DNA of 64,000 nt, from the NCBI GenBank assembly GCA_039621445.1, contig CP154954.1, forward strand, positions 29,047,837 to 29,111,836. Reading direction: 5' to 3'. This stretch comes from Euglena gracilis (Eukaryota). Positions 1 through 64,000 of this stretch are shown here, in pieces. Below the pieces are notes generated by a model. The model was not told where the DNA came from. It made no database searches and worked only from the letters and a program-made list of their open reading frames with translations. How positions within the stretch are numbered: position 1 is the first letter of the stretch; each line of letters starts with the position of its first letter. Position numbers and translations under genes: made by a program.

Positions 1-3000
1 TGGACCAAATTGGGCCTTACTCCGAGTAACCGAATGGGTGTTCCAGGAGGCCTCCAAAGTCAGGGGACCCGTTGGTTTCATGATTGTCGTGGTTTAATGG
101 TAAGAAAAACATGCAGCCCGAATGTTGGTTGCAAGAAATGAGCACATTTAGATGGGTGCATTCGACCATTTCGAAGGACACTTACCAGGTCAGCCCAGGT
201 TACCATGTAAAAATGGACCAAATTGGGCCTTACTCCGAGTAACCGAATGGGTGTTCCAGGAGGCCTCCAAAGTCAGGGGACCCGTTGGTTTCATGATTGT
301 CGTGGTTTAATGGTAAGAAAAACATGCAGCGGGAATGTTGGTTGCAAGAAATGAGCAGATTTAGATGGGTGCATTCGACCATTCCGGGGGACATTTACCA
401 GGTCAGCCCAGGTTACCATGTAAAAATGGACCAAATTGGGCCTTACTCCGAGTAACCGAATGGGTGTTCCAGGAGGCCTCCAAAGTCAGGGGACCCGTTG
501 GTTTCATGATTGTCGTGGTTTAATGGTAAGAAAAACATGCAGCCGGAAGGTTGGTTGCAAGAAATGAGCACACTTAGATGGGTGCATTCGACCATTCCGG
601 GGGACATTTACCAGGTCAGCCCAGGTTACCATGTAAAAATGGACCAAATTGGGCCTTACTCCGAGTAACCGAATGGGTGTTCCAGGAGGCCTCCAAAGTC
701 AGGGGACCCGTTGGTTTCATGATTGTCGTGGTTTAATGGTAAGAAAAACATGCAGCCGGAAGGTTGGTTGCAAGAAGTAGCACATTTAGATGGGTGCATT
801 CGACCATTCCGGGGGACATTTACCAGGTCAGCCCAGGTTACCATGTAAAAATGGACCAAATTGGGCCTTACTCCGAGTAACCGAATGGGTGTTCCAGGAG
901 GCCTCCAAAGTCAGGGGACCCGTTGGTTTCATGATTGTTGTGGTTTAATGGTAAGAAAAACATGCAGCGGGAATGTTGGTTGCAAGAAATGAGCACACTT
1001 AGATGGGTGCATTCGACCATTCCGGGGGACATTTACCAGGTCAGCCCAGGTTACCATGTAAAAATGGACCAAATTGGGCCTTACTCCGAGTAACCGAATG
1101 GGTGTTCCAGGAGGCCTCCAAAGTCAGGGGACCCGTTGGTTTCATGATTGTCGTGGTTTAATGGTAAGAAAAACATGCAGCGGGAATGTTGGTTGCAAGA
1201 AATGAGCAGATTTAGATGGGTGCATTCGACCATTCCGGGGGACATTTACCAGGTCAGCCCAGGTTACCATGAAAAAATGGACCAAATTGGGCCTTACTTC
1301 GAGTAACCGAATGGGTGTTCCAGGAGGCCTCCAAAGTCAGGGGACCCGTTGGTTTCATGATTGTCGTGGTTTAATGGTAAGAAAAACATGCAGCCGGAAG
1401 GTTGGTTTCAAGAAATAAGCACACTTAGATGGGTGCATTCGACCATTCCGGGGGAAATTTACCAGGTCAGCCCAGGTTACCATGTAAAACCGGACCAAAT
1501 TGGGCCTTACTCCGAGTAACCGAATGGGTGTTCCAGGAGGCCTCCAAAGTCAGGGGACCCGTTGGTTTCATGATTGTCGTGGTTTAATGGTAAGAAAAAC
1601 ATGCAGCGGGAATGTTGGTTGCAAGAAATGAGCACACTTAGATGGGTGCATTCAACCATTCCGGGGGACGTTTACCAGGTCAGCCCAGGTTACCATGCAA
1701 AAATGGACCAAATTGGGCCTTACTCCGAGTAACCGAATGGGTGTTCCAGGAGGCCTCCAAAGTCAGGGGACCCGTTGGTTTCATGATTGTCGTGGTTTAA
1801 TGGTAAGAAAAACATGCAGCCGGAAGGTTGGTTGCAAGAAATGAGCACATTTAGTTGGGTGCATTCGACCATTCCGGGGGACATTTACCAGGTCAGCCCA
1901 GGTTACCATGCAAAAATGGACCAAATTGGGCCTTACTCCGAGTAACCGAATGGGTGTTCCAGGAGGCCTCCAAAGCCAGGGGACCCGTTGGTTTCATGAT
2001 TGTCGTGGTTTAATGGTAAGAAAAACATGCAGCGAAAATGCTGGTTGCAAGAAATGAGCACATTTAGATGGGTGCATTCGACCATTTCGAAGGACACTTA
2101 CCAGGTCAGCCCAGGTTACCATGTAAAAATGGACCAAATTGGGCCTTACTCCGAGTAACCGAATGGGTGTTCCAGGAGGCCTCCAAAGTCAGGGGACCCG
2201 TTGGTTTCATGATTGTCGTGGTTTAATGGTAAGAAAAACATGCAGCGGGAATGTTGGTTGCAAGAAATGAGCAGATTTAGATGGGTGCATTCGACCATTC
2301 CGGGGGACATTTACCAGGTCAGCCCAGGTTACCATGAAAAAATGGACCAAATTGGGCCTTACTCCGAGTAACCGAATGGGTGTTCCAGGAGGCCTCCAAA
2401 GTCAGGGGACCCGTTGGTTTCATGATTGTCGTGGTTTAATGGTAAGAAAAACATGCAGCGGGAATGTTGGTTGCAAGAAATGAGCAAATTTAGATGGGTG
2501 CATTCGACCATTTCGGTGGACATTTACCAGTCAGCCCAGGTTACCATGTAAAAATGGACCAAATTGGGCCTTACTCCGAGTAACCGAATGGGTGTTCCAG
2601 GAGGCCTCCAAAGTCAGGGGACCCGTTGGTTTCATGATTGTCGTGGTTTAATGGTAAGAAAAACATGCAGCCGGAAGGTTGGTTGCAAGAAATGAGCAGA
2701 TTTAGATGGGTGCATTCGACCATTCCGGGGGAAATTTACCAGGTCAGCCCAGGTTACCATGTAAAAATGGACCAAATTGGGCCTTACTCCGAGTAACCGA
2801 ATGGGTGTTCCAGGAGGCCTCCAAAGTCAGGGGACCCGTTGGTTTCATGATTGTCGTGGTTTAATGGTAAGAAAAACATGCAGCCGGAAGGTTGGTTTCA
2901 AGAAATGAGCACATTTAGATGGGTGCATTCGACCATTCCGGGGGACATTTACCAGGTCAGCCCAGGTTACCATGTAAAAATGGACCAAATTGGGCCTTAC

Positions 3001-5616
3001 TCCGAGTAACCGAATGGGTGTTCCAGGAGGCCTCCAAAGTCAGGGGACCCGTTGGTTTCATGATTGTCGTGGTTTAATGGTAAGAAAAACATGCAGCGGA
3101 ATTGTTGGTTGCAAGAAACGAGATGGGTGCATTCGACCATTCCGGGGGACATTTACCAGGTCAGCCCAGGTTACCATGTAAAAATGGACCAAATTGGGCC
3201 TTACTCCGAGTAACCGAATGGGTGTTCCAGGAGGCCTCCAAAGTCAGGGGACCCGTTGGTTTCATGATTGTCGTGGTTTAATGGTAAGAAAAACATGCAG
3301 CCGGAAGTTTGGTTGCAAGAAATGAGCACATTTAGATGGGTGCATTCGACCATTCCGGGGGACATTTACCAGGTCAGCCCAGGTTACCATGTAAAAATGG
3401 ACCAAATTGGGCCTTACTCCGAGTAACCGAATGGGTGTTCCAGGAGGCCTCCAAAGTCAGGGGACCCGTTGGTTTCATGATTGTCGTGGTTTAATGGTAA
3501 AAAAAACATGCAGCGGGAATGTTGGTTGCAAGAAATGAGCACATTTAGATGGGTGCATTCGACCATTCCGGGGGACATTTACCAGGTCAGCCCAGGTTAC
3601 CATGTAAAAATGGACCAAATTGGGCCTTACTCCGAGTAACCGAATGGGTGTTCCAGGAGGCCTCCAAAGTCAGGGGACCCGTTGGTTTCATGATTGTCGT
3701 GGTTTAATGGTAAGAAAAACATGCAGCCGGAATGTTCGTTGCAAGAAATGAGCACACTTAGATGGGTGCATTCGACCATTCCGGGGGACATTTACCAGGT
3801 CAGCCCAGGTTACCATGTAAAAATGGACCAAATTGGGCCTTACTCCGAGTAACCGAATGGGTGTTCCAGGAGGCCTCCAAAGTCAGGGGACCCGTTGGTT
3901 TCATGATTGTCGTGGTTTAATGGTAAGAAAAACATGCAGCGGGAATGTTGGTTGCAAGAAATGAGCAGGTTTAGATGGGTGCATTCGACCATTCCGGGGG
4001 ACATTTACCAGGTCAGCCCAGGTTACCATGAAAAAATGGACCAAATTGGGCCTTACTCCGAGTAACCGAATGGGTGTTCCAGGAGGCCTCCAAAGTCAGG
4101 GGACCCGTTGGTTTCATGATTGTCGTGGTTTAATGGTAAGAAAAACATGCAGCGGGAATGTTGGTTGCAAGAAATGAGCAGATTTAGATGGGTGCATTCG
4201 ACCATTCCGGGGGACATTTACCAGGTCAGCCCAGGTTACCATGAAAAAATGGACCAAATTGGGCCTTACTCCGAGTAACCGAATGGGTGTTCCAGGAGGC
4301 CTCCAAAGTCAGGGGACCCGTTGGTTTCATGATTGTCGTGGTTTAATGGTAAGAAAAAAATGAGCGGGAACGTTGGTTGCAAGAAATGAGCAGATTTAGA
4401 TGGGTGCATTCGACCATTCCGGGGGACATTTACCAGGTCAGCCCAGGTTACCATGTAAAAATGGACCAAATTGGGCCTTACTCCGAGTAACCGAATGGGT
4501 GTTCCAGGAGGCCTCCAAAGTCAGGGGACCCGTTGGTTTCATGATTGTCGTGGTTTAATGGTAAGAAAAACATGCAGCCGGAAGGTTGGTTGCAAGAAAT
4601 AAGCACACATAGATGGGTGCATTCGACCATTCCGGGGGACATTTACCAGGTCAGCCCAGGTTACCATGTAAAAATGGACCAAATTGGGCCTTACTCCGAG
4701 TAACCGAATGGGTGTTCCAGGAGGCCTCCAAAGTCAGGGGACCCGTTGGTTTCATGATTGTCGTGGTTTAATGGTAAAAAAAACATGCAGCGGGAATGTT
4801 GGTTGCAAGAAATGAGCACACTTAGATGGGTGCATTCGACCATTCCGGGGGACATTTACCAGGTCAGCCCAGGTTACCATGTAAAAATGGACCAAATTGG
4901 GCCTTACTCCGAGTAACCGAATGGGTGTTCCAGGAGGCCTCCAAAGTCAGGGGACCCGTTGGTTTCATGATTGTCGTGGTTTAATGGTAAGAAAAACATG
5001 CAGCGGGAATGTTGGTTGCAAGAAATGAGCAGATTTAGATGGGTGCATTCGACCATTCCGGGGGACATTTACCAGGTCAGCCCAGGTTACCATGAAAAAA
5101 TGGACCAAATTGGGCCTTACTTCGAGTAACCGAATGGGTGTTCCAGGAGGCCTCCAAAGTCAGGGGACCCGTTGGTTTCATGATTGTCGTGGTTTACTGG
5201 TAAGAAAAACATGCAGCCGGAAGGTTGGTTTCAAGAAATAAGCACACTTAGATGGGTGCATTCGACCATTCCGGGGGAAATTTACCAGGTCAGCCCAGGT
5301 TACCATGTAAAACCGGACCAAATTGGGCCTTACTCCGAGTAACCAAATGGGTGTTCCAGGAGGCCTCCAAAGTCAGGGGACCCGTTGGTTTCATGATTGT
5401 TGTGGTTTATTGGTAAGAAAAACATGCAGCGGGAATGTTGGTTGCAAGAAATGAGCACACTTAGATGGGTGCATTCAACCATTCCGGGGGACGTTTACCA
5501 GGTCAGCCCAGGTTACCATGTAAAAATGGACCAAATTGGGCCTTACTCCGAGTAACCGAATGGGTGTTCCAGGAGGCCTCCAAAGTCAGGGGACCCGTTG
5601 GTTTCATGATTGTCGT
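1..5616. repeat. 213-bp tandem satellite, about 26 copies, runs off the left edge of the window
   Basis: The unit starting TGGACCAAATTGGGCCTTACTCCGAG recurs at 1, 214, 427, 640 and so on. Copies are nearly identical. The array ends abruptly after ...CATGATTGTCGT at 5616. Confidence 0.98.
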
Positions 5617-7055
5617 CCGTAGATGTCGGCCTCTGCTTCCAACAGCACTGGGCAGTTGGACTGGTGCTGCAGGCACCAACCGGCTCCAGACGTGGTAGTG
5701 TGAGACCCGCAGAGGGTGCACCGGACGTAGTAGTAGGTAGGCAGCAAAGGCGCGGGTCGCCCCCCGTCAGGGCCCGGCAGGGGCATGTCGGTGAGCCTTA
5801 TGAGAAACAGGTCACTCATTTGGAGGCTGCGTAGGATGTGCAGGAGGTCTCCAGAGTCCGGTCCTGGAAGACACCAGGGTCCGGGATTAGACTCAATGTC
5901 TCCACATGTCAGCAGATTTTCCCCCCGCCCCTGGCAAGGCAGCGCGGCACAAGACAGGTAGGGTACACGAGTCGACACCGCCTTGTTCTGGCGGTGGTAG
6001 AGCACCTCTATGTCAGTCCAGGTGCAGCGAAGGCAGCACACTTTGTGCAGCCAGGGAGGAGGGCGGTCGGGGATGTCCGGCCACGCTGCCGTGCGTGCCA
6101 CTGGGGGGTAGGGGGCGAGACAATTCTTGGGCCCGATCCGGGGTCGTGGCGGCGATGGGGGGGGTGGTGGGACAGCTGGGGGCGGCCGTTTCGGCCGCGC
6201 CGGGGGGGGCGACCACTGGAGGTCCTCCTCCCGGAGATGACCCGGGCGCTGGGCATGGAGCGCCTGAGCGAGGCGGATGGCCTCCCCCCTGGTCGGGATG
6301 CGGCGCGGGCAAGGCGAGGGAGGCGGTGCAGCGGCTGGCGCCCTTGCGCTCTCCAGGGGGGCGCCCCACAAGCGGTGACGGCGCACGAAGTCCAGCTCCC
6401 GGCCGTGTAATTCCCACCGCTCTGTGAGGAGCCGTAAGGTGCGGGCCAGCTTTTCGGTCCAGGTCTCCCCCCCTGCCTGCCGCCTGCTCTCCCTCCGAGC
6501 CAAAAATTTGGCCCGGAGTTCCCCCCGGGGGGTCCGTCCGCAGGGGTGGTCTTCTGCGCTCGGGGGGTCAGGTGGGCCTTCCTCCGGGCTTGGGGGAGGG
6601 GCCGGCACCGTTTCCTGCCACAACCCGGGCGGCTGTTCCACCCAGCCACCGAGGAACGTGGCGCCGTACTCCCACTGAGTACCATCCCAAGCATAGGGGG
6701 GCCGAGGGGGGGGTGCTGCGAAGATGCGGAAAGGGGCCGACTTGTTCCAGCCGGGGCCACTTTCATAGGCCAGGTCAAGCAGGGGGGCAGGAAGAGGGGA
6801 CCAGGGGCCCCCAGCCTCGCTTCCATCTGCTGTGGGGTCCTCCGTTCCCCTTTGGGGGGTTGGGCCGTCTTGGGGGTCTCCTCCCTGCTGGCGACGGGTG
6901 GGCCTGAGCCTTGGCCCAGCCACCCCGCTGACCGAGCTGGGGGTCTCCTCTCCAGCAGTTGCCAATCTGAAAGGGCTCCCCGGTTCCCCCACTCCAATTG
7001 TATTCTGTGAGCGCGGGCCAGATTTGAGATTTATTTTTGTAAGAACTGCCAGCAA
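5604..7055 (-). CDS. ORF2: Pro-rich ORF with a 2A (StopGo) peptide and CxxC motifs; probably a retroelement-type polyprotein, 3' end cut off by the satellite
   Basis: 483-codon open frame containing GRGENLLTCGDIESNPGP plus CCLRC and CTLC...C..H motifs. No in-frame ATG before the 2A. The TGA stop (5604-5606) lies inside the satellite unit. Confidence 0.6.
   Translation of the reverse strand: MLAVLTKINLKSGPRSQNTIGVGEPGSPFRLATAGEETPSSVSGVAGPRLRPTRRQQGGDPQDGPTPQRGTEDPTADGSEAGGPWSPLPAPLLDLAYESGPGWNKSAPFRIFAAPPPRPPYAWDGTQWEYGATFLGGWVEQPPGLWQETVPAPPPSPEEGPPDPPSAEDHPCGRTPRGELRAKFLARRESRRQAGGETWTEKLARTLRLLTERWELHGRELDFVRRHRLWGAPLESARAPAAAPPPSPCPRRIPTRGEAIRLAQALHAQRPGHLREEDLQWSPPPARPKRPPPAVPPPPPSPPRPRIGPKNCLAPYPPVARTAAWPDIPDRPPPWLHKVCCLRCTWTDIEVLYHRQNKAVSTRVPYLSCAALPCQGRGENLLTCGDIESNPGPWCLPGPDSGDLLHILRSLQMSDLFLIRLTDMPLPGPDGGRPAPLLPTYYYVRCTLCGSHTTTSGAGWCLQHQSNCPVLLEAEADIYGRQS
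5877..5930 (-). other. 2A ribosome-skipping peptide coding sequence (GRGENLLTCGDIESNPGP)
   Basis: Matches the D(V/I)ExNPGP consensus and closely resembles Thosea asigna virus T2A (EGRGSLLTCGDVEENPGP). Confidence 0.9.
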
Positions 7056-7152
7056 AAATTAGGCATTGCCTCACAGAGATTTTGGGGAATTACATTTTTC
7101 ACAGGCAAGCTGGCAAACAGTGTACAAGTTTGCGTGGGACTCTGAACTGGAT

Positions 7153-8448
7153 TCAAAGTATCAAGTCTTGTCTTCTGGGGTGCTGTGTGGGGAAGTTTGG
7201 GAAGAAGACCCCTGAAGGCTGAAAAGTTGGAATTGGCCAGAAGTCTGATGTGGTGAAATTATCTGGACACAATGGACCATCCCCCAACTTGCAATTCGCC
7301 TTGGGCTGTTCCACTCCCGACCCATCTGGGAGGGGGGGGGTGGTCCCCGATTTTTTCCGGATGCTTTTCTGTTTCAAACATGATTGGGCCATCTGGGTCA
7401 TCAATTCCCTTGTCGGGATGTTTTCCAGTTTCTGGGGGTGTCTCCCCCCAGACCTGTGGGGATTCCAACTCTGATGGGAGGGGGGGGGGGTGGCTTCATG
7501 CGCAATGGGATAGCGACAGCAATGTGGAGAGTGGTGGTGTTTCGTGTATTTTTTAGAGGGGCGATGTCGGTGATGTCGACTATGATGTCGATGTGGGCAC
7601 CTTGTCCTGGCTGTGGGTCGTTTCACCTGGCTGCATGATGATGATGATGCTGAGGAGGGTGATGATGAAGTAGAGGGTGACGATGATGTGGTTGAGGTCG
7701 ATCTTGTCGATGCTCGGGGTGGGGAATATGGAGGAGGTGGCTGGGCTTCCTGGTGCATGTCGAGGGGGGTGGGCTGCAGGAGTCTGGTTTGGTTGTGCAG
7801 CATTTGCTGCAGCTGCTGCATCTGTTGCAGCTGCTGTTGATGAAGCTGTAGCAGCGCCATGTCCATGTCCGGCTTGCTTCTGCTGTTCTTTTCCATCTCC
7901 ACCCTGCTCCTCGGAGTCAGGTCCATGTCCCACATGCCTCGTTTGAGGACTTGATCTGTGTTAGATGATGATGCTGCAGCTTTGGGCTCCATGCGGGGCT
8001 GGGGTTCCCGCCATCTGGGGCTGCAGGGCTGTCTCTGTCTCTCCTGCTGCCTGGGCCCTTCTGCATGGGGGGACCGTCTGGTGCTGCGGGGCTGTCTCTC
8101 CCGCTGCTTGGGCTGTCTGGGGCTGCAGGGCTGATACTCCTGCTGCCTGGGGTCATCACGTTTGGGGCTGCAGCGGGGCTGATACTCCCGCTGTCCCCGT
8201 CTGTCGCCACTGCTTCGGGGCTGGTACTCCCGCTGCTCGCAGGGATCGGGGTACTCCTGGTAGCTCTGCTCAATGTCCAGCTTCCTTCTTTTTCTGGACT
8301 GCTGCCTCATGGCCTGTCTCTGGGCCTTGTCTTTGTAGCGGTCGCCATATCGTTGACGGAGTGCCTCTTCCCAGGCTTCATCAGAGGCGTACTGCTCTTC
8401 TTGTCTGGAACGCCTCCTCACTTCGTGGTACTTCTTCCCATCGTCCAT
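7153..8448 (-). CDS. ORF1: intronless low-complexity protein (about 431 aa; R/Q/E repeats, RKRRK, poly-Q, poly-S, His-rich), function unknown
   Basis: ATG at 8448 (MDDGKKYHEV...), 114 nt downstream of a genomic SL copy; open to 7153; internal EYQPRS/CSP repeats. Confidence 0.6.
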   Translation of the reverse strand: MDDGKKYHEVRRRSRQEEQYASDEAWEEALRQRYGDRYKDKAQRQAMRQQSRKRRKLDIEQSYQEYPDPCEQREYQPRSSGDRRGQREYQPRCSPKRDDPRQQEYQPCSPRQPKQRERQPRSTRRSPHAEGPRQQERQRQPCSPRWREPQPRMEPKAAASSSNTDQVLKRGMWDMDLTPRSRVEMEKNSRSKPDMDMALLQLHQQQLQQMQQLQQMLHNQTRLLQPTPLDMHQEAQPPPPYSPPRASTRSTSTTSSSPSTSSSPSSASSSSCSQVKRPTARTRCPHRHHSRHHRHRPSKKYTKHHHSPHCCRYPIAHEATPPPSHQSWNPHRSGGRHPQKLENIPTRELMTQMAQSCLKQKSIRKKSGTTPPLPDGSGVEQPKANCKLGDGPLCPDNFTTSDFWPIPTFQPSGVFFPNFPTQHPRRQDLIL

Positions 8449-8562
8449 CGCCAAATTCTTGAGTAACACACCTCGCAATGTCCTGAAACTTCAGATTCCC
8501 CAGGTAAATGTTAATAAAGCTTGACCCCAACCCGGGGCTTTCAGGACAGGTTATGCGGAAGA

Positions 8563-8587
8563 CGAAAAAAAATAGACACTCAGAAAG
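8563..8587 (-). other. Genomic copy of the Euglena spliced-leader exon (CTTTCTGAGTGTCTATTTTTTTTCG)
   Basis: The reverse complement of CGAAAAAAAATAGACACTCAGAAAG matches 25 nt of the Euglena SL as I recall it (ACTTTCTGAGTGTCTATTTTTTTTCG). It is followed by TC, not a GT donor, so it is not an SL RNA gene. Confidence 0.88.
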
Positions 8588-10578
8588 AGGGTTCGCTAAA
8601 TTCAATAGGATGAACCCTTCAGGAATTAGGACCGTCATCTGCTCGCGATCACATTCCACTGGTTGACAGACCAAGAAGTGAAACCATGCAGTGACAGGTG
8701 GGTGCAATTGCTCGCGGTAGCCCTTCCAAACGACAAATAGCATGTCGACATGGGCCACGCGCACGTGCACGACACGCGCGACACACGTGTCGAGCCGTGC
8801 CGAACCATGCCGAATAAAAATGGGACAGACCCCCTTCCAACACTGCACCATTGCCCCCCCCCCCAGCGATTCCCACAGGCGGGACGGGAGTAGCTCACTG
8901 TCAGAGCACTTTTTTAAAAGAAAACCCCCAAAAGTGTTCAAAAATCGTCGTTTTTGGGGACGTTTAAAAATCACCTTTTGGCAAATGTGCTTGAAATTAA
9001 CAATTTTTTGCGAACATCCCAAAAACCAAAAAAACTTGCCAAAATGATTGAATGAGTGTCCGAGGTTCGGGTTGGGAACAGCTCGGGGGGGGGGGGGGGA
9101 CCGATCCCCCCCCTGTTCCCTTTGGGCTCAGAGGTCCCATCGTGAAGTGGTGGGGAACAGGTGGTTTTTTCCAGTTTCCAAGTGGCATTTAACGTTGCTT
9201 TTTTGTTACAGGGCTCACTGATCAAGTTCCCTCCCGAACCCAATTTTCAGCCAATTATCATAATCCTGGCAACCTCAAAACCCCAAATCCCATAAATTGG
9301 CACTCCTCACCCAAGATGTTAGCTCACTTTTTTTTGCTTTTCTATGTTTACAGCTAAACCCGAAAATGTCGGCCCTGAGTGCCGAAAACCCCGGCTCCAA
9401 GTACAAAATACTGGCCCGTGGTGCCCAAACTTGGTGAAGACTGTCCTGGATAAAGCATCTTTTGCAAATTTTTTTGGGTACAAGGAGCTGTTCCTGGGTT
9501 TTGGGGACTTGGGCTGAAATTAAAGAGATTTTTTTTTGCCGTGGACCTTCAATGGCGTTTGTTGGGTTTTTTTTTAGAAAAAGAAAACACGGTTCTTTTT
9601 TTTTTAACCGTGCTTTTCTTTTCCGGTTCAGGCGTGAAGCCAGAGCCCCTGATACACGGTTTCCATATCGAGAACTGTGTCCCAAACGCCGGTTTGGGCG
9701 TGAACCTGGTGCCTGGGACGCCAGTTCGGGTGTCAGCCCGAACCGGCAGTTCGGGCGTGAACCCGGATCCCCCTAGAAAACCTTTTCAGCTGTGTCCCAG
9801 ATGGGAATCACGGCCAATTTCGCCCCAAGTACCCATCAATCCCCAATGCCCATCAATCGAAAGCTTTCAGCAGATGGAATTCGGCCATAATGCACATAGC
9901 TCTTATTTTCAGCGATCGTGTATTCCAAAATTTGACATATTAATTTGTCAAAACCCACAGTTCAGGTTGCATATTGCCCAAAATTGGCCAAAAGGAAATT
10001 GTTGTTCAAACCCCCAATTTCCGGAAGACCCCCCTTGCCTTAGCTGTTCCTCTGGGGCTGAAGGGGGGGGGGGAAGTTTTCGCCCGTTTCGGAGCCTTTT
10101 GCAAAACCAGGAAAATTCCCAAATTTCAGGGGGGGGAAATTTTCGGGGGGGGGACAATTTACGGCTAGGGACTGTAATCATATTTGAGTTTTGTGGGTTG
10201 GGACTTTTTTTTTGTACATGCAAGGGCAGCACAGCTTCACCACTTGCATGGCCCCTGGGTCGAGGACTTGACATCTTTTGGGTTTTTTTTGTCCATTGAA
10301 CCATCCCCGGCATATATCTATCAATAAGACCCACCGCCCTGAACAGAGGTGTTCGGGAATATACCATAACAACCCCACAACATACGGCAAATGAATTCCG
10401 AATCCCGGTCGGCTTCATGGCTTCAAAGAATAGAAGGGACGAGGCAAAGTGCCCGAAACGGCCGAAAATTCCCCCCCCCCCTGGTCAAGAGCCCAAAAAC
10501 CCCTCCCTAGGGGGGGGGAAATTTACGCCCAGGGACTGTACCACATGTCTACAAACCCCTTTGGACACTTGTTGGTAC

Positions 10579-10605
10579 CTTTTTCTCTTTCCATTTCTTT
10601 CTCAG
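10579..10605 (+). promoter_or_regulatory. Polypyrimidine tract + CAG: probable trans-splice acceptor of the MAPK gene
   Basis: CTTTTTCTCTTTCCATTTCTTTCTCAG ends 13 nt before the ATG at 10619. Confidence 0.6.
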
Positions 10606-10618
10606 GATCGATCTACAG

Positions 10619-34384
<23,766 letters not shown>

Positions 34385-36189
34385 AGGGTAGACACACCAC
34401 TCCATTGATCATCAAGTGATTGCAAGCATTGCCCAGCGAAAACAGAGATTTTGCTCCGGGTACATTCAGTGATGGCACAACCAGCCAGTTCGCCCCCCCC
34501 CCCCCCAGAAGTTGGCCTCCTCTTCACCCGCCAATTTGGTTTCCCTGACAATTTCGGAATTTTTTTTTTGGAAACGGCTGGGCGAAAATTCGCCAGACGT
34601 TGACATTTGTGTATACATGCATTTTTCTTGTGGGGTGGGTAGGGTAGCACATTGTCTTCGCACATCTCTGTTGCCATGCCTGATGGTGGTTTTTGCCACC
34701 TCATTACCATTCAGGTGCTGAGGCACATTCATGTTCATCCACATCTGATCCCTTTGGGTCATGCTGGCACCCATTGCAAATGCCAGTCTTTTTCAATGTT
34801 TCGTTTTCCTCGAAATTAACGTTGGGAGATTGACCAGGGTTGTTCGCAAAATGTGCCACGGAAAAAAATTGCCATGTGAAATGTGCCGCTTAGAAATTTT
34901 GCAAACAACAAATAACAAACAACAACTTCATTCAAAGTGAAACCATACCAAATCAAATAGAATCACACCAGATGATTTAAAACCACAACCATCTGCCTAA
35001 CCATCTGAGATTAATCTGATTTTGATCTTTCAGCCTCATCCACAATAGCCCATTTCCTCACAACCAAAAATAGTTTATTTGGCTGTCTTGGGATCAAATC
35101 CAAACAGTAAAAAGAATATGTGCCGTGAAAGAATAATTTTCTCTTTTTGGGGGGTGAGGGATGTTCAAGCACTCTGCCATTTTGTACTTACCACAGTAGT
35201 TTAGTTTGATTGCCCGAGTCAACACTCAGAACATGTATGAAACAAATGCGTCAAAAACCGGGAGCCCGCAGTTGTGTTTGTAACCATAGATTCACTTGGG
35301 GGGGTCACTTGTGTGACCTTGAGACTTGTGTGACCTTGTGTCACTTGTGACCTTGTGTGACCTCCCAAGACACCCCGAGGGGGGGTTTCGAGGGTTGTTG
35401 TGTGGGTTCAAGCTGAGGCCGGGCCCAAAATTTTCCTCACCATTTTCGGCCGATTTTGGCTGGATTTTGGGTTGGTGGGAGGGTGGTTGACTCCCCGGGG
35501 GGGTCGTGGCACCTGGGTTTTTGAAAAAAGTGGGTGGGTGGGTTTGGGCCAGGGAAAAAGTGCCTATGTTCGTCACAAAGACGATGCATTTCCACATATT
35601 GCACATGTTTTTTTTTTATTTGACTGTGCCAAAATTTTGTCCACTTTTTTTGACCTTCGTTTCCCCCCCCTAAAAAGTAGCACATTTTCCCAAAATTGGT
35701 GAAAATGCTGTGGTGGGTGGGTCGACCCCCTCCCCCACCTCCTGGGCCGGGTCGGGGGTCGACCCCCCCCACCAGGCGCCAGGCCTTCCCGTTCTGCCCT
35801 GCCCCCCGGGGGGTCAGTGAGCAATAATGTGGTCCAACACATTTTTATGAAAAACCCTGGATTGACATTTTAAATGACCGCCCGCTTTTCGACTGCAATG
35901 GTCCGCCTTGCAACCTCCACCCAATTGTTTGTAAGATAAACGCTTTCGCGAAATTGTCTTCGGCTCATCCACTGGTGGGCCAAATGGGTGCACCCTTGTT
36001 GTGGTGTGCTGCTGCGTGTGCAAAGCAAACCTTTTGAAACAAAAAAAAATAAGCATAATGTTTTGCCATCAATGCCATCCATGTCGATCCACGAAAGAAA
36101 AAATACTCAGCGATTTCTTTTTGCTTTTTCTTCAGCTTCAAAGTCGACGCACAAAGCGAAGCCGCACCAGTCGGGCTTCGAACGGTGAG

Positions 36190-38660
36190 GTGGTGAGGTG
36201 AGGTCCTGCTTTCTTTGCCGGCTGCTCCGTTCCGGTGTGTGGTTGGTGTGCCTGGGGGTGCTGCTTGCTGTGTTTTTTTTGTTTCCGGAGTAGGCTAACC
36301 CCTATCATTTATCTAACTCCGGTCATTTATTTAAAAAAGGCAGAACACACAATTGTAAAAAAAAACCTCCACTTGAAATTATACAACACAAGCTCAACTG
36401 GAATATTTCTCGGGATTATTGAAAGGAAACCCAGGAAAGCCCCCAAAGATGCAGACACCCCCCAAAAGCACGGGAGCCCCCCCACCAAGCGACCATGCGA
36501 AAGAGGTGTGCATGGCCACGACGGCCCCCGAGGTGTCAGTCTCACAAAAAAACCGCCGGCGAGCAAGGCGTGGCCTCACGGCACAGGAAGTGGGGGGGGA
36601 GGGTCAACGAGGGGAGAAGCACGACCATTCGGGCTGCGCACACTCCGGGCGTGAGGTCCTGCTTCTTTTGCCGGCAGCAGGACCTCGCCCCTCTCTCGTG
36701 CTTCGCCATCATGGTCCGTTCCTCCCAGTCATCCTTCCTGGGAGCTAAAAAAAACAAAGAGAGGCGATTCGCCCTCGACAATCCCCCCCGGTCGGTTTTA
36801 CTCAAGGGAGTACCAGACCAAGACCTTTCGAGCCCGACCCTCCTCCCGCAAAAGGAAATTTGCTCCCAAAAGCCCTCAAAAGCCCTCGGTCAGCAGAAAA
36901 TGGGGGCCAGCGCCTGCAGGGTACAAAAGCGGCGCCACACGCCGGCCGTCTGTTTTGTGGATTGCGATGCGTTGGGCTCGGGTGTTGCCGCTTTGTGCAG
37001 CCTCGCAAAAAGTTGGCTGCGTTGTCTTCCAAGGGGCGCTCACCAGGCATGGCCTCATAAGTTCTTTGCGTTCCGCCCCCGCAGCACCTCCCTCCCTTGT
37101 CGGTTTCCCGAGGGTTTTTGAGTCACAGACGAGCACCATCGGCCAACTCCGACGACGCGGAACGACGGGTGGACACCTGAACAAAGCGAACCCAACTGCA
37201 CAGCACCGCCGGCGAATAAGGAAAGGCTCCGAAGGTCTTTGTGCTCCGCCGGCGGCGTCCCTTCCTCGCTTGTGGTTTTCCTCGCTCGCCTTCCCATCTT
37301 CTTGTGGTCCGTTCCTCTTCCTCGCTGAGACGTGGGTGTCCGAGGTGACTTAAAGTGCCTTAAAATGCTCTAAATCTGTTGGTGAACACTGTGGAAACAG
37401 ATGATTTGGAGCATTTAAATGCCACCTCAGCGTGGATAAGAAGTTTGTGGCAGGAGCTGCAGGAAATAAGGAGACATTTATGTGCAGGAAATAGCCAATC
37501 CTTCAGTCTGGACCCCAGACCTGACTTAACAACCACCAGGTTGTCACAACCATCCCAGCATAGGGGCAGGGGTAGAATTAACAGCAGATCTCAGCAGAAC
37601 AGACCCAGAAGCAGGTCCAACTTTCGTTATGGGAAAGGAAAAGGAAAGGGGAAAGGGGGGAAAGGCAAGGGGAACCACGAATGATGGGACCCTGGTGCAG
37701 ATGTACCCACAGGGTCTACCAGAAAACATTCTGAACAGTGGGTCACCGTTACAAGAGAAAATAAATCACAATCCGGCTGGAACAAAACAAAACATGCACC
37801 CCACAATGCACATGGATGGGTCCACGGGAAAACCTGGAACATTGGGTCACATTGGGGGCAGACAATGTGCTGCTGCAAGCAATAAAAAAAAAAGAGGTGA
37901 AGGCACCAGTGTTCAGCATCCAAGGCCGAAACAAAATATATCAAAAACTGCAGATTTCACACCAGCCACACAGGAAACCGTCACCGAGTACTTGAACACA
38001 GGTGCCATAGACCACTCACAAACGAGGAGTGGACAAAAACCAGCCAGTGGACACTAAAATTGACCAGAGAGAAAAAAAATACCGGAAAAATCAGGTTGAT
38101 TACAGACCTCAGGAACCTAAACCAGTGCCAAAACATCGTACGACACAACACAGACACCTGTAAGACCCTGCCGCAGACTCTGAAGCAAAAAGATTTGCAC
38201 TGGGGGATACCTCTGGACATCCAATCATTTATCCACCACTTGCAGGTGCACTCCCACATTCAGAGGTGGATGTGTTTCTAAATCAGCGAAAACGCTTTTC
38301 AGATCCAGGCCCTTCCATTGGGATGAGCTCTCAGCCCCTGGTGGTCACAGAAACTGACAAAACCACTGAGGGCCTCGCTGAACCAGAAAAACAGACAACA
38401 TGTGTGGTATGCGGACGACTTTCTACTGCTGGGGAAGACAGCAGAATCCACCAGGTTGAGGGTAGCTTCCCTCATCAAACAACTGATAAAGTGTGTGACC
38501 AGGCGGATTTGGGAAAAGACAATGAACGACCCAGAACAGACATTGACGTACCTGGGACACCAGATCGCCCTGACATCCAACAAAATCAGGCCCCTGGAAC
38601 ACAAGAACCAATTGACATTGACTCGGATAAAACACAAACTGAAGGGACAGTGCTTCCAAC
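36190..38660 (+). mobile_element. Degenerate, 3'-truncated DIRS-like retrotransposon (left-ITR-like end, gag C-terminus, RT)
   Basis: The ITR-like GTGAGGTCCTGCT...TTCCGGAGTAGGC at 36198-36295 resembles the ITR of the minus-strand element. Basic GKGKGKGKGGKG gag tail at ~37630-37680. RT fragments KIRLITDLRNLN, IQALPLG and WYADDFLLLG, with stops and frameshifts. Confidence 0.8.
37950..38660 (+). pseudogene. Reverse transcriptase pseudogene (DIRS type)
   Basis: EYLNTGAI..., RLITDLRNLN, LDIQSFIHHL, YADD motif at ~38408-38419; in-frame stops. Confidence 0.85.
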
Positions 38661-41600
38661 CCTGGCGGAGAGGAGGCCAGCAGCCAGCCTGATCGAGGAC
38701 ACATCGATTGGCACACTTCTTCAGAGGACAAACCTGCCAGTTTATACATGTACACTCCTGCCCCCCTGGTGGAATGGGGGGCCCACTGGGGGGTTACCCC
38801 GAGGTTATCCAACAAGCGTTTTGTCAAACTCCCAATGGTTTTTGCAGACAGGGGTGTAAATGGAGGTTTTAAACTTAATAATAAATGTCCCCCAGGTGGA
38901 GCACAGTGAGATGTCAAGCTGACATACTTCTTCATGTTGAACCAGGGGCAAATATTGGGACATGAAGGAATTCGGGGGATTTCCTCCGACTGAGTCTGTC
39001 TCCAACCCTTTCTTCTGACCTGGACAAAAATCTCGCCATCAACCTGGGACACTGTCCTGAAGGTTCGGCTCAAGTCCACTGAGCGATGCAAACAGATGAG
39101 TCTGAAACTTAAAATGACTTGGTCCCTCAGGTCACTGAGGCACTCTGGGGGAGGTGCTGCTGCCAACTTCTGAAGTAATGATTCAGGATTCCAAAAAGAA
39201 GGATACCTGGGGGTGGATGGGTGGATTGACATTGACTCGGATAAAACACAAACTGAAGGGACAGTGGTTCCAACCCTGGCGGAGAGGAGGCCAGCCGCCA
39301 GCCTGATCGAGGACCCCAGTCGGACTCCGGTGAAGAATGGTCCAGGAGGAAGGGACAGCGAAGGCGGAGCACAAGACAACAGTGAGGTCCTGCTCTTCTT
39401 TCCGGCTGTTGTTTTTGTGTTTGGTGTTGGTTGTGGTGCTTCTTACTGCGATGAGTTGTCGGAGTAGGCGGACTCGGAGATGTTGTCGGACTTCTCGGTG
39501 GCTGGCGGAGGTGGGTTGCTGGCCTGTCTGTGGGTGAATGGAAATTTCTCGGGGGGGGGGCTGACCGACTTTTTTGTTCTCTTCCGGGTCGGGGCGGGCG
39601 GGCTCACTGTTGTCTTGTGCTCCACCTTCGCTGTCCCCTCCTCCTGGATCATTCTTCACCGGAGTCCGAGACTGCTCCGGCTCCGCAGAAGACCCCAGTG
39701 AGGATTTGTGCACTTTTTTTTGGACAGCAACCCCCGCATTTTTTCCCGCTTCCAACCGCAAATAATGGGAAGAAAAGGCCTTCACATTTTTCCATTTTCT
39801 AATTTGGCACACTTTTTCAGAGGACAAACCTGCCAGTTTATACATGTACACTCCTGCCCCCCTGGTGGAATGGGGGGCCCACTGGGGGGGGTACCCCATG
39901 GTTATCCAACAATCGTTTTGTCAAACTCCGAATGGTTTTTGCAGACAGGGGGGTAAATGGAGGTTTTAAACTTAATAATAAATGTCCCCCAGGAGGGGCA
40001 CAGTGAGATGTCAAACTGACATATTTCTTCATGTTGAACCAGGGGCAAATATTGGGACATGAAGGAATTTGGGGGATTTCCTCCGACTGAGTCTGTCTCC
40101 AACCCTTTCTTCTGACCTGGGCAAACATCTTGCCATCAACCTGGGACACTGTCCTGAAGGTTCGGCTCAAGTCCACTGAGCGATGCAAACAGATGAGTCT
40201 GAAACTTAAAATGACTTGGTCCCTCAGGTCACTGAGGCACTCTGGGGGAGGTGCTGCTGCCAACTTCTGAAGTAATGATTCAGGATGCCAGAAAGAAGGA
40301 TACCTGGGGGTGGATGGGTGGATTGACATTGACTCGGATAAAACACAAACTGAAGGGACAGTGGTTCCAACCCTGGCGGAGAGGAGTCCTGCCGCCAGCC
40401 TGATCGAGGACCCCAGTCGGACTCCGGTGAAGAATGCTACAGAAGGAACAGACAGCGAAGGCGGAGCACAAGACAACAGTGAGGTCCTGCTCTTCTTTCC
40501 GGCTGTTGTTTTTGTGTTTGGTGTTGGTTGTGGTGCTTCTTACTGCGATGAGTTGTCGGAGTAGGCGGACTCGGAGATGTTGTCAGACTTCTCGGTGGCT
40601 GGCGGAGGTGGGTTGCTGGCCTGTCTGTGGGTGAATGGAAATTTCTCGGGGGGGGGGGGCTGACCGACCTTTTTGTTCTCTTCCGGGTCGGGGCGGGCGG
40701 GCTCACTGTTGTCTTGTGCTCCACCTTCGCTGCACCTCCTCCTGGATCATTCTTCACCGGAGTCAGAGTCTGCTCCGGCTCCGCAGAAGACCCCAGTGAG
40801 GATTTGGCACCTTTTTTTGGACAGCAACCCCCGCATTTTTTCCCGCTTCCAACCGCAAATAATGGGAAGAAAAGGCCTGCACATTTTTCCATTTTCTAAT
40901 TTGGCACACTTCTTCAGAGGACAAACCTACCAGTTTGTACACGTACACTCCTGCCCCCCTGGTGGAATGAGGGGCCCACTGTGGGGGGGGGGTACCCCGT
41001 GGTTTTCCAACAGTCGTTTTGTCAAACTCCCAATGGTTTTTGCGGACAGGGGGGTAAATGGAGGTTTTAAACTTAATAATAAATGTCCCCCAGGGGGGGC
41101 ACAGTGAGATGTCAAACTGACATATTTCTTCATGTTGAACCAGGGGCAAATATTGGGACATGAAGGAATTTGGGGGATTTCCTCCGACTGAGTCTGTCTC
41201 CAACCCTTTCTTCTGACCTGGACAAACATCTTGCCATCAACCTGGGACACTGTCCTGAAGGTTCGGCTCAAGTCCACTGAGCGATGCAAACTGATGAGTC
41301 TGAAACTTAAAATGACTTGGTCCCTCAGGTCACTGAGGCACTCTGGGGGAGGTGCTGCTGCCAACTTCTGAAGTAATGATTCAGCATTCCAAAAAGAAGG
41401 ATACCTGGGGGTGGATGGGTGGATTGACATTGACTCGGATAAAACACAAACTGAAGGGACAGTGGTTCCAACCCTGGCGGAGAGGAGGCCAGCCGCCAGC
41501 CTGATCGAGGACCCCAGTCGGACTCCGGTGAAGAATGCTCCAGAAGGAACGGACAGGGAAGGTGGAGCACAAGACAACAGTGAGGTCCTGCTCTTCTTTC

Positions 41601-44600
41601 CGGCTGTTGTTTTTGTGTTTGGTGTTGGTTGTGGTGCTTCTTACTGCGATGAGTTGTCGGAGTAGGCGGACTCGGAGATGTTGTCAGACTTCTCGGTGGC
41701 TGGCGGCGGTGGGTTGCTGGCCTGTCTGTGGGTGAATTGAAATTTCTCGGGGGGGGGGGCTGACCGACTTTTTTGTTCTCTTCCGGGTCGGGGCGGGCGG
41801 GCTCACTGTTGTCTTGTGCTCCACCTTCGCTGTCCCCTCCTCCTGGATCATTCTTCACCGGAGTCCGAGACTGCTCCGGCTCCGCAGAAGACCCCAGTGA
41901 GGATTTGTGCAGTTTTTTTTGGACAGCAACCCCCGCATTTTTTCCCGCTTCCAACCGCAAATAATGGGAAGAAAAGGCCTGCACATTTTTCCATTTTCTA
42001 ATTTGGCACACTTCTTCAGAGGACAAACCTGCCAGTTTATACATGTACACTCCTGCCCCCCTGGTGGAATGGGGGGCCCACTGGGGGGGTACCCCATGGT
42101 TATCCAACAATCGTTTTGTCAAACTCCCAATGGTTTTTGCAGACAGGGGGGTAAATGGAGGTTTTAAACTTAATAATAAATGTCCCCCAGGAGGGGCACA
42201 GTGGGATGTCAAACTGACATATTTCTTCATGTTGAACCAGGGGCAAATATTGGGACATGAAGGAATTTGGGGGATTTCCTCCGACTGAGTCTGTCTCCAA
42301 CCCTTTCTTCTGACCTGGGCAAACATCTTGCCATCAACCTGGGACACTTTCCTGAAGGTTCGGCTCAAGTCCACTGAGCGATGCAAACAGATGAGTCTGA
42401 AACTTAAAATGACTTGGTCCCTCAGGTCACTGAGGCACTCTGGGGGAGGTGCTGCTGCCAACTTCTGGAGTAATGATTCAGGATTCCAGAAAGAAGGATT
42501 CCTGGGGGTGGATGGGTGGATTGACATTGACTCGGATAAAACACAAACTGAAGGGACAGTGGTTCCAACCCTGGCGGAGAGGAGGCCTGCCGCCAGCCTG
42601 ATCGAGGACCCCAGTCGGACTCCGGTGAAGAATGCTACAGAAGGAACAGACAGCGAAGGCGGAGCACAAGACAACAGTGAGGTCCTGCTCTTCTTTCCGG
42701 CTGTTGTTTTTGTGTTTGGTGTTGGTTGTGGTGCTTCTTACTGCGATGAGTTGTCGGAGTGGGCGGACTCGGAGATGTTGTCGGACTTCTCGGTGGCTGG
42801 CGGCGGTGGGTTGCTGGCCTGTCTGTGGGTGAATTGAAATTTCTCGGGGGGGGGGGGCTGACCGACTTTTTTGTTCTCTTCCGGGTCGGGGCGGGCGGGC
42901 TCACTGTTGTCTTGTGCTCCACCTTCGCTGTCCCCTCCTCCTGGATCATTCTTCACCGGAGTCCGAGACTGCTCCGGCTCCGCAGAAGACCCCAGTGAGG
43001 ATTTGGCACCTTTTTTTGGACAGCAACCCCCGCATTTTTTCCCGCTTCCAACTGCAAATAATGGGAAGAAAAGGCCTGCACATTTTTCCATTTTCTAATT
43101 TGGCACACTTCTTCAGAGGACAAACCTACCAGTTTGTACACGTACACTCCTGCCCCCCTGGTGGAATGAGGGGCCCACTGTGGGGGGGGGTACCCCGTGG
43201 TTTTCCAACAGTCGTTTTGTCAAACTCCCAATGGTTTTTGCGGACAGGGGGGTAAATGGAGGTTTTAAACTTAATAATAAATGTCCCCCAGGGGGGGCAC
43301 AGTGAGATGTCAAACTGACATATTTCTTCATGTTGAACCAGGGGCAAATATTGGGACATGAAGGAATTTGGGGGATTTCCTCCGACTGAGTCTGTTTCCA
43401 ACCCTTTCTTCTGACCTGGACAAACATCTTGCCATCAACCTGGGACACTGTCCTGAAGGTTCGGCTCAAGTCCACTGAGCGATGCAAACTGATGAGTCTG
43501 AAACTTAAAATGACTTGGTCCCTCAGGTCACTGAGGCACTCTGGGGGAGGTGCTGCTGCCAACTTCTGAAGTAATGATTCAGCATTCCAAAAAGAAGGAT
43601 ACCTGGGGGTGGATGGGTGGATTGACATTGACTCGGATAAAACACAAACTGAAGGGACAGTGGTTCCAACCCTGGCGGAGAGGAGGCCAGCCGCCAGCCT
43701 GATCGAGGACCCCAGTCGGACTCCGGTGAAGAATGATCCAGGAGGAAGGGACAGCGAAGGCGGAGCACAAGACAACAGTGAGGTCCTGCTCTTCTTTCCG
43801 GCTGTTGTTTTTGTGTTTGGTGTTGGTTGTGGTGCTTCTTACTGCGATGAGTTGTCGGAGTAGGCGGACTCGGAGATGTTGTCGGACTTCTCGGTGGCTG
43901 GCGGCGGTGGGTTGCTGGCCTGTCTGTGGGTGAATTGAAATTTCTCGGGGGGGGGGCTGACCGACTTTTTTGTTCTCTTCCGGGTTGGGGCGGGCGGGCT
44001 CACTGTTGTCTTGTGCTCCACCTTCGCTGCACCTCCTCCTGGATCATTCTTCACCGGAGTCCGAGACTGCTCCGGCTCCGCACAAGAACCCAGTGAGGAT
44101 TTGTGCACCTTTTTTTGGACAGCAAGCCCCGCATTTTTTCCCGCTTCCAACCGCAAAAAATGGGAAGAAAAGGCCTGCACATGTTTCCATTTTCTAATTT
44201 GGCACACTTCTTCAGAGGACAAACCTGCCAGTTTATACATGTACACTCCTGCCCCCCTGGTGGAATGGGGGGCCCACTGGGGGGTTACCCCGTGGTTATC
44301 CAACAGGCGTTTTGTCAAACTCCCAATGGTTTTTGCAGACAGGGGGGTAAATGGAGGTTTTAAACTTAATAATAAATGTCCCCCAGGTGGAGCACAGTGA
44401 GATGTCAAGCTGACATACTTCTTCATGTTGAACCAGGGGCAAATATTGGGACATGAAGGAATTTGGGGGATTTCCTCCGACTGAGTCTGTCTCCAACCCT
44501 TTCTTCTGACCTGGACAAACATCTTGCCATCAACCTGGGACACTTTCCTGAAGGTTCGGCTCAAGTCCACTGAGCGATGCAAACAGATGAGTCTGAAACT

Positions 44601-45804
44601 TAAAATGACTTGGTCCCTCAGGTCACTGAGGCACTCTGGGGGAGGTGCTGCTGCCAACTTCTGAAGTAATGATTCAGGATTCCAGAAAGAAGGATACCTG
44701 GGGGTGGATGGGTGGATTGACATTGACTCGGATAAAACACAAACTGAAGGGACAGTGGTTCCAACCCTGGCGGAGAGGAGGCCTGCCGCCAGCCTGATCG
44801 AGGACCCCAGTCGGACTCCGGTGAAGAATGATCCAGGAGGAAGGGACAGCGAAGGCGGAGCACAAGACAACAGTGAGGTCCTGCTCTTCTTTCCGGCTGT
44901 TGTTTTTGTGTTTGGTGTTGGTTGTGGTGCTTCTTACTGCGATGAGTTGTCGGAGTAGGCGGACTCGGAGATGTTGTCAGACTTCTCGGTGGCTGGCGGC
45001 GGTGGGTTGCTGGCCTGTCTGTGGGTGAATTGAAATTTCTCGGGGGGGGGGGCTGACCGACTTTTTTGTTCTCTTCCGGGTCGGGGCGGGCGGGCTCACT
45101 GTTGTCTTGTGCTCCACCTTCGCTGTCCCCTCCTCCTGGATCATTCTTCACCGGAGTCCGAGTCTGCTCCGGCTCCGCAGAAGACCCCAGTGAGGATTTG
45201 TGCACCTTTTTTTGGACAGCAACCCCCGCATTTTTTCCCGCTTCCAACCGCAAATAACGGGAAGAAAAGGCCTGCACATTTTTCCATTTTCTAATTTGGC
45301 ACACTTCTTCAGAGGACAAACCTACCAGTTTGTACACGTACACTCCTGCCCCCCTGGTGGAATGAGGGGCCCACTGGGGGGGGTACCCCATGGTTTTCCA
45401 ACAGTCGTTTTGTCAAACTCCCAATGGTTTTTGCGGACAGGGGGGTAAATGGAGGTTTTAAACTTAATAATAAATGTCCCCCAGGGGGGGCACAGTGAGA
45501 TGTCAAACTGACATATTTCTTCATGTTGAACCAGGGGCAAATATTGGGACATGAAGGAATTTGGGGGATTTCCTCCGACTGAGTCTGTCTCCAACCCTTT
45601 CTTCTGACCTGGGCAAACATCTTGCCATCAACCTGGGACACTGTCCTGAAGGTTCGGCTCAAGTCCACTGAGCGATGCAAACAGATGAGTCTGAAACTTA
45701 AAATGACTTGGTCCCTCAGGTCACTGAGGCACTCTGGGGAGGTGCTGCTGCCAACTTCTGAAGTAACGATTCAGGATTCCAAAAAGAAGGATACCTGGGG
45801 GTGG
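38611..45804 (-). repeat. Tandem array of a ~1.1-kb unit (flank + right ITR + ICR + tyrosine recombinase catalytic domain), about 7 copies, the first internally deleted
   Basis: The landmark GGA(T)ACCTGGGGGTGG recurs at ~39201, 40298, 41399, 42496, 43597, 44692 and 45789. Confidence 0.95.
41325..42527 (-). CDS. Tyrosine recombinase catalytic-domain copy with an unbroken frame (array copy 4)
   Basis: From ATG at 42527: MSIHPSTPR..FW...LHRSVDL (R)...HSTRGAG (HxxR)...KWKN (W)...FSSHY (Y). Another unbroken copy lies in 43839-44870. Confidence 0.6.
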   Translation of the reverse strand: MSIHPSTPRNPSFWNPESLLQKLAAAPPPECLSDLRDQVILSFRLICLHRSVDLSRTFRKVSQVDGKMFAQVRRKGWRQTQSEEIPQIPSCPNICPWFNMKKYVSLTSHCAPPGGHLLLSLKPPFTPLSAKTIGSLTKRLLDNHGVPPQWAPHSTRGAGVYMYKLAGLSSEEVCQIRKWKNVQAFSSHYLRLEAGKNAGVAVQKKLHKSSLGSSAEPEQSRTPVKNDPGGGDSEGGAQDNSEPARPDPEENKKVGQPPPPRNFNSPTDRPATHRRQPPRSLTTSPSPPTPTTHRSKKHHNQHQTQKQQPERRAGPHCCLVLHLPCPFLLEHSSPESDWGPRSGWRLASSPPGLEPLSLQFVFYPSQCQSTHPPPGILLFGMLNHYFRSWQQHLPQSASVT

Positions 45805-46110
45805 TTGTGTTCCCTTGTCGTTTGTTGGTTGCCAACAGGGGTAAAAACCTTAACATGTGAAAACCAAGAAGCTGGACCACAGCACTATAAGCATTCCTGG
45901 CCTGGGCCTCACTGAAGGTGAAATTTTTTATGATGCCAGAAGCGACTAATTCTGGGCTTATGGAGTTGAAGTCCTGCTGGGACATGGTCAAAACTCCCCA
46001 CAGAGTCCTGAAGGCAGAGTTATATCTCGCCAAGGAAAGATTGTGACTTAAGAAATTGTCAACCACTGAGGGGGGGATCTGTTGCCTCTGTAACAACTGC
46101 CTGACAATAA
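45200..46110 (-). pseudogene. DIRS tyrosine recombinase (frameshifted at homopolymers)
   Basis: ARYNSAFRTLW...PRYPSFW...HRSVDL...CPW...HSTRGAG...W...YLRL. Confidence 0.85.
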
Positions 46111-46900
46111 AATGCACGCCAGGTGCCACCTTGGCTTTTTCATGATGGGCTGCCCATGACGATTCTCGAACATGTGGTGGCAAGGCAGAATTCTCAGGGC
46201 TGGTGTGTGTGGAATTTGTAGCTTTATTAACAGGGGCCACCACACAGCTGAAACCCACAGGGGGCAAATCAGAAGGCATCGTAGATGTCTGTGTTCTTTT
46301 AATCTCAGGAGCCACTGGCTCAGCACAGACCAGTGAGGGTCTGAGAACATGTCCAGAGGGCAATTCAAACTGTCTGTGGCCACTGCCTGAAAATGGGGCT
46401 CGACTTACAAACTGAGGTAGTTTGTGATTCCCTGGTGATGCAACCATGTCAACAGTGGGGTTTATGATCTGCTGAAAGATGTGCATGACTTTTTTTGAAA
46501 ATGAAAGGGTTTAAACTGTAGTCCCCTGGGTCGAAGTGCCATCGGCTGATGGCATCGCTTTTCATGGTTTGATGGTTTGGGAGGGAACCCAGTGAACTTG
46601 GAGGGTGATGTCCATTGCCATGTACCACTTCAGAAAAGGTATGATGAGTTTTTTCAGGTGGGGCAGTCTCCCCCCCCCCCTTGAGGAGATAGTAGTAGGA
46701 AACTTTGTTGTCCACTGTTAGGGACACCGTGTCCCTTTTTCTGGCGAAAGACCTTACAGTGGAGATGGCTGCGATCAATTCTTTTACATTGATATGTAAG
46801 TGAGAATCTTTTCGCTAAAATTATTGCAACTGGGCGCCAGCTTGTAGGTCTAGGCCCCCCCAACCAAAAGTTGAACTGTCTGACTCCAGGTGTCTGGTTT
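46048..46900 (-). pseudogene. DIRS RNase H and adenine-methyltransferase-like domain remnants
   Basis: HINVKELIAAI..., VDNKVSYYYL, SDAISR (RNase H). VDMVASPGNHKLPQFVS...LLICPLWVSAVWWPLL (typical DIRS MT region). Confidence 0.7.
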
Positions 46901-47007
46901 CTGGCTTGCCCCTGGGTGTCTGTCTCTTCATCTTCATTTCATGAAATTGGACTTGATGATCCCACAAATTTTTCTGTAGGGACAAAACCTACCGAAGTGT
47001 CCTGAAA

Positions 47008-47926
47008 TTACCCTAAATCCCCGTGGTGTGTGAGCCCCTTCCCTCCGATTTTCTTTCTTTCCCCCAGTTGAGGGTGCCCGTGTGACCACAGCCCTGCGAC
47101 CTGTAGTACCCCTGCCAGGTTGGTGGGGAACCCCAAATGTGTGGTGAGGCCAATTTGAAAGATTGATTTTGCCCTGGTTTTGAAACCCCTGCAGATCATG
47201 TGAGATTTTTGGTTGTGAAGCTTCGTCCCCCGCAAAATGTCCTGATCCATTTCTTTGGCCCTCACGTTTTCCAGGCATAAAAGGCCTTTGGCCCTCCAAC
47301 GTTTTTCCAGGCACTTCATGAGGCTCATGAATTTTTCTGGCAGCACATTTAAACCAAAACAAGCTGCCTGGAATTCCCAGCATGTTTCCTCCAGAGTCAT
47401 CCTCATGTAGGGTTTTAGGGTTGCGTTCAACATTAAATGAAAGTAGGTGTCTTTTAAGTCTACTTTCGCTCCCCACTGTCCTTTCTTCAGGTGCCTGAAG
47501 ATGACCTGGATGTTGTCCAGTTTGAAAGGGTGGGGGGGAAAGTGCTGGTTTAGTTGGCGACAATCGCTTATTAAACGATGTTTTCCCCCCTGAGGCTCTT
47601 TTTTGGAGATAACAAACCAGGGGATGATGTGTTGGGTACCCTCCCAGGGGACTGGTCTTATGGCTCCTGCTTGGAAATAGTCTTGTAAATTTTTTTTGCC
47701 TTTTGAATTTCCACCTCTGATTTTGGTATAGAAAATGTGCTGAGGTAGGGGGATGCCTCCCAAGGGGGGGGGGGTTACCCCCTGTGTTATGAGTTGCAAC
47801 ACCCTGGGGGGGGGCAACTTTCTGCCACCATGGCAACTGGGACTGAAGTCTCTGAAACAGAGGCACTCCCAAAAAGTGCTCCTCTGTCAGCAGCAGCCCC
47901 TCGGTGATCTGCTCCACAGATCTCAA
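47008..47926 (-). pseudogene. DIRS reverse transcriptase (frameshifted; YxDD region missing)
   Basis: WFVISKKE..KHRLISDCRQLN..FKLDN..KVDLKDTYFHL..FQAACFGLN. Confidence 0.88.
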
Positions 47927-48436
47927 ACTGTAAAGGGGTCCTAACCCAAAATTTGGCCAAAATTTGCCTGAGTGGGGCCGAAAATCACTGAAATACCACC
48001 TTTTGGTTTTCAGTCGAATTTAACCAAGGGAAAAGATTATTATGGTTCGGCTTGAAGGCCTGAACTCAATTTTTGACCTTGCTGTGCCGATTCTTTGAAA
48101 TTTTCAAGATCGGCCGACCAATTTTCCACAGTAGGATTTGCCATTTTTCCCTAATTAACCTAAGAAAGTCCCCACTCGAACCCACCAATTTCAAACTCAA
48201 TCTCACACACAGGGTTCTTTGCCCACCCAATGCACTGGCACAAATCTACAAAAAATATCAATTGATTGTGCATGCAAGAACCAGGAATCTGAAAAAAAAA
48301 TGAAATTCAAGGTTCACTGGAAAAAGTCCAAGGACAAAAAAAAAGTTTGAAAAGTTTGGCTTCTAAGCCCGGCGGCTGCCTCAACAAAAAGCCGAGGCCG
48401 AAGGATCCGCAAAAACATCGAACCAAGAAAGGGTTT

Positions 48437-49510
48437 TCAAAACATGGAGCTTCCCACAGCCTGCAAATGTCTTGGCTTCTGCCCCTCAGGGCTGGTTGAG
48501 TTTCTGGCACAATGCCCAACTCTGGAGGACACAATGTCCTTTTGGAACTTGAGGAGTTCTGATCTGAAAAGGAAGGAGCAATACTTCCTGGCAAGGTGGT
48601 GGGCGAACCATTTTCCTCCCTTGTACTTGCCTTTCCCTTTGGGGTTAGACCTCCATGGTCTTGCTTGCCAAGCTGTTGGCCATTGCTTGAATTTCCACCC
48701 TTTTCCACCTGTGGGGGTGGGAAAATGCCACTTGGGGAACTCACCTATGAATGGGGGGCTGATACCCTCTTTATTGATGCCAGATTGAGCTTTGGCCATT
48801 TTGATGTCGTCGGGGTGAACAGGCCATTTCCTGGTTGTATTGTTTGAGGGATGCTCCTCCTCTTCCTCTCCTTGACAATGTCCCCTCACAGGCAGCCACA
48901 TATGCAAATAGCTGTGGCTCAAACCCAATACGTCCTCAGGGGCTCCTTGCAAGGTGCGGTGCAGCGCTGCCAAGATACGTAAGATGTTCAACAGCTTCTG
49001 CTGTACTGCACGCAGAGTGCGGTCATACCCAGTCTTACCATCTTGACGGTGGTTATTTTCTTCCGCCTTGTACTTCAGGGTCCTCCAGGTTGGTATCTGT
49101 TCCAGCAAACTTCGAACTTCCATGCGTAAGTCCCCAGACTGTACCTGTGTCCATATCCTCTCCAGGTCCCCCGGCAGTGCCTCCTCGGCCGTTTGCCAGG
49201 GGAAGTCATGGGCTTCCTCTGCCGCGCGCGCTGCCTCCTCGTCGCGATCCATCTCCGTCGTCGTCGTCGTCGCCGTTGTCCACTTCTCGTACAGCTTGAA
49301 GGCCACGTCCGACGCCTTGTCGCTCAGCTCCAGTGACGGTATCGAGACGTTCTTCGTGAGGGCCAAGCTGTAAAGGTATGCAGCCAAGTACGGTTGAAGT
49401 GTAGACTCCACCATAGCCACTCCAGTGAGCTTCCGTACCGCAAGGGCACAGCGGGTTGTATCCCAACCGGCCCCAATCCACTTCTGACTGGACACCATCG
49501 TGGCCATCAC
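48437..49510 (-). CDS. DIRS gag-like ORF1 (357 aa)
   Basis: Long ORF immediately inside the left ITR and upstream of RT; helical middle and a basic GKG-rich C-terminus like that of the plus-strand element. Confidence 0.7.
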   Translation of the reverse strand: MMATMVSSQKWIGAGWDTTRCALAVRKLTGVAMVESTLQPYLAAYLYSLALTKNVSIPSLELSDKASDVAFKLYEKWTTATTTTTEMDRDEEAARAAEEAHDFPWQTAEEALPGDLERIWTQVQSGDLRMEVRSLLEQIPTWRTLKYKAEENNHRQDGKTGYDRTLRAVQQKLLNILRILAALHRTLQGAPEDVLGLSHSYLHMWLPVRGHCQGEEEEEHPSNNTTRKWPVHPDDIKMAKAQSGINKEGISPPFIGEFPKWHFPTPTGGKGWKFKQWPTAWQARPWRSNPKGKGKYKGGKWFAHHLARKYCSFLFRSELLKFQKDIVSSRVGHCARNSTSPEGQKPRHLQAVGSSMF

Positions 49511-52500
49511 GGTGGTAGCGTCCGCATGTCGTAAGAAGGCTGTTGTTATATAATATATATATAGATTATTGTAAGAGAAGGTTGCTCCACGCCGCTTCGA
49601 AGACCTCTTTGTCGGTCTCGTCTTGCAGGTGTGTAAATTGCATGATCAGCTTGAACAATTGGTTGCAGCTCCGTGCAAAAAGGACGATTATGATCCGCCT
49701 ACTCCGGAAAAGAAAAGCAGTAAGAAACACCACAACCAACACCAGACACAAAAAAAACCGGCCGGAAAGAAGAGCAGGCCTCACTGGGGTCTTTTGCGGA
49801 GCCGGAGCTGTCCCACCCCCCCACCACATGAACCAGCGCGAAGGACAGTGCGGGCGCAGCCCAGCCACAGGCAAGCAGCGGCTTGTGCTGTGCACTCCGC
49901 GCCCCCTCCACCTTCCTGTGTCGGTTTGGGTGAGGCACCCCGTCATGGGTGGGGCTGGCACCATCTTGGGCGTCAGCCTGGCCCCAAGGGGCAATCGCAG
50001 CGTCCTGCCCCAGGGTTTTTCTTCGAGGGGGTTCGATTCTTTTTTTTTGTGGGGTCGTCAACCTGTTGCGTGGTGCGTCGGTTGAACCGGTTTCATCTCC
50101 AGATTGCGTTTCTTGTTTGTTGAAGTCTGGGTTCAAAATTGAAATTTCTCGGAAGTTTGCTGATGAGTTTCTCGTTTAGTGAGCGTGAAAAAGAAGTGAG
50201 AATGGACCGCTTAAAAAAAAACAATCGCCAGTAGGTCCGATCTTGGGACAGTCCTGTGCAAGGAAGGCCCGATTTCTCACAAACGTGCCTCTGCTTTAGG
50301 GACTCCAGGGGCCGAGGGCACATTTCTGGTTGGCAAAGACACAAAACAATTCCAGCAAACCAAAAAAAATCAACTAAGAAAGACAGAAATAGGAGTTATG
50401 GCACAGCCCTCATCGATGGATATGTCGTCATGCATAACTGGATAAAAGTTTGGAAAAAATTTGTTTGGGTGGTCAGAGAAAGGTGATAGGGAGAGGACAG
50501 CATAGCATACAGGATGCGCGAAAGATGCGATGCGGACAGGAAAGAGCGCTACTCTTCCAGAATGTCCCGAAAAAGGCGCAGGAGCGCGCAAACGGCGGGT
50601 GTGGGTCGAAAAAATGGAAATTAATCCCTTTGCCATCCACCCGCAAATACCCGTTCACTTGGAGAAAATGGGACCAAGGCGCAGAATTTCCTTGGTTGGG
50701 GTACCCAACGGGGTCCCACCCACGCGAACGCAACGCTCAACAATCCGGCACAGGCAATCACCCACACCGCTGGGCAAACCAGCACATCGCTTGTTGGTCC
50801 CCCAAAGACGTACCAATTTCAACACATGGGCATTTTCACAGATTTTTCGGTGCCCACTTTTTGTTTGGATTTTCCCCAAACATCCCGGTCCCTGCAGGTT
50901 GCGCATCCTAATCAACCGTCCACGTTGAGGCACAGGACCCCTGCCGACTGGAAGAACGCTCGCTGGGCATCGAACTGCTGGCAGCGGCCGGCTGAAGCCA
51001 TCGGTCCACAGGTTACTTTGTCTGGGCACAACCCCGCCCCACCTCCTCCTGATTGACAACTGCCCACGACCCCCTCCCAGCCAGGTTATTGCTTAAGGAC
51101 CCCGAGGGGGTCCACTGGCTAGCCATTTTACAACACACTAAAAAAAAAATGGACCAGACCCCCCCTCCTGGCTCGAGGGAAGAGGACACCTCCGGGGTCC
51201 CCTCCTGACTGGAAAAAAAATTGCCACCCAAAAGAGTGCGACCTGCATCATTTGTTGATGTTGTGACCCAGGGAACAGGCCCAATTTTGATGATTTTTCA
51301 GGCTGTGCACTAGGCTTGAAAAAAAGTTCAAACCTCTGGGTTTCAACTCTGGGAGACGCGAATTTCCCCCCAAAAAGGGCCAAAACCCCCGTTGTGAATG
51401 GAACAGGCTTCTTTTTACCAACCCGGGGGGAGGGGGGTGCCTTGCGCTCTGGGGTGCCTGCCCATAGTAGGCACCCCATGGGGGGGGGTCGGTTTCGGCC
51501 CCCGGTGCCTGTTGACCCAGCCAATTTTCCTTTGAAAATGGCCCATTTCCGGGCCCCGGTGCCTTCGGATTGCACCACCCACCCAAAATCCTACCCCCCC
51601 CCCCCCCGCTGGGACCTCGGGGGGTCGAAAATACCCCCCCCCCCCCCGCCTGCCCATAGCCCCCCCAGAGGGGGGGGGGGGAGGGTGCGCATTTCCTAAA
51701 AAAGAAGCCTGGATTTTTGAAACCCAACAAACCTCCACCCTTCTCATCGAATACATCAAAAAACTCCCCGAATAGTTCGTAATTGTTCAGGGGGCAAATG
51801 TGGTTCCGCCCCCCGACGAAAGAACATCGGAAATGCCAGTGTGTTCCCTCCACAGGCGGCCACATGGCCGGGTCTGGGAGCTGCTGGCACAGACGGGGTT
51901 GCCCACCACGGCGCAGAGGTCATACCGGGCAGGCCGGGGAATGGGCCAGTGCTCCACCGCCCAGCCGCTGCGCAGAACTGTGGGTTCGCCGTCCAATGCA
52001 ACACGGAATGCACACGGGCACTGCATGGACGAAAGGACACACGTTTGGGCAGAGGTGCCTTTGGAGACGGCCAAGGTGCATCACGTTGATCCCTTTGACC
52101 ATAATTCGGGCTTGGGCGAACGACACGTGTATTACAAAGGGATCGGACGTTTCCGAATGATCATCACGCCGCTCTTCCTGGAATCGAAGCATCATTGCCA
52201 TTCCATTTGGGCAGTCGGCACAACTCTGCAAAAATGGAAACAGGCAGACCGGGACGCCAAATTGGGTTCTTGTGGCCTAAATTCCAAAGTGGTGCCTCTT
52301 CCACCTTGTCCAAGACACGCCAATTTTCAGGGATGGGAGCCTTAGAGCACACAAACGAAGTTGTGTTTACTTGCGCAAATGCGCGCATCAACACACATCA
52401 GTTGTGCGATACCATCTCCTCCTCCGTGACAGCTGGTGAACGCAACTCCTCACGCCAACCATTGGTTTGCATCACGATTACATGGTGATGAAATTTGTGG

Positions 52501-53399
52501 GGTCGTTGATATGGGGGGGTGCCAACACCACCACAATTCAATCAAAAAACCTCAGGTGGATTTCCAGAAAATTGTTGACACAGGGGGTGTCTCAACGACA
52601 CGGTGTGTCTTGGACAATACCGAAAGGTGACTTGGGGGTCTCTCACACTTTTTTCTCAAAGAACAATTGAAAGCCGAGAAGGAAACTCCTTGAGCACTGC
52701 CCCAGCCCAAAATCTTCCAGCGAAAGCCCAAGGTCACTGAGGACGCTGTCAGGGTGGGACAAACCACCTTGAGCCAGAACCACCAACCACCTTTTGGCAG
52801 AAATTCTGATGAAATCATTCTTCAATACAAAAATCGGTGAATTGATGTTCTCAAGAGATAAATCACACAAAATGATATCACCCGTTCAAAGAATACCGAA
52901 CAATGATGCTGAAAAGCACAAATCAACAGAAAAATAGCAGAAAAATCCTTCATGTGGTTTCTAATCAGAACATCCAAAAAATCAGACTTTTGGCACTTTG
53001 TCTTGGTGGCGGTTGTAGTTTCTTTTGTTGACATCTGGAAAGACATCGATGAGAGCTTAAAAAGCAGAATCCGCAACATCACAAACCCACGTCCTCCCCA
53101 AATAGTTGTGGTGGCAAGTTGGGCACAATGCGAGGGGGTGGCAACCAGAGGGGTGGGGGTGAGCCCCACTCATTTCTGAGGGGTCCAGACTCAACCAGAG
53201 GCAAAATCATCAATATGTATCCACATGCAAAGAACCGTCTCTGTGTTGGGGTTCAACAACACAGAGTCAATTCTTTGCCTCTGGATACACATTGTTGAAT
53301 TTATGCTGACACCCCCCGATGGAAACGCAGAGCCGCTACAGGCTTAGTGCCAATACAAAGCCGCACGCTTCCGATACCCAAAGCACGCCCGCACTTCAA

Positions 53400-56300
53400 T
53401 TAAATTAGGGGGTGGGGCCTGCACAACCTCCTCAAAGGCGCTGGCTTCCAATGCCCCAAAAAATTTGACGGGACACCACAGCACGGGTCTGGGGTGGTGG
53501 CTGGCATGGACGGGGTTGGCGCAGTCCCGCCCTGGGGGCGGGAGAGGTCTGGCGTGGGGCCGGCGCTGCTGGGGCACAGCAGGGCCGGGTCCGCCCCCGT
53601 CAACTCTGCCACGGCGCGCGCGTAGCGGAAGAGGCAATTCTCAGCGAGGTAGCGGTGCCGCCACCGCCCCACCGCCCACAGCTGCTGCAGCGCCGGGCGA
53701 CTCGACACTGGCCGAAGGGGCCCCAGATCACACCCGCTCTGCCCCCAGCCACCCACCAAAACCCACTTCCCCCCTCATCTGACAGGTTGCAAGTACTGGG
53801 GATCCCTGGCAAGCTCTCAAATGTGACACACACACACACAATTGGGATTGGTGTTGGGCCACGCCTCAGGCGAAGGAGTCGCGGAGGCTTCACGACGTGC
53901 CATCCGGGGGCACAGGGCACTTGAAAACGGAGAACAACCGCAAATACGGCGCGAAGACTGCCGCATTCACACTTTGAAACGGGCCAAGCAAGCAGCCGAA
54001 GTGGCCGGTACCAACCCTGGGAGCCTTCGGCGGCCCTTAAGGAAATCAAAAAAAAACGGGTCAACTTCGGGATAAAAAAAGTGATTTCTGGCATCTTTGG
54101 ACTGTCACCCATTTGCCCAAAACGTCAACAAAAAATTTTTTTTGGCCTCCCATCCCGGCGGACCACCCTGCCTGGGAGAGGCTGGAACTGTGGGGCTGGG
54201 GGAGAATCGGTGTTCCTGGATCCCTGCTGCAGATTGAGTCCCGAAGGACCTTGCAAGTGAACCAGGGGGTCTGACGGATCAAGAAGGCAATCCCCAACAA
54301 AGAAAGTTATGGCAGGAAAACCTGATTGCAACACACCTTAGCGCTTGGGTGTCCATCTGTCTGTATGTGAAGTATTCTCCCTGCTTTGGAGCTGGGCGGG
54401 ACTCACGGGTGGATGGGAAGACCCTTGCGAAGCGCCGGCGGCTGGCTGCACATCCATTCCAATCCATTCACTGGCTGGGACAACGCAAACAGGCAGGTCC
54501 ACACGCTTGAGTCTTCGCGAGCCACGCACATGCAGTCCGGCGTGTGCACACATGCACATGGGAGTGTGCCGTCAGCCACTGCCGGGCCGGGGAGATGGGT
54601 GGGGGGCCCGCGTCCGTCAGCCAGTCATCGGCGCAAACGAAGACGGAGGGCGCGTCGCCCGATGGCCGGATGGAGTTGACGACGGCTCGACAGCCCCTGG
54701 CTGTCGTGCAGGACGACTCCCCCTCACGTCGACGTTCCCAAAAACGTGAATTCCGGCGCCGAGCCCGACCGTGTCAACTTCGGTGGGGAGGAGAGGGGAC
54801 AGAGGTTGGCAGCCCCCGCGATGTGGAATGGGATGGAGGTCGGGATGCAGACAGGGGCCGCGCGGCGTGGGGGTCGAAAAGCCCGCCGGCGAGCACCACC
54901 ACCCGCTGCAGCGGGGAGGACGTTGCCGTGGGGGCTCCGGCTGGGTTGGAGTGTGGGGGTGGCACTGCGATTCCGGAATGGCCCCGACCACAACCTTGGG
55001 AACTGGACACTGCTCCTCAACTTGCCCAAGGCGAAGGCCAGAGGATGCAGGACGGACTAAGCCAGTTGGTGAATGGCTTGCACAGATATCAAATCGTCAG
55101 CCCTCTGAAACACACAAAAAAACTGGTTTCAAATGTCCTGCTGGCACCAACAAGGAAAAGCGAAGGCGAACGCAGACTGCACCGGAGATCCCGACCCCCA
55201 GGAACAGGGGGTTGGTCTTCGGCCCCTTCGCGGGCCCCCGGCGCTGCCCGCGGGATGGCGAGGCGCTCCGCCTCCGGGATGCGGGCCAGGATGTGGCGGG
55301 CCTTCGTGGGGCTGGTGGACACCGCCTGGCCGATGCCGTGGTGGCCGAGCAGCGCCGCCCCGACGTCCCGCAGCTTCGTCAACACGGGGCCTGCCGTGGC
55401 CTGCACGTGCAGCACGGGGGCAGGCCAGCTCCGGGCCGGGTGGCAGGGCTGGGCCTTGCGGGGTCCTTGCCCGGGGGGGGGGGTGGAATTACACCAGAGT
55501 TGCTCACCCGGCCAGGCGGAGCAACAAAAAGAGTACTGGTGTAAGGGGTACCTGGCCACTCACCACACAGCAAACTGGGCAGAAGCGAAGATAGCGCCGG
55601 CCATAAACAGACAAAAAGTTTTAGTGCAACTGAGGAGGGAGGTTGGTGCGGCAGGGGCTCTCTCGCCACCTCGGCACGGGGTGTGGCGGGGCTCCCTCCT
55701 CCTCCTGGGTCCTCCTCCTCCCTCCTCCTCCTCCTCGGTCTCCGCGCTGCTGCTTCCCGCTGTGGGGATGCCTGGCATGGAAACGCCTGTCACGGATCCC
55801 CCCCCCGGCTGCATCGGCAATGGGTCCTGAGGCACCACCACCTGGTGCGCAGGGTCCTGATGCGGGGGCCGTACGGCATATTGTTGGCCTGGGCGTAGGG
55901 GAAATGGGCCCACGCCGTGCGGATGGCAACGTTCTGGGCGATGGCCTCCTCTGGAGGGGGTTGGCGCAGAGACCAGCAGGCTCCGGTCCGGTCGCCCCCC
56001 CCCCAACTGCACTGCACCCGCCCAGAGGTTTTTTTTTTAAAGACCCACACCCTGCCTCCGGTGGCATACCCACTCGGCCTGACTTCCGCTGTGGGTGGGC
56101 TCAGCCGGGCACCCACCCACCCCCGGGTCACAAAACATAAAAAAAAAACGCCCACCCTGCTGTGCTGTCCGGAAGGGGGGGGGGCTCGACGGCCCCAACC
56201 CCGGCGGCAGTCTCCCGGCGGGCGGCGTTGGTGCCCTTCACGCGGTCGTAGAGCTCCTTCGACTGCAGCGCCACCGTGTCGAGGTGGATGACGCACGAGT

Positions 56301-59110
56301 ACCGGTTGCTGCCGGAGGCCGGCGGACGTTCTGCGGAGGACCACAGCGGAGTCACGTTCGGACAAATTTGTTTTTACCGACCCCCTTTTTACCGACCGAG
56401 GGGGGTCTCAAGCCAGTCAGTCACCCTCCTGGGTTAGCCATTGACTAGGTGATTGTTTGGTCATGTTCAATTGGGAGGCGCACGTCCACCACAACCAATC
56501 CAAAAGGATACAATCGCTTGCATCACCCGTGGGGCGTGCGAAAATTCCACTGAACGGTGTGCTCTCTCTCCCATCGACCCCCTCCTGGCAACAATGGTCC
56601 CGACCACTTCCCACCGGGGGGGGGGGGGGGCGGGGGGGGGGCACCCCCGGCCCCCGCCCTTTGCCAACGTCGTCCCACGTCATGTCGGCGGAGCGCAGCA
56701 GCGCCTCGTACTCCGCCTCGGAGATGAACGCGCGGGGGTCCAGCAGGCCGCGGTCGAACAGCACCACGACGGGCCGCCCGGTGGCGCGGGCGAACTGCTC
56801 CGCGTAGCGGATGAGGCTGTCCTCCGAGTGGGGGCACGGCGGCGGCGGGGGAGATGGACGGGTCCAGGAATTGGTCGGGGGAAACACATACATGGAACAA
56901 GCGCAAAAATGCACTGTCTTCACATCTTTTTGCTACAAATCGGGATAATGTATGATGTACATGATATGATGATATCGGGGACTTGCTGACATACGGAAAT
57001 ATGGACAGGGGTCCAGGCATACCATATCATCACGCATCAACGAAGCCAGCCGCCACACCACCCTGGTTGCCGCAAAAAATGGAACATCTCTCGCTGCCAC
57101 ACCACTCTGCAGGAGGGCAGTCCTCCGCAACAGGAGCCTGACAAGAATCGGGCGGATGCAATGTGCCAGTGGCACCCTGTTGCCATGCTGAGGCAGAGGC
57201 GAAAGGAATCCACCTGGACTTATGCATTGGCGCCGAATGCCCATCCCCGCCCCAATCCCTGGGGTGGTGAGGCGACCGCTGGGGTAGACGTCCGGCAGAA
57301 CCAGAACAAGCAAAGAAAAAAAACGGTACAGGTGGGGAGGAATTGAGAAACACTCTGCTCTTGGTAGGGCGAGTCTATGCGAAGGGCTCCCCTCGACGCA
57401 GGGCCTCGTTGTTGGCGGGGAACTCAGTCCCCTGGCGAGACCACGAGGTGGCCTTCTCGGTGCAATGGGCGGCCTCGCTGCCTGTGCGCCACGAGCCCAC
57501 TGGTTGATTGTGGGATCGAAAATGGACGTGTGCCGAATTGCCCGAAAACTAATGCCCAATGCAACTCAGCCTTGGTAAAGGGAGCGACACAAAGAGGCTG
57601 TTAAGGGCAGCGGGAACCAAACAACCATGCATAAAGAAAACCTCCCGCACGCTGAAGGAATTGAACCGAAAATATCAGCACCCCGAGAAACACCGGAAAG
57701 GTGGTGTGCGGGAGGGTGATCGGACCCCCCATACCCACCAGGGTAGGATTTCGGCCCCCCGCAATCCATATGGCCCACACAGCCTGGCCAGGGGGAGGAT
57801 GGAAAAAGTGTTCCTCGGAGCCGGGGTGACTTCTCAGTTTCGTTTCCAGGCTTCCAGTGCCATGCGAAGCTTCTCCTTCCAGAGGAGCTGACTGCGCGGG
57901 CGGCCCCACCCCGGAGGCAGCGGGGCGGCGGAACACGGCGTAGCCGTTCTCCTCCAACAGGGTCCGCAGGTACTGCAGGCTGGAGCTCTTGCCCGCTGCG
58001 GGCCCCCCGGTCGGGGGCGGCGGACCACATCGCCGGAACACACTGCCGGGGGGGGGGGGGCACTCGCACGGTTGAGGAACCCTCTGGCCCGGGTTGACGC
58101 CGGGGCAGAGAGGCGTCATTGTTTCGCATGGATGGGTCCGCGTCAGGCACGCCTGGTCCGCATCTGTCGCGGACCCCGTTTGAAACGTCCGCCAACAGAC
58201 ACGAAAGCAGGGAGGCAGCCACTGTCCCCAGACACAGCACCTGGGCACTGGCATGGAAGGGGTGTCTTCAGCGGCTGGGGTTGCTTGCGCGCACGTGCAC
58301 ACAATTAGGGGTCTTTGAGGAAAAGGTGTCCGTGTTATGCAGGGGGGTGTTCAAATTTCATTGTGCCTCCACCCTCGATTTTGAAAACGCCCAGCTTTAT
58401 GAAAATGGCACTGCAGTCAGTCGGTCTGATTTTGTGAGAAAATGAGAAATGAGTATTCGCACACAAACACACCACACACACCATACACATGTCGAACTGC
58501 ATGTACAAGTGGTTGTGTTGGGTATTATAACAAAAGATTGAAAGAGAATAAGCATCCCGAGATAAGATTGTGGCCCGCCGCTCAAAACCACCAAATGTAG
58601 CCGACCAGTGCAGCTGCTGTTTGATTCTGGCCGCTCCAGCACGGTCACCAGGCTTGCATGCTGACAAGGCCACTGGGCGGCTTGGGGCAAGGGGGCTCTC
58701 GTTTCGTTCGTCCCGTGTCCCAACCATGGAGGTATGGAGGTGAGGTCATGCCAATCTCCCCAAGAACCAACACCTCTAAGCAACAAAATTCTCTTTGAGG
58801 ATCTGGCTTGGCTGGGAGGGGGCCACCCGACCCGACCTCAGGGGGATCAGGGGGACCAAATTATTTAAAGGGGCCTTTTTGGTTCCTACTGTTTTCAAAA
58901 TTGATGAACAGAAAGACTGGAAATGAAATGACACGCCAAATAAGAATACCAATAACATCAGATAAACTCAATCGACAATATCGTGGAATTCCCACGTATG
59001 AAGCGGCAGTGATGCCGACACTTTTTGTTGACTTCGAAGCGGCGGATTCCTCGGCTGCCCTCTTCGCTTCGACCTCCCCTGCCGGAAGGGAGGCTGCTTC
59101 ACCCAGCCCC
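53400..59110 (-). CDS. Intron-split P-loop NTPase, AAA_28/TTD14-like (gene limits approximate)
   Basis: GC-rich exons: ~57931-58012 TGGPAAGKSSSLQYL..GYAVF; ~56660-56825 EDSL..VVVLFDRGLLDPRAF; ~56209-56307 RYSCVIHLDTVA..NAARRET; ~55845-55957 PEEAIAQN..AWAHFP. Further candidate exons at ~55220-55420, ~53400-53710 and ~59000-59110. Confidence 0.65.
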
Positions 59111-59916
59111 CCCCCCCCCAAGGCGCCTTGCGGGCGGGAGAGCCCCGCGGTGCCGCGGGCCGCCCGGCCAGCGGCCGGCGCGGGGGCCAGGCATCGCCAG
59201 GGGCAGCGCAGGCCCATCAGGGCGCATGGGCCCCACCGCGTAGGGGGGCGGCAGGCACCGCGTCACGGGGCCATGGGGCTGGGGCTGGGCGCGAAAGCAA
59301 CGTGTCCCCGTCTGCCGTCGGCCAACAGCAATGGAAGGGGGGCAAAAAAAACCAAACAAAAGTGTGCGAGAAGAAATTTTTTCAACGAGCAACTGTGTGG
59401 GGCGACAGGCATTCACTGCATTTGACGCACTGTACTTTTGCTTGTCGGGTGGCGGCAAATTATTCAAAAATAATAACAAGATTAAATTATTCTGGAACTG
59501 AGCCTTTCCCCTGTGACGTTTTTGCAAGCATGCAACGTTGGAAAGCACCTCTGAAAAAAAAATAACGAAAATCCCGTGTCTGAGGACCGGAAAAGATGGA
59601 TAAGGACCAAGGGGGGGTTGCTTTGACAAAGGAAAAAACCTTACTCCAAAAAAATCCAGCGCTTCGCGGCGAAAAATATCTGGTTTCTGGGGCTCACTGT
59701 TGAACTTACTGGCACGTGGATGGAAAAAAAATCAACAATATCTCACCAAATCAGACACCAGAAATTTCTGAAATATATAAATTTTCGAGGAATTTATCTT
59801 AAAAATGCAAACAAAATAATAAGCCTCCTGAGAAGATGACCTTCAAATCAGGGTAAAGACCGGGGTGGTGGTGTTTTGACAAGGGTGGTGCTTATTTCCT
59901 TGCTTTAGACAAGAGG

Positions 59917-60650
59917 CAGGGGGGGGGGAAATGCGCCGGACGGCCCTCGGAAAAAATGCGCAAAAATGCGCAAAAAAATGCGCAAAAAATGCGCTGAGTT
60001 TGTGACATTCCTAAGGGAAAAAGGACTTAGAAAAATTTCCAACAATAAACCCAAAATTAAACCAAAATCACCAAAAAGAGCTGAAATGAAGGCATTTTGG
60101 CCAAAAAATGCATGACCAAGGTGTCACTCTCCGTTCACCATAACCAACAATGTCAGCCATGGTGCCCCTTACTTGTGACCAGGGGAGTGGGAGTCCCGCC
60201 TTGGTTACGTGTCAATGTGGGGTCTCTGAAACCCCTAGTGTCCTCATCGTCATTGGATGAGTACCCACACCTCATCACCCAAGGGTTTTCTCTTGAGGCC
60301 GGTCCCTTGGGTGGAAAAAAAGTGCGAAAATGGGTTCGTTGGTTACAGAAATGGGCCAGTTGATCGTGGGCAAAATTCGGTGAGCATGTGATTTGGGTGG
60401 AAAATGTGCAAAAATGGCAAAATGTGCAAAATTGGGCAAAAAAATGCGCAAAAATGCGGAAAATGGCAAAATGTGCAAAATTGGGCAAAAAAATGCGCAA
60501 AAAATGCCCAAAAAATGGAAAATGTGCAAAAAATGGGGGGGGGATGTACAAAAAATGCGCAAAAATGCGCAAAATTTTGAAAAATTGACAAAAATGCGCA
60601 AAAATGCGCAAAAATGCGGAAAAATGCGCAGCGCATTCCCCCCCCCCCTG
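59917..60650. mobile_element. MITE-like element with CAGGG...CCCTG termini, AAAATGCGCA subterminal repeats and a CAAGAGG direct repeat on both sides
   Basis: CAGGGGGGGGGGAAATGCGC (59917) pairs with GCGCATTCCCCCCCCCCCTG (60650). CAAGAGG at 59910-59916 and 60651-60657. Confidence 0.8.
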
Positions 60651-63600
60651 CAAGAGGGAACACAAAAAAAATCGTGCTTGACGGCTTGAGCCCACCCCTA
60701 CTTGCATGTCCTCTGCAAGCTGGAGTCCACCAAAATTGACATATTGGCCTCCCCCAGGGATGTATGGGAAGCGAGGGGTCTGGACCCCCCACCCAAGATG
60801 GAGTTGGACCCCCCCTCCCACCTCAAAACTGAAGAGGGCCAGGAAAATTTTCGGTTTTGCGGACGGGCAAACGCCCGGAAACTAGACCGAAATTGTTGCT
60901 GAATTTTTCTTCAAAAATGAATACAAAAATGCTTTTTTGACACATTCTTTTTGTGGAAAACAACAGAAATCAAAAAATGTGCATGCAATATGCTCAAAAG
61001 TGAGGAAAAAAAGACTTTTTTTTTTAAATCCACTTTCATTGCGCGCTGGAAGAAAATATTCGCTAATTTTTTTATTTTTGGAATCTGTCAAGAAGAGGGG
61101 GCACCCCCTCCCAACATCTAGGGAGAGGGTGGTCTGGACGTCCCCCCCCCCTACCACCTTACCCCTCCCAGAGGGGGGGGGGGTTGGGACAGGTTTTGTG
61201 TACTGCTGAGCTCTTTACGTGCCTGATGGTGCCATGCCGTAGCAGATGTCTGAGGCATGTAACTGCCAGGGCGGACCTTCGGCCCAACCTGGCAGCCCGG
61301 CCCAGCCCACCTCAATGTGGCAAACCGGAGGAAGCGGCCCATCCCAGCAATGGCGGCCCAGCGGCCCGGCGGCTCGGCCCAGCCCGTTTCCAAAACATCT
61401 CAGAAATGAAGCAAAATTAAAGGAAATGTCCTACGACCTAAAATAAAGCCCTTGTTGGTCCTATCCAATGGTACTTTGATTTCCCCGCAACTCCAAGGTG
61501 AGCCCGAGTTCTGGCCATTTTGAAGCCGTTTGGCTCCACATCTGTACTGTTTTGGGTTCTACCCCCCCTTTCCCCCAGTGGTAAACTTTGCTCTTGCTCT
61601 AAAAATGTGAAAGCTCAGCGAACCCCCCCAACCCCCACTACCACCAACCTCAAAACCGAAGTGCTTCCCATCTGTCTGAGTCCTCCCCTTATTGACCAGA
61701 GTTCATGGCACATTTTAAAAGAAAATTAACTTTATTGGCAGCAAACAGGGATGATGGCCTCATTGGGCCGCACAATTTTGGAGCGGGAATTGATTTGCTG
61801 CCCATACTCCTGTGTCCTCATCGCAGTGCAGTCGCTGCAGCCCTCTCCCCAGACAATATGGCACCGTGGGACAAGAATTATATACAAAGTAAAATGACTT
61901 TTGCAACAAGAACCACCCATGAAAATGATTGCAATATGGGGTGATTTTGGTCATTTTACCTGTTATTTGGCCAAATTTGAGTAGTTTTGCCACTACATCT
62001 CATCGCGTCTATGCCAATGACCACATCATCTGTCCAAAAAAAAAAGCTAAACGCAGCCGCAATACATCAAATGCCAGACCATTGTGCCAATGGCGCACAC
62101 ATTGATTCACGACGTCCGATGATAGTGGCACACAGCGTCTGGAGCACTTCCTCCCCATGCATACATAAGAGAGCGGGCCACCTCGTGCTGCAGGTGTGCC
62201 ACCCAGTCGAACGTTACCGGCAAAACTGGTCACGGTCCTCGCGGATGGTGTGAGTGTGTGGGCCAAGGATGACTATCCGATCCCCTTCCCGGACACGTAG
62301 CGCACCACGGCTGCATCGTCGTCGGGCGAGACGAAGATCAACCTTTCTGTGGCGCAGAGGAAGAGACACAATAGGATGCAAAGCCGTACGCCCCTCAGCT
62401 GAAATGAGTGACCCCACCCAATAGACTTCGGCTGCCCAAATAATATCCCCCCCCACACTGCCGTGAAAGGGAAAAGGCACAAGGAGAAAAATAACAAACA
62501 TCGATGAAATTTGGTCAGAAATTATAACAAAAATCTTTTCAAAAAATCATTGTTTTCAAAAATATGACTTGTGCAAAAATCACCGAAATTGCTTGTAGAC
62601 CAATCTTTGACTTTTGAAAATTTGCCCAGATGATAAGTTTTTTTTTTTAATTAACCCCCCCCCCTTCAGCAGGTGTGTATGAAAAAGTCTCGTTGGGGGT
62701 TCAGACCCCCCACCCGGGAGGTGGGGAGTAACCCCCCACCCATTACAGAACCACACAAGGAAAATATCCTTCGGCACCGAAAAAATAAAATTTTGTCCTA
62801 AAGATCGACGCCCCGGAAATACGGGAAGGCCTGGTGGGGGGGGAGCCTCCTGAGGGTGGGGTCCCACCCACCACCCATTTTGGGGTTTGGGGATTCCCAT
62901 AAAGCCCTGTCCCCTGGACCCTGACTTTGGGTGTCCAAACAATTTACTGTACTGGGGGGCTTTGGACCATTGCACTGACTGGGACCCCAGAGCGGCGGAC
63001 TTGTGGTTTTAACACCAGAACAATTCCATTTTTCTTTGAGCCGTGTGGTCTTTTGTGACTGGCTCAGACAGGGCCGAGAGCCATTTTTTTTTGCTGAACA
63101 ACGTCGCGGCAATTTTGAGCAGCACAAAACACACGTTCCCCCCCCCTTTGTTTGTGTACCCTCTTCTGAAACATTGTGGAGGTCAGCCAGGGGGAGCCAT
63201 GAAGAATTAAAACTGGTCAAAATTCAGTTATGGCTCAATTGCAACGCACCCATGTCGCATATTCATGTTGCAAAAATGGGGCCAGAGGCGGCCAGAAAGT
63301 AGCAAACCCTTGTCGCACACCATATGGGACACCCAACTGCAATGCATACAAAAATCTGTGCAACGAATCAGCACGGGTTGTTTCAACAATTGGGAATTAA
63401 AAATGGCTCCAAAAACTGGACGGTTTTGGGGGGGATGGAGGGATTTGGGCACTTCCGCCAGAATCAACAAAAAGTGGTATTGCGTCTCTTGAAAATCATC
63501 AATTCAAAAAATGGCAGACAAATTTGCATGGTTTCTTTGGCCAGGAAATAGTTGGGCATTTTTTGGCCGAACCAATTTTGTACTCGACGCCCACCCACCG

Positions 63601-64000
63601 TACCCCAGAGAGTGACCCAACTATTTTGCTTAATACAAAATGCACTTAAGGCGGTGCCCTTCTGGGATCTCCATGACTTTGGCCCTAAACCCAGCTGCTT
63701 TGGTTTCACTGGCTCCAACCCAAAGCTCAAATATAAAACATCCATGCTCTTTTGTGATGGCATTGATAAGACGTTGCTTCAGCTTTTGTTACAGTTGCGT
63801 GCTTGCAGCTGCACACCGTTTCTACCTTCTCTTTCAAATCTGGTTGTGTTGCAACCAACCATCCAGACCCGATTGCAACCAAAACAGGTTGGCGTTGTTG
63901 TCTGGTTCCCACTGTGGCCTGCTTTTGACGGGAGCACGGGGCGTTTGGTGGGTTATGGTCCGTTTTTTTTGGGTTATGGCTTGGTGGGTTGGCCTGTGGT

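Follow-up and report, generated by a model that had tools for sequence, protein, structure and literature searches.

The RLE-type clades of non-LTR elements have been described as single-ORF elements (PMC3708506). Utopia elements carry a zinc finger at the N-terminus, the reverse transcriptase (RT) in the middle, and a zinc finger together with the RLE at the C-terminus; SLACS has served as the outgroup for the RLE clades (both PMC4640811). CZAR and SLACS insert between nucleotides 11 and 12 of the mini-exon in spliced leader (SL) gene arrays, while L1Tc is a single-ORF element with an APE endonuclease, a Pr77 promoter/ribozyme and SL-less transcripts (both PMC5814959). A DNA-encoded SL is known from the DinoSL retrogenes of dinoflagellates, where it marks the reverse transcription of trans-spliced mRNA (PMC6050394, PMC5585692). 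Our literature search found no description of SL-tagged retrocopies in euglenids. Unusual RT diversity in E. gracilis has been noted in a survey of DAM-TEs (bioRxiv 10.64898/2026.05.21.726589). The unit described here lies on the minus strand of a 64-kb stretch of the Euglena gracilis genome (GCA_039621445.1, CP154954.1:29047837-29111836), hereafter the window, within which all positions are counted.

The minus strand at 8563-8587 reads CTTTCTGAGTGTCTATTTTTTTTCG, an exact 25-nt match to nucleotides 2-26 of the 26-nt E. gracilis SL (reference sequence from PMC6242988); position 1 of the SL is T instead of A. The match occurs once in the window with up to three mismatches allowed, and in none of 100 shuffles. 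The bases right after it, TCTTCC, lack the GT start of a splice donor. In an SL RNA gene, the exon continues with a GT intron. Here the exon copy directly adjoins an ATG-free 5' UTR of 114 nt (8449-8562, hereafter the leader), followed by the first ATG of a 431-codon frame: the arrangement of an SL-tagged retrocopy, with the SL intron absent. The SL copy and the 114-nt leader are thus as the preliminary description gave them. It had also proposed that the unit acquires or targets the SL. Acquisition by RNA trans-splicing is the better reading, because the SL bases form an unbroken run of 25 ahead of an ordinary leader, with no further SL copy within 64 kb; the same observations argue against targeting. 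The intact SL fits reverse transcription of a trans-spliced RNA, by analogy with dinoflagellate retrogenes. The window copy carries one SL only, with no tandem relicts.

Two open reading frames follow, colinear and uninterrupted across roughly 3 kb. ORF1 occupies 7153-8448 on the minus strand (ATG at 8448-8446, TGA stop at 7155-7153), and its 431 codons are longer than chance would give: none of 2000 mononucleotide shuffles of its region reached that many open codons. The predicted protein is of low complexity, rich in R, P, Q and S. Its Pfam scan gives a sub-threshold SR-25 match only, and a single-sequence AF2 model shows two long helices (residues 3-65 and 194-224), with the remainder below pLDDT 50. 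The spacer to ORF2, previously put at about 100 nt, measures 94 nt (7059-7152), and the second frame is +1 relative to the first. The stability of the spacer fold is not unusual (z -0.77), and an Rfam scan of 5500-9200 finds no match at gathering score. The spacer holds an A-rich patch, CAAAAATAAA.

ORF2 runs on the minus strand from 7058 to a stop at 5604-5606, 484 codons in all, of which 480 (5617-7058) are element-derived. Its length was reached in none of 2000 mononucleotide shuffles of the region. There is no ATG before aa 414, where the first Met codon lies beyond the 2A peptide discussed below. Among the relatives, P0014 matches furthest towards the N-terminus, from aa 108-110 on, and the open frame begins about 50 codons before this point, so that ORF2 looks N-terminally complete and not randomly broken; by eye, the first Met of P0014 aligns near ORF2 aa 68. 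Pfam finds no RT in ORF1, ORF2 or the spacer frame, and no Dam family in ORF2. Neither a nuclease nor a 3' end is present in the window copy, and the window holds no second copy of either ORF.

The 2A (StopGo) peptide, QGRGENLLTCGDIESNPGP, spans 5877-5933 on the minus strand (ORF2 aa 376-394) and fits the motif D(V/I)ExNPGP as defined in 10.64898/2026.09.24.754024. Its GDIESNPGP is the sole match of this type in the six frames of the window; a looser expression that also accepts bare NPGP gives seven matches, the other six being bare NPGP without D(V/I)Ex. The peptide shares 14 of 19 residues with the third 2A of the synthetic construct P0032, which we take as T2A from the order of parts in the source name. 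Ribosome skipping would putatively occur at G|P. The peptide is followed by a module of about 84 aa (5625-5876, minus strand), which holds a C-x2-C-x14-H-x3-C motif, CTLCGSHTTTSGAGWCLQHQSNC, at 5652-5720 (minus strand; aa 447-469). The four residues are invariant in all 12 sequences of alignment A1; in alignment A3 (20 sequences) the three cysteines are invariant and the histidine is at least 90% conserved. The motif is a putative zinc-binding site. In an AF2 model built from A3, mean pLDDT is 77-97 in each 10-residue block from residue 41 onwards, and the predicted fold consists of a helix, a strand, a hairpin and two helices; a search of PDB and BFVD with this fold gave no significant match. 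The ATG-less ORF2 with a T2A-like peptide and Cys motif is therefore present, as first noticed.

A first-round search with ORF2 returned 19 matches at E<=1e-3 among 1.84 billion representatives. Eighteen match the 2A/module region, and one, P0014, matches aa 108-226 (E 2e-15 over aa 110-226). P0002 aligns colinearly with aa 192-472 in one HSP (31% identity, E 5e-28), and P0001 with aa 394-478 (67% identity, E 1e-34). These three closest relatives are short, with no RT seen. In P0005 (741 aa), the 2A and module run into RVT_1 at E 1.2e-4, below the Pfam cut-off. A profile search for long proteins gave 15 matches, 12 of them with the RT family PF00078; the long relatives that share the 2A and the zinc-finger module are polyproteins of 1,575-2,004 aa. 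All 15 long proteins and 17 of the 19 relatives from the first round carry one to four copies of the D(V/I)ExNPGP motif. In P0020, P0021, P0022 and P0023, matches of module length are found ahead of the YxDD box (BLASTP E 1e-8 to 3e-4; 97-131 bits in the profile search), and P0025 has a weaker one. Identity between the window and the RT-bearing relatives is 33-39% over about 100 aa only. ORF2 thus contains an N-terminal zinc-finger module homologous to that of RT-bearing members, and its derivation from a retroelement is supported because its 2A and Cys/His module match modules upstream of RT in long polyproteins.

The RT of these relatives belongs near R2. Alignment A2 comprises the RT of nine of the 12 RT-bearing long relatives, and its profile matches the R2 proteins 9nl3/9dou in PDB at E 7e-18, against 7e-4 for LINE-1 ORF2p, with no LTR-type RT at E<=0.1. 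An APE endonuclease is listed by Pfam for none of the 12. On these grounds the relatives are not of the L1Tc/ingi type named in the preliminary description, and we also reject membership of that clade in view of the SL start of the unit. Near the C-terminus, C1440, C1443, H1453 and C1457, and later D1498, D1513 and K1543, are invariant in all nine aligned relatives. The PDB matches span the RT alone, and the nuclease part of R2 has no sequence match in the relatives; by their motifs, the CCHC and D...D...K residues may form a PD-(D/E)xK-like nuclease. A Dam-like methyltransferase with an NPPF motif is present in eight of the 15 long relatives; Pfam PF05869 identifies a Dam-like domain in P0006, P0015, P0026 and P0029, all distant relatives.

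The other end of the unit meets a 213-bp satellite that spans 1-5616 (26.4 copies, 96% matches, TRF score 10469; confirmed by self-BLAST). The window begins within the satellite and does not show the far side of the array. The monomer is 100% identical up to 5616, and the break falls at 5616/5617. The last three codons of ORF2 and its TGA stop (5604-5606, within the minus-strand junction segment 5604-5616) lie inside the satellite, in agreement with the initial observation that the frame reaches the junction. The last residues that align with P0001 are ...AEAD (nt 5625), and P0001 goes on for 14 residues into TGRGD, by its sequence the start of a second 2A. The copy is therefore cut short at the satellite: P0001, 67% identical, continues past the break whereas the window reads into satellite. 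The preliminary description had seen the 5' half of an element whose RT/endonuclease part was lost. Retroelement derivation and the cut at the satellite stand; the RT of the relatives is R2-like and not L1Tc/ingi-like. Since non-LTR copies usually lack their 5' and not their 3' part, the 3' truncation seen here requires either a second event or a misassembly. No flanking direct repeat of at least 9 nt, which could represent a target-site duplication, was found; the copy lacks its 3' end.

These observations can be joined in one proposal, to which we give even chances: that a euglenid retroelement left a cDNA-derived copy here, whose 5' 2,971 bp are minus-strand 8587-5617. Like any Euglena mRNA, the element RNA would have received the host SL by trans-splicing; reverse transcription would then have reached its extreme 5' end before integration, and for this reason the DNA copy would begin with the SL. 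The RNA would be bicistronic, with a disordered, helix-containing ORF1 protein made from the first AUG, if ORF1 is indeed part of the element, and with the AUG-less ORF2 presumably reached via re-initiation or non-AUG initiation. The N-terminal part of the ORF2 polyprotein would be released by StopGo skipping at the 2A, and the small C2HC zinc-finger module probably binds nucleic acid or the target. In full-length relatives, the module would be followed by more 2A peptides, C2H2-type fingers, the R2-like RT and the C-terminal CCHC and PD-(D/E)xK-like nuclease; the euglenid family itself presumably possesses an RT and nuclease as well. In the window copy, everything beyond the first module would have been lost at the satellite junction.

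A wider reading is possible but rather doubtful: the copy may represent an undescribed euglenid family of R2-like, RLE-type elements. In such a family, the function of an internal promoter or of an HDV-like 5' ribozyme would fall to SL trans-splicing, which would free the element RNA from read-through transcripts and cap it; serial 2A StopGo sites would chop the ORF2 polyprotein so that the zinc-finger modules in front of the RT become free. If this is true, reliance on host trans-splicing would stamp each full-length daughter copy with the SL, whose U8 tract, encoded in the DNA, could even aid the next round of trans-splicing.

ORF1 may be unrelated to the ORF2 family, because no ORF1 homologue is found (none in the search at 236-753 aa, no match in the ESM Atlas) and the long ORF2 relatives are single-ORF proteins. 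The unit could then be a chimera: ORF1 would be an SL-tagged processed retrocopy of an ordinary host mRNA, ORF2 an older fragment of a 2A-bearing retroelement with no relation to it, and chance would have placed the retrocopy just upstream of that fragment. An ORF1-like sequence occurs in none of the 34 collected ORF2 relatives at E<0.5, ORF2 is without an ATG, a composition step lies near 7000, and the patch CAAAAATAAA might be read as a trace of such a retrocopy. A separate ORF1 retrocopy would, however, have to be young, as its intact ORF1 and SL imply, and a poly(A) remnant would be expected; there is none between the two ORFs: from the ORF1 stop as far as ORF2 aa 110, A runs reach a length of 5 at most. 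No direct repeat of at least 9 nt links the SL flank with the spacer region, and ORF2 would need a chance break exactly at its natural N-terminus, in the same orientation. A chimera takes three events, against two for a retroelement copy, and we consider it unlikely. ORF2 has a G+C content of 0.64-0.75, up from about 0.50 in the spacer, and a chimera would show this as well.

Another explanation holds that such an element was domesticated as a host gene, present here as a retrocopy or an active locus: a cellular bicistronic or 2A-processed gene whose SL marks one past retroposition. Both ORFs are intact, the relatives P0001, P0002 and P0014 are short and without RT, and dinoflagellates are known to have a class of SL-tagged retrogenes (PMC6050394). 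The satellite, on the other hand, cuts the frame and gives a stop four codons past the break where the homologue runs on, and by our tally all long proteins with the module contain an RT (PF00078 is listed in 12 of 15). Domestication is therefore improbable.

It is quite improbable, too, that the unit is an assembly artefact, in which genomic flanks were attached to a cDNA-like or chimeric read, or a collapsed repeat was misjoined at 5616/5617. One end falls exactly at a high-copy satellite, a frequent assembly breakpoint, and contaminating cDNA would place an SL in genomic DNA. Yet the 5' flank consists of ordinary non-coding DNA that runs on into 55 kb of genome without a break, and the SL minus its first base adjoins unrelated DNA, as expected of a retrocopy.

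Site-specific insertion by an RLE element of the SLACS/CZAR/NeSL kind at the exon-intron boundary of an SL RNA gene would suit the R2-like RT of the relatives, and repeated genes, spliced-leader exons among them, are frequent targets of RLE-type elements (PMC4640811). It appears very improbable: 25 contiguous SL bases are kept, as opposed to the split at nucleotides 11/12 by CZAR and SLACS (PMC5814959). Position 1 of the SL is mismatched, and the window holds no other SL copy. In Euglena, the SL genes lie together with 5S rRNA genes in tandem arrays; no Rfam family, 5S rRNA included, is found in the window at gathering score. Insertion of the SLACS/CZAR/CRE/NeSL type inside the SL exon itself was likewise rejected, the SL being contiguous, with no second SL and no Rfam match at gathering score nearby. 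An endogenised fragment of a dicistrovirus-like, 2A-bearing bicistronic RNA virus would share the two ORFs, the short gap, the AUG-less second ORF and the T2A-like peptide, but is extremely improbable given that neither ORF has a viral Pfam domain, the spacer is unstructured (z -0.77) with no IRES family match, a BFVD search with the module finds nothing at E<0.26 and the module homologues sit in RT polyproteins.

The retroelement copy resembles several known systems, each in part. With L1Tc/ingi elements it shares a euglenozoan host and a D(V/I)ExNPGP 2A near the N-terminus of an RT polyprotein (PMC3708506); the relatives differ by the missing APE Pfam, the R2-like RT and their multiple 2As, and the window copy differs by its SL head. 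SLACS and CZAR are also euglenozoan retroelements joined to SL sequence, on the RLE side of the non-LTR tree, whereas here SL nucleotides 2-26 are contiguous, outside a detectable SL gene and before a normal leader. The distant relatives with a Dam-like domain recall the DAM-TEs, but the survey of these covers DIRS and LTR elements, its main text contains no occurrence of 2A or spliced leader (10.64898/2026.05.21.726589), and the window ORF2 lacks the Dam family in its Pfam scan. The ORF2 relatives resemble RLE-type elements (R2/NeSL/Utopia/CRE) in their N-terminal zinc fingers, central R2-like RT and C-terminal Cys/His with invariant D...D...K. The 2As between N-terminal modules and the Dam-like methyltransferase (8 of 15) fall outside the classical description, and the window copy differs by the absence of RT and RLE and by an ORF1 that precedes ORF2; it cannot be assigned to R2-like elements by an RT of its own, the RT being present in relatives only (12 of 15 long matches). 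Like DinoSL retrogenes, the unit has a DNA-encoded SL directly upstream of a 5' UTR, but in another lineage and with another spliced leader, in a single copy, and it is itself retroelement-derived, not an ordinary gene. The unit thus combines features of known kinds: an SL-tagged retrocopy, a 2A peptide and the zinc-finger module of R2-like RT polyproteins.

The cassette (8587-5617, minus strand) opens with a DNA copy of the spliced leader (SL) exon. The copy (CTTTCTGAGTGTCTATTTTTTTTCG, 8563-8587, minus strand) is identical to nt 2-26 of the SL of E. gracilis, both as PMC6242988 prints it and as it stands in the PMC5654406 SL primer; at SL position 1 the window has T, not A. Even with three mismatches allowed, the 64 kb hold no other match, and 100 shuffles yielded none. 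The sequence directly 3′ of the copy, TCTTCCGC..., does not start with GT; since an SL RNA gene continues past its exon with a GT intron, the copy is not the exon-intron junction of such a gene. An ATG-free leader of 114 nt follows on the same strand and leads to ORF1 (ATG at 8448, stop at 7155-7153, 431 aa). After a 94-nt spacer, ORF2, also on the minus strand, stays open for 484 codons (7058-5607, stop at 5604-5606), its first Met being aa 414. Shuffles of the ORF1 and ORF2 regions never reached the observed lengths (0/2000 for each), so base composition explains the length of neither. A satellite with a period of 213 bp (1-5616, 26.4 copies, 96% matches) is already underway at the window start and extends up to 5616; hence the ORF2 stop and the last three codons are satellite sequence. 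This satellite is very homogeneous, runs off the window start, and its monomer resembles neither the element nor any stored relative. The layout agrees with the preliminary description, which had listed the SL exon copy, the 114-nt leader, ORF1, a gap of about 100 nt, an ATG-less ORF2 with a T2A-like peptide and a Cys motif, and the end of ORF2 at the satellite junction.

ORF2 belongs to no family in a Pfam scan. A first word-index search with the whole frame (targets of 266-847 aa) returned nothing, probably because proline-rich words swamped the query. Exhaustive phmmer with ORF2 against 1.84 billion representatives (E<=1e-3) finds 19 relatives, 18 of which match aa 330-478 and one, P0014, aa 108-226. 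P0001 (161 aa) aligns with ORF2 aa 394-478 at 67% identity (E 1e-34), P0002 (444 aa) with aa 192-472 in one HSP at 31% (E 5e-28), and P0014 (154 aa) with aa 110-226 at 39% (E 2e-15). The unit common to the relatives is a 2A peptide followed by about 55 residues and then C-x2-C-x14-H-x3-C; 17 of the 19 have between one and three 2A motifs, and these alternate with modules of this kind. The window 2A, QGRGENLLTCGDIESNPGP (ORF2 aa 376-394), fits D(V/I)ExNPGP and is identical at 14 of 19 positions to the third 2A of the synthetic construct P0032, which is T2A by the part order in its source name. The C, C, H and C of the module are invariant in all 12 aligned sequences; an alignment of 20 sequences keeps the three C without exception and the H at 90% conservation or more. 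These invariant ligands point to a putative C2HC zinc finger, which would bind zinc. AlphaFold2, given the 20-sequence alignment, predicts the module confidently from residue 41 on (10-residue blocks average pLDDT 77-97), with a modelled order of helix, strand, hairpin and two helices. Foldseek with this model finds nothing at E<=0.001 in PDB (best 0.94), and the best BFVD match is at 0.26; zinc-ribbon names scattered among this noise were not counted as evidence for the fold. A PDB sequence search with ORF2 gave no match, and ESM Atlas gave no usable match to aa 100-484. The stretch ahead of the 2A (aa 336-375, CLRC...H...C) was rejected as a degenerate 'module 0': BLASTP against the first module gives E 0.29 with 7/15 identical residues, and hhalign against the 20-sequence alignment a probability of 0.2. 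Residues 1-62 of P0001, set against window positions 5880-6060, show no counterpart of the window's 2A (GPGGKPTDMQRSRGQYRPRC vs GRGENLLTCGDIESNPGPWC), though the protein is 67% identical to the window just past that point. By eye, this N-terminal mismatch suggests a paralogous copy that has shifted frame; if so, the family may be multi-copy and decaying.

The module also ties ORF2 to reverse transcriptases. The relative P0005 (741 aa) consists of a 2A with the module, a second 2A, and then an RVT_1 match (E 1.2e-4, under the Pfam cut-off). A search with the 12-sequence module profile, restricted to long proteins of 1,298-3,705 aa, yields 15 matches. PF00078 is present in 12 of them, including P0030, which has LTR-type domains too; the other three, a picornavirus-like polyprotein and two synthetic 2A constructs, match via the 2A alone. 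Alignments run beyond the 2A over the length of the module in P0020, P0021, P0022 and P0023, and more weakly in P0025; each of these proteins has 550-900 residues between the module and the YxDD box further downstream. From N- to C-terminus, the long proteins comprise an N-terminal region, 2A, a Dam-like NPPF methyltransferase (found in 8/15), 2A, the C2HC module, 2A, C2H2-like fingers, the RT and a C-terminal block. The last holds C, C, H, C and then D, D, K, invariant in 9/9 sequences. By its motifs we take this block to be a putative restriction-like nuclease, and with the nuclease so read the layout is an N-ZF / RT / C-ZF + RLE plan. Utopia and its kin have such a plan (PMC4640811). When a profile of nine RT-bearing long proteins is compared with PDB, the match spans the RT only; the solved R2 proteins 9nl3 and 9dou score best (E 7e-18), LINE-1 ORF2p reaches 7e-4, and no LTR-type RT appears at E<=0.1. 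The relatives are not of the L1Tc/ingi type, which the preliminary description had cited as carrying 2A: the RT profile is nearest to R2, and an APE endonuclease Pfam is listed for none of the 12 RT-bearing long proteins. P0020-P0029 and P0034 are polyproteins of 1.4-2.9 kaa with up to four 2A peptides, and the family also has the Dam-like NPPF domain, C2HC and C2H2 fingers, an R2-like RT and the C-terminal CCHC + D..D..K; two of these polyproteins list PF15247. Our literature search found no paper on 2A peptides in RLE-type elements of this layout.

In the relatives, 10-25 residues separate H-x3-C from the next 2A, and P0001 reads ...LLDAEADNQVEHPATGRGDAS past the motif. The window reads ...LLEAEAD and then IYGRQS-stop, running into the satellite, which properly starts inside the G codon of IYGRQS, at 5616. 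Since the window diverges into satellite where the relatives continue, the copy is cut between 5625 and 5616; judged by the spacing in the relatives, the break falls just ahead of the expected second 2A. The downstream part of the element was thus lost at the satellite, as had been supposed. Non-LTR copies are usually truncated at the 5′ end, so the 3′ loss here must be secondary.

R, P, Q and S are abundant in ORF1, which also has short tandem repeats. Its only Pfam match is SR-25 (18.6 bits vs a cut-off of 40); a homologue search at 236-753 aa and ESM Atlas gave none, and nothing matched at E<0.5 among the 34 stored relatives. A single-sequence AlphaFold2 model has a mean pLDDT of 52, with two long predicted helices and low confidence elsewhere. 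An ORF1p-like fold is neither shown nor excluded by the Pfam, homologue, ESM Atlas and AlphaFold2 searches. ORF2 lies in the +1 frame with intervening stops, which makes frameshifting from ORF1 impossible. An IRES-like or structured RNA in the spacer was rejected (fold z-score -0.77; 42/200 shuffles fold as well). Rfam finds nothing at gathering scores in the whole window, and at 5500-9200 only three sub-threshold matches at chance level. In some LINEs the second frame is reached by re-initiation or non-AUG initiation, and ORF2 may be translated by either route.

We put at about even the chance that the locus is a single unit: a euglenid retroelement of the R2-like, 2A-bearing kind, of which the SL-stamped 5′ part remains after truncation by satellite. 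The retroelement interpretation of the preliminary description holds for ORF2, through the homology of its module to those of RT polyproteins and through the truncation; ORF1, which has no match among the relatives, is a putative part of the element. A chimera, in which ORF1 and ORF2 were never one transcript, would explain why ORF1 is absent from known family members, why the long relatives are single-ORF proteins, and why G+C rises from about 0.50 to 0.64-0.75 near 7000. We nevertheless regard it as improbable. With its SL and both ORFs unbroken the copy should be young, but a poly(A) remnant is absent between the ORFs, where no A run exceeds 5, and no flank repeat was found: one 8-mer is the only word of at least 8 nt common to 7160-5590 and the 63 nt preceding the SL. 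A poly(A) tract or target-site duplication bounding a separate ORF1 retrocopy is therefore improbable, though with the 3′ end of the copy missing this is not decisive. The ORF2 frame opens about 50 codons ahead of the first residue matched by a relative (aa 108-110, P0014), and the first Met of P0014 falls, as we read the alignment, at about ORF2 aa 68. Any break would therefore have to coincide exactly with the natural N-terminus, in the orientation of ORF1. A domesticated gene or retrogene seems to us similarly improbable, and an assembly artefact would be rather surprising. Insertion of an element into an SL gene is very unlikely, and an endogenous RNA virus, with a spacer that is not unusually structured and no Rfam family at gathering score, is scarcely credible.

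For the SL-stamped retroelement we propose that the element RNA, probably freed from read-through transcription, would gain the host SL by trans-splicing; a reverse transcriptase would copy this RNA to its 5′ end, and the copy would integrate. Reverse transcription of a trans-spliced RNA to the 5′ end would leave the SL as a stamp on the DNA copy. A later event would have exchanged everything downstream of the first zinc-finger module for satellite, be it expansion of the 213-bp satellite, recombination, or insertion of the array inside the element.

Several other features lie elsewhere in the window. A tandem repeat of about 1.1 kb (38708-45804, roughly 6.5 copies, 96-98% identity) accounts for the open frames at 38.7-45.8 kb. 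Its long minus-strand frames (e.g. 41328-42737, 470 aa) have no Pfam match at E<=0.001, those to Phage_integrase (E 0.15) and NdhN being at chance level. At 47011-47886 (minus strand) a 292-aa open frame matches RVT_1 (E 9.7e-4, 19.3 bits vs a cut-off of 29.6) and may be a decayed RT fragment of another retroelement; as the missing half of the cassette it was rejected (the 34 stored relatives, run by tBLASTn over the remainder of the window, reach E 0.088 at best). An ATG-started 77-aa frame at 10619-10850 (plus strand; MATVPSDIP...) resembles by eye a protein kinase glycine loop and finds nothing in Pfam, and 26916-27716 (plus strand) has a partial Pkinase match (E 1.5e-4, under the cut-off). 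The two may be parts of one long-intron kinase gene that starts about 2 kb from the SL cassette and runs away from it. An interstitial (CTAACC) tract of 10.7 copies, a permutation of the CCCTAA telomere repeat, lies at 24209-24272, with C-rich CCTTACCCACC-type arrays of 100-200 bp nearby (22766-23477). The segments 18651-19041 and 27622-28000 are inverted copies of each other over about 399 bp (88% identity), about 9 kb apart.

If the SL-stamped reading is true, the element would have a trans-spliced, SL-capped RNA as its transposition intermediate. LINE-like elements are known to obtain a defined 5′ end from internal promoters or HDV-like ribozymes; SL capping would be a third route to a defined, translatable 5′ end for a promoter-less LINE-like element. 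The 25-nt SL together with the leader sequence also makes it simple to probe the Euglena genome, which is very rich in repeats, for full-length copies. The locus would likewise extend 2A StopGo peptides to euglenids and to R2-like elements with several of them between small zinc-finger modules, a layout not found in the literature searched.

Among APE-type non-LTR elements, 2A peptides have a solid record (PMC3708506), and they occur more widely (10.64898/2026.06.17.732966). The Cell Rep 2025 survey of 2A gives examples from kinetoplastids and Symbiodinium; the words 'Euglena' and 'Euglenida' are absent from its main text and three of its supplementary files, and from the main text of the 2026 preprint (10.64898/2026.06.17.732966). 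Dam-carrying retroelements, some unusual ones in E. gracilis among them, differ in being described, in the main text of 10.64898/2026.05.21.726589, without 2A or SL. L1Tc differs in its Pr77-driven RNA, which is without SL, and in its APE-type endonuclease (PMC5814959). In SL gene arrays, CZAR and SLACS interrupt the mini-exon at the nt 11/12 boundary (PMC5814959). The preliminary description had the element acquire or target the SL; acquisition fits the 25 contiguous SL nucleotides, and targeting lost ground, a SLACS/CZAR-type split at nt 11/12 being absent. DinoSL relicts identify retrogenes in dinoflagellates (PMC6050394), where the stamp has been very productive for dating and counting retroposition events. 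Our literature search found no euglenid report of a DNA-encoded SL serving in this way, and the present one would be the first; it would work as the DinoSL relicts do (PMC6050394).

Follow-up and report, generated by a model that had tools for sequence, protein, structure and literature searches.

The minus strand of the window, by which we mean the whole 64,000-nucleotide stretch of DNA analysed, carries a long open frame encoding a T2A-like peptide, preceded by a low-complexity ORF and a spliced-leader relic and cut at its far end by a satellite array (Table 1). Translation of 5604-7058 includes PYLSCAALPCQGRGENLLTCGDIESNPGPWCLPGPDSG, within which the 18 residues GRGENLLTCGDIESNPGP fall at 5877-5930, and a leading Q extends the peptide to 5877-5933. 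The stop-to-stop frame (P0001) has 484 codons and holds no stop, against 5-14 in each of the five alternative frames; the frame runs on for 90 codons past GDIESNPGP. Cys-rich stretches flank the motif, VCCLRC...H...SCAALPC on its N-terminal side and CTLC...H...C on its C-terminal side, and no Met precedes it in the frame. The initial annotation had described a T2A-like peptide at 5877-5930, lying between two Cys modules in a frame without an upstream ATG; each of these points is recovered here, and the strand, which it left unstated, is minus.

Table 1. Features of the 2A locus, in window coordinates
Feature	Position	Strand	Evidence
213-bp satellite, 26.4 copies, 96% matches; borders and truncates the 2A frame and continues past the window start	1-5616	.	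Tandem Repeats Finder
Stop codon of the 2A frame, inside the first satellite unit; a truncation point, no natural end	5604-5606	minus	satellite call and alignment A1
Predicted downstream product, 91-aa Pro-initiated module, C-x2-C-x14-H-x3-C	5607-5879	minus	alignment A3, AlphaFold, tblastn
Putative metal ligands	Cys 5720-5718, Cys 5711-5709, His 5666-5664, Cys 5654-5652	minus	
2A/StopGo-like peptide QGRGENLLTCGDIESNPGP	5877-5933	minus	translation, pattern search, family consensus
Predicted skip point	Gly 5882-5880, Pro 5879-5877; Gly/Pro junction between 5880 and 5879	minus	
2A frame upstream of the peptide (P0001 residues 20-375)	5934-7001	minus	BLASTP, tblastn
292-nt low-GC piece, holds the ORF1 stop codon; flanking 4-nt direct repeat GAAT	7002-7293	minus	GC, frame arithmetic, contigs
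ORF1 from first AUG to the 292-nt piece, 385 codons, low-complexity, basic, Q/S/H-rich	7294-8448	minus	ORF list, sequence
Euglena spliced-leader relic, 24/24 nt exact	8563-8586	minus	pattern search

The motif has the hallmarks of a class A site, with D(V/I)ExNPG/P in frame with a continuing ORF and GRGENLLTCG as the Leu-rich stretch expected upstream. A stretch of this kind, ~10 residues long, is typical of F2A, T2A, P2A and E2A (PMC12338488). Its sequence identifies it as a genuine class A 2A (StopGo) peptide, at which ribosome skipping is predicted. The back-translated core D[VI]ExNPGP matches once in the window against 0.00 expected from 100 dinucleotide-preserving shuffles. By our own arithmetic its chance probability is ~9e-10 per position and strand, so that a few chance matches would be expected per Gb-sized genome. 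The extended pattern GRGxxLL[ST]CGD[VI]ExNPGP had no match in a viral contig collection, nor in 596 billion bases of prokaryotic genomes.

The module C-terminal to the 2A is conserved in its presumptive metal-binding positions. All 23 rows of alignment A3 share C54, C57, H72 and C76, and family relatives map onto 5607-5879 by tblastn. An AlphaFold model of the module (pLDDT 83.5, pTM 0.70) has a helix-strand-strand-strand-helix order, consistent with the Pro-initiated, Zn-finger-like product originally proposed. Pfam gave zf-C2H2 matches to one relative (P0016), all sub-threshold. No clear fold match to the module emerged from Foldseek (best E 1.3) or VIA-align (best Z 4.2), the latter scoring zinc-finger regions of TUT1/TUT4 at Z 3.8-3.9 and a number of dsRBDs at Z 3.2-3.4. 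This module, the commonest in the family described below, is probably a zinc-binding nucleic-acid-binding domain, and we suspect that it binds both zinc and RNA.

A phmmer search with the 165 C-terminal residues against 1.84 billion representatives returned 39 proteins at E<=1e-3 (five at E<=1e-10), from metagenome, ENA and Logan assemblies whose organisms may not be euglenid. Strict D[VI]ExNPGP occurs in 36 of the 39, with 2-5 copies in 26, one in 10 and none in three, giving 70 sites in total; because the query itself contained a 2A, one site per match is partly by construction, whereas the further sites are not. Sites mostly lie ~105-120 residues apart, up to five per frame, and the typical 3' neighbour of each is a ~95-aa module with the invariant C-x2-C-x14-H-x3-C. 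The family consensus is GRGxxLL[S/T]CGD[V/I]ExNPGP; the window agrees at all conserved positions, and 18 of the 19 residues of its peptide fit. Among 67 unique sites the upstream positions are conserved as G 75%, R 76%, G 75%, L 78%, L 75%, S/T 88% and C 81%, the two Leu being positions -12 and -11 of the family logo, which the window matches. Conservation thus stands at 75-88% from -17 to -9 and falls away from +1 to +8, where no residue exceeds 36%; identity from -8 to 0 is imposed by the search motif.

The initial annotation had made its proposal depend on conservation of the motif among paralogous copies, and here the answer is divided. Across the family the motif is more conserved than its flanks, allowing for the one site per match favoured by the query, but the two closest relatives have lost it: P0003 has decayed sites (NPGL and QTQPGP), and in P0002 the stretch homologous to the 2A is read in another frame. 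Homology itself is clear, with P0001 and P0003 aligning at E 6e-30 over residues 192-472 (BLASTP). In tblastn, 6210-6485 corresponds to residues 2-94 of P0003, and 5823-6059 to the tails of preceding modules in P0017, P0022, P0023 and P0036. The shared region runs ~95 residues C-terminal to the 2A and ~180 N-terminal to it. The upstream part of the frame (5934-7001) comprises a diverged Cys module adjoining the 2A and a stretch with homology to P0003. For the first 190 residues of the frame, protein searches returned no relatives, and P0001 gave no Pfam family and no PDB sequence match at E<=1. Word-based protein searches with P0001, against proteins of near and longer lengths, also returned no relatives, a weak blank because even P0003 failed to appear.

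The relatives carry enzymes alongside the 2A sites. At E<=0.01, Pfam places Dam (PF05869) in six of the 39 (two above the Pfam cut-off), RVT_1 in four (two above the cut-off) and SLBP_RNA_bind in two (both above it). A profile of nine relatives, five of which extend into the reverse transcriptase (RT) domain, matched R2 proteins (9nl3_A, 3.6e-6; 9dou_A, 4.8e-6) and LINE-1 ORF2p (8c8j_A, 4.1e-6) in the PDB, with no retroviral RT at E<=1. Pfam reported no endonuclease family, APE included, in the 39 relatives. The C terminus of P0025 has a Cys/His cluster and acidic motifs that may be R2-like; a PDB sequence search with this protein gave nothing at E<=0.01. Since 2A sites stand beside Dam, SLBP and non-LTR RT domains in these proteins, we read the family as a retroelement polyprotein expressed with virus-like ribosome skipping, a reading held with moderate confidence as part of the account given below.

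The locus is not a nuclear gene standing alone and of unknown kind; it is one copy of a 2A-cassette family with Dam and non-LTR RT. Nor is it an intact gene. In alignment A1 the window ends three residues past ...EAD, whereas P0002 continues to the next GRG, and the 3' end of the window copy has been replaced by satellite. No family RT or Dam is present in the window: tblastn of all relatives matches only 5625-6059 and 6210-6485, and among 146 window frames of at least 121 aa the sole RVT_1 found by Pfam is weak and lies ~40 kb away (47011-47886). The link to retroelements is therefore provided by the relatives, and the locus, having no non-LTR RT where some relatives have one, is a derivative of the family and no element. 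The window copy is a fragment that probably no longer yields a complete product and appears to be inactive.

Upstream of the 2A frame, ORF1 has no homologue in protein searches or among family members (the word-based search again a weak blank), and in Pfam just a sub-threshold match to SR-25. The leader relic precedes it, with its first AUG 114 nt further on. The 24-mer occurs once in the window against 0.00 expected, and 25 of 26 nt of the published Euglena leader (PMC6242988, PMC5654406) are matched. It is followed by TC and no GT donor, and so has the arrangement of a retrocopy, a DNA-encoded leader lying 5' of a UTR and first AUG without a splice donor. This exact leader agrees with the protist host originally proposed. 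A dinoflagellate host was rejected, as the short DinoSL motif had no match in the window at <=3 mismatches and the euglenid leader was found instead. Sequencing depth peaks at up to 8305 in the bin containing the relic (8556-8719), and many different loose contig ends fall at 8553-8558, the 3' edge of the leader, in four runs. Rfam returned no match at gathering scores on the whole window, so the peak corresponds to no curated RNA gene.

ORF1 and the 2A frame are separated by the 292-nt piece, whose GC content is 0.45 between flanks of 0.68 and 0.55. Excising it puts the two frames in phase, and an X17 contig skips exactly 7002-7293 ('skips 292', both = 4); this contig has depth 2, is 92-98% like the window and also skips 151 nt, which is not a multiple of three. 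The ORF1-ORF2 link raised as one option in the initial annotation is supported by the in-phase join and by this contig, which comes from a run whose RNA label is a guess. In X18, X19 and X20, contigs stack over 7009-7294 and break off at its edges. The ends of the piece offer no GT-AG in any of five possible registers, and it has no fold signal (z -0.37), no terminal inverted repeats and no second copy in the window. It is either a dispersed-repeat insertion or an intron, and in a retrocopy it represents a possible intron or later insertion interrupting the frame. In another X17 contig the spliced leader is joined, via 27 nucleotides of other sequence, to position 6072 (~140 nt 5' of the 2A), which hints at trans-spliced transcripts of related copies. 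Across four sequencing runs (RNA guessed) the bin 5768-5931, with most of the 2A, had no coverage; elsewhere coverage was thin and mostly from related repeats.

The 2A mechanism is established: one Gly-Pro bond is skipped, the upstream chain is released and translation resumes from Pro. At this locus, ...GDIESNPG in the exit tunnel with Pro-tRNA in the A site would leave the Gly-Pro bond unformed; the upstream chain would be released ending in NPG, and translation would then resume from Pro. We think it fairly probable that the locus is a copy, tagged by a spliced leader, interrupted and truncated by satellite, of a multi-2A polyprotein gene of retroelement type. The template would have been a trans-spliced mRNA from such an element or a derivative, retrocopied into a euglenid genome with its leader. 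ORF1 and the 2A frame would originally have been one frame, later interrupted by the 292-nt piece and later cut by the 213-bp satellite just before the position of the next GRG in the closest relative.

A working host gene, domesticated or never mobile, is the alternative that survives best, although we consider it unlikely. Here a trans-spliced mRNA would encode one ORF1+ORF2 protein, 7002-7293 would be a nonconventional intron, the 2A would split off a small Zn-finger protein, and the satellite would lie in a further intron or past a shortened functional end. The unbroken 484-codon frame, the intact conserved 2A residues and all four intact metal-ligand positions accord with such a gene, as do the in-phase join, the contig skipping 292 nt and that joining the leader to 6072. 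However, the stop codon is supplied by the satellite where the closest relative continues to the next GRG, and a DNA-encoded leader ahead of the first AUG marks a retrocopy and no ordinary gene. The 292-nt piece has neither GT-AG ends nor a fold signal, and the sites in the nearest relatives have decayed.

More doubtful still is a pair of unrelated neighbours, in which a leader-tagged ORF1 retrogene ending at ~7000-7150 lies beside a separate GC-rich retroelement fragment bearing the 2A, and the in-phase join is a one-in-three coincidence. The jump in GC from 0.45-0.58 to 0.68 at ~7001 fits this arrangement, as does the lack of similarity between ORF1 and any family member, and the contigs over 7009-7294 extend into neither flank. 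Against it, a single contig carries 8008-7483, 7331-7294 and 7001-6924, so that at least one further copy or transcript links ORF1-like with ORF2-like sequence. The 2A frame also remains free of stops as far as 7058, well upstream of where similarity to its relatives begins.

The 2A peptides closest to that of the window are viral, and an endogenous RNA-virus fragment, tetravirus- or picorna-like, might have brought in its own T2A-like site. T2A of Thosea asigna virus, EGRGSLLTCGDVEENPGP, and Providence virus 2A1, GGRGSLLTCGDVESNPGP, share GRG..LLTCGD[VI]E.NPGP with the window, their C-terminal GD[V/I]ExNPGP and GRG..LLTCG being near letter-for-letter the same (PMC12338488), which vindicates the description as T2A-like. 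A viral origin is nevertheless very improbable: Pfam searches of P0001 and the 39 relatives turned up no family of capsid, helicase, protease or RdRp type, the relatives carrying RT, Dam and SLBP domains instead, and the extended 2A pattern is absent from the viral contig collection. The same mechanism is predicted for the window as for the viral peptides, but two residues separate GRG from LL in the window and its family, against one in the viral sequences. The proteins flanking the family sites are also non-viral, with up to five sites per frame, beside RT and Dam. Coincidence in an open, GC-rich frame, for which the eight-residue core by itself should turn up a few times in each Gb translated in six frames (own arithmetic), is refuted by the fit of 18 of 19 positions to the family consensus, the lack of any match to the extended pattern in 596 Gb of prokaryotic DNA, and homology extending ~95 residues past the site and ~180 before it.

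The copy of a retroelement-type polyprotein gene that we favour has counterparts in several known systems. 2A sites in non-LTR elements are already published, and the locus is a further member of that group. The trypanosomatid elements L1Tc and ingi share the phylum Euglenozoa, the non-LTR class and a functional class A site in frame (PMC12338488; PMC3708506). L1Tc scores 0.76 for its 2A in Table S1 of the former, and thus 2A sites work in Euglenozoa. These elements differ in having a single site at the N terminus of an APE-type ORF, preceded by KLLLSGD or KMLVSGD where the present family has GRGxxLLTCGD (PMC12338488), and in having no 2A-flanked Zn modules, Dam domain or spliced-leader relic. 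Animal APE-type non-LTR elements have 2A peptides in the N-terminal region of the ORF, and some of them place a PHD domain, which binds Zn, between the 2A and the enzyme domains (PMC3708506). In viromes, 580 RT contigs with 2A peptides are reported, ~79% of them non-LTR-like and some from protist-associated data sets, together with 2A-mediated polyprotein processing (bioRxiv 10.64898/2026.09.24.754024). Unlike these animal and virome elements, the present family gives an RT profile whose best PDB matches are R2 and L1 and has no APE in Pfam; C2HC, Dam and SLBP cassettes and a euglenid host go unmentioned in the main texts, though the supplements may differ.

Prokaryote-like Dam domains inside eukaryotic retroelements have been described as DAM-TEs, and those of Euglena gracilis have an RT that branches with LINE/L1 (bioRxiv 10.64898/2026.05.21.726589). 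The terms '2A-like' and 'self-cleaving' have no occurrences in the accessible text of that report, and the window's own copy differs from DAM-TEs in having no Dam domain. Dinoflagellate DinoSL retrogenes carry a DNA-encoded leader directly upstream of the 5'UTR and first AUG, as here (PMC6050394, PMC12014239), whereas the leader at the window is euglenid. Our literature searches found nothing on spliced-leader relics in Euglena retrocopies, the matches concerning other organisms, and nothing on natural 2A peptides in Euglena, the matches listed being transgene tools or unrelated.

A broader reading, possible but put forward only tentatively, is that euglenids, and the microbial eukaryotes behind the relatives, harbour non-LTR retrotransposons with expression like that of RNA viruses. 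During translation, as many as five T2A-like StopGo sites would divide one long frame into separate small proteins: a Dam adenine methyltransferase, at least one C2HC RNA-binding module, an SLBP-like RNA binder and an RT-endonuclease. The element mRNAs would be trans-spliced, and new copies would therefore carry the spliced leader in DNA. Near-identity with tetravirus 2As would then point to exchange of recoding modules between RNA viruses and retroelements.

2A peptides are in routine use as tools, and how widely they occur in nature beyond RNA viruses is just beginning to be charted. As the locus is probably a dead fragment, its direct biological weight is small. It adds euglenids to the hosts of 2A sites; in the available part of the supplement to the 2025 2A catalogue, 'Euglenida' has no occurrences and the Euglenozoa rows are all kinetoplastids (PMC12338488). 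The relatives point to an unusually modular use of 2A, with many sites per frame, each freeing a small zinc-binding module or an accessory enzyme. If confirmed, they would offer dozens of naturally occurring 2A variants, closely similar to one another, for structure-function studies and a case for how retroelements set protein ratios, and the DNA-encoded spliced leader would be a marker for dating Euglena retrocopies.

Scanning metagenome contigs with a narrow family alignment gave 419 candidates and 27 loci with one strict 2A each (a regex count). The GRG form occurs only in L001 and L003 among these loci, neither of which has a complete module. The translation of L001 also shows WDIESNPGP further upstream.

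The window carries a real 2A peptide of a conserved family, and its reading frame (P0001, which includes PYLSCAALPCQGRGENLLTCGDIESNPGPWCLPGPDSG) belongs to a retroelement-type family of multi-2A polyproteins. The copy is a leader-tagged, interrupted and satellite-truncated fragment, and its nearest relatives are decaying. Translation places the T2A-like peptide proposed in the initial annotation exactly where that annotation had put it, with the Gly/Pro junction between 5880 and 5879, and the motif count, relatives and consensus described here bear the proposal out. Back-translated, the core D[VI]ExNPGP had a single match in the window, whereas 100 shuffles gave an expectation of 0.00. The chance rate of this eight-residue core is arithmetically about 9e-10 per position and strand; a genome of Gb size is expected to hold a few chance copies of the core alone and none of the extended pattern. 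The extended pattern had no match in a viral contig collection or in prokaryotic genomes totalling 596 billion bases. Additionally, the motif frame contains no stop in 484 codons, against 5 to 14 in the five alternative frames of this stretch; thus, the open frame is not a by-product of high GC.

Coordinates of the 2A frame and associated features in the window
Feature	Position	Strand or placement	Basis
2A frame P0001, stop-to-stop, 484 codons	5604-7058	minus	translation
GRG...NPGP peptide, 18 residues	5877-5930	minus	translation
213-bp satellite, 26.4 copies, 96% matches	1-5616	runs off window start	Tandem Repeats Finder
Stop codon of 2A frame, inside first satellite unit	5604-5606	minus	sequence and Tandem Repeats Finder
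Low-GC piece, 292 nt (1 modulo 3)	7002-7293	between ORF1 and 2A frame	GC, frame arithmetic, contig
Euglena gracilis spliced leader, 24 nt exact	8586-8563	minus	pattern search, 1 match vs 0.00 expected

Word-based protein searches with the whole frame returned no matches, and Pfam assigned it to no family. Searching 1.84 billion representative proteins with its last 165 residues (phmmer) recovered 39 relatives at E<=1e-3, five of them at E<=1e-10, from JGI, ENA and Logan assemblies. The strict motif occurs 2-5 times in 26 of these proteins, once in 10 and never in 3, giving 70 sites; one site per relative is favoured by the 2A-containing query, and further sites are independent of it. The consensus of the 67 unique sites is G(75%) R(76%) G(75%) x x L(78%) L(75%) S/T(88%) C(81%) G D V/I E x N P G P, followed by unconserved positions, and the window's peptide agrees with it at all conserved positions. 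A metagenome scan yielded 27 loci; almost all were unrelated, and each had a single strict 2A site by regex count. The top match, P0002, shares 66% identity across the 86 residues C-terminal to the site, and P0003 aligns over P0001 residues 192-472 (E 6e-30); thus, the part of the frame preceding the site is also conserved. The equivalents of the site in P0003 read NPGL and QTQPGP, and the homologous stretch of P0002 is read in another frame, as judged against the window's alternative frame. Conservation of the motif among copies therefore holds across the family but not in these two closest relatives.

The relatives indicate what the cassettes accompany. At E<=0.01, Pfam detected a Dam-type adenine methyltransferase (PF05869) in 6 of the 39 and a reverse transcriptase (RT; PF00078) in 4, each with 2 over the curated cut-off, as well as an SLBP RNA-binding domain (PF15247) in 2, both over it. 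One relative, P0041, is ordered 2A, Dam, 2A, module, 2A, 2A, long linker and RT, and in another, P0014, a module precedes Dam. In P0010 and P0027 the histone stem-loop-binding-protein domain (E 6e-17 and 5e-22) forms a cassette flanked by two 2A sites, a surprising accessory for a retroelement. A profile of nine relatives, five reaching into the RT domain, matched R2 proteins (3.6e-6, 4.8e-6) and LINE-1 ORF2p (4.1e-6 and weaker) in the PDB, with no retroviral RT at E<=1; thus, the RT of the relatives is of the non-LTR class. The C terminus of a further relative, P0025, may carry the Cys/His cluster and nuclease signature that R2-type elements have. Two other PDB chains, a signal peptidase subunit and a nicotinic receptor fusion, matched this profile at 2A positions only. 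They are evidently constructs with laboratory 2A tags, and incidentally confirm the likeness of the family site to commonly used 2A peptides. Of named 2A peptides, T2A and Providence virus 2A1 come closest to the window's.

At its 3' end the window's copy is cut by the satellite: it stops 3 residues past ...EAD, where P0002 continues for 8 residues to the next GRG. Matches of all relatives to the window (tblastn) were confined to 5625-6059 and 6210-6485, with no RT or Dam of the 2A family, and the sole RT that Pfam found among 146 window frames of >=121 aa was a weak RVT_1 match, unrelated and some 40 kb distant. Within satellite units all six frames are open for 50-84 codons, crowding the ORF list with spurious repeats. 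The earlier picture of a StopGo-type site preceding a Zn-finger-like protein in a protist stands, but it now has to be set in a truncated fragment of a retroelement-type multi-2A polyprotein family.

Sites in relatives are most often spaced 104-126 residues apart, and the module between them has a C-x2-C-x14-H-x3-C pattern, all four residues of which are unchanged in each of the 23 aligned rows. With a module profile, 26 of the 39 relatives proved to hold an almost complete copy, a descriptive count as the profile was built from 22 of them (6 of the 26 lie outside the build set). AlphaFold, given the module alignment, confidently modelled the window's 91-residue module as a helix, three strands and two helices (pLDDT 83.5, pTM 0.70). 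Foldseek found no clear structural relative (best E 1.3), and VIA-align reached a best Z of 4.2, with TUT1/TUT4 zinc-finger regions at 3.8-3.9 and several dsRNA-binding domains at 3.2-3.4. The module is putatively zinc-binding and probably also RNA-binding. A diverged extra module directly precedes the window's site, where tails of the preceding modules of P0017, P0022, P0023 and P0036 align to 5823-6059 (tblastn).

The initial annotation had remarked that no ATG lies upstream of the 2A, and Met is indeed absent from P0001 before the motif. This absence is most simply explained if ORF1, a minus-strand frame from the AUG at 8448, and the 2A frame are one frame of ~850 codons, be the piece that separates them an insertion or an intron. 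ORF1 is of low complexity, found no relatives in protein searches and ends at 7156, out of phase with the 2A frame, which is open from 7058 onwards. The low-GC piece between the two (GC 0.45, versus 0.68 and 0.55 on either side) is flanked by a 4-nt direct repeat, GAAT. Upon its removal, a complete ORF1 codon ending at 7294 meets a complete 2A-frame codon starting at 7001. One contig from run X17, of depth 2, 92-98% like the window and from a run whose RNA label is a guess, joins 8008-7483, 7331-7294 and 7001-6924, skipping exactly this piece and a further 151 nt; the link between the two frames that had been suggested is thus supported. Contigs from three other runs cover 7009-7294 heavily and stop at the piece's edges. 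Given this pile-up and the skip, the piece is either a dispersed, perhaps mobile, repeat that inserted here or an intron, in which case it may be of the nonconventional euglenid type. None of the five possible registers gives it GT-AG ends, and it shows neither a fold signal nor inverted ends. The 151-nt stretch (7332-7482) has a directly repeated C-rich run at its boundaries and a length not divisible by three; either a paralogue has lost it or the window has gained it by a small duplication.

The leader upstream of ORF1 matches the published Euglena gracilis sequence at 25 of 26 nt (as given in PMC6242988 and PMC5654406). It is unlike an SL-RNA gene, as TC follows in place of the GT donor, and the first ATG downstream, 114 nt away, is the one that opens ORF1. 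The bin that holds the leader reaches depths of up to 8305 in four runs, and many different sequences join at 8553-8558, which looks like one leader spliced onto many mRNAs. These junctions and the exact leader copy place the window in a euglenid genome, in line with the protist host first proposed. The best reading of the DNA-encoded leader, UTR and AUG is that they represent the 5' end of a trans-spliced mRNA preserved as a retrocopy; our literature search found no report of spliced-leader relics in Euglena. Another X17 contig (depth 8.3) runs from the leader (8563) through 27 other letters into sequence from 6072, ~140 nt upstream of the 2A. It is short, ends before the 2A, and may derive from a related copy whose trans-spliced transcript starts inside the frame.

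As described in PMC12338488 and PMC12846837, 2A action consists of a ribosomal pause with the nascent 2A in the tunnel, then release without a stop codon. At the window's predicted StopGo site, the ribosome would halt with ...GDIESNPG in the tunnel, the ester of peptidyl-tRNA(Gly) would be hydrolysed without a stop codon, and synthesis would restart from Pro. The products would be a ~759-residue chain with NPG at its C terminus and a C2HC module of 91 residues that begins with Pro. Intact family members would release each cassette, giving separate Dam, modules, SLBP and RT protein, their proportions depending on how efficiently each 2A site works. 2A sites do work in Euglenozoa, where L1Tc scored 0.76 in Table S1 of PMC12338488.

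2A-like sites of non-LTR retrotransposons were already known from L1Tc/ingi and from Odon et al. 2013 (PMC3708506), and the 2025 catalogue (PMC12338488) covers hundreds of eukaryotic sites, dinoflagellates among them. The portion of its supplement text searched contains neither 'Euglenida' nor the family's commonest peptides, SCGDVEANPGP and TCGDVEANPGP. The available text of a September 2026 preprint (bioRxiv 10.64898/2026.09.24.754024) describes 580 RT contigs with 2A peptides, mostly non-LTR-like and from partly protist-associated data, and mentions polyprotein processing. That of a May 2026 preprint (bioRxiv 10.64898/2026.05.21.726589) describes Dam-carrying retrotransposons, including Euglena elements with a LINE-like RT, and does not mention 2A. 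Family members may already be within the data of these two preprints. What is new is a further host lineage for such 2A sites and the notable cassette architecture seen in the relatives.

Elsewhere in the window, at least five near-identical minus-strand repeats of an ORF starting EAPQPTPNTKTTAGKK... lie at ~38400-48000, with accompanying frames that include a weak RVT_1 match at 47011-47886. Minus-strand frames 39186-39920 and 44621-45412 contain a motif resembling that of tyrosine recombinases. Together these frames probably form a cluster of DIRS-like retroelement copies, with no relation to the 2A family by tblastn. Protein-kinase gene fragments lie on the plus strand at 11245-11610, 22439-22924 and 26916-27716 (the last a weak Pkinase match), and their spread over at least 15 kb implies long introns.

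Follow-up and report, generated by a model that had tools for sequence, protein, structure and literature searches.

In dinoflagellates, a spliced leader (SL) standing in genomic DNA is a hallmark of retroposition from mature mRNA (PMC6050394). The retrogenes tagged in this way, termed "recycled processed cDNAs" (Slamovits and Keeling 2008; PMC6050394) and treated as DinoSL-tagged retrogenes also in PMC12014239, carry the organism's own SL in the DNA ahead of a 5' untranslated region (UTR) and an open reading frame (ORF). Many ordinary cellular genes are represented among them, and relict SLs lie in tandem after re-splicing. Nearer to the euglenids, the trypanosomatid L1Tc/ingi non-LTR retrotransposons have one long ORF with an in-frame 2A (Heras 2006, in PMC12338488), and the 5' end of L1Tc contains the internal promoter Pr77, and L1Tc transcripts are unspliced (PMC1874656). 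According to the main text of PMC12338488, eukaryotic 2A peptides are found mainly in Trypanosoma, Perkinsela, ticks, and dinoflagellates; the Excavata reports concern Trypanosoma and Perkinsela, Euglena is absent from that main text, and 2A and non-LTR retrotransposons are linked there through the titles of two references (Heras 2006; Odon 2013).

Retroelements are associated with the SL in Euglenozoa in another manner as well, since SLACS, CZAR, and CRE interrupt the SL exon inside the SL RNA gene. The insertion point of these elements lies between SL nt 11 and 12.

We analyzed a locus of Euglena gracilis within a stretch of 64,000 nt, called the window throughout, with positions counted from its first letter. 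Like the dinoflagellate retrogenes, the locus has the organism's own SL in DNA before a 5' UTR and an ORF. It differs from them in lineage and in the SL itself, DinoSL ending in AG and the Euglena SL in CG; it has a single full-length SL in place of tandem relicts, and the phenomenon concerns not a multitude of ordinary cellular genes but one repeated family that is 2A-bearing and retroelement-like. With L1Tc/ingi it shares the euglenozoan setting, the long ORF, and the in-frame 2A, whereas L1Tc has no hard-wired SL. About 750 codons of the Euglena ORF precede the 2A, a Cys/His module comes after it, a second 2A-type motif is present in other copies, and no APE or RT is visible in the 3'-truncated copy. 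In contrast to SLACS, CZAR, and CRE, the SL in the window is whole and joined to a UTR, and its flank is not an SL gene. We consider it most likely (probability about 0.6) that the window holds a dead and truncated member of a family of SL-tagged retrocopies, and that this family is a retrotransposon using trans-splicing and not a promoter.

A spliced leader in genomic DNA

Read on the minus strand, positions 8587-8563 give CTTTCTGAGTGTCTATTTTTTTTCG, which is identical to nt 2-26 of the 26-nt E. gracilis SL (25/26 nt). The published SL is printed as ACTTTCTGAGTGTCTATTTTTTTTCG (PMC6242988) and is contained in the SL primer of PMC5654406. The SL by itself points to E. gracilis or a near relative. 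Its 24-nt core, TTTCTGAGTGTCTATTTTTTTTCG, has a single match in the window (minus strand, 8586-8563, 0 mismatches) and is still unique there when up to three mismatches are allowed; none of 100 dinucleotide-preserving shuffles contained any match to the 24-mer. A preceding C lengthens the match from 24 to 25 nt, and position 8588, corresponding to SL nt 1, is T in the window and A in the published SL. The presence of the SL in the DNA is real and not due to chance. No second SL and no relict of at least 12 nt is present in the 64-kb window, so the SL is single; isolated SL 11-mers occur elsewhere in the window at three positions only (29531, 26002, and 38081). The features of the locus are listed in Table 1.

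The base following the SL is T (TCTTCC...), leaving no GT donor at the SL 3' end, and the SL is joined directly to a 114-nt stretch devoid of ATG, after which comes the ATG at 8448. No SL-intron sequence was found after the SL exon at the locus, and a search of the whole 64-kb window with Rfam at gathering thresholds returned 0 matches, hence no SL RNA or 5S rRNA model. Directly upstream of the SL stands TTTAG-CGAACCCT, and the 30 nt preceding the AG are only 57% pyrimidine. A scan of 8400-9400 for bacterial promoters and terminators was set aside as not meaningful for Euglena.

These results bear out most of what the original prediction had read from the DNA, namely a 25-nt SL match, its fusion to a 5' UTR without GT, and TTTAG-CGAACCCT immediately upstream with an AG 8 nt from the SL. 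The prediction had also allowed for the organism's SL being a different one, and the sequence proved to be the published SL of E. gracilis. Its core view is supported: the anatomy of the locus, with SL, UTR, and ORF, is that of a mature trans-spliced mRNA copied into DNA.

Table 1. Features of the SL-headed element and its surroundings in the window, in the order in which the minus strand is read
Feature	Position	Strand	Evidence
Upstream flank TTTAG-CGAACCC with AG; low-copy, outside the repeated unit	8589-8600	-	Contig depth
Position of SL nt 1, T instead of A; 5' boundary of the probable retrocopy	8588	-	Sequence; A in the other DNA context
Hard-wired SL, nt 2-26 of the 26-nt E. gracilis SL	8563-8587	-	Exact match; 0 chance matches in 100 shuffles
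5' UTR, 114 nt, no ATG, fused to the SL without GT	8449-8562	-	Sequence; X1 contig depth 1425.4
First part of the predicted polyprotein ORF (ORF1); basic, Q/S/H-rich, low complexity	7294-8448	-	Translation; Pfam
Insertion of a 292-bp hyper-abundant repeat that breaks the ORF; ATTC on both sides	7002-7293		Joint 7001->7294 in X1 and X15
Second part of the ORF; with 7294-8448, 846 codons without a stop	5617-7001	-	Translation; P0002 alignment
2A motif DIESNPGP within GRGENLLTCGDIESNPGP	5877-5900	-	Six-frame scan; aligns with 2A sites of library proteins
Predicted post-2A module with invariant C..C...H...C, cut at 5617	5617-5876	-	Alignment; AF2
213-bp satellite array, 26.4 units, truncating the 3' end of the element	1-5616		Repeat units; depth

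An interrupted polyprotein frame with a 2A site

ORF1, which the original prediction described as free of obvious introns beside heavily split neighbouring genes, runs from the ATG at 8448 to a stop at 7155-7153 (431 aa). Behind it lies a second frame (7058-5607, 484 aa) with no Met over about its first 440 residues. When contigs of four public runs were compared over 5500-9100, the interval 7002-7293 was recognized as an insertion of 292 bp, contigs without it passing directly from 7001 to 7294 in the DNA run X1 (depth 866) as well as in X15. This insert belongs to a hyper-abundant repeat (bin depth up to 226,750 in X1) and has ATTC on both sides and no terminal inverted repeats. Once the insertion is removed, the two frames fuse into one that stays open for 846 codons (8448-5617), so that ORF1 is not a stand-alone gene and contributes the first 385 codons of a frame of at least 846.

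At 5616/5617 the element meets a 213-bp satellite (26.4 units, 96% matches) that reaches a depth of 2.76 million in X1. Loose ends at 5617 indicate that other copies go on beyond this point, with different 3' continuations, and by hand translation they continue as ...DIYGDHPATGRGDA. The same motif precedes the 2A sites of related proteins and forms the C-terminus of P0001, the closest of these. The copy in the window is therefore dead, split by the 292-bp repeat and with its 3' part replaced by satellite. The original prediction rightly saw no poly(A) remnant, an absence that is uninformative because the satellite array removes the 3' end at 5617; for the same reason a target-site duplication cannot be assessed. 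Differences between this copy and other copies comprise 8 synonymous and 20 non-synonymous substitutions at the 28 readable sites among the 40 rows shown (57 further rows exist). This pattern has no sign of purifying selection and is compatible with the decay of a dead copy.

The second frame contains a canonical 2A ribosome-skipping site, LLTCGDIESNPGP (GDIESNPGP), in frame with the 846-codon ORF. It occupies codons 753-760 of the fused frame and is the only one found in a six-frame scan of the window. Pfam gave nothing significant for either ORF part, and neither an RT nor an endonuclease within 5617-8448; the only match, SR-25, was below threshold (E 0.0015, 18.6 bits against a cutoff of 40) and of low complexity.

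An exhaustive HMMER search over 1.84 billion representatives returned 19 proteins at E<=1e-3, three of them at E<=1e-10, and 18 of the 19 match residues 330-484, that is, the 2A and the module behind it. The sole close relative to emerge from the searches is P0001 (66-67% identity, no Pfam domain). The alignment with P0002 extends over 326 columns (31% identity, E 6e-30) and takes in the region before the 2A as well. Proteins P0002-P0020, from metagenome and Logan assemblies, have in common with the Euglena frame the motif GRGxxLLxCGD(V/I)ExNPGP and then a module, about 80 residues long, in which C81, C84, H99, and C103 are invariant, often with another 2A behind it. At least one 2A-like motif is present in 18 of the 20 proteins fetched, and 14 of the 20 have two or more. 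The AF2 model of the post-2A module has a pLDDT of about 90 (residues 40-118) and predicts a helix, three strands, and two helices. A fold search with this module gave no convincing match (best Foldseek E 0.43, best VIA-align Z 4.1), and rows with dsRBD-like and release-factor folds were weak and none was convincing. The combination of several 2A sites with a Cys/His module of confidently predicted fold and no structural match constitutes an uncharacterized protein family in itself.

Some of P0002-P0020 have Dam-like methyltransferase or RT-like domains, which lie beyond the reach of the truncated copy in the window. Among the eight library proteins scanned with Pfam, P0020 has a Dam methyltransferase above the cutoff and P0006 and P0015 have one below it, while RVT_1 in P0005 (E 1.2e-4, 22.3 bits) falls short of the Pfam cutoff of 29.6; the PDB match of P0005, 8c8j, has an E of 0.09 only. 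No APE or other endonuclease domain was found in the 3'-truncated window copy or in the 8 of the 20 library proteins scanned. The link to RT comes from distant relatives, with 36-43% identity over about 100 aa, and relatives of the 2A/module region range from 30 to 43% identity. Through this distant link, the module appears to belong to multi-2A polyproteins of retroelement type.

Searches of the protein index, metagenome loci, and viral contigs all failed to reveal a Euglena protein in which the ORF continues. Word-index protein searches returned no near and no longer relative and, among shorter proteins, only P0001. No metagenome locus contained the window protein or P0002, no viral contig contained the window protein, and the ESM Atlas gave no usable match. 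A viral locus obtained with P0005 as the query (L001) was judged irrelevant, with 45 residues matched, no 2A motif, and 43% GC.

The copy family and its 5' boundary

Depth in public sequencing runs separates the element from its surroundings. In X1 the element contigs have depths of 1057.1 (6257-6615), 1459.5 (7813-8004), and 1425.4 (8375-8573), and those of the upstream flank 38.2 and 16.2 (two variants of 8607-8808), 21.2, and 30, a difference of roughly 20-70-fold in summed contig depths, which are not copy numbers. In X3, element bins range from 4,664 to 19,369 against 136.6 in the flank bin 8646-8766. The label "DNA?" of both runs is a guess, and their million-fold satellite depth and evenly covered flank are consistent with DNA. 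With depth as an indirect measure, the family is present in tens of near-identical copies that are dispersed.

From the ORF start, the X1 contig of depth 1425.4 extends across the entire UTR and into the SL, of which it includes the 11 nt at the 3' end, so that the UTR-SL junction characterizes the family and is not peculiar to this locus. Between 8573 and 8607, an interval containing the SL 5' end, X1 depth drops from more than 1000 to 54; the contigs shown do not include the junction of flank and SL (8574-8606). A second DNA context was found in X1 at depth 36, in which 8587 is joined via three letters to 8222 of another copy. The base next to 8587 is here A (minus strand), which completes the full 26-nt SL. 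The boundary of the copied unit thus coincides with SL nt 1 in independent insertions, two contexts having been seen.

At least half of the words of the stretch are present in 14 runs from 10 studies, and the UTR-SL junction is found in contigs of both X1 (2018) and X3 (2025), which come from separate studies. For X15 and X16, which contain small shares of the stretch, the label "RNA?" is a guess, and no RNA run is listed among those containing most of it. What most contigs of X15 and X16 have in common with the locus is the SL alone, as part of other mRNAs; a single X15 contig of depth 2 extends over 8008-8572, with 16 more letters left unaligned. We also observed, in an RNA-labelled contig, a second class of trans-spliced transcripts that shares with the element its 3' part from 6072 onward.

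Origin of the family

Because an SL can precede a UTR in DNA only by way of an RNA that has already been trans-spliced, reverse transcription of a mature mRNA is the simplest account of the locus, and it is highly probable that the SL reached the DNA in this way. A mature SL-trans-spliced mRNA would have been reverse-transcribed up to, or nearly to, its capped 5' end and then integrated. This mRNA would have encoded one long polyprotein of at least 846 aa, with a low-complexity N-terminal part, a 2A StopGo site, and a Cys/His module, followed in other copies by a second 2A-type motif. The sharp 5' boundary, the many copies, and the 2A make the mRNA of a retrotransposon the most likely source, as does an architecture held in common with multi-2A polyproteins that have RT-like and Dam-like methyltransferase domains. 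Such a family would encode its own RT, although none was seen in the truncated Euglena copy itself. The original prediction had compared the locus to the mRNA recycling of dinoflagellates, and this comparison is upheld as far as an SL-headed retrocopy is concerned; the copy is, however, a member of a repeated 2A-bearing family and not one recycled gene.

The strongest competitor, which is the reading of the original prediction and which we regard as rather unlikely, is that a host mRNA was recycled, the family being cellular and non-autonomous, copied in trans by the RT of another element and marked by the SL as a tag. The SL-UTR-ORF anatomy fits this equally well, no RT is seen in the window copy and none was found in any Euglena relative, and P0001, the only close relative, is without a Pfam domain. 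The neutral-looking substitutions would also agree with it, and a gene family would show a second trans-spliced transcript class such as that from 6072 onward. Against it stand the canonical 2A inside a long single ORF, the reference list of PMC12338488 that ties 2A to non-LTR retrotransposons, and relatives that are multi-2A polyproteins with RT-like or methyltransferase-like domains. Tens of element copies, compared with flank depths of 21-54, likewise tell against it, and no intron-bearing parent was seen within the 64-kb window.

One ancient retrocopy might instead have been multiplied by segmental or tandem duplication of DNA, in which case family size would say nothing about repeated retroposition. 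The genome does have very large satellite and repeat loads, and the one complete 5' flank that can be read is the window's own. Yet the high depth stops within 8574-8606, where the SL 5' end is situated, and the flank beyond is low-copy; the different 5' context at 8587->8222 also begins at SL nt 1, and other copies continue 3' of 5617 instead of meeting the satellite. We therefore consider multiplication at the DNA level improbable.

An artefact of assembly or library, through cDNA-derived reads or a chimeric join in the genome assembly, would fit with the exact flank-SL join (8574-8606) being outside the contigs shown, but is very improbable given the UTR-SL junction in X1 (2018) and X3 (2025) from independent studies, the million-fold satellite depth and evenly covered intergenic flank in these same runs, and the 14 runs from 10 studies with at least half of the stretch's words. 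Equally improbable is a degenerate SL RNA gene, which the original prediction had itself raised as a danger, or a SLACS/CZAR-like site-specific insertion into an SL RNA gene: SL RNA genes are many in euglenozoan genomes and SLACS-type RTs are annotated in Diplonema (PMC10161547), but the SL in the window ends precisely at the splice junction, a UTR and an ORF come next, with that junction at family depth and with no GT and no SL-RNA intron, the window has no Rfam match including 5S rRNA, and, unlike an SL/5S repeat unit, the sequence upstream is low-copy.

Under the retrotransposon reading, the RNA of the element would be capped by trans-splicing like any Euglena mRNA, and every full-length insertion would start with the SL. 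A retrocopy would not be re-splicable at the original site, because CG and not AG precedes the UTR (TCTTCC). The family may be fed by a single master copy or a small number of them, each with a true acceptor, or re-splicing may take place at another AG. Candidate acceptors are the AG 8 nt upstream and an AG inside the SL, so that the SL's own CTTTCTGAG stretch, or the flanking AG, might allow new copies to be re-capped; either would lead to double-SL transcripts. No such transcripts were seen in the contigs shown, and no tandem or relict SLs of the kind left by repeated re-splicing and retroposition are present in the window. A single SL without a relict lends no support to repeated cycling of SL-bearing copies.

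A more far-reaching possibility, less likely than not, is that Euglena harbors a promoterless retrotransposon lineage with SL-capped RNA, SL-headed full-length insertions, and one ORF with several 2A StopGo sites. Were this so, Euglenozoa would have their first example of mRNA recycled into DNA, and no transposon family before it would have been defined by an SL terminus. Neither SL retrocopies in genomic DNA nor 2A elements are described for euglenids in the literature searched, including passages of the E. gracilis draft-genome paper (PMC6366073). An autonomous family would show how a retrotransposon lives where trans-splicing, and not gene-specific promoters, makes the 5' ends of mRNAs, and it would add a euglenid branch to the 2A-bearing retroelements. 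An SL in DNA is moreover a clean molecular tag of retroposition. If the phenomenon is genome-wide, a search for SLs without GT would catalogue all euglenid retrocopies, as in dinoflagellates, and mature mRNAs would be recycled into DNA in a second, unrelated trans-splicing lineage. As to the mismatch at SL nt 1 in the window, it is a matter of speculation that it may reflect copying at a modified cap-adjacent base.

Variant contigs and distant relatives of the element

One contig of the public run X15 (labelled 'RNA?', a guessed label) joins the spliced leader (8563) through 27 other letters to the SL-headed element from 6072 onward, and this joint suggests a second class of trans-spliced transcripts with the 2A/module part in common and a different 5' region. 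A contig of depth 2 in the same run lacks a 151-bp stretch of the element that is bracketed by two C-rich direct repeats. Because the frame shifts when this stretch is removed, it is not read as an intron of the functional ORF, and the skip is instead a copy-number variant or a deletion via repeat slippage.

Five library proteins distantly related to the element's ORF (P0003, P0006, P0007, P0015, and P0020) are polyproteins from metagenome organisms, comprising in succession a Dam-like methyltransferase segment marked by an NPPF motif, then two to four 2A sites, the Cys/His module, and lastly an RT-type N-terminal region. This multi-2A retroelement architecture seems to be uncharacterised so far.

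Features in and around the SL-headed element (window positions)
Feature	Position	Strand	Description
213-bp satellite	1-5616		26.4 units, 96% matches
Dispersed-repeat insertion	7002-7293		292 bp, hyper-abundant
Stretch absent from X15 contig	7332-7482		151 bp
Protein-kinase gene	10500-29100	+	small exons over ~18 kb
Seven tandem units	38700-45700	minus	~1.1 kb each; 300-nt cores 95-100% identical
RT-like ORF	47008-47886	minus	after tandem units; RVT_1 E 9.7e-4, below cutoff

Abundant repeats at and within the element

On its 3' side, the element is adjoined and truncated by the 213-bp satellite. Bin depth of the satellite reaches 2.76 million in X1, a run labelled 'DNA?', versus tens for the single-copy flank; although summed depth is not copy number, the satellite is thus among the most abundant sequences of the genome. 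The dispersed repeat inserted in the element attains bin depths of up to 226,750 in X1 and 485,980 in X3 (likewise labelled 'DNA?'), and ATTC lies on either side of the insertion. Neither terminal inverted repeats nor poly(A) were found in the insertion, and there is no second copy within the window. Candidate readings are a SINE-like element or a mobile sequence resembling nonconventional introns.

Neighboring genes and a possible DIRS-like element

The original observation that genes neighboring the SL-headed ORF are heavily split is borne out by the kinase gene. This gene, MAPK-like by eye, has motifs including [24 protein letters not shown] and [13 protein letters not shown], and only one of its exons reached Pfam Pkinase (E 1.5e-4, below cutoff).

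A motif scan detected no 2A motif in the tandem units or the RT-like ORF behind them, which together may represent a DIRS-like element in which one segment has been amplified. ORFs of its tandem units hold an HSTRGAG...Y stretch that, by eye, looks like a tyrosine recombinase.
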